Below are positions 1-33,237 of a stretch of DNA of 33,237 bases, in pieces (position 1 is the stretch's first letter; the number at the start of each line of letters is the position of its first letter). The position numbers were made by a program, and so were the translations under genes. A model generated the notes under the pieces. That model made no database searches, was not told the origin of the DNA, and saw only the letters and a program-made list of their open reading frames with translations. The stretch spans positions 1 to 33,237 of the forward strand of contig JBDRBU010000012.1 of the NCBI GenBank assembly GCA_043822305.1. Reading direction: 5' to 3'. This stretch comes from Candidatus Firestoneibacteriota bacterium. Its GTDB lineage: Bacteria > Oederibacteriota > D2-FULL-39-29 > JBDRBU01.

Positions 1-574
1 ATCAGCAGAGAAGGTAAGCAGTACATCGAAAGAGGCGACGACAAAGGCACAGGTAGGTAAAGAGGCAAAGACGATTAGTGAAGGAGGGACGATAGCCGAG
101 GTACCTGTTATTACACCAGAAGCAACAACGACAGAGGCAGATCCATCTACAGAGACAACACCGGTAACAGAAACAACAACAGTAGCAGAAACAACACAGC
201 CAGTAGAAGCAACAACAACATCAGAATCAACACAACCAGATGCTACGGAGACAGCATCTTCTACAACTGAAACTACTCCTTCGTCATCAACACCTTCTGA
301 GATTTCTCAACCTGTTACAGGTTCAACATCAGTAGATTCTAAAGAAGAGAAAAAGGTATCAGCCTCAACACCTGCTGAGGAAAAAGTACCTGAGGTAAGT
401 TCTGAAACGACACCAAAACCAGTAGAGGAAGTTCCTTTAACTGCATCTTCTACTACTGAAACAAAATCTAAGTTTCCAATGGTATATGTAATTGTTATTC
501 TGGGAGTTGTCATACTATTGATTTTGATAATTAGATCGGTTAGGAAGAAAGTTACTGCTTCTACAACAGCTTAA
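1..574 (+). CDS. 5'-truncated paralog of the downstream lipoprotein: end of helical repeat, long Thr/Ser/Glu/Pro-rich linker, C-terminal TM helix and basic tail
   Basis: Not in the ORF track because its start lies outside the window. Reading codons from position 2 is open to TAA at 572-574: SAEKVSSTSKEATTKAQVGKEAK...KSKFPMVYVIVILGVVILLILIIRSVRKKVTASTTA*. Nt 1-129 are identical to 1465-1593. Confidence 0.9.
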   Translation, partial: SAEKVSSTSKEATTKAQVGKEAKTISEGGTIAEVPVITPEATTTEADPSTETTPVTETTTVAETTQPVEATTTSESTQPDATETASSTTETTPSSSTPSEISQPVTGSTSVDSKEEKKVSASTPAEEKVPEVSSETTPKPVEEVPLTASSTTETKSKFPMVYVIVILGVVILLILIIRSVRKKVTASTTA

Positions 575-583
575 GAAGGAGAT

Positions 584-2107
584 ATGAAAAAGATAGTAGT
601 CTGTATGTTGGGGTTAAGTTTGGTTTTAATGAGTTGTTCAAATAGGCCGGCCTTAACGAAAGCAGAAGAAGTGCAAAGTAATGAGGCCGCGGCATTGATC
701 GAGACGGCTAAAGCGGATATAGAATCAGCCAAGAAGGCGGGAGTGGAGAAGTATGCAAATGAGATGGTCTTAAGTGCAGAGAGTTCATTAAAGACAGCAG
801 AGAGTACGATTGAGTTAAAGGATTTTGTTAAGGCAAAGGAGTTAGCCCAGAAGGCAAGTTTAGAGGCCAAGACAGCTATTAGTTTACCTAATGATGCGAA
901 GAATGCGATATTAGAAGCAGAGGTAGAAGTTAATAAGGCTAAGGAGTCAAAATCAGACGAAGAAGCTCCTAATGAGTTTAAGTCAGCGAATGAACTTTTA
1001 GAATCCGCAAAGGGTGCCATAGGCAAGGATGATTATAAGATTGCGTTAGAGTTTGCGAGATCAAGTATAGATCTTTCGAGGAAGTCTATAGAGGAGCCTG
1101 CGGTAGTGAAAGCGTTAGTCTTGCAGTTAGAAGATAATTTAAAAATGGCTAAGGACCTGCAGGTCGATCAGTTATCAGCAGATGTATATAAGAGTGCAAG
1201 TGATGGATTAGAAGGTGCGAAAGTTAGTTTATCATCGCATGATAATGCCAAGGCAAAGGAATTAGCCGAGAAGTCATCAAATGATATAAAGGAGGAGATG
1301 AAGAAAGTAGTAAATTTGGTTATAGAGCAGGCTAAGGTGGATTTAAGTAGTGCTAAGGAGGCAGGAGCGAGTGAATTTTCTGCTGATTTATTAGTCATAG
1401 CCGAAGAGAATATGAGTAGTGCTACGAGTTTATTAGAGAAAGGGGATTATGTAAATGCTAAGGTATCAGCAGAGAAGGTAAGCAGTACATCGAAAGAGGC
1501 GACGACAAAGGCACAGGTAGGTAAAGAGGCAAAGACGATTAGTGAAGGAGGGACGATAGCCGAGGTACCTGTTATTACACCAGAAGCAACAACAACATCA
1601 GAATCAACAACGGCAATAGTGTCATCTACACCAACAACTGAGACATCGACTCAACAGGTTGTTACTTCATCAACTGAAAAACCAATAGAACATACTGTGC
1701 TTAAAGGTGAATACCTTTGGAAAATTTCTGGTTATGAAATAATTTATTATGATTCATTACAATGGCCTATTATATATCATGCAAATACTGATCAGATAAA
1801 AGACCCCAATTTAATTTATCCTAAACAGATTTTAAGGATACCAAGAGATTTGACTGAAAAACAAGTTAAGGGAGCAAGGAAAGAGGCATCGGCTATTACA
1901 TCCAAATCATCGTCATCTGGGACTAAGATTGACAAAACAGAGATGGAAGACAAGAAAAGTGAAGAATCTAATCTTTCAGCAACTTCATCTCAGTCTGAAG
2001 GTCCAAGTTTTCCTGTTATTCCGATAGTAATAATTTCGGGAGTAATAATAGTTATTTTTGTAGTGAGGACTATTAGAAAAAAAGTAACAGCATCAGTATC
2101 TTCTTAA
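584..2107 (+). CDS. Lipoprotein with four DUF4398-like helical repeats, Ser/Thr linker, LysM domain and C-terminal TM anchor
   Basis: SD GAAGGAGA at 575-582; lipobox LVLMSC; four ~65-aa repeats of the type AKADIESAKKAG...AKELAQKA; LysM HTVLKGEYLWKIS...IKDPNLIYPKQILRIP (~1691-1843); hydrophobic stretch followed by RTIRKK. Confidence 0.85.
   Translation: MKKIVVCMLGLSLVLMSCSNRPALTKAEEVQSNEAAALIETAKADIESAKKAGVEKYANEMVLSAESSLKTAESTIELKDFVKAKELAQKASLEAKTAISLPNDAKNAILEAEVEVNKAKESKSDEEAPNEFKSANELLESAKGAIGKDDYKIALEFARSSIDLSRKSIEEPAVVKALVLQLEDNLKMAKDLQVDQLSADVYKSASDGLEGAKVSLSSHDNAKAKELAEKSSNDIKEEMKKVVNLVIEQAKVDLSSAKEAGASEFSADLLVIAEENMSSATSLLEKGDYVNAKVSAEKVSSTSKEATTKAQVGKEAKTISEGGTIAEVPVITPEATTTSESTTAIVSSTPTTETSTQQVVTSSTEKPIEHTVLKGEYLWKISGYEIIYYDSLQWPIIYHANTDQIKDPNLIYPKQILRIPRDLTEKQVKGARKEASAITSKSSSSGTKIDKTEMEDKKSEESNLSATSSQSEGPSFPVIPIVIISGVIIVIFVVRTIRKKVTASVSS
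1465..1593 (+). repeat. Exact 129-bp direct repeat of positions 1-129 (paralog duplication)
   Basis: Direct base-by-base comparison. A further 28 bp (205-232 = 1582-1609) are also identical. Confidence 0.95.
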
Positions 2108-2131
2108 ATTAAAGACACAAAAAGATAATAT

Positions 2132-4120
2132 ATGAACAATGGAATAACTTTTAAATCAATTTTTATTGGAATAATTTGTATTTTTATAGGATGTGCTTTT
2201 ACGACTTTAGCTGATATGCGCTATAGCATGTCGTTAAGTTCGTACTTCTTCCTGCCCCTTGTTATCGTTTTTCTCTTAATTCTCATGACTGTTGTAAAAT
2301 GGGTGCTTTCTATATTTGGTATTAAATTAACCAGTAAAGAGTTGTTAGTCATTTATATAATGATGGCCATGGTCGTAGGGCTCCCTTCAACAGGTATAAT
2401 TACATATATATTGCCAACGGTAACTTCTCCTCTTTATTATAGCACTGTTGAGAATAGATGGGAAGAACTTATTATAAAGCATATACCTGAATGGTTAATG
2501 CCATCTGACCCTGATCCATCTACTACAATTAATGAATCTGCTCAATACTTTTATGAGGGGTTACCAAAAGGTGCCTCAATTCCTTGGGCATCATGGATCA
2601 AACCATTTTTAGCATTTTTTATCTTTAGTTTGGTTTTATATTTTATATATTTTTGTTTAGCAATTATTATTAGAAAACAATGGATAGAAAATGAAAGATT
2701 ATCTTTTCCAATAGTTCAATTACCATTAGAAATGGTAAAAGGTTCAGAATCTTCTTTCGTTTCATCGCTTTTCAAAAACAAATTATTTTGGATTGGTTGT
2801 ATAGCAGTTTTCTTGTTGCATTTTTACAATGTTCTAACATTTTTTATCCCTGACTTAGAAAGAATAGCCTTAAGAAATATATCTTTAAATTTTTTATTTA
2901 CAGAAAGTCCATGGATAGGCATGAAAGGTCTGGCCATTAGCATATACTTTTCAGTAATAGGATTTTCATTTTTACTTCCAGTAGATGTGTCTTTTAGTCT
3001 TTGGTTTTTTTATCTTTTAAATGCTAAGTTTCAATATGTTTTTGCAAATGTCCTTGGTTTTACTCCGACAACAGGAGGAGCTCTTAATCCTCAGTTTTTA
3101 CAGTTTGAACAGTTCGGAGCATATCTGGTTTTAGTTGTATTTAGTATCTGGTATGCCAGGAAGCATCTTAAAGAAATTGTAAAAAGTGCTTTTAAAAAAA
3201 GTGATAGTCGTAACGGTCATGATGAAAGATTACACTATAAGATAGCATTTTTTGGTTTAATCATAGGGATTATAGTTCTAATATTTTTGTTAAGTCTGGT
3301 AGGCATCTCTCCAATTTATGGATTTTTTACAGTTCTTATTTTTGTAATTATTATTATAGTCGTCTCCAGGATTGTGGCCGAAGGTGGGGTTTATTTTACC
3401 CAGCAGAATTTTGCTCCATATGGTATTATTAACTCAGCCGTAGGAACTTCTTCTATAAGTCCACAAACATTAACCTTAGGAGGAATGTTTAACTGGATAT
3501 ATGTGATAGATTTATTAGCTTTACCACTTCCATTTATAAATGATGGTTATAAAATTGCACATGAAACAGGTATTAATAGAAAGAAGTTAACTTTTGTCAT
3601 GGTAATGGCAGCAGTTATAGGACTTATAGTTAGTTTTTATTCTTTCTTGTATATAAGCTACCATTTTGGTGGAGTGAATTTAGAAAGATGGTATTTAAGG
3701 GATGCACCTACTGAGATATATTCTACTATTCAAAGTGATTTGACTATTCCTAAAGATACTAAGGATACTAAAGATACTGAGAGTTCTAATAGAGGTCAGT
3801 TTTTAATATTTGGAGGTCTTGGAGGAGTTGTATTAGTATTTATAATGTTTATGAGACAAAAGTTTTTGTGGTGGCCATTTCATCCTATAGGATATGTAAT
3901 GGGATTTAGTACGGACGGTGGACCAATGTGGAGATTATGGTTTTCGTTTTTTGTAGGATGGCTTATTAAGTCAACTATTGTCTCTTATCTGGGCGGCTCT
4001 GTTTATAAAAAGATGAAGCCGTTATTTTTTGGTTTTATTCTGGGAGAAGTTTTTATTGCCATTATTATAGTCATATTACAACTTATATATTCAAGATCTA
4101 TATATATGGTATTTCCGTAA
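2132..4120 (+). CDS. Polytopic membrane protein, OPT-like transporter superfamily (resembles DUF6785/DUF6784 proteins)
   Basis: 662 aa with roughly 15 or more hydrophobic segments; N-terminal ITFKSIFIG; motif RKQWIENERLSFPIVQLP; C-terminal RQKFLWWPFHPIGY. Confidence 0.7.
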   Translation: MNNGITFKSIFIGIICIFIGCAFTTLADMRYSMSLSSYFFLPLVIVFLLILMTVVKWVLSIFGIKLTSKELLVIYIMMAMVVGLPSTGIITYILPTVTSPLYYSTVENRWEELIIKHIPEWLMPSDPDPSTTINESAQYFYEGLPKGASIPWASWIKPFLAFFIFSLVLYFIYFCLAIIIRKQWIENERLSFPIVQLPLEMVKGSESSFVSSLFKNKLFWIGCIAVFLLHFYNVLTFFIPDLERIALRNISLNFLFTESPWIGMKGLAISIYFSVIGFSFLLPVDVSFSLWFFYLLNAKFQYVFANVLGFTPTTGGALNPQFLQFEQFGAYLVLVVFSIWYARKHLKEIVKSAFKKSDSRNGHDERLHYKIAFFGLIIGIIVLIFLLSLVGISPIYGFFTVLIFVIIIIVVSRIVAEGGVYFTQQNFAPYGIINSAVGTSSISPQTLTLGGMFNWIYVIDLLALPLPFINDGYKIAHETGINRKKLTFVMVMAAVIGLIVSFYSFLYISYHFGGVNLERWYLRDAPTEIYSTIQSDLTIPKDTKDTKDTESSNRGQFLIFGGLGGVVLVFIMFMRQKFLWWPFHPIGYVMGFSTDGGPMWRLWFSFFVGWLIKSTIVSYLGGSVYKKMKPLFFGFILGEVFIAIIIVILQLIYSRSIYMVFP

Positions 4121-4125
4121 CAGAC

Positions 4126-4164
4126 GAGATGGCCACGGTCGCCTCAGGCGACCTCGCCATGACA
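4126..4164. repeat. Palindromic REP-like element, family A (…CTCGC(A/C)ATGACA end)
   Basis: GAGATGGCCACGGTCGCCTCAGGCGACCTCGCCATGACA: inner stem GGTCGCC/GGCGACC, outer ATGGC/GCCAT. Related copies at 30322-30349, 16776-16786 and possibly 10560-10582. Confidence 0.7.
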
Positions 4165-4192
4165 TAAACAGAAATAAAGGAAAGTAAATTAT

Positions 4193-7100
4193 ATGAGAAA
4201 ATTTATAATTTTTATTACCTGGTTATTAGTTCTTAATCCTATTGTCGTCCAGGCAATAGATTACAAAGAAGTTTACGACTCAATAGATTCTGCAAGTCTT
4301 AAAAATAATATTTTAAAATTGTCTTCATTTAAGACTCGCGTAACGGGATACTCTGGTTGCGATAAAGCAGGAGATTGGATAGTTGATGAATTTAAAAAAA
4401 TAGGTTTGAAAAATATAAAAACTTTTGAGTATGATGTCGTTGTTCCAATAGATGAAGGGGCTAAATTAAAGGTAATAAAAACCAATAAAACATACGAAAT
4501 GTTTTCATTATGGCCAAATTTAATTAGAACCTCTACTTTGCCTTCTGATGGAATTACTGGAAAATTAGTATATGTTGAAGATGGTGAAATTTCCAAATTT
4601 AATGATAAAGATATAAAGGATAATATTGTTCTAATAGATTTTAACTGTAGGAATAACTGGCTAAACGCACCTTTACTTGGTGCGAGGGCAGTTGTTTTCA
4701 TTGAGTCGGAAACAACTACAAGAAGAGAAGCAGAAAGTAAGTATCTGGGTGTTCCAGCTAATATTCCAAGATTTTGGATAAGTAAAAAAGATGCGTCTGA
4801 ATTATTGGAAGAAAAAGAATCTGAAGTTCATCTGACAGCAAACATGACCTGGAAAAAACAAAAAGCAAAAAATATTATTGGTTATATAGAAGGAAATAAT
4901 GCTGAATTAAAAAAAGAGTGTCTTATTATTAATTCTTATTATGATAGCATGTCTGTTGTTCCAGCACTTTCACCTGGAGCAGAAAGTGCTTGTGGCATAT
5001 CTGCTTTACTTGAATTAGCCAAAGTTTATAAAAAATATCAACCAGGCAGAACAATTGCATTTTTAGCCACATCGGGTCATTTTACTTACTTATATGGAAT
5101 GCGAAGTTTTATTAAAAATGATGCTCAAAACGAGTTTAAACCTTTTAAAAACTGCTTTTTAATTTCTTTAGACCTTTCTTCACAAACCGATGAATTAGGA
5201 ATAACTGTCCGAGGTCATTACTATGGTTTATCAGAGTTATATGCAAGACGTTTTAAACCCTTCTCAAAAGTTATTTATGAAAGCAGTGAATATGTATGTA
5301 AATATTTAAATTTACAAGGAGATAAACTCATAGATTTACTGGCAGATAAGAAAGGCAGGATTTGGGAAACTTATATTCCAGACAAAATTGCTTTAGAACA
5401 TGAACCATTTACTTTATCTAAAAGATTTGGATTTAGTCTAGTAACACTAAATGATTTAAGAGCAAATATTGACTCTCCTTTAGATAATATAGATTTAGTA
5501 AATATATCTAATTTAAGTAGCCAGGTTAATTTTTTATCTGCTTTATTTTTAAATTTGTCTTATAAGGAACTTCCTTACAGTGATATTAAAATGATAGAAA
5601 AAGATGGTCTTGGTGATTGTTATGGCCAGGTTGTAGAATTTGATCCTACCGTAAGTTTTTTACCCAATAAGCCAGTCACTAATGCGCTTGTCGTCTTTCA
5701 TCGTGAATCATTACCTTTAAATATAGGTGGTGTCCGAAGTGACCCGGTGGTACAAACAGATAAAGATGGATATTTTAGAATATTTAATGTTCCACAATTT
5801 ATAGCAAATATACTTGATAGTAATTATTATTTTTATACTTTAAAACCATTTTATATAAATGAGAAAGATGGTGAAATTACTTACAGTAAAGATTTAGGTC
5901 AAAATGGAGAACTTAAATTTAAAACAACTAGTATCTGGCAGGCAAAGGAAAAACTTAAAACCTGTGTAGTACTTAAAAGTAGAAGCATGACACTTTTTGA
6001 TATTGTTGACCAAAGAACATATTTTCAGCCGGCAACTATACAAGTATTTGATGCAAGAACAGACAGTGTCCCTGTTGCTTTTTCGTATTTTGGACATATT
6101 CCAGTAACCTGGTTCCCTGGTAGTTCATATTCTGTGGCTACTGTTGTTGTTTTTGGTGAGGAGAATGCCCGATTTAAATTTAATTTTAGTAGTGGACTAA
6201 TTGGGACAAAGTCAATTCTTATAAACGCAGATAAAAAAAATCCTACAGGTAAAGGAATATCACTTAAAAAACAGCCATTATTTTATCATACTCCATTTTA
6301 TATTGCTTCTGATATGTGGATCTTAGATGATAGTCGCATTAACACCATGAAAAAGTTTGGTATAGTTAATGACAGATTAAACGAACTTCATCAATTAGCC
6401 AAAGATTCTTTAGAAAAGTCAAAAAAAGCATTAAATGATAAAGAATATGATAAGTTTTTGAAATACAGTCGAGAAGCCTGGGGTTATGAAGCCAGAGGTT
6501 ATCCAGATGTTCAAGGGACCGCCAACGATGTCATAAAAGGAATATTGTTTTATCTGGTTTTGGTTATTCCTTTTGTTTTCTTTCTTGAAAGATTAGTATT
6601 TAATTTTGCAGATATAAGAAAACAGGTATCAGCCATCTTTTTAATTTTTATATTTGTATTTTTAATCTTACATTTGGTTCATCCCGCCTTTAATATATCA
6701 AATAGTCCTTATATAATATTTTTAGCATTTATAATATTCATGCTTGGAGTTATTGTCATCATACTTATATACAGGAAATTTTCGGTCCAGATGAGAGAGG
6801 TTAAATCTGCAATCACTGGACTTCATTTGGCCGATATAAGCCGGGTTACTACTATTTCGACAGCAGTTAAATTAGGGATTTCTAATATCAGGAAAAGACC
6901 GGCCCGTGCTTTTCTTACTTCATTTACTTTAATTCTTCTAACATTTGCTATCCTGTCATTCACCTCTGTTAAATCATATCTAAAGTTTAACAAGATTTCT
7001 CTTTCTCATCATGCAACATATGAAGGAATATTAATAAGGACAACAAACTGGGATGCTATTGAAGAAACACTTTATGAACATTTAAACAACCATTTTAAGG

Positions 7101-8599
7101 GGATAGTAAATGTGTCTCCCCGCAGCTGGTTAATTTCTGATGATCCTACAAAAACAAAAAAATATATAAAAGTTGTAAAAGATAAATTAGAATTTAATGC
7201 ATCTGCCTTGCTGGGTCTTTCAAGTTATGATGGAGAATTTATAATATCAAAGGGTGGTTTAAAAGAAGGTAGATGGTTTAAAGAAGGAGAAGTTGATAGT
7301 TGTATTATTCCTGAGAGCATTGCCAATGCTCTTAAAATTTCAAAAGAAGATATAGGCCGGAAAGAAGTTACTGTTTGGAGTAAGAATTTAAAGATAATAG
7401 GGGTTTTAGATGATAAGAAATTTTTAGAAATTAAAGATTTGGATAATGAGCCATTTACACCTGTAAATTATTTGTTATCACGAGGTATTCAACAACAAAA
7501 AGAGGAGGCCATAGGTACAGAAGCTTCATTACCAGTGTTACATCATATACTTCCTGATAGTGTTGTGGTTGTTCCTTATAGTTTAGCCATGTCATTAGGA
7601 GGAAATTTAAGAGGAGTTAGAATTCCATTTGATAAAAAACCGGAGATATTTGCTGACGAGATAAAACAACTGATGCCAAGACTTGCTCTGACTATATTTG
7701 TTGGATATCAAGGGAATAGTTATTTGTATAGTTCGATGGGTAGAACCTTATATTCTGGATTAGCCAATATATTTATACCGGTTTTAATAGGTGCTTTAAT
7801 TGTGTTAAATACGATGTTAGGTTCGGTATATGAAAGAACAAAAGAAATAGGAACCTATAGTGCCGTAGGTCTTGCGCCCACTCATATTTCTGCTTTATTT
7901 CTTGCTGAATCAGCCGTATATGCAACTATAGGTGCCATAACAGGTTATTTGCTGGGACAAACTGCCTCCAAGTTAATTACACAGTTTCAATTACTGCCAG
8001 GATTAATCTTAAATTATTCTTCTATGTCTGCCGTTTATACCTGTGGAATTGTTATTATTACAGTTATTGTTTCAACAATGTATCCTGCTATTAAAGCCGC
8101 TCAAATGGCTGTTCCAGATGTTTCTCGTCGATGGCAATTTCCAAAACCGCAAGGAAATAATCTGATATTTGAACTACCATTTACAGTTAATATAAGAGAT
8201 GTATTGCCCATAAATGGATTTTTATTAAATTATTTTAGAGCACATACAGAATCAACATTAGGAGGCTTTTATACAGAGAAAGTCACTCTTTCTAATATCT
8301 CTAATGAGTATGGAGAAGGTTACAGAGAAGAACTTACTGTTTGGATAGTTCCTTTTGAATTAGGTATCAGTCAAAATGTTACGATAGATACATTACCAAC
8401 AGAAGATAATAATATTCATAGTGTTAAATTTAATATTGAAAGAAAGTCTGGAGAGTTTTCTACCTGGAGCAGAGTAAATAGAGGATTTTTAGATGGAATT
8501 AGAAAACAATTTTTAATATGGAGAACAGTTAGCGATAAAGGTAAAGAAACCTATAAAAAAGAAGGAGAGAGGGAGTTATCAAATGAAGGCAAATCATAA
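4193..8599 (+). CDS. Fusion: signal peptide, M28-peptidase-fold/PA ectodomain (metal ligands degenerate), extra TM bundle, MacB/FtsX-type ABC permease, cytoplasmic C-terminal domain
   Basis: M28-like RVTGYSGCDKAGDWI, KNIIGYIEG, GISALLELAK; PA-like GKLVYVEDG...DIKDNIVL; FtsX signatures AVKLGISNIRKRPARAFLT and NTMLGSVYERTKEIGTYSAVG, YPAIKAA. Confidence 0.8.
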   Translation: MRKFIIFITWLLVLNPIVVQAIDYKEVYDSIDSASLKNNILKLSSFKTRVTGYSGCDKAGDWIVDEFKKIGLKNIKTFEYDVVVPIDEGAKLKVIKTNKTYEMFSLWPNLIRTSTLPSDGITGKLVYVEDGEISKFNDKDIKDNIVLIDFNCRNNWLNAPLLGARAVVFIESETTTRREAESKYLGVPANIPRFWISKKDASELLEEKESEVHLTANMTWKKQKAKNIIGYIEGNNAELKKECLIINSYYDSMSVVPALSPGAESACGISALLELAKVYKKYQPGRTIAFLATSGHFTYLYGMRSFIKNDAQNEFKPFKNCFLISLDLSSQTDELGITVRGHYYGLSELYARRFKPFSKVIYESSEYVCKYLNLQGDKLIDLLADKKGRIWETYIPDKIALEHEPFTLSKRFGFSLVTLNDLRANIDSPLDNIDLVNISNLSSQVNFLSALFLNLSYKELPYSDIKMIEKDGLGDCYGQVVEFDPTVSFLPNKPVTNALVVFHRESLPLNIGGVRSDPVVQTDKDGYFRIFNVPQFIANILDSNYYFYTLKPFYINEKDGEITYSKDLGQNGELKFKTTSIWQAKEKLKTCVVLKSRSMTLFDIVDQRTYFQPATIQVFDARTDSVPVAFSYFGHIPVTWFPGSSYSVATVVVFGEENARFKFNFSSGLIGTKSILINADKKNPTGKGISLKKQPLFYHTPFYIASDMWILDDSRINTMKKFGIVNDRLNELHQLAKDSLEKSKKALNDKEYDKFLKYSREAWGYEARGYPDVQGTANDVIKGILFYLVLVIPFVFFLERLVFNFADIRKQVSAIFLIFIFVFLILHLVHPAFNISNSPYIIFLAFIIFMLGVIVIILIYRKFSVQMREVKSAITGLHLADISRVTTISTAVKLGISNIRKRPARAFLTSFTLILLTFAILSFTSVKSYLKFNKISLSHHATYEGILIRTTNWDAIEETLYEHLNNHFKGIVNVSPRSWLISDDPTKTKKYIKVVKDKLEFNASALLGLSSYDGEFIISKGGLKEGRWFKEGEVDSCIIPESIANALKISKEDIGRKEVTVWSKNLKIIGVLDDKKFLEIKDLDNEPFTPVNYLLSRGIQQQKEEAIGTEASLPVLHHILPDSVVVVPYSLAMSLGGNLRGVRIPFDKKPEIFADEIKQLMPRLALTIFVGYQGNSYLYSSMGRTLYSGLANIFIPVLIGALIVLNTMLGSVYERTKEIGTYSAVGLAPTHISALFLAESAVYATIGAITGYLLGQTASKLITQFQLLPGLILNYSSMSAVYTCGIVIITVIVSTMYPAIKAAQMAVPDVSRRWQFPKPQGNNLIFELPFTVNIRDVLPINGFLLNYFRAHTESTLGGFYTEKVTLSNISNEYGEGYREELTVWIVPFELGISQNVTIDTLPTEDNNIHSVKFNIERKSGEFSTWSRVNRGFLDGIRKQFLIWRTVSDKGKETYKKEGERELSNEGKS

Positions 8600-10550
8600 A
8601 GAAGATGAAGAGTTATTAGAGTATAGAAATTTATTAACAACACCAACTACATTTGAGGAAGGATTTACACTAAAAACAATTCTGGGTGTTTTATTTGTAA
8701 GTTTAATCATGGCTCCCGGCTCAATGTATTTAAGTCTGGTCACAGGTGGAACATTAGGACCAGCCGCAGAATGGGTTACAATCATAATATTTGCAGAAAT
8801 AGCTAAAAGGTCTTATACGACTTTAAAAAAACAGGAAATATATTTATTGTATTATGTGGCCCTGGCCTTAATTGTTGGTGGGTCTGGAACATTTGGGGGT
8901 TTGATCTGGAATCAATATTTAGTTCAGTCTCCGGCTGCTATTGGCTTTGGTGTCGCCGATAAGATTCCTCACTGGGTTGCTCCATCGGCTACTTCAGAAG
9001 CAATATTAAAAAGGACTTTTTTCCATAAAGATTGGATACCGGCCATTGCACTTCTTATGGGTGGAATGATTCTTTCAAGAATTGGTTGGTTTACTTTTGG
9101 ATATACTTTATTTAGGGTAACCTCGGATGTTGAAAAATTACCTTTTCCATTGGCTCCATTAGCCGTTCAGGGTGCAACCGCACTTGCTGAAACAACTGAA
9201 AAGAAAGAAACCTGGCGATGGCAGGTTTTTAGTATTGGGGCTATGATCGGAATAATATTTGGTGTCGTCTATGTTGGGATTCCTACTATAACCAATGCAT
9301 TATTTAACCAAACATTGTCTCTTTTACCCATACCATTTTTAGATTTAACGAAGGTTACTGAAACCTTCTTGCCGGCAACTCCCACAGGTATTACATTGAA
9401 CATTGGAGTAATTTTAACAGGTTTTGTTTTGCCATTTTGGTTAGTTGTTGGAGCATTTATTGGGACTATGACTTATACTTTAGCAAATCCTATACTATAT
9501 AAGGTGGGACTCCTTGAGAATTGGAGACCCGGAATGGATATTATTGCCACGGTATTTTCTAATGGTATAGATTTCTGGTTAAGTTTTGATATCGGTTTAA
9601 CATTTGCTGTGGCTGTTATTGGAATTTATCAGGTAGTTAAAACTTTAAAAAAAGCCAGAAAAGGAATTCCTACCCAGTCTAAAGAACCATCTGAGTTACC
9701 TCAGGGAAGAGGAGATTTTCCTATACCTATAGCCATAACATTATTTATAGTGGTCGTTATCTGTTATATAGTTCTTTGTAAATTTTTAGTTCCCGGATTT
9801 CCAATATACTTCTTTTTATTCTTTGGATTTATATTTACCCCGCTTAATTCATATATTAATGCCCGTATGGTCGGACTCTCTGGACAGTGGGCTGGAATAC
9901 CCATGGTCAGAGAAGCAACATTTATATTAAGTGGCTATAAGGGAGCAGATATATGGTTTGCACCTGTCCCTATAGATAATTATGGTGGATATGCTCAAAA
10001 GTTTAGAGAAATCGAATTAACAGGAACAAAAATCACCAGTATAGTTAAAGCAGAACTCTTTATGGTCCCGATAATATTTATTACAAGTATAATGTTCTGG
10101 CAGTTTATATGGCAGTTAGGTCCTATTCCATCTCCAGCGTATCCATATGCTCAAAAGATGTGGCAATTAGATGCTCTAAATCAATGTCTCTGGATAAGTT
10201 CAACAGTAACTGGACACACATGGTTACTTGATGCCATAAAACCTCTTCTTATGTTCGTAGGTTTTTCGCTGGGAATAGTTATATTTATTGTATTTAATTT
10301 ATTAGGGTTTCCTGTGCTTCTATTTTATGGAATTATAAGAGGCTTTGGATCGTTGCCTCCATTTTTAATCCCGGAGATTCTGGGAGCATTATTAGGCAGA
10401 CTTTATTTAGCCAAGAGATTTGGAAAAGAGACCTGGAGACAGTATGCTCCAGTGATAGCCGTAGGATATGCGTGTGGCATAGGTCTTATTGGTATGGTCT
10501 GTGTGTCTATTGCTTTAATTTCTAAAGCAATAAGTCCATTACCATTTTAA
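8583..10550 (+). CDS. OPT (oligopeptide transporter)-like polytopic membrane protein
   Basis: 655 aa, many TM helices; GFTLKTILG start of TM1; DVEKLPFPLAPLAVQGATALA resembles the OPT-family LxFP motif; overlaps the upstream gene by 17 nt. Confidence 0.7.
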   Translation: MKANHKEDEELLEYRNLLTTPTTFEEGFTLKTILGVLFVSLIMAPGSMYLSLVTGGTLGPAAEWVTIIIFAEIAKRSYTTLKKQEIYLLYYVALALIVGGSGTFGGLIWNQYLVQSPAAIGFGVADKIPHWVAPSATSEAILKRTFFHKDWIPAIALLMGGMILSRIGWFTFGYTLFRVTSDVEKLPFPLAPLAVQGATALAETTEKKETWRWQVFSIGAMIGIIFGVVYVGIPTITNALFNQTLSLLPIPFLDLTKVTETFLPATPTGITLNIGVILTGFVLPFWLVVGAFIGTMTYTLANPILYKVGLLENWRPGMDIIATVFSNGIDFWLSFDIGLTFAVAVIGIYQVVKTLKKARKGIPTQSKEPSELPQGRGDFPIPIAITLFIVVVICYIVLCKFLVPGFPIYFFLFFGFIFTPLNSYINARMVGLSGQWAGIPMVREATFILSGYKGADIWFAPVPIDNYGGYAQKFREIELTGTKITSIVKAELFMVPIIFITSIMFWQFIWQLGPIPSPAYPYAQKMWQLDALNQCLWISSTVTGHTWLLDAIKPLLMFVGFSLGIVIFIVFNLLGFPVLLFYGIIRGFGSLPPFLIPEILGALLGRLYLAKRFGKETWRQYAPVIAVGYACGIGLIGMVCVSIALISKAISPLPF

Positions 10551-10612
10551 AAAGGTCTAATTGCTTCGCAATTAACCATGACCAATATTATTTTTTACAC
10601 TAAGGAAAGTCA

Positions 10613-11458
10613 ATGAAACAATTTGCCTGGAGGGAAATTAGTTTAAATATCCCTGATGATTGGGAGCCACTGGCGATAGGTGGTCATGACAAGAATGGAT
10701 ATGTAAGTCTGGGTGCTGGTTTAAAAATTGGTTTAGAATTGAAATGGAACTATTCGAAATTTAATGTTTCTGTAGGTAAGATTTTGAATAAGTTTCTGCA
10801 TTCTATAGAAAAGAAGGCAAAACAAAAGAAAGAAATTTTTAAATTTTCCAAAGACATAGATTTAAAGAGTAAATTATTATCTTTTGAATGGAAAACAAAC
10901 AATGTAGTTGCCACAGGGATTATCTGGCATTGTGATCTATGTAAGAGAGTTGTTTTATGCCAGTTATTAAACCAGGATTCGAATTTAACAAAAGAAATAT
11001 TAAGTAGTTTGAAATGTCATGATAATGAAAAAAGATTTTGGTCTATTTATAATCTGTCGTTTAGTTTGCCTATTTTATGGAAATTAGAAAGTTATATTTT
11101 TAAAAGTGGATATTTGAAATTTGTATTTGTTAACGGTCTTAAGGTTATAAAAATAGAAAGATGGGGGTTAGCCAACAATCTATTAGCGGATATTTCTTTG
11201 GAAAAATGGTTAAGTATCTTCTATAAGGAAAGATTTAAAGAAAATGTTTCTGTAAGCAAGATCAATCTACAAAATCATGATGGTTTGAAGGTGATTTTTA
11301 CCAATAAGAGGAAATTGTTTAACCTTAAAAAGGTCATTATGTTATGCTTTGTTTGGCTTTGTCCCGAATCTAATAGAATCTTTGTAGTGAGTGAAAGCTC
11401 AAATATCAATAATGATGAAGAGTTATTAAATATTATAAAATCAATAAAATGTCATTAA
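10613..11458 (+). CDS. Uncharacterised soluble protein made of two homologous halves, each ending in KCH
   Basis: 281-aa ORF with SD (TAAGGA); halves start FAWREISLNIPDDW / FWSIYNLSFSLPILW and end ILSSLKCH / IIKSIKCH; no signal peptide. Confidence 0.8.
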   Translation: MKQFAWREISLNIPDDWEPLAIGGHDKNGYVSLGAGLKIGLELKWNYSKFNVSVGKILNKFLHSIEKKAKQKKEIFKFSKDIDLKSKLLSFEWKTNNVVATGIIWHCDLCKRVVLCQLLNQDSNLTKEILSSLKCHDNEKRFWSIYNLSFSLPILWKLESYIFKSGYLKFVFVNGLKVIKIERWGLANNLLADISLEKWLSIFYKERFKENVSVSKINLQNHDGLKVIFTNKRKLFNLKKVIMLCFVWLCPESNRIFVVSESSNINNDEELLNIIKSIKCH

Positions 11459-11808
11459 AAAATAAAGAAGGAATATTAAACAGTAAGCCATTAAGGAATC
11501 CAACACTTAAAGTTAGTGAAAAAAACGGGGAAGTTTTTATAACTTTAGAACGAAAACAAGGTGGGTGGGTTAATATTTTATCAAAGATATTTTTCATGCC
11601 CAAGGAAAAGACAGTTGTGCTTGATAAAATTGGTTCTGAGATTTGGAATCTATGCGATGGAAGAAGAAGAGTTTGCGATATAGTAAATTATATTGTTGAA
11701 AATCATAAACTTTCCAATATCGAAGCAGAAACTTCTTTATTGGAATACTTAAAGCAACTCGTTAAAAGAGGCATAATCGGATTAGAAATTTCCAAGAAAT
11801 ATTTATAA
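11449..11808 (+). CDS. PqqD-family (RiPP recognition element-like) protein
   Basis: LDKIGSEIWNLCDGRRRVCDIVNYIVENH...LLEYLKQLVKRGII is the PqqD winged-helix pattern; overlaps the upstream gene by 10 nt. Confidence 0.85.
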   Translation: MSLKNKEGILNSKPLRNPTLKVSEKNGEVFITLERKQGGWVNILSKIFFMPKEKTVVLDKIGSEIWNLCDGRRRVCDIVNYIVENHKLSNIEAETSLLEYLKQLVKRGIIGLEISKKYL

Positions 11809-11822
11809 ATATGAGGTGAATT

Positions 11823-12428
11823 ATGGAACAAGAAAAGATTGGTAAACAAATCACTTTGCCGTTATCAGATGCAGTTAAGATTAGTTTTAACAGTTTAAAG
11901 ATTAGATTTGGCCGGTCCATTATAACTATGGGCGGTATATTCCTTGGGATTGCTTTTTTAATCAGTGTCCTGGCTGGTTCTGCTATTTCGTCTTCATTAG
12001 CCATTGAGTCTGATCCGGATATGAAAGTAAAGCAAACATGGTTAGTTATACTATCATTATTAGTTTGCGTCTTAGGTATTACAAACTCTATGCTCATGTC
12101 TGTGAGTGAAAGGTACAAAGAGATAGGCACGATGAAATGTTTGGGAGCATTAGATAAATTTGTTGTTGAATTATTTATTCTGGAGGCAGCATTTCAAGGT
12201 ATAGTCGGTTCAATAGGTGGCTCCTTATTTGGCGTACTTAGTATAAGTATTCTTTATTTAATTAAGAATGGATGGAAAGTTATAATTTGTTATCCATTAA
12301 TCAAAATAATTATTTATATTCTGATTTCAATAATATTAGGCATAGTCCTTTCTGTCATAGGTTGTATTTATCCTGCTTATAAAGCAGCAAAAATGGTGCC
12401 AGCAGATGCTATGCGAACGGAGGTATAA
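11823..12428 (+). CDS. Minimal FtsX/MacB-type ABC permease (4 TM, almost no extracytoplasmic domain)
   Basis: AVKISFNSLKIRFGRSIIT; NSMLMSVSERYKEIGTMKCLGA; YPAYKAAKMVPADAMR; SD GAGGTG. Confidence 0.9.
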   Translation: MEQEKIGKQITLPLSDAVKISFNSLKIRFGRSIITMGGIFLGIAFLISVLAGSAISSSLAIESDPDMKVKQTWLVILSLLVCVLGITNSMLMSVSERYKEIGTMKCLGALDKFVVELFILEAAFQGIVGSIGGSLFGVLSISILYLIKNGWKVIICYPLIKIIIYILISIILGIVLSVIGCIYPAYKAAKMVPADAMRTEV

Positions 12429-12433
12429 AAAAA

Positions 12434-13171
12434 ATGGTTTATGAAAGTATTGTTAGAGTAAAAGATGTAAAAAAAGTTTTTATTATGGGGAAGATAGAGG
12501 TTCAAGCTTTAACCGGTATTACTCTTCAGATACAAAAAGGAGAGTATGTCTCAATTATGGGACCATCTGGAAGTGGAAAATCTACTTTATTTAATATGAT
12601 CGGCGGTTTAGATAAACCTACAGATGGGAAAGTTTATATTGATGAGGTAGATGTAGCCCAACTTGATGCGTATGAGTTAGCCTGGCTTAGATGTAGAAAA
12701 ATTGGTTATATATTTCAAACATTCAATTTAATACCTGTCATGACCGCGGCAGAAAATATTATGCTTCCAATGGTTTTTGCAGGTTTGTCGCACGATGAAG
12801 CACTGGCAAAAAGTTCTGAACTTCTAACTATTGTTGGGTTAGAAGGTAGAATGGGTCATAAACCATCAGAACTTTCAGGAGGACAACAGCAAAGAGTAGC
12901 CATTGCCAGAGCATTAGCCAATGATCCGGCTATTGTTTTAGCTGATGAACCAACTGGTAATCTGGACTTAAAAACAGGAAAAGAAATCATTATGCTTTTG
13001 AAGAGATTGAATAAAGAAAAAGGAGTTACGGTTATAAGTGCTACGCATGATTTAAAAATGCTTGATATAAGTGATAGAATCTTTTGGATTAGGGATGGTC
13101 AGGTTGAAAAAGTAGAACAACGCTCAGAAGTAAAATTAGAAGTAGGAAAAGTAGAAGGAGAGGGGGTGTAA
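12434..13171 (+). CDS. ABC transporter ATP-binding protein, LolD/MacB/FtsE type
   Basis: Walker A GPSGSGKS, GYIFQTFNLI, signature LSGGQQQRVAIARAL, Walker B VLADEPTGNLD, H-loop ATHD. Confidence 0.95.
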   Translation: MVYESIVRVKDVKKVFIMGKIEVQALTGITLQIQKGEYVSIMGPSGSGKSTLFNMIGGLDKPTDGKVYIDEVDVAQLDAYELAWLRCRKIGYIFQTFNLIPVMTAAENIMLPMVFAGLSHDEALAKSSELLTIVGLEGRMGHKPSELSGGQQQRVAIARALANDPAIVLADEPTGNLDLKTGKEIIMLLKRLNKEKGVTVISATHDLKMLDISDRIFWIRDGQVEKVEQRSEVKLEVGKVEGEGV

Positions 13172-13172
13172 A

Positions 13173-13601
13173 ATGGTTGAAGGATTTAATGGAATAGAAC
13201 ATAGACGTTATATTAGGTTAAATAAAGAAGTTCCTTTAAAATTTAAAGTATTATCAGATGATAAAGCAAATATACTAACAAACTGGATTGAAGCAAAAAC
13301 ACAAAATATAAGTCTGGGGGGAATGTGTATAAATGTGATTGATTTAAGTGACGAAATTAAAAGCATGCTGTTAAGTGGGAAGCATTTTGTAGAAATAGAA
13401 ATGGATTTAACAACAGATGGCAAAGTTAAAATAAATGCACAATCTACTTATATAAAGGTGATAGGCCGGGTTAAATGGGACCATAATTCGGAAATATATG
13501 AAATGGGAATTCAATTTTTAGACACTCCTCTTGAGGTTATGGATAAGATAAAAGAATTTATAACACAAAAATATTTGGATAAATATAAAGGGGAAAAGTA
13601 A
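13173..13601 (+). CDS. PilZ-domain c-di-GMP receptor
   Basis: RxxxR (RRYIR) and D/NxSxxG (NISLGG) motifs, C-terminal GIQF; starts 1 nt after the ATPase stop. Confidence 0.88.
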   Translation: MVEGFNGIEHRRYIRLNKEVPLKFKVLSDDKANILTNWIEAKTQNISLGGMCINVIDLSDEIKSMLLSGKHFVEIEMDLTTDGKVKINAQSTYIKVIGRVKWDHNSEIYEMGIQFLDTPLEVMDKIKEFITQKYLDKYKGEK

Positions 13602-13628
13602 ACCCCGCATCAGATATTGGTGCGTGGG
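13599..13628. repeat. Palindromic element family B between convergent genes (possible bidirectional terminator)
   Basis: TAAACCCCGCATCAGATATTGGTGCGTGGG; a related copy on the opposite strand at 31885-31911. Confidence 0.65.
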
Positions 13629-13631
13629 TAA

Positions 13632-14768
13632 TTAATAAGAGACTACCTTGTTCCTGCCGCTTTCTTTACCACGATAAAGAGATTTATCAGCATATTCTAT
13701 CAAATCTTTATATTCATCAGGACCATCTGTTGGAAAGTTTGATACGCCTATAGTTATTGTAACTTTTTGTGTAGGTTTTCCATCTTCATTTAAAAAAACA
13801 GTTTCTTCTGTTTTTTTTCTTACTCTTTCTGCAAATCTAAAAGCATTCTCTTTAGGAGTTTCTGTTAAGATTATAGTGAATTCTTCACCACCATATCTAC
13901 AAACAAAATCTGTTGGTCGGCTATCATCCTTTAAAATTTTGGCTATATTTTTTAAAACAATATTACCCGTTTGATGTCCATATGTGTCGTTAAAATCTTT
14001 AAAATGGTCAATATCAGCCATAAATAAAGAAAGTTCATGGTTATATCTTGTTGCCCTTAAAAATTCCTCTTGTAATTTTCCCTGAAAATATCTGAAGTTA
14101 TATAAACCGGTTAATTCATCTGTTACAGAGAGTTCTCTTGTTTTCTCAAGTAAATAAGCATTGTCAATGATTATAGATGCCTCTGATGAGAATATGGTTA
14201 ATAACCTTAATTCCTTACCGGTGAAATTATAATTTAATTTTGAAAATGCACCTATAAGACCTGATATTTTATGATGCGATTTCAAAGGAGCAATGTTCAT
14301 GGAAATTATCCCTTGACTATATAATAGTTGATAATTTGTATATTCAGTATGAGATGGAGAGAGGTTGTTGATTAATATTGAATGACCTTTGGAAATTTTC
14401 TCATAAATGTAATTATCCAACCTTAAATGTTCAATACCTTTGCATATATAAAAAGGAGTAGAATCTTTCTTTTCCGAAAAAAGTTCTATATAACTAATTT
14501 CTGTTTTTAATATTTCCTTAACAGTATCCACTATGCGATTAAGGATATTATTCAAATCAGGTTCTTTATTAAATTCTGAGGCAACATCATTTATAGTTTC
14601 AAGAATTTTAGCATCTTGTGTGAGGTCCTCACTTTGAAAAAGCAGTCTTTGATACTTGTTATGTAGATCTCTTAATTCTCTTTTTTTTAGGTGAACCCTA
14701 AAATGCATAATGATACTGCATAAGGTTGTAATAAATAATGCCATGTAAAGGATATCTTCTGTATTCAT
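13632..14768 (-). CDS. Membrane-anchored GAF-GGDEF diguanylate cyclase
   Basis: N-terminal TM, GAF, TDELTGLYN, DIDHFKDFNDTYGH, intact GGEEF and I-site RPTD. ATG at 14768 is preferred over the GTG at 14795, which falls inside the promoter. Confidence 0.92.
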   Translation of the reverse strand: MNTEDILYMALFITTLCSIIMHFRVHLKKRELRDLHNKYQRLLFQSEDLTQDAKILETINDVASEFNKEPDLNNILNRIVDTVKEILKTEISYIELFSEKKDSTPFYICKGIEHLRLDNYIYEKISKGHSILINNLSPSHTEYTNYQLLYSQGIISMNIAPLKSHHKISGLIGAFSKLNYNFTGKELRLLTIFSSEASIIIDNAYLLEKTRELSVTDELTGLYNFRYFQGKLQEEFLRATRYNHELSLFMADIDHFKDFNDTYGHQTGNIVLKNIAKILKDDSRPTDFVCRYGGEEFTIILTETPKENAFRFAERVRKKTEETVFLNEDGKPTQKVTITIGVSNFPTDGPDEYKDLIEYADKSLYRGKESGRNKVVSY

Positions 14769-14775
14769 GATTTTA

Positions 14776-14804
14776 AGTATACTACATAATAACACCTAAG
14801 TCAA
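14776..14804 (-). promoter_or_regulatory. Sigma70-type promoter for the diguanylate cyclase, probably giving a leaderless mRNA
   Basis: Minus strand TTGACT-17 bp-TATACT, followed by only 7 nt (TAAAATC) before ATG. Confidence 0.7.
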
Positions 14805-14837
14805 GCAGTAAAAAGGGGGTCAGAGTCGTTTTTGCTA

Positions 14838-14867
14838 TTGACAATAATATGGTTTATGTTTTATAAT
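14838..14867 (+). promoter_or_regulatory. Consensus sigma70 promoter for the lolA operon
   Basis: TTGACA (14838-14843)-18 bp-TATAAT (14862-14867), 13 nt upstream of the ATG. Confidence 0.8.
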
Positions 14868-14880
14868 GATGTAGCTATAT

Positions 14881-15552
14881 ATGACAAAACAGACAAAATC
14901 TTTAAAATGGCTAATATATTATTTATTTTTTATTTCTTCATCATATGCACTTAATGTAGATGAAGTTATTAATAATTTAACAGAATCGATGAAGAATAAA
15001 ATGAATTCCTTCGAGGCAGATGTTGAGCAGGTTATTTGTATTTCGGATATGGAGGACCCCCAAAAGATGAAAGGTAATATAACTTTTAAAAAGCCGGGTA
15101 TGATGTGCCTTGATTATACTGAGCCTAATAAACAATTTGTGATTTCAGACGGTAAAACTATATGGATTTATTTTCCGGCCATGAGACAGGTTATTGTGCA
15201 GGATATATCTGAAGTTAAAAATAAAGAATATTTTTTATTCCAGTTTGATTTATTTATTGATAGTATAAAAAGTAGATTTGAAACAAAACTCTTAAAAGAA
15301 GAGAAGATGGAAAATAAAGAAACTGTCTTAGTTGAATTCATCCCCAGAGATGAGCATTCGGAATTTTCAAAGATAAGTGGGTTATTTGACAAAGAAAAAT
15401 GGTTACCAATACATCTTTCAGTGTATTATAATGAATTAAGTAATATAAGTATAACTTTTAAAAATTTTAAATTAAATTCTGAAGTTAAAACTGATATATT
15501 TGATTTTAAAATTCCTGAAGGAGTAGAAGTTATATCTTCATTATTAAAGTAA
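14881..15552 (+). CDS. lolA: Outer-membrane lipoprotein carrier protein, LolA family
   Basis: Signal peptide ending SSYA; GNITFKKPGMMCLDYTEPNKQFVISDGKTIWIY; C-terminal FDFKIPEGVEVI. Confidence 0.8.
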   Translation: MTKQTKSLKWLIYYLFFISSSYALNVDEVINNLTESMKNKMNSFEADVEQVICISDMEDPQKMKGNITFKKPGMMCLDYTEPNKQFVISDGKTIWIYFPAMRQVIVQDISEVKNKEYFLFQFDLFIDSIKSRFETKLLKEEKMENKETVLVEFIPRDEHSEFSKISGLFDKEKWLPIHLSVYYNELSNISITFKNFKLNSEVKTDIFDFKIPEGVEVISSLLK

Positions 15553-15564
15553 GTAAGGAGAGTC

Positions 15565-16272
15565 ATGGAAGAAATGGGAATAGGAAATAGATTAAAAGAA
15601 GAAAGAGAAATAAAGGGATTAACATATGAAAAAATTTCAGAAGATTTAAAAATTCAACCTAAGTTTCTTGAAGCATTAGAGAAGGAAGATTTTGAGCAAT
15701 TTCCGGGTGAAACTTATTTAAAAGCCTTTTTAAGAACATATTCTGACTATCTGGGATTAAAACCTGTTGAGATCTTAAGTCTTTATAAAAGTTCTAAAAC
15801 AAACAAGGTTAATTTGGATTATATGATATCTCACAGTGTCATAAAGTTGCAAAAGAAAAAAATAAAAATTACAGAAAAAACAAAGATAGTAGCTTTATTG
15901 ATATTGACAGTTATATTTTTAATATGTTTGATTTTAGGGATAAAAAGTTGTGCTCATCTATCAAAGAAAACACATATTAATACATCAAATATATCGGGTA
16001 ATTTTTCGCCTTTAGTTCTAATAGTTGAAACCACAGAAGATGTTTATTTCGAGATGGCCAAGGATAATGAGCCAACTCAAATTTTATCACTTAAAGGTGG
16101 AGAGAGGAAAGAATGGGAAGCTAATGATGAGTTTAATTTAGTTATAGGTAATAAATCTGGTGTAAAAATTACTTATAATGGTCAGCCATTAGACCTTTCC
16201 AAGTATAAATCTAAAAATAAGGTTATTAAAAATTTAATTTTGCGGAGAGAAGGAGTTAAATATGTCCAATGA
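15565..16272 (+). CDS. rodZ: RodZ-like protein (HTH, TM, DUF4115-type periplasmic domain)
   Basis: IGNRLKEEREIKGLT...LEALEKEDF...YLKAFLRTYSDYLGL; single TM; LVIGNKSGVKITYNG. Confidence 0.85.
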   Translation: MEEMGIGNRLKEEREIKGLTYEKISEDLKIQPKFLEALEKEDFEQFPGETYLKAFLRTYSDYLGLKPVEILSLYKSSKTNKVNLDYMISHSVIKLQKKKIKITEKTKIVALLILTVIFLICLILGIKSCAHLSKKTHINTSNISGNFSPLVLIVETTEDVYFEMAKDNEPTQILSLKGGERKEWEANDEFNLVIGNKSGVKITYNGQPLDLSKYKSKNKVIKNLILRREGVKYVQ

Positions 16273-16759
16273 CTATTCATTTGATATTGTTTCAAAAGTA
16301 AATATGCAAGAAGTAGATAATGCTGTTAATCAGGCCATGAAAGAAATCCTTAATAGATTTGATTTTAAGGGAACTAAATCACAAATAATTTTTAATAAAG
16401 AGTTAAAAGATTTGACTATAATTTCAGATGATGAGTATAAGCTAAAAAGCGTTATAGATGTTCTTGAGTCAAAATTAATTAAGCGAGGAGTTCCTATCAA
16501 ATCACTGGATTTTGGTAAGATAGAACCTGCTGGTGGCTCTTTAGTTAGACAAATAATCAAGACTAAGGAAGGAATTGAACAAAGCAAGGCAAAAGAAATT
16601 GTAAAAACAATAAAAGAAACAGGTATAAAAGTTTCTGCTCAAATTATGGATGATCTGGTTAGAGTAACCAGTAGAAATAAGGACGATTTACAATTGGTTA
16701 TGAAAATGTTACAAGGAAAGAACTTAAATATACCGTTGCAGTTTACTAATTATAGATAA
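16262..16759 (+). CDS. yajQ: YajQ-family nucleotide/c-di-GMP-binding protein
   Basis: SFDIVSKVNMQEVDNAVNQA...RFDFKG...VRVTSRNKDDLQ...PLQFTNYR. Confidence 0.95.
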   Translation: MSNDYSFDIVSKVNMQEVDNAVNQAMKEILNRFDFKGTKSQIIFNKELKDLTIISDDEYKLKSVIDVLESKLIKRGVPIKSLDFGKIEPAGGSLVRQIIKTKEGIEQSKAKEIVKTIKETGIKVSAQIMDDLVRVTSRNKDDLQLVMKMLQGKNLNIPLQFTNYR

Positions 16760-16796
16760 AACTGGATGAAATGTGTCGCAATGACAATAAAATTAT

Positions 16797-17741
16797 ATGG
16801 AATACAGAGATTATTATAAAATATTAGGTGTTGATAAAAATTCCAATAAAAAGACTATACAGGAATCTTATAGAAAACTTGCCAGGAAATTTCATCCAGA
16901 TTTAAATCCTGGCAATAAAAGAGCAGAAGAAAAATTTAAAGAAATAAACGAAGCATATGAAGTTATTTCCGATGACAATAAAAGAGTAAAATATGACCAA
17001 CTTGGTTCTGATTGGTCAAACTGGCAAACATATACATCTCCAAATTCCAGAGAGAAATATGATGACAATATATTTGGTGAATTTGGTGGGTTTTCTGATT
17101 TCTTTAAAACATTTTTTAGCCAGAGCCAGGAATATAGAACAACCACAGAGGATTCAAATTTAGAATATCAGATTGAACTCGATTTAAAGGATGTTTTTCT
17201 GGGAGGAGAGAAGACTTTTGAGTTACAGATGCAAGAAGAATGTTATAAATGTGGCGGCAGAGGTGTTGTTAGCCGGAATTCCGTATGCAATATTTGTAAG
17301 GGTAGTGGAGTAACTATTAAGACAAAAAAATTGACAGTAAAAATTCCGTCTTATATTAAAGAAGGGTCTAAAATAAGAATAATCGGACAGGGAAGAAAAT
17401 TGAGAAATGGGAGATATGGAGATTTATTTTTGGTTGTTAAAATAAAACCGCATAATGTTTTTGAATTAAAAGGGCTTAATTTACACTGTGAAATTCCGGT
17501 GACAATGTATGAACTAATTTTGGGTGGGAATGTTGATATTCCTACTTTTAAAGGTAAAGTGGTCGTGAAAGTTCCTTCTGGAACACAGAATGGTTCAATA
17601 TTTCGTTTAAAAGGGATGGGTTTTTGTGATTCCACAGGGCAAAAAGGTGATTTAATGGTAAAAGTAAAAGTAGTCTTACCCACATCTTTAACTTTAAAAG
17701 AAAGAAGTTTAATTGAAGAATTAAGAAAAATAGGAAAATAG
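16797..17741 (+). CDS. DnaJ/CbpA-type co-chaperone with a shortened zinc finger
   Basis: J-domain with HPD; GGFSDFF; only two CxxCxGxG repeats (CYKCGGRG, CNICKGSG); DnaJ C-terminal domain. Confidence 0.9.
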   Translation: MEYRDYYKILGVDKNSNKKTIQESYRKLARKFHPDLNPGNKRAEEKFKEINEAYEVISDDNKRVKYDQLGSDWSNWQTYTSPNSREKYDDNIFGEFGGFSDFFKTFFSQSQEYRTTTEDSNLEYQIELDLKDVFLGGEKTFELQMQEECYKCGGRGVVSRNSVCNICKGSGVTIKTKKLTVKIPSYIKEGSKIRIIGQGRKLRNGRYGDLFLVVKIKPHNVFELKGLNLHCEIPVTMYELILGGNVDIPTFKGKVVVKVPSGTQNGSIFRLKGMGFCDSTGQKGDLMVKVKVVLPTSLTLKERSLIEELRKIGK

Positions 17742-17746
17742 GAAAA

Positions 17747-17767
17747 AAATGGTGGCTGTCCCCATTT
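17747..17767. repeat. Palindromic element family C (AAAT.GGGACAG..ACC.ATTT)
   Basis: AAATGGTGGCTGTCCCCATTT; related copies at 27741-27762 (opposite orientation) and 30381-30399. Confidence 0.65.
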
Positions 17768-17783
17768 ATTATTAGGAGATTAA

Positions 17784-19550
17784 ATGAATGTATTAGCTTT
17801 ATTGCCTTTTCTGGCAAGTGTTATTGCTTTTTGTTTGGGGGTTTCTACTTTTTTTAATAATAAAAAAAGCAGGTTAAATAAATATTTCCTATTATTTTGT
17901 GTATTTTTGTCTTATGGTGAATTTTGTAGATTTATGTATACACAAGCAGGAAATTTAGATACGGCATATTTTTGGGTAAGGTTAAGTACTTTTTGGACTT
18001 TTTCTTCAAGTTTTCTTTTATGTTTTACTTTAATATTTACAGAAAAAGAAAAACTTCTTAAAAATAAACTCTTTCTTTCATTTATATTTTTACCAACCAC
18101 AATAATTTCTGTTTTAGGTTTAACTACAGATTTAATAGTTACAGAACCCGTTAAAAAAGTTTTGGGATATTCTGCCGGTGTTCCATCTAATCCCGTGTTT
18201 TTAATTATCGCCATGTCTTATGTTATCGGAATTACTTTTGCATCATTTGTTTTGGCTATTAATTTTAGATTTAAAACTAATAATATTAATAAAAAATATC
18301 AAGCGGGGTATATTTCTGGTGGAATTTTATCTTTATTATTGATTTATTTTTTTGCGTACTATTTGTCACGAATATTAAAATATCAACTTTCAGAATGTAT
18401 CTATACATCATTTGGGGATTTAGTCATGATTAGTTTTATCAGTTATTCAATAGTAAAATATAAATTATTTGTTTTAGATGTATCAATCATAGCCGAGAAT
18501 ATCATACAAACCATACCAGATTCTTTAATTGTCGCTAACGATGTGCTTAATATAATTAGAGTAAACCAGAAAGCATTGGATTTGTTAGGGTATGAAAAAG
18601 AAACAGAACTAATTGGGAGATCCGCTAATCTTATTTTTGCTGAAGAACAACCAGAGCATGTAGATATAAAAAAAATATTTAAAGATAATTTTGTTAGAAG
18701 TCATGAAGTTAATTATAAAACCAAAGATGAAAAGATAATCCCTGTTCTTTTTTCAAATTCTATAATTAAAGATGAAAGCGGAAATTTAGCTGGAATTGTA
18801 TGTGTGGCTCTGGATATAAGAAGATTAAAAGAAAAAGAAATTGAGAATCAAAAACTTCATGACCAGTTAATTCAATCAGAAAAAATGGCCGCCATTGGAA
18901 AATTAACAGCAGGAGTTGCCCATGAGATAAATAATCCTATGACGGTTATACTTGGTTATTCACAGAATCTTTTAAAAAAAGCCCGCGAGGAAGATATAGT
19001 TTATAAACCCTTGAAGTTAATTGAAGCATCAGCCATCAGGGTGAAAAAGATAGTTGGTGACCTGTTAATATTTTCTCGGACATTCAAATTAACTAAAGAA
19101 TTGCTTAATATAAATGAGATCGTAGATAAATCCTTGTCAATTTTAAATTTTGAATTTGATTTGAAAAAAATTAATATTTTGAAAGATTTAAGTAGTGATT
19201 TGCCACCGCTTTATCTCAATAAAAATCAGATTGAACAAGTTCTTGTTAATTTGTATAATAATTCAATAGACGCCATGCCGTCTGGTGGAACAATAAAAGT
19301 TGCGACTATGTTAGAGGGAGAATTTATTAAAATTCTTGTTTCGGATACAGGTATGGGTATATCTGAAAAAAATAGAATATTTGAGCCATTTTTTACAACT
19401 AAAAAAATTGGTGAGGGTACAGGATTAGGATTAAGTTTATGTTATGAAATAATCAAGAAACATGATGGTCAGATAACCTTTGAAAGTGAAATCAACAAAG
19501 GTACAACTTTTATTATAAAACTTCCAGTCGCAACTTTTAAGTTGCGATAA
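17784..19550 (+). CDS. Sensor histidine kinase: ~7-TM N-terminus, PAS, HisKA, HATPase
   Basis: Hydrophobic N-terminal ~230 aa; PAS (IIQTIPDSLIV...VNQKALDLLGY); H-box AHEINNPM; NSIDA, DTGMG, FFTTK, GTGLGL boxes. Confidence 0.93.
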   Translation: MNVLALLPFLASVIAFCLGVSTFFNNKKSRLNKYFLLFCVFLSYGEFCRFMYTQAGNLDTAYFWVRLSTFWTFSSSFLLCFTLIFTEKEKLLKNKLFLSFIFLPTTIISVLGLTTDLIVTEPVKKVLGYSAGVPSNPVFLIIAMSYVIGITFASFVLAINFRFKTNNINKKYQAGYISGGILSLLLIYFFAYYLSRILKYQLSECIYTSFGDLVMISFISYSIVKYKLFVLDVSIIAENIIQTIPDSLIVANDVLNIIRVNQKALDLLGYEKETELIGRSANLIFAEEQPEHVDIKKIFKDNFVRSHEVNYKTKDEKIIPVLFSNSIIKDESGNLAGIVCVALDIRRLKEKEIENQKLHDQLIQSEKMAAIGKLTAGVAHEINNPMTVILGYSQNLLKKAREEDIVYKPLKLIEASAIRVKKIVGDLLIFSRTFKLTKELLNINEIVDKSLSILNFEFDLKKINILKDLSSDLPPLYLNKNQIEQVLVNLYNNSIDAMPSGGTIKVATMLEGEFIKILVSDTGMGISEKNRIFEPFFTTKKIGEGTGLGLSLCYEIIKKHDGQITFESEINKGTTFIIKLPVATFKLR

Positions 19551-19605
19551 AAATTATAATACGCAGGGGATAGTAAAGAGCCTACGGCAAGGTAGAGGTG
19601 CAATT

Positions 19606-21189
19606 ATGACTAATAAAAAAATTTTAGTTCTTGATGATGAAGAATCTATTGTTGAATTGATAAGGGATATTTTAAGTCAGAAAGATTACGAGGTGAAAGG
19701 ATTTACTGATGCAAAAGAGGCGCTAGAGTGTATTTTAAAAGAAACATTTGATGTGGTGTTGACAGATTTAACGATGCCGAAAATGAGTGGTATAGAAGTT
19801 TTGAAGAAAGTTAAAAAAATATCACCGCAAACAGAAGTAATCATTATAACGGCATATGCTACGCTTGAGACGGCCATTGAAGCCGTAAGATTAGGTGCAT
19901 ATGATTATCTCCCTAAACCGTTTGAAATAGATGATTTGAAACATAGAGTTGGAAAGTGTTTGGATAAAAAGGTTCTCGTTGAAGAGGTTGTAACATTAAG
20001 AGATATAGTTTCTCTTTACGAAGTAAGTCAGGCTTTAAGTTCTTCTATGGGTTTAAAACAATTATTTGATTTGATACTTGAATTAGTCTGTAGAATTTTA
20101 AATGCAGATAGTAGTTCCATACTACTTTTAGATGAAAATACAAAAACTCTTAGAATAGAGGCTTCGCGTGGATTGGAATTGGAATTGGAGGATATAGAGA
20201 AAATCAGGATAAAAGTAGGAGAAAAGATTTCCGGATGGGTGGCCAAGAGTGGAGAGACATTATTGCTTATTAATGGACTTCATAAATATTCTCTATTTAG
20301 CCATTTAAAATCTCGTAATGAAGTAAAATGTGCCATAGTTACTCCTTTAAAAGTAGGTGAGAGTATCCTGGGAGTTTTAACTTTAAATTCACTAAAAAAT
20401 GTAGGACATTTTTCTGAAAGGGAGCAAAAACTTTTTGCTATTTTTGCCAATAATGCTGCTTTAGCCATTAAGGATGCTAAAGCATATGACAAATTAAAAG
20501 AATTAGATAGATTAAAATCAGAATTTATATCAAATGTTTCTCATGAACTTAGAACTCCACTAACGGCCATAAAGGGGTCTATTGAGTTGCTTTTGGATAG
20601 TTTTGGCGAAGAACTTTCAGAAACAGCAAAGAAGTTATTAGATATAACAAAAAATAATGCAGAAAGATTAGTTAAATTGGTTGGTGAAATACTTGATTTT
20701 TCAAAAGTAGAGGCGGGAATACTGCCAATATCTAAAAAAGAAATGGATGTTTCTTCTTTAATAAAGCAAACCGTAGAAGAATTGAAGATAATAGCCGATG
20801 GGAAGGGATTATATTTATGTACTGAATTAATAGAATCTCCTGTAAATATTGTAGCCGATTCAAATAGAATAAAACAAGTTTTAGTGAATTTAATTGGAAA
20901 TTCTTTGAAGTTCACAAAAGAAGGTGGTATAATAGTAGGAGTAAGATTATTAGAAGAAGAAGCAATAGTGGCTGTTAAAGATACGGGTCTGGGTATACCT
21001 GAGGAAAGTAAAACTAAAATGTTTGAAAGATTCTACATGGTCGATAGTAGTTTGAGAAAAAAAACATCAGGATTTGGTATAGGATTATCATTAAGTAAAA
21101 GTATTATAGAAGCACATAATGGCAAAATATGGTTTGAAAGTAAGTTAGGAGAGGGGTCTACTTTTTACTTTTCGTTACCTGTAAAATGA
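19606..21189 (+). CDS. Cytoplasmic hybrid kinase: receiver, GAF, HisKA, HATPase
   Basis: LVLDDE, TDLTMP, KPF receiver motifs; GAF; SHELRTPL; NSLKF, DTGLG, GFGIGL. Confidence 0.93.
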   Translation: MTNKKILVLDDEESIVELIRDILSQKDYEVKGFTDAKEALECILKETFDVVLTDLTMPKMSGIEVLKKVKKISPQTEVIIITAYATLETAIEAVRLGAYDYLPKPFEIDDLKHRVGKCLDKKVLVEEVVTLRDIVSLYEVSQALSSSMGLKQLFDLILELVCRILNADSSSILLLDENTKTLRIEASRGLELELEDIEKIRIKVGEKISGWVAKSGETLLLINGLHKYSLFSHLKSRNEVKCAIVTPLKVGESILGVLTLNSLKNVGHFSEREQKLFAIFANNAALAIKDAKAYDKLKELDRLKSEFISNVSHELRTPLTAIKGSIELLLDSFGEELSETAKKLLDITKNNAERLVKLVGEILDFSKVEAGILPISKKEMDVSSLIKQTVEELKIIADGKGLYLCTELIESPVNIVADSNRIKQVLVNLIGNSLKFTKEGGIIVGVRLLEEEAIVAVKDTGLGIPEESKTKMFERFYMVDSSLRKKTSGFGIGLSLSKSIIEAHNGKIWFESKLGEGSTFYFSLPVK

Positions 21190-21222
21190 ACAACCCCCTG
21201 GCCCCCTTTAATAAGGGGGAAT
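21190..21222. repeat. Palindromic element family D, copy 1
   Basis: ACAACCCCCTGGCCCCCTTTAATAAGGGGGAAT, 30/33 identical to 24267-24299. Confidence 0.85.
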
Positions 21223-21247
21223 AAAATAAAATAAAGAAGGAGGATAG

Positions 21248-21622
21248 ATGGCAAAAATTTTAATAGCTGAAGATGAAAAAGATATTACATTTATAATTGA
21301 CACGGCATTAAAAAAGGCTGGATATGAAACTATACTTGCCTACGATGGAGAAGAAGCTTTAGAAAAAGCAATAAATGAAAAGCCGGACCTTATTTTGCTT
21401 GATATTATGATGCCCAAGATGGATGGATTTACAGTGAATACTAAGTTGAAAGAAAACGAAAAAACAAAAGATATCCCGGTGATTGTCTGTACGGCCAAAG
21501 GTGGGTTGAAAGATTTATTTAATATTGAAAAAAAATGGAAGATAGATGGTTATTTAGAAAAACCATTTGTGGTCAAGGTATTAGTAGAAAAAGTAAAAGA
21601 AATTATAGGAGAAAAAAAATGA
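21248..21622 (+). CDS. Single-domain response regulator (receiver only)
   Basis: ILIAEDE, LLDIMMPKMDG, VCTAK, EKPF; strong SD AAGGAGG. Confidence 0.93.
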   Translation: MAKILIAEDEKDITFIIDTALKKAGYETILAYDGEEALEKAINEKPDLILLDIMMPKMDGFTVNTKLKENEKTKDIPVIVCTAKGGLKDLFNIEKKWKIDGYLEKPFVVKVLVEKVKEIIGEKK

Positions 21623-23004
21623 TTTTTTTGATATTGTTATTATGTGTTTCATCTGTTTACGCCCAAACAACCGGTGAGGGTGGTTTACCGGGCGAATATT
21701 TAAATTCCTTTGCTGTTAGTGCCAGATCATTTGCTATGGGCAAGGTAAACATTTCTATAGCCGATGATGTTTTTGGACCATATTCAAATCCAGCCGGTTT
21801 AAGTTTATTACAATATGGAGAAGCAGGGTTTAGTTTAGTCTCTTTTACTGGAACGACATATAACTACCTTGGCTATGCTCTGCCACTTGACCCAATAAAT
21901 GCGGTTGGTGTCTCAAGATTTGCATTTGATTCACCGCTGGCTGAAAAAACAAATGGATTGGGTGAAAGTTTAGGGTATTATCAAGAAAAGCAATCAAGTT
22001 ATTTCATATCATATTCCAGAAAGATAATTGAGAATCTTTACTTGGGTGGAAACTTAAAGATTTTAACACAGGAAATGGATACATATTCTGCTTTTGGCCT
22101 TGGATTGGATGCAGGAATGATATATATTATTCAGTCTTCAAAATTAGGATTAGGCGCAGTTTTACAAAACCTAATTCCAGCATCATTGAAATTAAAGAAC
22201 GAAACTGATACATTTCCTATTAATTTAAAAGTAGGCGGTTATGTTAGATTATTTGATGATAATCTTTTGACAAGCGTTGACTTATCTTTCATAGATTTAT
22301 TCAAATTTTATAATTTTACATTTAGATGGCATACCGGTTTAGAATATCATTTAACTTACTGGCAGGATATTTTTTTAAGAGCAGGAGCAGATTACAAAGA
22401 AGTTTCATTTGGTCTTGGTGTAGAAATAGAAGGTATTAATTTTGATTATGCCCTAGGTTTATCTAATTTAGATACATCACATAGAGTTAGTCTAAGGGTA
22501 AAATTTGGAATGCCTCCTTCAATTGAAGCCAAGAAAGTAGCAGAAGAAAAGATAGCTCTTTTGAAAGAAAGGGAGTTAAACAAATATCTAATATCAGCCC
22601 GGCAGTATCTTAAATTAGAAAATTTTGAAAAAGCAAAAGAAGAATTAAATAAAGTTTTAGAAATAGACCCATCAAATGAAGATGCAAAAGGAATATTATT
22701 TGAAGTTAATAAGGTAATTTATGGTAAAGAAGCACAAGAACATTATACTTTGGCTTTAAAATATTCTGATGAGGAAAAATATGTCCAGGCCGAGGAAGAA
22801 ATAAATAAGATTTTAGCCATTAATCCAGAATATCCGGAAGCAAAGGAATTTTTGCATTATAATAAAGCAAGAATGTGTATGGCTAATAAAGAGTATGAAA
22901 ATGCAGAGTCAGAATTAAAAGAGGTTTTAAAAATAAATCCAAATAATTTAAAAGCAAAAGAAGCATTAAGAAGATTATTAGATGTCTTAAACTTATTAAA
23001 ATAG
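21619..23004 (+). CDS. PorV/PorQ-like outer-membrane beta-barrel fused to C-terminal TPR repeats
   Basis: Start reassigned from 21535 to ATG 21619 (ATGA overlap with the upstream stop, SD AGGAG at 21607-21611, signal peptide MIFLILLLCVSSVYA). SARSFAMG...NPAGL motif, alternating beta-strands ending SHRVSLRVKF, then TPRs. Confidence 0.8.
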   Translation: MIFLILLLCVSSVYAQTTGEGGLPGEYLNSFAVSARSFAMGKVNISIADDVFGPYSNPAGLSLLQYGEAGFSLVSFTGTTYNYLGYALPLDPINAVGVSRFAFDSPLAEKTNGLGESLGYYQEKQSSYFISYSRKIIENLYLGGNLKILTQEMDTYSAFGLGLDAGMIYIIQSSKLGLGAVLQNLIPASLKLKNETDTFPINLKVGGYVRLFDDNLLTSVDLSFIDLFKFYNFTFRWHTGLEYHLTYWQDIFLRAGADYKEVSFGLGVEIEGINFDYALGLSNLDTSHRVSLRVKFGMPPSIEAKKVAEEKIALLKERELNKYLISARQYLKLENFEKAKEELNKVLEIDPSNEDAKGILFEVNKVIYGKEAQEHYTLALKYSDEEKYVQAEEEINKILAINPEYPEAKEFLHYNKARMCMANKEYENAESELKEVLKINPNNLKAKEALRRLLDVLNLLK

Positions 23005-23012
23005 GAGTAATT

Positions 23013-24254
23013 ATGTTTAAAACTTTAATTACTTTTTTTACTTTTCTTACTTTATTTATTTCCTTTACTGTTTCTTGCTCTGCAGATGAAAGGGCGCAGA
23101 ATTACTTTACAGATGGTGTTCAAAAATACATTAAAGGGGATGTTGATCGTGCTATATTTGATATTGAAAACTCCCTGAAGTTAGATAAAGAAAACAAGAA
23201 ATATATTTCTTTTTTAGTTAAAATGTTAGTCGAAAAAGGGTCAGAATATTACTTGCAAAGAAAATTAAATGAAGCCTTTCCTTATTTTGAGAAAGCAAGT
23301 AAGTTATCACCCGAAGATAAGAAAGTAAAGGAAATGCATAATATAATTTATAAAGAACTTTTTCCTACGGCCGAGATACAACCCATTCAAAAAACTGAAC
23401 CTTCATATGAGGAAATGGCTAAATTATTTGCGGAATTTCAGAAACAACAGCAAAAGTTAATAAGTACTGTCTTAGGTCCTACAGAAAAAACTTTAGAAAG
23501 CATAATTTCTAAGGTAGGTGACGAAAGACGTGAATTTTTAAAGGCTATAGTGAAAAGAGATGAAGATATTAAACAAGCTTTTAAGGAAAATCAAAAAATT
23601 ATAAGCAAAAATTTTTCAATAACAATTCTAATATTTATAATAGGAATAATTTTTGTAGTAATAGTTTTTTCATATGTTTCTGCCAGGTTATCTGCCAGGA
23701 GAGAGGGAATATTATTACAACATCAAGAAAGAATAATTTCTAATTTACTGCAGCAAAATGTTGGATCCACTCAACTTATTGGTGAATCTTCTTCTCCATT
23801 AGAATTAATGGAAGGTTCTCATCCTAAAGATAGGGTAAAAGGAGTTGAAATAATAGAAGCAGAACTTGTTGAAGAAACAGATGCAGATATTGCTCAAAAA
23901 CTACTTGTTCCATTCTTGGAAGATAATGATGATAAAGTAAAAGCAACAGCATCAAAAGCCTTGTATAAATATAATCCTAATAAGGCATTACAAATATTAA
24001 AAGAGATGAGTAAAAATAAAAATAGAGTTGTTAGACTGAATGCAGCCTGGGGACTTGGAGAAATAGGTTCGGATTTAAGTGCTGAAATTTTATTAAATTT
24101 AATAAATGATGTGGATTATCATGTTAAAAGGGTTGTTTTAAAATTTTTACAAAAAATATTAAAAACAAATAAAGACAATCTGCCCGTATCGTTAAGTGCA
24201 AGAATTTCAAAAGAATTAACAGATGTAAAGATAAAAGAAGGCTGGGTAATGTAA
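23013..24254 (+). CDS. Membrane protein: exported TPR and coiled-coil region, single TM, cytoplasmic HEAT repeats
   Basis: Signal-like N-terminus, TPR helices, TM ITILIFIIGIIFVVIVF, HEAT-like DDKVKATASKAL / RVVRLNAAWGLGEIG. Confidence 0.75.
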   Translation: MFKTLITFFTFLTLFISFTVSCSADERAQNYFTDGVQKYIKGDVDRAIFDIENSLKLDKENKKYISFLVKMLVEKGSEYYLQRKLNEAFPYFEKASKLSPEDKKVKEMHNIIYKELFPTAEIQPIQKTEPSYEEMAKLFAEFQKQQQKLISTVLGPTEKTLESIISKVGDERREFLKAIVKRDEDIKQAFKENQKIISKNFSITILIFIIGIIFVVIVFSYVSARLSARREGILLQHQERIISNLLQQNVGSTQLIGESSSPLELMEGSHPKDRVKGVEIIEAELVEETDADIAQKLLVPFLEDNDDKVKATASKALYKYNPNKALQILKEMSKNKNRVVRLNAAWGLGEIGSDLSAEILLNLINDVDYHVKRVVLKFLQKILKTNKDNLPVSLSARISKELTDVKIKEGWVM

Positions 24255-24266
24255 AGAAAGTGGATG

Positions 24267-24299
24267 ACAACCCCCTAACCCCCTTTATTAAGGGGGAAT
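24267..24299. repeat. Palindromic element family D, copy 2
   Basis: ACAACCCCCTAACCCCCTTTATTAAGGGGGAAT. Confidence 0.85.
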
Positions 24300-24329
24300 T
24301 AAAATCACTGAAAACAATAGGTAAATAAG

Positions 24330-27300
24330 ATGGGAAAAAAAATTACTATAATTCTGTTTTTATCCTTTGTAAATGTTTATGGTGCCACTAACTGGTTAAA
24401 TACATCTGATACTGATTTTAATGGTGGAACTCCTGATGGAGTTTCAATCAGAGGGACAGGTGCTTCTTCGTATATTGAACTTGTGAATGATTGGACAGAA
24501 AAGACCCCGTCACCTTCTCCTTCTAATAGATGCTATTCTTATATATCTTATAATAGTGCAGCAGACGGAATAATACTTTTTGGTGGATTAGGTGCTTCTG
24601 CATTACAGGATACCTGGGAATATAGTTTTTCATCAAATACATGGACAAATAAGAATGCATCTAATCCTCCTTCTGCCAGATATAAAGGAATTATGGTTTA
24701 TTACAGTGTTCAACAGGTAATGGTGCTTTTTGGAGGATGGGATGGATCTGTAAAAGGCGAGACATGGGTATATGATTACGGTTCAAATGGATGGACACCA
24801 AAATCCCCATCTGGACCTCCTTCGGCGAGGTTTTGTCATGGAATGGCATATGATGTTTTAAATGAGAGAGTGATACTTTTTGGTGGAACATCTGATGGAG
24901 CAAATGGTAATAATGAAACATGGGTATATAATGTTGCTGCTGGTGCAGAGGGGGAATGGACCCAGAAAATTCCTGTGACAGGTTCACCATCTGCTCGTTT
25001 TAATCATTCTATGTGTTATGCTGGTAATGGAAAAGTAATTCTTTTTGGAGGATTTGATGGTTCGGTTTATAAAAATGATACCTGGATTTATGACTTTGTA
25101 GAAAATACCTGGACACAAAAATTTCCACTTACATCACCATCAATAAGAGGGTACCATTCATTATCATATGATTCTATCAATGAAAAAGTTATAATGTTTG
25201 GTGGTTGGAATATAAGTACTTATTTTAATGAAACATGGGTTTATGATGTTGCTGGTAATAACTGGAAAAATATGGCTCCTCCTGTATTGCCTTCTGGAAG
25301 ATACAGATTGAATATGGCATATGATAATACAAATCAAAAGACAATTATTTTTGGAGGAAATAATGGTGTTAGTGATTTACCTGATACATGGGCATATAAC
25401 TTACGATTAAATAATAGTAATACAAATACATGGATTTCATCGAGCAAAGATACAGGAACTTCAACGACAACATTATCCTGGATGAATATATCCTGGAATC
25501 CATCTTCCCAACCAGCTGATACCGAATTAAAGTTTCGGATAGCGACAAATAATGATAATTCAACATGGAATTATTTGGGGTTTGATGGAACAGGTACTAC
25601 ATATTATACCAATGCAGGTGGACAGGTAATAAATCCTGTTCATAATGGTAATCGATATTTCAAGTTAAATGCATACTTAAACTCCACGAAACTTTCAACA
25701 CCAACTTTATCTGATGTTACTGTTTCCTATAATAGACCACCAACAACACCAACATTAGTAAGTCCTAATAATGGAGTGGTTACAACTACAACTCCAATAT
25801 TTACCTGGAATAATTCTGCTGATGATGATGGCGATACAAGAACTTATAAATTGTATTTAGATGCAGTTACTCCGCCGGTTACGGCTTATACTAATATTGC
25901 TGAGGGAACCAGTACGACTTCATTTACCATTACTTCTCCCTTAACATATGGGGTGTGGTATTGGAAAGTACAATGTTTTGATGGAAATGCATATAGTACT
26001 GCTTCAACAATTTGTTCTATAGATGCTGATACTCCTCCTTCAGTGACAATTTCATCTCCAAATACAGGTGATTGGAGTGGTTCATCTCAAAGTGTTGTCT
26101 GGACATTTAGCGACCCGGATGGTCCTGGCTATCAAATTTCTTCGTTTGATATAAAACTTTCACGGGATAGTGGTTCTACTTATCCAATAACAATAGCCAG
26201 TGGAGTTTCTGTCGGAACATCTCCACAGACGATTTCTTCAATAGATACAAGACAGTATGCTAATAGCGGGTTTTGCAAGATAAAGGTAATCGCGACTGAT
26301 GGTAAAGGTTTAACCGGAGAAGATGTAGCTGATGGTTTAGTTACAATTAATAATCCGAATATAGCACCTATTGTTACTTTAACTTCTTTTGATTCGGGTG
26401 GAGTTTTCTCTGGAGTTCAAAATATTACATGGACTTGCAGTGACCAAAATGGAACTGATACTCATACATTTGATATTAAACTTTCTTCAGATGGAGGATT
26501 AGATGGTTATCCTACCATTATTGTAAGTGGACTTACTTCTTCACCTTATGCATGGCCTACTGGTAATCATCCGAATGGTACACAGTATAAAATAAAAGTT
26601 ATTGGAACGGATAATGGTGTGCCTTCATATTCAGGAGAAGATACATCAAGTCAAAACATTACCATAAATAATGCCAATAAACCTCCAAATACTTTTTCTT
26701 TACTTACTCCGGTAAATGGTTCTACTTTAAGCGATGATACACCAACTTTAACCTGGGAAAATAATGGAGACCCTGATTCCGGACTGGGTGATTATGTTGC
26801 TTTCTATAAACTACATTATTCAACTAATAGTAATTTTTTACTCGAGACAGTTATTAGTGGAATTACTTCTACTTCATATACTCTACCAAAATTAACTGAT
26901 TTAACCACTTATTATTTTAAAATTGAAGCGTTAGATACACAATCAGTATCAAGATATAGCAATGAAGTTTTTTCATTTAAGATAGATAGAAAAAATGTTA
27001 GTTCAAGTGATAATTTAATCACAGTTAATATAACTTCAGGATTACCCGATAATGGTTACCTGAAAGTAATTCAATCTCCCGCAACTAATGCTATATCAAA
27101 TGCAAATTTATCCGCAAAGAAGGACCCTTTAATTAAGCCCATAGGTGATTCAACCGGTTATTCAGTTGATTTTTTTGATGCCGCTGATTCAAAAGTCAGC
27201 GATGTTGTTTTTTCGGCAACTATTTTATTTACTTATTCTGATGCTGATAACAACGGAGTTTTGGATGGAACTTCTATACCAGTTAAGTATTTAAGAATTT

Positions 27301-27746
27301 TTAAATTAAATGAAGTCTCTAATAAATGGGAAATAGTAGAGAGTGGTTATAGTTTAGATACCACGACTAAGGTCATAAGAGCGATAATTAATTCGTCTGG
27401 AATTTACAATATTCTTGGTTATGTTATTCCAGAAACTACTCTTTCAAATGTTACAAATTATCCAAATCCTTTCTCAGCTGGAAAAGAGGAAACCAAGATA
27501 GTTTATGTCTTAACCAAAGATAGTGATGTAGAGATAAGTATATATACTTTAACAGGTGATTTGGTAAGAAAGTTTAACTATTCAGCAGGGGCAGAAGGTG
27601 GTAAGGGAACTTCAAGTGGATATACTAATGAAATTTCCTGGGACGGGAAAAATGGACAAGGAAGTATAGTGGCCAATGGAATTTATAATTGCGAGATTAT
27701 AGCTGGTAAATTAAAAGAAATCAGAAGAATCGGTGTATTAAAATAG
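24330..27746 (+). CDS. Secreted protein: six-bladed Kelch propeller, several Ig/FN3-like domains, C-terminal FlgD-Ig/T9SS-CTD-like domain
   Basis: Signal peptide; six PSxR...FGG...(D/E)TW repeats; NRPPTTPTLVSP-type Ig starts; DADNNG Ca-binding-like motif; NYPNPF...IYTLTGDLVR...WDGKN...VANGIY. Confidence 0.85.
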   Translation: MGKKITIILFLSFVNVYGATNWLNTSDTDFNGGTPDGVSIRGTGASSYIELVNDWTEKTPSPSPSNRCYSYISYNSAADGIILFGGLGASALQDTWEYSFSSNTWTNKNASNPPSARYKGIMVYYSVQQVMVLFGGWDGSVKGETWVYDYGSNGWTPKSPSGPPSARFCHGMAYDVLNERVILFGGTSDGANGNNETWVYNVAAGAEGEWTQKIPVTGSPSARFNHSMCYAGNGKVILFGGFDGSVYKNDTWIYDFVENTWTQKFPLTSPSIRGYHSLSYDSINEKVIMFGGWNISTYFNETWVYDVAGNNWKNMAPPVLPSGRYRLNMAYDNTNQKTIIFGGNNGVSDLPDTWAYNLRLNNSNTNTWISSSKDTGTSTTTLSWMNISWNPSSQPADTELKFRIATNNDNSTWNYLGFDGTGTTYYTNAGGQVINPVHNGNRYFKLNAYLNSTKLSTPTLSDVTVSYNRPPTTPTLVSPNNGVVTTTTPIFTWNNSADDDGDTRTYKLYLDAVTPPVTAYTNIAEGTSTTSFTITSPLTYGVWYWKVQCFDGNAYSTASTICSIDADTPPSVTISSPNTGDWSGSSQSVVWTFSDPDGPGYQISSFDIKLSRDSGSTYPITIASGVSVGTSPQTISSIDTRQYANSGFCKIKVIATDGKGLTGEDVADGLVTINNPNIAPIVTLTSFDSGGVFSGVQNITWTCSDQNGTDTHTFDIKLSSDGGLDGYPTIIVSGLTSSPYAWPTGNHPNGTQYKIKVIGTDNGVPSYSGEDTSSQNITINNANKPPNTFSLLTPVNGSTLSDDTPTLTWENNGDPDSGLGDYVAFYKLHYSTNSNFLLETVISGITSTSYTLPKLTDLTTYYFKIEALDTQSVSRYSNEVFSFKIDRKNVSSSDNLITVNITSGLPDNGYLKVIQSPATNAISNANLSAKKDPLIKPIGDSTGYSVDFFDAADSKVSDVVFSATILFTYSDADNNGVLDGTSIPVKYLRIFKLNEVSNKWEIVESGYSLDTTTKVIRAIINSSGIYNILGYVIPETTLSNVTNYPNPFSAGKEETKIVYVLTKDSDVEISIYTLTGDLVRKFNYSAGAEGGKGTSSGYTNEISWDGKNGQGSIVANGIYNCEIIAGKLKEIRRIGVLK

Positions 27747-27841
27747 GGACAGATACCTATTTTTCTTACAAGATAGATTTTATTATATTGTAGTTTTGCC
27801 CATTCATAAGATTTAATGTCAAAGAGGGAGAAAAATAATGA

Positions 27842-27918
27842 CGGGGTGTGGCGCAGTTGGCTAGCGCACTCGCTTGGGGTGCGAGTGGTCGCCCGTTCAA
27901 ATCGGGTCGCCCCGACCA
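27842..27918 (+). tRNA. tRNA-Pro(GGG), CCA encoded
   Basis: Acceptor CGGGGTG/CGCCCCG, D-arm GCGC, anticodon arm CTCGC-TTGGGGT-GCGAG, T-loop TTCAAAT, ends ACCA; 77 nt. Confidence 0.95.
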
Positions 27919-27939
27919 GAATATGGAAATAATATAAAA

Positions 27940-28692
27940 ATGAAACCTAAAATACTAATTACAAATGATGATGGCATATATTCAAATGGGATAAATTTGC
28001 TAATAAAGATTTTGAAACCGCTGGGAGATTTATGTGTCGTGGCTCCATTACAAGAAAAGAGTGGAGCGGGACATTCTATAACTATGCATCATCCTTTACG
28101 AGTTCGGTTTTTAAAAAAAAATGTAGTTGCCGTTGAAGGAACACCAACAGACTGTGTAATGTTTGGAATATACTACTTATTGAATCACAAAAGACCTGCT
28201 TTACTTGTCTCCGGAATTAATAAAGGAGCAAATCTAGGCGATGACATAACATATTCCGGTACAGTTAGTGCTGCTTTAGAAGGAACATTACTTGGAGTTC
28301 CCTCTATGGCTGTGTCATTATGTGGAGAAAAGATATTTAATTTATCTGGTATCTCTAAATTTTTAAGGAATTTATGTAGATTAATTATTAAGAACAATCT
28401 CCCCAAAAATACTTTTTTAAATATAAATATCCCTTGTGTAAAAAAAATTAAAGGAACAATGCTTACAAAACAAGGAAAAAGAATTTATAAAGATACTATG
28501 ATAAAAAAAATAGACCCAAGGGGTAACTCTTATTTTTGGTTAGATGGAGAAAAACCTTCATGGGAGAAAGGGAAAAATACAGACTTTGAAGCTATAGGAA
28601 AAAATATGATTTCTATCACTCCTTTAAAATTTGATTTAACTAATTACGAGGTAATGGATAAACTTACCTGTTTTAGTAAGATAAAAATATAA
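27940..28692 (+). CDS. surE: 5'/3'-nucleotidase SurE
   Basis: KILITNDDG, SGAGHSIT, GTPTDCV, SGINKGANLG, YSGTVSAALEG, ISITPL. Start moved to ATG 27940 because the ORF-track start lies in the tRNA. Confidence 0.95.
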   Translation: MKPKILITNDDGIYSNGINLLIKILKPLGDLCVVAPLQEKSGAGHSITMHHPLRVRFLKKNVVAVEGTPTDCVMFGIYYLLNHKRPALLVSGINKGANLGDDITYSGTVSAALEGTLLGVPSMAVSLCGEKIFNLSGISKFLRNLCRLIIKNNLPKNTFLNINIPCVKKIKGTMLTKQGKRIYKDTMIKKIDPRGNSYFWLDGEKPSWEKGKNTDFEAIGKNMISITPLKFDLTNYEVMDKLTCFSKIKI

Positions 28693-29435
28693 TGAATACC
28701 TTTTTAAAATTAAGCGGGGCGTGGCGCAGTTGGCTAGCGCATCTCGTTCGGGACGAGAGGGTCACCCGTTCAAATCGGGTCGCCCCGATATTTCTTATCA
28801 TTTTTATTGCTTTTAATTCATATGCTACTCCAGACAGTGCAAGTTCATATAATGGCCCAACTGGTCTAATAAATATTCCTTCAGGAAATATTTTAGATAA
28901 TAATGAACAAACAGTTTCTTTGCATAGATACCAGATTAAATATACATATGGTCTTCTTTCAATCTTAGAGATTGGATTAAAAACAAGTTTAGAAGGAGTG
29001 TCTACTTTAGAAACTTTATCAAAAAATTTTACTTTTAATATAAAAGGACAATTATTAGACGAGAATAAACATTTTATAAATTTATCTATTGGTGTAGAGA
29101 GTACAAATTTTTATTTATCAATAAATAAGCATTTTAAAGAATTAAATGATATAAATATATATATAGGGACAGGTACATCAAGATTTAACTATTTTTTTAT
29201 GGGAATTTCATATTATGTTGACCCACTTCTTAGATTAATGTTTGAGTATGATGGTGTTGATTTCAACATTGGTGGGAGGTTATTACTTTCACCACAAATA
29301 AGATTTGATATATGTATTTTAGGTTTTAAAAAATTATATCAACTTCCATATTTAAATGATATAATTAATAATAATATAGTATTTGGAATATCTTATTCTG
29401 AATACTTAAATATTGATTTAAGTGGTATTTTTTAG
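28692..29435 (+). CDS. YjbH-like outer-membrane beta-barrel protein; start uncertain because the 5' end overlaps a tRNA
   Basis: Signal h-region IFLIIFIAFNSYA; YNGPTGLINIPSGNIL resembles the YjbH N-terminus; amphipathic strands; terminal Phe. Confidence 0.65.
   Translation: MNTFLKLSGAWRSWLAHLVRDERVTRSNRVAPIFLIIFIAFNSYATPDSASSYNGPTGLINIPSGNILDNNEQTVSLHRYQIKYTYGLLSILEIGLKTSLEGVSTLETLSKNFTFNIKGQLLDENKHFINLSIGVESTNFYLSINKHFKELNDINIYIGTGTSRFNYFFMGISYYVDPLLRLMFEYDGVDFNIGGRLLLSPQIRFDICILGFKKLYQLPYLNDIINNNIVFGISYSEYLNIDLSGIF
28715..28788 (+). tRNA. tRNA-Pro(CGG), CCA not encoded
   Basis: Acceptor CGGGGCG/CGCCCCG, anticodon arm TCTCG-TTCGGGA-CGAGA, T-arm ACCCG-TTCAAAT-CGGGT, discriminator A. Confidence 0.92.
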
Positions 29436-29452
29436 TAAGTGAGGATTATTTT

Positions 29453-30292
29453 GTGAAAGATATATTAAGAATTTATTTAAAAGAAATAGGTAATTTTCCC
29501 CTGCTTTCTCGTGAGGAAGAAATAAAATTATTTCGTTTATATAAGAAGGGAAATAAATTAGTTAAAAGATTACTAATAAAATCAAATCTTAGATTAGTGG
29601 TTAATATTGCAAAAAGGTATATTAAATTTGGTGTTCCATTACTTGACTTAATAGAAGAGGGAAATATGGGACTAATTAAAGCAATTGAAAGATTTAAATT
29701 TCAAAAAGGATTTAGGTTTAGCACATATGCTACTTGGTGGATTAAACAATATATTATCAGGGCTTTATCAGAACAAGGTAGGTCTATTCATTTACCTGTA
29801 CATATTATAGAAATGCTAAACAAGTATATAAAGGTAACAACACAGTTGATTCAAAAATTAGGCAGGGAACCAACTGTTAAAGAAGTATCCAAAAAATTAA
29901 GATTATCTATAGATAAAACAAAAAAAATAATTGAAATATCAGAAATGCCAATTTCTTTAACTTTATTTACACCTGATGATGAAGATAAAAGAACTTTAGA
30001 AGATTTGATAGAAGATAAGACTTTTATTTCTCCTTTTGAATCTCATATTTCTGTAATACAATTAGAAAGAATTGAGAAACTTCTTGAAGTATTAAACAAA
30101 AGAGAGGGTATGATCTTAAGATTAAGATTTGGCCTTAAAAATAGCATACCTCATACTTTAGCCGAAACAGGTAAAATTTTTAAAATTAGCAGGGAAAGAA
30201 TAAGACAAATAGAAGTAAAAGCGTTAAGAAAATTAAGACATTCTGCAGGAAGTAAAGAAAAAGGTTTAGAATATTTTTCAAGAGAAGAATAG
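29453..30292 (+). CDS. RNA polymerase sigma70-family factor, group 2/RpoS-like (no region 1.1)
   Basis: GTG start with SD GAGGA; region 1.2 LRIYLKEIG...LLSREEE; region 2 NLRLVVNIAKRY, RFSTYATWWIKQ; region 4 SRERIRQIE. Confidence 0.92.
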   Translation: MKDILRIYLKEIGNFPLLSREEEIKLFRLYKKGNKLVKRLLIKSNLRLVVNIAKRYIKFGVPLLDLIEEGNMGLIKAIERFKFQKGFRFSTYATWWIKQYIIRALSEQGRSIHLPVHIIEMLNKYIKVTTQLIQKLGREPTVKEVSKKLRLSIDKTKKIIEISEMPISLTLFTPDDEDKRTLEDLIEDKTFISPFESHISVIQLERIEKLLEVLNKREGMILRLRFGLKNSIPHTLAETGKIFKISRERIRQIEVKALRKLRHSAGSKEKGLEYFSREE

Positions 30293-30321
30293 ATTTCTTG
30301 CCTTTAAAATACCTCGTTGGT

Positions 30322-30349
30322 ATTGCTTTTGCTACCGCTCGCAATGACA
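30322..30349. repeat. Palindromic element family A copy between convergent genes
   Basis: ATTGCTTTTGCTACCGCTCGCAATGACA (ATTGC/GCAAT arms), followed by a partial echo TCACAATGAC. Confidence 0.6.
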
Positions 30350-30397
30350 CACAAATCACAATGACGGTGTACGAAAAAATAAATGTGGCTGTCTCAT

Positions 30398-33010
30398 TTA
30401 TTTAAATTTTTGGATGTTTAGTCTTGCGTTTGTATAGTTTGGGTTAATTTCCAATGCTTTTTCCCAGGATTTGATTGCGGTTTTAAAATCTCCTTTTGTT
30501 CCATAGGCTATACCCAGATTATTCCATGCTTCTACATCCAAAGGTTTTAATAAAGTTATATTTTTATAGCAATTAATTACTCCATCAAGATTTCCAGTAC
30601 TTGACATGACTACACCCAGACTATTCCAGGCTTCTATAAATTTTGGATTTAATTTCAAGGCAACCTCGTATTCTTTTATGGAATTTTTATAATCTTTTTG
30701 TCGAAAGTACACAGTGGCTAATCCATAGTGAGTTTCAGGAACACTGGGATTTATACTTAATGCTTTATTAAAAGAAATGATTGATTCGTCATAAGATCCT
30801 TTTTTATCATAGACTACTCCCAGATTTGTATATATTTCATACGAGTTTGGTTCAATTAGAAGTCCCTTTTCATAAGATTCAATTGCTTTATCTAATTCAT
30901 TTTTGTCTAAGTAAGCATTACCAAGTATATAGTGTGCTTTAGATATATACGGATTTATGGCTAAGGCTCTTTCGTAAACTTGGACAGCATCATCTGGTAA
31001 ATTTGCTTGTCTATATAATTGTCCAAGATTATAAAAATATGTGTCTATTGGTGAAATTTCTATCGCTTTTAAATAATATTTTATAGCACTGTCAAACAGT
31101 CCTTTTTTATAATAAATAATTCCCAGATTATTAAATGCATCTGCAAATTTAGGATTTATCTCTACGGCTTTATTACAGTATTTTATGGCTTCATCTAAAA
31201 ATCCCTTCTTTATAAATGATATCCCTAAATTATTTTGAACAGTTTCAATGTCAGAACCTATTTTTTCTACTTCATTATAGAAAATCTCTGCTTGTTTTAT
31301 GTCTTTATTTTCAAAGCAGTACTCACCCAGAGAAAAATAAAATAATGAAATAACTTCTCTTGTTAAAAAATCTTTATAAAATGAGTTATCTTCAAAAAGT
31401 TTAGTGTCATAAGTATTAACATTAAATTTTTCTACAACTTCATTTGAATTTTTTAAAACTCTGAATAACATACCAACCGATTTAGTGTTCGCACTTGGGA
31501 CATTATAAATATTGCTACCGGTAACACAATATACTGGTGTTTTAGAGGCTTGAATTAATCTCCACTGAACATCGTTTAATCTTTTATGATAATCACCGAA
31601 CTCTAATTTGTAAAAATCTTTTCCGTAGATGTTTTCAAAAACATTTCCTGTATCATCATATATAGTTAGATCAGGTCGTTTTATCTCAACCTTTTGTAGA
31701 TATGCATTTATAAATGTTGCATTGTCACCGGCCACAAAGAGAACTCCATCTTTAGATACAGTTTTTAAAATATTTACTCCGTAAGTATATGCAGTTGTAT
31801 TTTTACTTTTGTCATTTTTGAAATAATTAAATTTTAAAGTTAAAACTGTAAAAAGTAATAAGATAAGTGTTAAAACATATTTTGCCCACGCACCAGAAGG
31901 TGCGGGGTTTAAGTAGTTAAATTTATTGAAAAGAAAAAAGACTCCAAGAGAGCCCAGGATTGAAAGTATTAAGTATGATGGGATAAAAAATGGGTCCATA
32001 ATATAAAGGTCATGACTGTTTAATAAATAATTTGTAAGAAAAGCAAACCCAAAACTTGTTAAACAAAATATTGTCAAGAGTAATATCAAGAAAACTTTTT
32101 TTAACTTAAAAAGAAAATAAACGCCAAAAGGAAAGAATAAAAATAATAAATTTCCCTGATTAACTACTGCTTTTATATATCCACCTGTTTGAGAAACGAA
32201 GTGACTTAAAGTTCTTTGTCCAGCTTCTACAATTTGATATTGCTGTCTGGTTATATGTCTAATAAAATTTGGAATATTTTCCGGATTTCCCCAGTCTAGA
32301 GGTGGATTAGCTAATGAGCGGATAGGGAGATACAGATAAGTGACTAAAGTGACTAAAGTGACTAAAGTGAAGAAAGTAAAAAGATAAGAAAAAATATTTT
32401 TCTTATCTATTTTATATATCAAGTAAAATAAATATAATGAAAATAAAAATGTTAAAGGAATCATAGTTTGATGGTTGGCCAGTCCTAAACCACAAAGAAT
32501 AGCTATTGGATATATTTTTTTTAAATCTCTTGTTACTTCAATTATCCATATTAGATATAATATGGATAACATTATAAAAGCATTAAGTGTATATAATCCA
32601 CCTTTGGCCATTAAACTTTGATTCCAGAATGAAAAAGAAAAAGCGAAGGATAGAGAAGCAAAAGTAGAAGTTTGGTAGTCGCAGACTTTAGCCTGCGAAT
32701 AAAGGAAAGTAGAGAGAGTAAAAAAAGTAGATAATGATAAAAATAATATAAATATTGTAAGACTGCCGAAAAATGCGGAGGTTAAATTCACTCTGTAGGC
32801 AATGTTGCTTAATGGAAGTGTTGAAAATATTTTCCCGAGCATTGTATAAAGAGGATAACCAGGCGGATGAGGTATACCCAGATAATATGCCGCTGTGATT
32901 ATTTCACCACTATCCCCAACATAAACTGTTGGACAAATAGTGACTAAATAGATAGAAAATGGAATAATGAATGAAAGTAATGTAATTGTTATATTAAATA
33001 TTCTTTTCAT
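30398..33010 (-). CDS. DUF2723/TMEM260-like GT-C membrane glycosyltransferase with C-terminal TPR array
   Basis: GDSGEIITAAYYLGIPHPPGYPLY signature, ~10 TM helices, YLYLPIRS...DWGNP, GDN motif, about eight TPRs (AWNNLG...). Confidence 0.85.
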   Translation of the reverse strand: MKRIFNITITLLSFIIPFSIYLVTICPTVYVGDSGEIITAAYYLGIPHPPGYPLYTMLGKIFSTLPLSNIAYRVNLTSAFFGSLTIFILFLSLSTFFTLSTFLYSQAKVCDYQTSTFASLSFAFSFSFWNQSLMAKGGLYTLNAFIMLSILYLIWIIEVTRDLKKIYPIAILCGLGLANHQTMIPLTFLFSLYLFYLIYKIDKKNIFSYLFTFFTLVTLVTLVTYLYLPIRSLANPPLDWGNPENIPNFIRHITRQQYQIVEAGQRTLSHFVSQTGGYIKAVVNQGNLLFLFFPFGVYFLFKLKKVFLILLLTIFCLTSFGFAFLTNYLLNSHDLYIMDPFFIPSYLILSILGSLGVFFLFNKFNYLNPAPSGAWAKYVLTLILLLFTVLTLKFNYFKNDKSKNTTAYTYGVNILKTVSKDGVLFVAGDNATFINAYLQKVEIKRPDLTIYDDTGNVFENIYGKDFYKLEFGDYHKRLNDVQWRLIQASKTPVYCVTGSNIYNVPSANTKSVGMLFRVLKNSNEVVEKFNVNTYDTKLFEDNSFYKDFLTREVISLFYFSLGEYCFENKDIKQAEIFYNEVEKIGSDIETVQNNLGISFIKKGFLDEAIKYCNKAVEINPKFADAFNNLGIIYYKKGLFDSAIKYYLKAIEISPIDTYFYNLGQLYRQANLPDDAVQVYERALAINPYISKAHYILGNAYLDKNELDKAIESYEKGLLIEPNSYEIYTNLGVVYDKKGSYDESIISFNKALSINPSVPETHYGLATVYFRQKDYKNSIKEYEVALKLNPKFIEAWNSLGVVMSSTGNLDGVINCYKNITLLKPLDVEAWNNLGIAYGTKGDFKTAIKSWEKALEINPNYTNARLNIQKFK

Positions 33011-33020
33011 ATAAAGTATA

Positions 33021-33042
33021 TCGGGGTCAGGAATAACCCCGA
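33021..33042. repeat. Single palindrome in the leader of the DUF2723 gene
   Basis: TCGGGGT-CAGGAATA-ACCCCGA. Confidence 0.55.
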
Positions 33043-33058
33043 CTCCATTTCATACATT

Positions 33059-33087
33059 AAGATACAAGATTTTTAATTAAAAGTCAA
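33059..33087 (-). promoter_or_regulatory. Putative sigma70 promoter for the DUF2723-TPR gene
   Basis: Minus strand TTGACT-17 bp-TATCTT, 48 nt upstream of the ATG. Confidence 0.5.
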
Positions 33088-33186
33088 ATGTTTATTTAGA
33101 GGCTGTCCCAAAACTATGATTTAGAGGATAAAAAATAAATTTATTTACAGAAAAATTAAAAAGATATACAAAAATGAAATGATATA

Positions 33187-33232
33187 TGGTATAATAAAGT
33201 TTGATGAAAGGAATAAAAGGAAATTCAGGAGG
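33187..33232 (+). promoter_or_regulatory. Extended -10 promoter and SD for a gene starting just beyond the window
   Basis: TGG-TATAAT at 33187-33195; AGGAGG at 33227-33232. Confidence 0.6.
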
Positions 33233-33237
33233 TAAAG

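Follow-up and report, generated by a model that had tools for sequence, protein, structure and literature searches.

Do the eight genes located at 2132..13601 of the DNA analysed here code for one membrane machine, and if so, what would this machine move and in which direction? The window, i.e., the whole stretch that was analysed, has 33,237 nt and comes from Candidatus Firestoneibacteriota bacterium (GCA_043822305.1 JBDRBU010000012.1:1-33237). Its genes g1 to g8 are listed in Table 1 with the adjacent GGDEF gene.

Table 1. Coordinates, predicted products and basis of assignment for the genes of the locus.
Gene	Coordinates	Strand	Length (aa)	Description	Basis
g1	2132..4120	+	662	OPT-superfamily permease (DUF6785 + DUF6784), polytopic	Pfam
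g2	4193..8599	+	1468	Motor/receptor subunit	Pfam, AF2 model, hydrophobic segments
g3	8583..10550	+	655	Second OPT-fold permease, 17-nt overlap with g2	AF2 model and Foldseek
g4	10613..11458	+	281	Soluble protein, unnamed family	Profile search, alignments
g5	11449..11808	+	119	PqqD/RRE-type small protein, 10-nt overlap with g4	Pfam PqqD
g6	11823..12428	+	201	Minimal FtsX-type permease, four TM, no periplasmic core domain	Pfam FtsX
g7	12434..13171	+	245	MacB/LolD-type ABC ATPase, motifs intact	Pfam ABC_tran
g8	13173..13601	+	142	Stand-alone PilZ domain protein	Pfam PilZ
GGDEF gene	13632..14795	-		GAF-GGDEF diguanylate cyclase, convergent	Pfam (GGDEF 1.9e-46, GAF 4.2e-07)

The original prediction of eight co-oriented genes with two overlaps and gaps of at most 72 nt is borne out by the ORF coordinates: the spacing from g1 to g8 is, in order, 72, -17, 62, -10, 14, 5 and 1 nt. 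In genome G002 the eight genes and the oppositely oriented GGDEF gene are arranged as here, with 31-86% identity, which indicates that they are real genes and no chance ORFs. The terminator scan of the + strand found no terminator-like site in the intergenic gaps of g1-g8 and just two sites in all, both weak and both intragenic; such sites are fewer in the real than in the shuffled sequence. The upstream ORFs 2-574 and 584-2107 had been taken for two membrane-anchored paralogs. They share a single stretch of 39 residues (100% identity) and are dissimilar over the remainder. The shared stretch is an exact 129-nt repeat, at 1465-1593, of the first bases of the contig, and this repeat may be an assembly edge effect. 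The Pfam scan, which covered 13 proteins of the window, gives a weak LysM match, at 18.6 bits against a cut-off of 20.9, for the gene that lies 24 nt upstream of g1. LysM-containing neighbours of the locus are not conserved in other phyla.

The OPT-like nature predicted for g1 and g3 is supported, by Pfam for the former and by a structural model for the latter. The matches of g1 are DUF6785 (2.6e-138), DUF6784 (5.2e-25) and OPT itself (8.3e-11; 41.7 bits vs. a cut-off of 25.8); g1 is single-copy in genome G000. g3 has no Pfam family, even at E<=10, and no match in the PDB sequence search. The top Foldseek matches of its AF2 model (pLDDT 82.9, pTM 0.83) are barley Yellow Stripe 1 (YS1), 7wst_A and 7wsr_A (E 2.3e-10 and 6e-10, the next match being at E 0.044); the superposition on 7wst_A has probability 1.00 and TM 0.62/0.67 over about 680 columns, at 13-14% identity. 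Some g3 homologues do match Pfam OPT (P0017, 33.9 bits). Among 8000 scored candidates, 3545 are g3 homologues at E<=1e-3, and some sources label such proteins «peptide transporter». Pairwise BLASTP detects no likeness between g1 and g3 (best E 0.18). Ligand-binding inserts occur in this group: PDZ in a g3 paralogue and Reg_prop in relatives. Moreover, a pilin-like DUF1559/'SBP_bac_10' gene comes next after g3 in 15 metagenome loci, and lone DUF6785 paralogues adjoin sulfatases or glycoside hydrolases in 4 of the 14 loci examined.

g2 is the predicted fusion of a pseudo-peptidase with FtsX. From the N-terminus, it is composed of a signal or anchor segment, a PA+M28-fold ectodomain, a beta-sandwich region, a three-helix stalk, three TM segments, FtsX TM1, a putative periplasmic core domain of MacB type and FtsX TM2-4; the last 160 aa or so are a cytoplasmic tail. 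Pfam gives FtsX (5e-15; 56.1 bits vs. a cut-off of 25.5) and Peptidase_M28 (6e-09), the latter only partially (profile positions 1-86 of 193). MacB_PCD is below the cut-off of 27 in g2 (1.8e-4, 22.3 bits) and gives 30.4, 33.8 and 34.1 bits in homologues. The AF2 model of residues 22-790 has a pLDDT of 89.7 and a pTM of 0.90. According to Foldseek and VIA, the head resembles M28 aminopeptidases, transferrin receptor and GCPII: Z 29.4, rmsd 2.6 and 265 residues aligned for 1rtq_A (VIA), E 5.8e-24 for 2ek8 and about 1e-21 for transferrin receptor (Foldseek), and Z 19.8 for the GPI-transamidase chain 7w72_A (VIA). Nicalin is the best sequence match for the degenerate motif region.

The two-zinc and catalytic positions of M28 were taken from the Aeromonas enzyme and are His, Asp, Glu-Glu, Asp and His. 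In g2, Tyr stands at the His position, E-S in the Asp-Asp region and H-F at Glu-Glu, the last being H-H in 57 of 64 family members. The His of g2 at the Glu-Glu site aligns with a His of 2anp_A; other solved chains of the same enzyme scored lower. Judged from these columns, residues of another kind, invariant within the family, have taken the place of the di-zinc catalytic centre; a ligand-binding head is thus more likely than a canonical aminopeptidase. D251, E264 and H296 of the M28-like pocket are also invariant, so that some catalytic activity is possible. Certain g2 homologues carry LysM or F5/8-type-C domains (LysM in P0342).

The minimal FtsX protein and the ATPase also agree with the prediction. 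g6 matches Pfam FtsX (2.1e-21; 76.6 bits vs. a cut-off of 25.5) and has a TM1-TM2 loop of about 17 residues; g7 matches ABC_tran (8.9e-35) and has intact Walker A, Q-loop, LSGGQ, Walker B and H-loop. The locus contains two features of type VII ABC systems, the FtsX four-helix domain (g2, g6) and a MacB/LolD-type ATPase (g7). The best NCBIfam models of g7 are LolD, the N-terminal part of MacB and DarD, all below cut-off. The LolCDE equivalogs are not reached (LolD 233.4 bits vs. 307.75 for g7, lolCE 52.8 vs. 362 for g6), nor are those of FtsEX (FtsX models 26-34 bits vs. 225-255 for g6, FtsE 207.7 vs. 264.85 for g7). g7 is 70-72% identical to its orthologues in other phyla. Genome G000 contains a separate FtsX-like gene (C19, 305-aa frame) and other FtsX-type frames of about 400 aa elsewhere.

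g4 has no Pfam family (even at E<=10) and no NCBIfam family, and in its profile search 1779 representative clusters pass E<=1e-3, of which 992 also pass E<=1e-10. C107, C110 and C250 are nearly invariant in the alignments, and a Cys/His metal site of the form CxxC ... C ... CH is probable. g5 matches Pfam PqqD (9.2e-10; 39.2 bits vs. a cut-off of 23.4), stays below cut-off for every NCBIfam PqqD equivalog and has a conserved N-terminal motif, SRPxRN. PqqD/RRE domains bind ribosomal precursor peptides in the cytoplasm. Neither a precursor peptide nor a modifying enzyme (radical-SAM, lasso, cyclodehydratase) was found by Pfam near g5 among the 13 window proteins. g5 is not the orphan that had been supposed: g4 adjoins it in 65 of 79 genome loci. 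At L211, L214 and L215, g4 is absent and g5 is the immediate neighbour of g6 copies or of the ATPase gene.

g8 matches Pfam PilZ (3.5e-08; 34.1 bits vs. a cut-off of 22.5). Both parts of the PilZ motif, RxxxR and (D/N)xSxxG, are present as RRYIR and NISLGG, with equivalents in L011 and in the L024 fusion. In three genomes of the phylum of the window (L024, L207, L209), g6 has a PilZ domain as an N-terminal fusion. On these motifs and fusions, g8 is a likely candidate for the c-di-GMP receptor of the motor, and the GGDEF enzyme is the probable local source of the signal; its gene has the same position in G002 (54% identity) and was not seen in loci of other phyla. PilZ and GGDEF genes were seen only in the phylum of the window and are therefore accessories.

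Neighbourhoods were compared in 79 genome loci, many of them from related MAGs and thus non-independent, and in 63 metagenome loci with enough flank to judge. g2 stands beside g3 in 74/79 and 53/63 of them, respectively; in the other 10 metagenome loci g3 has no g2 nearby and its neighbours are miscellaneous. At least 34 of the 79 genome loci have g1 adjoining g2 (BLASTP), and many loci have no g1; g4-g5 are present in 8 of the 53 metagenome loci having g2. g6-g7 is joined to g2-g3 in two arrangements, 13 loci reading g6-g7-g2-g3 and 5 reading g2-g3-g4-g5-g6-g7. Adjacency survives at least three different gene orders, in loci that carry the labels of several phyla. One natural fusion, M28-PCD-FtsX-DUF6785-DUF6784, is a single ORF of 2119 aa (L124:4122-10481). 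Among 41 related genomes, which are not independent samples, g3 and g6-type FtsX were both found in the same 9, whereas the remaining 32 gave neither; DUF6785 exceeds the Pfam cut-off in these 9 too. In genome G042, each of the 7 full-length g2 paralogues is accompanied by an OPT-fold gene, whether fused to it, next to it or at most 11 kb away, and the g6-g7 genes of this genome adjoin glycosyltransferase and RmlD genes. In the five Latescibacterota-labelled chromosomes, g6 orthologues (45-49% identity) adjoin g7 orthologues in a single operon per genome (5/5), unlinked to g2; the pairing with g2 is there argued from copy number and co-occurrence only. Where encoded elsewhere, the shared g6-g7 copy would serve about 7 g2 paralogs.

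The original interpretation is supported in part. Its claim of one complex is supported by the g2::DUF6785/DUF6784 and PilZ::FtsX fusions, the adjacency and the g3/g6 co-occurrence; g6-g7 is often elsewhere and single-copy. The roles proposed with it, namely capture by the ectodomain, a conduit made of the OPT subunits and handling of the cargo by PqqD and the 'KCH' protein, stay putative. Gene content, folds, conservation, fusions and co-occurrence are here matters of direct observation. The fusions, the kept adjacency and the identical presence and absence of g3 and g6 argue that g1-g8 form one machine, which we regard as highly probable. This machine is widely conserved among bacteria, recurs across phyla and is unstudied; as had been supposed, the literature search gave no description of a system with this gene set.

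As to the mechanism, what is inferred concerns the subunit stoichiometry, the coupling, the cargo and the direction. The motor would be an asymmetric type VII (MacB/FtsX-fold) ABC unit in the cytoplasmic membrane, to which g2 would give an FtsX domain with a periplasmic core domain and g6 one without it, powered by two copies of the g7 ATPase. The three-helix stalk of g2 would bear the transferrin-receptor-like PA/M28 head, and the motor would be physically coupled to the OPT-fold permeases g1 and g3. Binding and hydrolysis of ATP would move the periplasmic parts (mechanotransmission), so that a peptide-like ligand would be captured or extracted outside the membrane, then passed to the OPT-fold subunits, which would take it, probably inward, across the cytoplasmic membrane. 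The gating of the motor in this lineage would be by c-di-GMP, made by the adjacent GGDEF enzyme and acting via g8; g4 and g5 would be a cytoplasmic adaptor or regulator in some versions of the machine. This reading, i.e., ATP-assisted capture with OPT-mediated, c-di-GMP-gated uptake of a peptide-like ligand by one membrane machine, is the one we prefer, tentatively and at slightly less than an even chance.

Characterised OPT/YSL members are importers; this, the ligand-binding inserts and the sulfatase/glycoside hydrolase and DUF1559/'SBP_bac_10' neighbours are the reasons for leaning to uptake. c-di-GMP control is suggested by the intact PilZ motifs, the PilZ::g6 fusions and the GGDEF gene kept in G002. 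Points of the opposite sense were also noted: (i) PilZ control and a cytoplasmic PqqD-type protein fit secretion at least equally well; (ii) the glycan enzymes encoded beside lone DUF6785 genes suggest sugars rather than peptides; (iii) lone g3 loci, the many loci without g1, unlinked g6-g7 and possible catalysis by the head speak against the preferred reading. A bolder formulation would make of it a new class of envelope machine, combining a type VII ABC mechanotransducer and OPT permeases in one complex, sometimes in one polypeptide, with a shared g6-g7 motor and interchangeable receptor/permease modules, in which ATP-powered movements of the transferrin-receptor-like head, controlled by a second messenger, would drive polymers (e.g., peptides or protein termini) into and through an OPT conduit; this we consider rather unlikely.

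The same machine might also work in the opposite direction and export or install its cargo under the control of c-di-GMP: g5 and g4 would recognise a cytoplasmic peptide or small protein, and this, or another envelope building block, would go out via the OPT-fold subunits, and the ATP-driven ectodomain would release it or place it in the envelope. In the accessible portions of the sources, none of the known type VII ABC systems feeds an importer; they work on the outer side, where they expel, extract or activate, and this speaks against uptake and for the outward sense. PilZ receptors typically turn on secretion or motility, and three genomes have the PilZ::g6 fusion; the peptide binding known for PqqD/RRE domains, with g5 above the Pfam cut-off, and the glycosyltransferase and RmlD genes beside g6-g7 in G042 are of the same tendency. 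Against export, neither the 13 window proteins nor the recurring neighbours include a small gene that resembles a precursor, a modifying enzyme, a membrane-fusion protein or a duct of the outer membrane; g4-g5 are missing from most versions of the module, and no exporter is known in the OPT family. Export is, on balance, unlikely, though worth keeping in view.

A regulator of the FtsEX type is clearly improbable: the motor would toggle the peptidase-like head or a bound hydrolase for the remodelling of peptidoglycan or surface proteins, and the OPT permeases would recycle the released peptides. As far as the available parts of two sources go, amidases are activated through EnvC, a peptidase homologue that is catalytically dead and that FtsEX drives (PMC7668044, PMC12505981), and in g2 a degenerate peptidase domain is fused straight to FtsX. 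The LysM of P0342, the below-cut-off LysM match upstream of g1 and the peptidase genes near some modules (S41, M42; S8 near a separate g6-g7 operon) would suit such a role. However, up to seven paralogous modules per genome are unlike division or cell-wall housekeeping, G000 has its separate FtsX-like gene, no hydrolase is consistently beside the module and the LysM-containing neighbours lack conservation in other phyla. There might, lastly, be no single machine, but an ABC system and independent OPT-type transporters sharing an inherited or co-transferred neighbourhood. Lone g3 (10/63), the many lone DUF6785 genes, the unlinked g6-g7 of the five Latescibacterota-labelled chromosomes and the relatedness of many MAGs would be accounted for in this way; the g2::DUF6785 fusion in a single reading frame, the adjacency kept through at least three gene orders and several phylum labels, the common 9/41 pattern of g3 and g6 and the overlap of stop and start codons at g2/g3 and g4/g5 make it most improbable.

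The preferred machine can be compared with five known groups. (i) With OPT/YSL proteins (PF03169; YS1, PDB 7wst) it shares the Pfam OPT match of g1 and the YS1 fold of the g3 model; however, g1 belongs to the separate DUF6785/DUF6784 families, g3 has no Pfam OPT match, and neither of the two is known to work with an ABC motor. (ii) g5 is above the Pfam cut-off like PqqD and the RiPP recognition elements, but what is kept beside it is the unnamed g4 family or the FtsX/ATPase pair, and no RiPP genes are near. (iii) Transferrin receptor, Nicalin and GPAA1, non-catalytic receptors of M28 fold, have a PA + M28 fold in which metal ligands have been lost or changed and, like g2, a head that sits on a membrane protein complex; they are eukaryotic and have unrelated partners, whereas the head of g2 is fused to an ABC permease, so that the likeness is one of fold and degeneracy only. 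(iv) BceAB combines one FtsX-type domain without and one with an extracellular domain, and MacB-type ATPases, i.e., the same asymmetry as g6 and g2. BceB is, on the contrary, a single polypeptide of 10 helices without M28-like head or OPT partners, and works with a two-component system, of which Pfam finds none among the 13 window proteins. (v) The last comparison is with type VII ABC systems (MacAB-TolC, LolCDE-LolA, FtsEX-EnvC, YbbAP-TesA). They share the FtsX four-helix domain, the LolD/MacB-type ATPase, a MacB-type core domain (putative in g2, where MacB_PCD is below cut-off) and a large extracytoplasmic part expected to be moved by ATP turnover, which in FtsEX-EnvC is also a degenerate peptidase homologue. 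Pfam finds neither MacA/HlyD membrane-fusion proteins nor an outer-membrane duct among the 13 window proteins and recurrent neighbours, the module has no conserved partner of the MacA/TolC, LolA-dependent or EnvC kind, and g6 and g7 reach no NCBIfam equivalog cut-off; the literature search, in the portions of the sources that were available, gave no OPT-fold partner of a type VII system. Unlike these systems, the present one has very unequal FtsX subunits (1468 aa for g2 vs. 201 aa for g6), a peptidase-like head fused to the permease and, as obligatory partners, secondary-transporter proteins of OPT fold.

The products of g1–g8 very probably form one machine, as the original prediction had proposed. 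This claim is based on synteny in several gene orders, on fusions and on co-occurrence. The window is contig C12 in a genome bin of 2.15 Mb and 125 contigs. The eight open reading frames predicted on the + strand were found at precisely the expected positions. They are closely spaced and two of them overlap their neighbours, again as predicted: the successive gaps from g1 to g8 are 72, −17, 62, −10, 14, 5 and 1 nt. The GC content of the cluster (0.30–0.37) is similar to that of the remainder of the window, and no terminator-like site was found on the + strand between g1 and g8. When an HMM search was run for each gene, Pfam assigned names to six of the eight. g3 (655 aa) and g4 (281 aa) had zero Pfam matches even with E≤10, and none of g1–g8 attained the cut-off of any NCBIfam model.

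Features of the window, Pfam assignments, and matches to the window proteins (BLASTP) in the 79 genome loci anchored on g3
Feature	Positions	Strand	Pfam	Matches in g3-anchored loci
First copy of the 129-nt repeat	1–129			
Partial ORF	2–574			
Gene preceding g1	584–2107			
Second copy of the 129-nt repeat	1465–1593			
g1, OPT	2132–4120	+	DUF6785 + DUF6784 + OPT	34/79
g2, M28-like head and FtsX	4193–8599	+	Peptidase_M28 (partial), MacB_PCD (below cut-off), FtsX	74/79
g3, second OPT-fold permease (by model)	8583–10550	+		
g4, unnamed soluble family	10613–11458	+		65/79
g5, PqqD	11449–11808	+	PqqD	65/79
g6, minimal FtsX	11823–12428	+	FtsX	0/79
g7, MacB/LolD-type ATPase	12434–13171	+	ABC_tran	7/79 (g7-like; distant ABC genes only, several kb off)
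g8, PilZ	13173–13601	+	PilZ	
Convergent GGDEF gene	13632–14795	−		
TTGACA-18-TATAAT	14838–14867	+		
LolA-like gene, then RodZ-like gene (HTH_25 + RodZ_C)	14881–16272	+		

A perfect −35/−10 consensus was seen only ahead of the next + strand gene, which is LolA-like and is followed by a RodZ-like gene. The adjacency of these envelope genes to the module (g2 with its OPT-fold partners) is not kept in other phyla. On the other side of the cluster, two paralogs had been predicted. They have one identical 39-residue stretch in common and share nothing else. This stretch derives from an exact 129-nt repeat, i.e., the first bases of the contig occur again inside the gene preceding g1. The repeat may be an assembler edge artefact, and the partial ORF may be either misjoined or a genuine partial paralogue. 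The gene preceding g1, whose stop lies 24 nt upstream of g1, has a DUF4398 domain, a weak, sub-threshold LysM match and hydrophobic segments at each end; its top NCBIfam match, LipL71, is well under the cut-off.

The linkage of the genes was compared across genomes. In G002, an order-mate of the window genome (G000), g1–g8 and the GGDEF gene occur in identical order. The neighbourhood check covered 79 genome loci anchored on g3, the majority labelled Latescibacterota or Gemmatimonadota MAGs, and g2 was matched at nearly all of them (last column of the table). The motor pair g6–g7, missing from these loci, is encoded elsewhere: in all five complete chromosomes checked, a g6 orthologue (45–49% identity) lies directly beside a g7 orthologue (70–72%), one each, at a remote locus. 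One of the five is from the Latescibacterota-labelled genome G042, in which all seven full-length g2 paralogues have an OPT-fold gene fused, adjacent or at most 11 kb off. Taken with the single g6–g7 pair per chromosome, this suggests that one motor pair serves several receptor/permease modules.

For a second set, an Armatimonadota-type g3 alignment served as the anchor; it consisted of 80 metagenome loci, which were scanned with HMMs from our own alignments. g2 lies beside g3 in 53 of them, 17 are too short for judgement, and g2 was not found at the other 10, with a flank of at least 1.5 kb on each side. The 53 loci with g2 include 13 with the order g6-g7-g2-g3 and 5 with the order g2-g3-g4-g5-g6-g7; g1 is present in 9. 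Fusions were also observed: a single ORF of 2119 aa at locus L124 corresponds to M28-PCD-FtsX-DUF6785-DUF6784, and PilZ is fused N-terminally to g6 at three loci (L024, L207 and L209). PqqD genes directly adjoin extra g6 copies (L214, L215) or an ATPase (L211).

Other genes are found within or beside some modules. In G042, a g2 paralogue is split from its g3 by some 10 kb of DNA whose third-position GC is lower (L121:5415–14973); this block contains N6-methylase/Eco57I-type and SNF2-helicase genes and resembles a defence island that has entered the module. At L122 a PIN-domain gene lies between g2 and g1. The genes 3' of g5 in Latescibacterota/Gemmatimonadota-labelled loci were considered as parts of the system and rejected: in 28 of the 65 g5-bearing loci (e.g., L070:13772–14935(−)) an antisense flagellin gene comes directly after PqqD, then a 200-aa membrane protein (weak PAP2 match) and RecD2, and this neighbourhood is probably lineage synteny.

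g2 had been described as a pseudo-peptidase fused to FtsX, and this description is upheld by the model for the M28 fold, by the replaced catalytic and metal positions, and by Pfam for FtsX. The ectodomain (aa 22–790), modelled from 23 sequences with a pLDDT of 89.7 and a pTM of 0.90, comprises a PA + M28 head (model residues 1–444), a part rich in beta structure (beta-sandwich) and a stalk of three long helices, which leads into the first membrane segment. Structural matches of the head are bacterial M28 aminopeptidases (2ek8, E 5.8e-24; 1rtq_A, Z 29.4), transferrin receptor and GCPII; the VIA comparison covered residues 1–444 of the ectodomain. At the metal-binding and catalytic sites known from the Aeromonas enzyme, His is replaced by Tyr, the Asp-Asp region by Glu-Ser, and Glu-Glu by His-Phe. 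Among the 64 family members the substitutes Y249/Y250, D251, E264 and H296 are conserved, and His-His is found in 57. Since the substitutes are conserved family-wide, the pocket is probably functional, yet with no canonical di-zinc centre. The top PDB sequence match for the degenerate stretch is Nicalin, a non-catalytic M28 homologue. Pfam gave nothing meaningful with E≤1 for the middle beta region, the transmembrane linker and the tail, and the cytoplasmic tail (aa 1312–1468) had no usable match in the Atlas. For g2 homologues the annotation reads 'M28 family peptidase' or 'FtsX-like permease family protein'.

The presence of a second OPT-like transporter beside g1, which has the Pfam OPT domain, is borne out by the AlphaFold2 model of g3 (52 homologues; pLDDT 82.9, pTM 0.83). 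Its sole confident structural match is barley Yellow Stripe 1 (7wst_A: E 2.3e-10, TM 0.62/0.67; runner-up E 0.044), thus g3 is, as modelled, of the OPT fold. No similarity between g1 and g3 was detected by BLASTP (best E 0.18), and the g3 profile had 0 matches against PDB sequences. The g3 family counts at least 3545 proteins at E≤1e-3 (8000 candidates scored), with homologues labelled Armatimonadota, Elusimicrobiota, Latescibacterota, Gemmatimonadota and Handelsmanbacteria; some sources call them 'peptide transporter'.

The minimal FtsX and the ATPase of the original prediction are likewise borne out: g6 has four hydrophobic segments and a TM1–TM2 loop of just ~17 residues, and every ATPase motif is present in g7. 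g8 has the PilZ motifs RxxxR and NxSxxG. g4 is soluble, with a nearly invariant CxxC...C and a CH at the C-terminus. A word-indexed search with g4 yielded just 5 proteins and a full profile search was required, giving 1779 representative clusters at E≤1e-3. The closest Atlas clusters have no common Pfam family and include Thermodesulfobacteriota, Bathyarchaeota and Poribacteria. Complex prediction for g4 with g5 (alignments A3 and A5, without controls) gave ipSAE values of 0.01 and 0.08 and is neutral as to their pairing. A 385-aa ORF at L215, considered as a g4::g5 fusion, was ruled out (hhalign probability 0.5%).

Among homologues with a named source, a Candidatus Firestonebacteria MAG supplies the nearest for both g3 (71% identity) and g2 (60%); the window is therefore probably from this candidate phylum. 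g3 is present in 9 of 41 relatives of the window genome, and g6-type FtsX and above-cut-off DUF6785 occur in those same 9. The distribution is patchy, since G002 alone among 11 order-mates carries them. In the phylum of G042, 67 of the 81 genomes sampled carry g3 (E≤1e-30), frequently in several copies; the system is common in phyla that have received little study. FtsX-type genes also occur outside the cluster in G000, which thus has more than this one system of the kind.

Neighbouring genes and extra domains give weak hints to function. Lone DUF6785 paralogues, with up to 11 matches per genome, adjoin sulfatases or glycoside hydrolases at 4 of 14 loci, a count based on 43 of the 78 neighbouring ORFs (those omitted being mainly shorter). 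At L012, L018, L029 and L030 the genes next to a stand-alone DUF6785/DUF6784 gene encode sulfatases, GH129, GH106, GH16 and GH130. The family may include importers of glycan breakdown products. Extra binding domains are present in some relatives: one g3 paralogue has a PDZ insert and another a Reg_prop insert (P0017, L123:8567–11800), and homologues of g2 have LysM or F5/8-type-C (P0342, P0351). Directly 3' of g3, 15 metagenome loci of the g6-g7-g2-g3 type encode a pilin-like DUF1559 ('SBP_bac_10') protein (e.g., L153:7325–8092) of about 255 aa with a prepilin N-methylation motif; these loci are probably interrelated. The protein was considered as a divergent g4 and ruled out (hhalign probability 0.4%). 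Peptidase genes (S41, M42) occur near some modules, and S8 near the separate g6–g7 operon of G042. Solo g3 genes have miscellaneous neighbours with no shared theme (38 proteins, 8 loci).

By analogy with known type VII ABC systems, as described in PMC12646458, PMC7668044, PMC8333309 and PMC5985334, the g2/g6 FtsX heterodimer would sit on a g7 dimer and move the periplasmic parts. A ligand would be captured or extracted outside the membrane and would then pass via g1/g3; this is the most economical scheme because the OPT-fold partners alone have a known solute-carrying fold. Within the one-machine model, uptake is slightly favoured, since import is the mode of the OPT members known so far and is also in keeping with the binding-domain variants. 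Export by the same machine is almost as probable, and fits both PilZ control and a cytoplasmic PqqD. In a third reading the role would be FtsEX-like, i.e., the motor would switch the peptidase-like head.

In the literature outside subscription journals nothing was found on DUF6785/DUF6784, on FtsX with M28 and OPT, or on PqqD with FtsX. By title and abstract, nothing relevant was found on PilZ, FtsX, c-di-GMP and ABC transporter together. Among the matches listed, those on Firestonebacteria contain nothing about such a system, and those on type VII ABC systems lack the term 'oligopeptide transporter'. The function of the system is probably important for feeding or envelope building in these environmental bacteria, and three role-less families would gain roles (DUF6785/DUF6784, the g3 family and the g4 family).

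As far as is known, OPT transporters operate alone, on a proton gradient, and type VII ABC systems do not carry cargo across the cytoplasmic membrane. Their pairing, conserved and in some cases fused, would be a new coupling of ATP to a secondary-transporter fold. According to the NCBIfam cut-offs the locus belongs neither to LolCDE nor to FtsEX; it also falls outside MacAB-TolC, with no MacA or TolC among the Pfam results of the window. The unequal FtsX pair g2/g6 is similar to the arrangement known for BceB. The locus is best filed inside the type VII ABC systems, from which it is set apart by its OPT-fold partners.

What the first reader, a model, noticed from the sequence alone, without database searches (positions are those of the whole stretch)
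28690..28830. A complete tRNA-Pro(CGG) gene nested, same strand, inside the apparent 5' end of a protein-coding gene
The only in-frame ATG ahead of the YjbH-like signal peptide is at 28692, overlapping the surE stop (TAATG, typical translational coupling). The frame stays open through all 74 nt of the tRNA (SGAWRSWLAHLVRDERVTRSNRVAP) and the hydrophobic h-region begins at the tRNA discriminator base (ATA at 28788). There is no in-frame ATG, GTG or TTG in between, and the tRNA-encoded arginines would provide the basic n-region. If real, tRNA maturation and translation of this outer-membrane protein are mutually exclusive fates of one transcript, and processing would also separate surE from the downstream sigma factor. 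Alternatives are a non-canonical ATA/ATC/ATT start or a gene that has lost its start.
Basis: partly seen in the sequence, partly recalled or inferred. Interest (0 to 1): 0.72.

Follow-up and report, generated by a model that had tools for sequence, protein, structure and literature searches.

The report
Working tRNA gene inside a protein gene
A complete, apparently working proline tRNA gene lies in frame inside the start of an outer-membrane protein gene, and related genomes suggest that the tRNA letters are also translated into part of the protein's export signal, an overlap I found described for no bacterium.

Summary
tRNA-Pro(CGG) lies at 28715-28788 inside ORF 28692-29435. The ORF's ATG overlaps the surE stop (TAATG). 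No ATG, GTG or TTG lies in frame between that ATG and codon 77.

Comparative evidence supports translation through the tRNA.
- Two genera of a sister family have the same zero-spacer junction. There too the surE stop overlaps an in-frame start (ATGA, GTGA), although the start-to-tRNA spacers differ (23, 17 and 68 nt).
- The in-frame TAG (U8-A9-G10) present in 17 of 19 tRNA-Pro(CGG) types is TGG only in the two nested types.
- Among nested genomes the gene is under strong purifying selection (dN/dS 0.05-0.10).
- The tRNA keeps all 23 cloverleaf pairs and is the only CGG copy.
- A third family shows what looks like the older layout: CCA-encoding tRNA, spacer with stops, own TTG start and a KK n-region.

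The product models as a roughly 12-stranded outer-membrane beta-barrel.

Best reading (about 0.62): ribosomes coupled to surE read through the tRNA, which encodes the basic n-region, and tRNA processing cuts the same RNA. Rivals: a non-canonical start at the junction, or a start-less gene. No RNA or protein data were available. The scan has unchecked notes of similar cases in phages.

The parts
27842..27918 (+). tRNA-Pro(GGG) with encoded CCA; first gene of the mixed tRNA/protein gene row
   Evidence: ARAGORN; Rfam 58 bits
27940..28692 (+). surE (5'/3'-nucleotidase SurE), 250 aa, stop TAA 28690-28692
   Evidence: Pfam PF01975 E 6.1e-59; ORF; sequence
28690..28694 (+). TAATG: surE stop and the ORF's ATG share one base (termination-reinitiation coupling; no Shine-Dalgarno before it)
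   Evidence: equivalents ATGA (genus g2) and GTGA (G003, L043)
28692..29435 (+). Outer-membrane beta-barrel protein ORF, 247 aa, read from the coupled ATG through the tRNA
   Evidence: AF2 model pLDDT 93.1; Foldseek hits to FapF, NanC, Omp33
28715..28788 (+). tRNA-Pro(CGG), 74 nt, no encoded CCA, followed by T; the only CGG-anticodon tRNA-Pro among the genome's 42 tRNAs; encodes codons 8-33 of the ORF (SGAWRSWLAHLVRDERVTRSNRVAPI; codons 8 and 33 only in part)
28722..28724 (+). Codon 11 TGG = tRNA positions 8-10; G9 replaces the A9 that makes an in-frame TAG in 17 of 19 tRNA-Pro(CGG) types of the phylum
   Evidence: codon table
28788..28826 (+). h- and c-region of the signal peptide (IFLIIFIAFNSYA); the first codon, ATA, uses the tRNA discriminator base. 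Cleavage after SYA is read by eye
   Evidence: homology to L031 IFLIMLAALNSYGA
28827..29432 (+). Mature barrel domain with the conserved N-terminal motif YNGPTGLxNIPSG and a C-terminal Phe
   Evidence: alignment A1; model
29441..29445 (+). GAGGA Shine-Dalgarno of the sigma-factor gene
29453..30292 (+). Sigma-70 family factor (279 aa, GTG start) with its own ribosome-binding site, so it could still be translated from a processed RNA
   Evidence: Pfam regions 1.2, 2, 3, 4

Best explanation
The 74 bases at 28715-28788 do two jobs. Folded, they are the cell's only tRNA-Pro(CGG). Unfolded under a ribosome, they are codons 8-33 of an outer-membrane beta-barrel protein and supply the basic n-region (..RDERVTRSNRVAP) of its Sec signal peptide. 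Ribosomes that finish surE at UAA restart on the overlapping AUG (28692), 23 nt before the tRNA. They read through it into the hydrophobic core that begins at the discriminator base. A transcript that is not covered by ribosomes folds into the cloverleaf. RNase P and 3' trimming plus CCA addition then release the tRNA and cut the ORF away from its start codon. The sigma-factor gene downstream keeps its own ribosome-binding site. Shown: the anatomy, its conservation, selection on both the tRNA and the protein, and the lack of any other canonical start. Inferred: that translation through the tRNA happens, that it depends on coupling to surE, and that the two fates compete.
For: (1) The stop-start overlap recurs with different letters and spacer lengths: G000 TAATG (ATG 23 nt before the tRNA), genus g2 ATGA (17 nt), G003 and L043 GTGA (68 nt). 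All are in phase with the tRNA frame and the gene. (2) The start-to-tRNA spacers are stop-free in that frame. In G003 and L043 the other two frames hold stops, and shuffles are stop-free in 0.18 and 0.12 of trials. (3) In 17 of 19 distinct tRNA-Pro(CGG) sequences, U8-A9-G10 is an in-frame TAG. Only the G000 type and the f2 type have TGG. (4) The gene is under purifying selection while nested: dN/dS 0.05-0.10 among four g2 genomes with dS 0.4-1.9. The N-terminal motif upstream of the next canonical start has pN/pS 0-0.16. G000 against L031 gives 0.22. (5) The tRNA is intact: 58-60 bits, 23 of 23 pairs kept in both nested types, 12 pairs with compensatory changes across 11 types, and one copy per genome. 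(6) G000 uses strong Shine-Dalgarno sites: of the 4 other genes that follow tRNAs in an open frame, all have their own start and the 3 whose start region is printed have AAGGAG, and the sigma gene has GAGGA. Neither an SD nor a canonical start lies after this tRNA. (7) Compared with its closest homologue L031, G000 lacks the n-region QKKFALRS and VIA; the break is exactly at the ATA codon, and the tRNA frame supplies RSNRVAP instead. 61 of 69 full-length homologues have K/R before the hydrophobic core. (8) The protein models as an outer-membrane barrel and so needs an export signal.
Against: There is no RNA, ribosome or protein evidence. The lineages are related, so the recurrences are not fully independent. 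The protein tree leaves f1, f2 and f3 unresolved, so one or several origins cannot be told apart. For the short spacers a stop-free frame is expected by chance (G000 0.50, g2 0.85 of shuffles), and an NTGA overlap is common by chance. G9 is normal in the neighbouring tRNA-Pro(GGG) (all genomes of the order, 9 of 18 types), so A9G may be neutral or come from gene conversion. The h/c region in g2 has pN/pS near 1 on few sites, so selection does not show where translation begins. g2 keeps a GTG at codon 5 after the junction. 8 of 69 homologues have no K/R n-region. The tRNA-coded stretch uses very rare codons (CGC 0.8, CGG 1.1 per 1000) and a stable fold that ribosomes must open. L043 and P0005 show the same frame open through a tRNA although an ordinary internal start exists, so an open frame can precede or outlive need.
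Confidence: 0.62

Rival explanations
1. Translation starts after the tRNA at a non-canonical or weak codon: ATA 28788, ATC 28797 or ATT 28800 in G000; ATT or the GTG at codon 5 in family f2. The open frame through the tRNA is then a by-product.
For: An Ile codon (ATA/ATT) sits at the junction in all nested types. Family f3 uses TTG throughout, so weak starts run in this gene. L031, the closest homologue, has no ATG/GTG/TTG within 64 codons of its signal peptide but has an in-frame ATT just before QKK. GTG at codon 5 is kept in 4 of 4 g2 genomes. 8 of 69 homologues have signal peptides without K/R.
Against: No Shine-Dalgarno lies before any of these codons, in a genome that otherwise uses AAGGAG. 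The site lies in or against the acceptor/T-arm helix. tRNA 3' maturation would cut inside the ATA/ATT codon, and the A and T are already explained by discriminator A73 plus the T that follows most CCA-less tRNAs here. None of the nested types has the one-step change to ATG at that codon. This reading does not explain the three stop-start overlaps, the stop-free 68-nt spacers or G9. L031's 82-codon leader is itself stop-free (0.0035 of shuffles), which fits a long N-terminal extension better than an ATT start.
Confidence: 0.2
2. In G000 the barrel gene has simply lost its start and n-region through a deletion that ran up to the tRNA. It is silent or decaying, and the upstream ATG in frame is luck.
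For: The G000 spacer is short and stop-free in 0.50 of shuffles. dN/dS against L031 is 0.22, higher than in g2. The gene caller behind the protein database kept only a 171-aa piece (P0001). No other genome of family f1 was held.
Against: All 46 invariant columns of the family alignment are intact in G000, and there is no stop or frameshift. The same junction is kept under strong purifying selection in g2 and in P0002 (62% identity). TAATG needs a specific TG after the stop.
Confidence: 0.1
3. The tRNA is a relic that no longer works as a tRNA and now serves only as coding sequence, or only as an RNA processing signal.
For: It has lost its encoded CCA, whereas 30 of 42 tRNAs in the genome have one. 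tRNA-Pro(UGG) is present and may read CCG (that it can is from general knowledge, not tested). No RNase Z over the family cut-off was found.
Against: It is the only CGG copy in G000 and in each of 5 f2 genomes. All 23 pairs are kept, with compensatory changes between the G000 and f2 types in the D, anticodon and T stems. Scores equal those of free-standing relatives. Eleven other tRNAs in G000 also lack CCA, and two nucleotidyltransferase-family genes are present. CCG makes up 15% of proline codons.
Confidence: 0.05

Closest known systems
Mixed tRNA-mRNA operons of bacteria (E. coli thrU-tyrU-glyT-thrT-tufB and secG-leuU; recalled, no paper read here)
   Same: tRNAs and protein genes lie on one transcript, and RNase P and 3' processing separate them. 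In this phylum the tRNA-Pro(GGG), tRNA-Pro(CGG), barrel gene order is widespread.
   Different: In those operons the tRNAs lie between coding regions. Here the whole tRNA lies inside a reading frame and its bases appear to be codons.
Dual-function RNAs (tmRNA; SgrS/SgrT; RNAIII/delta-haemolysin; recalled)
   Same: One RNA carries both a structured non-coding function and a coding function.
   Different: In those RNAs the coding and structured parts are mostly separate segments, and none is a canonical elongator tRNA. Here the same 74 bases are both.
Mitochondrial tRNA punctuation and tRNA/protein gene overlaps, including the putative tRNA-Pro-like gene nested within mtMutS of octocorals (PMC11353228; abstract and outline read)
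   Same: A tRNA(-like) sequence lies on the same strand inside or against a protein-coding region, with processing and translation as alternative uses of one transcript.
   Different: That case is an organelle, and the tRNA is described as putative. It has no link to a signal peptide or to translational coupling. No bacterial case came up in four literature searches.
Earlier notes of this scan on phage DNA (e1-5375652, e1-6054038; unchecked AI notes)
   Same: A tRNA gene whose bases also encode part of an export signal, or lie in a continuous coding frame.
   Different: Those are phage genomes with other tRNAs (Arg, Thr) and other proteins; in one only the last third of the tRNA is shared. I did not test them.
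Small outer-membrane beta-barrels such as FapF, NanC and Omp33 (PDB 5o68, 2wjr, 6gie)
   Same: Fold of the mature protein (Foldseek E 2.5e-5 to 1.6e-3; TM normalised to the query 0.40-0.46), a C-terminal Phe, and the need for a Sec signal.
   Different: Sequence identity is 8-12% and no family assignment follows. The Pfam YjbH hit is below the cut-off. Function is unknown.

Membership tests
tRNA (Rfam RF00005), proline isoacceptor CGG | Cloverleaf scoring above the family's gathering score | tested here: met
   60.4 bits against 29, full model 1-71; f2 type 58.3 bits
tRNA (Rfam RF00005), proline isoacceptor CGG | Anticodon CGG in a 7-nt loop; C1-G72 and A73 as in the other tRNA-Pro genes | tested here: met
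   ARAGORN; alignment A3. That these positions are identity elements is recalled, not tested.
tRNA (Rfam RF00005), proline isoacceptor CGG | Helices kept by compensatory change across relatives | tested here: met
   23 pairs, 12 with changes on both sides, none broken in 11 types
tRNA (Rfam RF00005), proline isoacceptor CGG | Mature, CCA-tailed, charged molecule exists | not testable with these tools
   No RNA run was listed. CCA is not encoded; two PolyA_pol-family genes are present.
Sec-type signal peptide | Basic n-region, hydrophobic core, small residues at -3 and -1 | tested here: inconclusive
   Read by eye only; no predictor was available. From ATG 28692 the n-region has 6 K/R and 2 D/E, the core is IFLIIFIAF, and the c-region is NSYA. 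From ATA 28788 there is no n-region.
Outer-membrane beta-barrel protein | Closed antiparallel barrel fold with a C-terminal aromatic residue | tested here: met
   AF2 pLDDT 93.1, 13 strands by DSSP; Foldseek top hits are all outer-membrane barrels; the protein ends in ..SGIF
Pfam PF06082 YjbH | Score at or above the gathering cut-off | tested here: not met
   16 bits against 24, E 0.0057; only profile positions 6-131 of 658 matched
Translationally coupled gene pair | Stop of the upstream gene overlaps or abuts the start of the downstream gene, kept in relatives | tested here: met
   TAATG, ATGA, GTGA. Coupling itself was not tested.

The most novel reading that the evidence does not exclude
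In a clade of Candidatus Firestonebacteria one stretch of RNA is both an essential-type adaptor (the only tRNA-Pro(CGG)) and the coding sequence for the n-region of an outer-membrane protein's signal peptide. Ribosome traffic handed over from surE decides, molecule by molecule, between making the protein and releasing the tRNA. tRNA supply, surE translation and envelope protein output (and the RNA context of the sigma gene behind it) would then be tied together in a translation-gated tRNA maturation switch. The penultimate tRNA-coded codon is CCG, the codon that matches this tRNA's anticodon, which leaves room for feedback.
Probability: 0.5. Interest if true: 0.88.

Novelty: new variant of a known kind. 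Interest (0 to 1): 0.78.

Why it matters
Genome annotation treats a tRNA gene and a same-strand coding region as mutually exclusive. Gene callers mask tRNAs, and here that produced a truncated 171-aa protein without its export signal (P0001).

If the reading holds, it is a bacterial case of a complete elongator tRNA nested in frame within a translated gene, kept under selection on both functions across at least two families. Three consequences would follow:
- tRNA sequences can be recruited as protein-coding material. The conserved T-arm GTTCAAATC reads R-S-N-R, a ready-made basic n-region.
- It would offer a natural system for studying competition between ribosomes and RNase P on one RNA.
- Annotation pipelines may be missing other such genes. 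The scan has unchecked notes of similar layouts in phages.

Tried and rejected
- RNA evidence: the look-up of sequencing runs for window 28000-29500, kind rna, listed no RNA holder. Read laying could therefore not be used.
- More genomes: the order holds only 12 genomes in the reference set. The single metagenome scan gave 16 loci, most of them near-identical to the reference genomes. The genome-contig scan returned 8 loci that appear to be the same species as the reference genomes (same identities and matched ranges; not compared base by base) but gave their names.
- Origin of the fusion: the protein tree (25 rows) leaves P0002, G000+L031, f2 and f3 as an unresolved fork. One origin with later changes in L031 and L043 cannot be told from several origins.
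- Selection on the h/c region as a test of where translation starts: too few sites, pN/pS near 1.
- Internal promoter between surE and the tRNA: the sigma-70 consensus scan found none on the + strand in 27954-28715. It found 11 sites in the region against 16 expected, so the scan is uninformative. Its one terminator-like hit, 28774-28789, is the tRNA's own 3' end plus the T-rich signal-peptide codons; 1 was found against 1.2 expected.
- RNase Z: TIGR02651 gave only a 20.9-bit hit, far below the 292.95-bit cut-off. The 3' processing route is therefore left open.
- Mycobacteriophage Patience paper (PMC4324244, passages read): its embedded ORFs have nothing to do with its tRNA, so it is not a precedent.
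- Frameshift or assembly error hiding a start: rejected, because independent assemblies share the junction.
Full report
**Observation.** ARAGORN calls two tRNAs in the window: tRNA-Pro(GGG) at 27842-27918 and tRNA-Pro(CGG) at 28715-28788, both on the + strand. Rfam's tRNA model matches both full length, at 58.0 and 60.4 bits against a gathering score of 29.

- surE (Pfam SurE, E 6.1e-59) runs from ATG 27940 to TAA 28690-28692.
- An ORF of 247 codons starts at ATG 28692, sharing one base with that stop (TAATG). It runs through all 74 bases of tRNA-Pro(CGG) and ends at 29435.
- Codon 33, ATA at 28788, uses the discriminator base, and IFLIIFIAFNSYA follows.
- The in-frame canonical starts are 28692, then TTG 28920 and GTG 28998.
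- The window is the whole of contig C12 of a 2.15-Mb, 31.6% G+C draft genome.
- Reference genomes of the same order carry the record title Candidatus Firestonebacteria.

**Is it more than chance?** An open frame over a tRNA is not rare. In this genome 5 of 42 tRNAs have a same-strand frame that is open across the tRNA and continues for at least 150 codons.

- The four others each have a canonical start 18 to 132 nt after the tRNA. In the three whose start lies in the stretch printed, a textbook ribosome-binding site (GAAGGAG, AAGGAG, AAGGAGG) precedes it. The sigma-factor gene behind our ORF has GAGGA 8 nt before its GTG.
- So the organism uses Shine-Dalgarno sites, and the barrel gene is the one gene of this set that has neither a site nor a start after its tRNA.
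- The ATG at 28692 has no Shine-Dalgarno either, but it overlaps the surE stop, the usual arrangement for reinitiation.

**The protein.**
- The part after the junction has 88 relatives at E up to 0.001 among 1.84 billion representatives. Most are 200-250 aa.
- A 52-row alignment gave an AlphaFold model with mean pLDDT 93.1.
- Its best PDB matches are all outer-membrane barrels: FapF, NanC, Omp33, porins and a designed 12-stranded barrel.
- The chain ends in Phe. It therefore needs a Sec signal peptide.
- The Pfam YjbH hit is below threshold.

**Relatives: three layouts.** I searched 40 related genomes plus the own genome and all 12 genomes of the order. I then parsed the loci.

*Layout 1, family f3* (G002, G004, G006, G010, and contigs L032-34, L042, L044, L045).
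- The tRNA encodes CCA. The matched part of the gene begins 68-252 nt after the tRNA, with stops in the gene's frame between them.
- The gene starts at its own TTG with a KK or RK n-region.
- More distant genomes of the phylum also keep tRNA-Pro(GGG) and tRNA-Pro(CGG) just upstream of the gene, so co-location is old.

*Layout 2, family f2 and G000* (genus g2: G001, G005, G007, G009; genus g4: G003).
- CCA is not encoded, and the hydrophobic core begins at the discriminator base (Ile codon ATT or ATA).
- The frame through the tRNA is open.
- Seven metagenome contigs (L035-L041) repeat the f2 forms.
- A database protein at 62% identity (P0002) also reads ..GAWRRWLAHLVRDQRVTRSNRVAP-IVLFF...

*Layout 3, intermediates.*
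- L043, sister of G003 in the tree, has the f2 tRNA followed by a 125-nt spacer. The spacer is in frame and stop-free (0.07 of shuffles) and holds ordinary ATG starts with a KYRR n-region.
- G003 looks like an in-frame deletion of about 117 nt of that spacer.
- L031, the closest homologue of the G000 protein (78%), has no tRNA or surE upstream.

**Evidence that the long ORF is used.**

1. *The surE stop overlaps an in-frame start in each nested lineage, with different letters and distances.* G000 has TAATG (start 23 nt before the tRNA), g2 has ATGA (17 nt), and G003 and L043 have GTGA (68 nt). All 13 zero-spacer loci examined have this overlap and no stop to the end of the gene. They represent three distinct spacer sequences, L043 adds a fourth, and P0002 is known only as protein.
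2. *The 65-nt spacers of G003 and L043 differ at most positions yet are both stop-free in this frame.* Shuffles are stop-free in 0.18 and 0.12 of trials, and both other frames hold stops. For the short spacers of G000 and g2 this test has no power (0.50, 0.85).
3. *The in-frame stop inside the tRNA is gone only in the nested types.* In the frame used by the ORF, tRNA positions 8-10 form a codon. Of 19 distinct tRNA-Pro(CGG) sequences from all loci, 17 have TAG there. Only the G000 type and the f2 type have TGG. One A-to-G change at position 9 opens the frame.
4. *The gene is under purifying selection while nested.* Among four g2 genomes, dN/dS is 0.05-0.10 at dS 0.4-1.9. Codons 22-45 after the junction lie upstream of the first canonical start available in G000 and have pN/pS 0-0.16. 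G003 against L043 gives 0.05, and G000 against L031 gives 0.22.
5. *G000 has lost its own n-region.* Aligned with L031 (..QKKFALRSVIA-IFLIMLAALNSYGA), G000 begins exactly at the homologous ATA codon. It has lost the n-region and three core residues, and the tRNA frame supplies ..VTRSNRVAP in their place. The conserved T-arm GTTCAAATC reads R-S-N-R in this frame. Of 69 full-length homologues, 61 have K/R before the core.

**Evidence that the tRNA still works.**
- It is the only CGG-anticodon tRNA-Pro among 42 tRNAs in G000.
- It is the only 100% copy in each of five f2 genomes. The other hits, at 84-89%, include the neighbouring tRNA-Pro(GGG) and presumably tRNA-Pro(UGG); G009 has one further partial hit at a contig end.
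- In an alignment of 11 types, RNAalifold finds 23 pairs. Twelve show changes on both sides and none is broken. The G000 and f2 types differ by compensatory changes in the D, anticodon and T stems.
- CCG makes up 15% of proline codons.
- Twelve of the 42 tRNAs lack an encoded CCA, and most of those are followed by T. Two nucleotidyltransferase-family genes are present.
- No RNase Z above the cut-off was found, so the 3' route is open.

**Mechanism proposed.**
- Ribosomes ending surE restart at AUG 28692. A ribosome there already covers the 5' strand of the acceptor stem, so the cloverleaf cannot form.
- Translation continues through rare codons (CGC, CGG, CTC) into the hydrophobic core.
- RNA not covered by ribosomes folds. 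RNase P then cuts at 28715, and 3' processing cuts at or after 28788, which splits the ATA codon and removes the start.
- The sigma gene keeps its own site.
- This part is inference from the anatomy and from general knowledge of tRNA processing and reinitiation.

**Results against this reading.**
- There are no expression data.
- The lineages are kin, and the tree cannot say how many times the layout arose.
- G9 is the rule in the neighbouring tRNA-Pro(GGG) of the whole order and occurs in 9 of 18 types of that tRNA. The change is therefore cheap and could come from gene conversion.
- The h/c region evolves at pN/pS near 1 on few sites.
- g2 keeps a GTG at codon 5, and G003 has TTG and GTG in the core.
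- Eight of 69 homologues lack a basic n-region.
- L031 has no canonical start near its signal peptide either. However, its 82-codon in-frame leader is stop-free in only 0.0035 of shuffles, which points to a long N-terminal extension there too.
- P0005, at 37% identity, is predicted with a tRNA-coded N-terminus although it has an internal Met and a normal signal. Gene callers can therefore create such extensions.

**Known comparisons and novelty.**
- Mixed tRNA-mRNA operons, dual-function RNAs and mitochondrial tRNA/protein overlaps are the nearest kinds.
- Four full-text searches gave no bacterial case of a tRNA nested in a translated gene.
- The nearest hit is a putative tRNA-Pro-like gene within mtMutS of octocoral mitochondria (PMC11353228, abstract and outline).
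- Two earlier, unchecked notes of this scan describe similar layouts in phages.

**Verdict.** I rate this a new variant of a known kind. I put 0.62 on translation through the tRNA, 0.20 on a non-canonical start after it, 0.10 on a start-less gene in G000, and 0.05 on a dead tRNA.

Noticed in passing
window 27824-27865: An SD-like AGGGAG and an ATG (27838) lie 4 nt before tRNA-Pro(GGG). The resulting 8-codon frame ends at the TAG in the tRNA's D-loop. surE itself (ATG 27940) follows that tRNA's CCA by 21 nt without a clear Shine-Dalgarno.
   Followed up: no
L031:479-724: The closest homologue (78%) has no tRNA or surE upstream. Instead it has an 82-codon in-frame leader that is stop-free (0.0035 of shuffles) and contains a tandem SEKIFL SEKIFL. 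There is no ATG/GTG/TTG within 64 codons of the signal peptide. A divergent RadC-like gene and TTGACA/TATAAT-like boxes lie upstream. Whether it starts at ATG 479, at TTG 524/527 or at ATT 683 is open.
   Followed up: partly
L043:69-334: Intermediate form: the surE stop is overlapped by GTG, and the f2-type CCA-less tRNA follows. A 125-nt in-frame, stop-free spacer comes next, with internal ATGs, a normal KYRR signal peptide and a CCGCCA..TGGCGG hairpin. G003 looks like an in-frame deletion of this spacer.
   Followed up: partly
P0005 (281 aa, 37% identity): A distant homologue's predicted N-terminus (..LAHLLREQGVVRSNRIAPT..) is also tRNA-Pro(CGG)-coded, here with CCA. An internal Met and an ordinary signal peptide follow, so the same 3' frame is open in a farther lineage. 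It is probably a gene-caller extension.
   Followed up: no
G000 genome-wide: 12 of 42 tRNAs lack an encoded CCA, and most of these are followed by T. Yet the RNase Z family TIGR02651 gives only a 20.9-bit hit in a 97%-complete genome. How CCA-less tRNAs get their 3' ends here is unclear.
   Followed up: partly
L002, L010, L032, L034, L044 spacers around tRNA-Pro(CGG): Family f3 spacers before and after the tRNA carry G+C-rich hairpins of the type CCGCC-loop-GGCGG in an otherwise A+T-rich context. They could be processing or termination signals, or a small repeat family.
   Followed up: no
L003-L009, L033-L045; G000 contig C85:41163-42405: In relatives the row continues barrel gene, sigma factor, tRNA-Arg(TCT), tRNA-Lys(CTT), tRNA-Leu(TAG), and so on. 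In G000 those tRNAs sit on another contig, and the sigma gene is followed by a convergent 870-aa TPR membrane protein (30398-33010).
   Followed up: no
window 28920-29435 (P0001): The public protein collection holds only a 171-aa version of this gene, starting at TTG 28920. It lacks the signal peptide and the conserved YNGPTG motif. This is most likely a gene-calling artefact linked to the tRNA upstream.
   Followed up: yes
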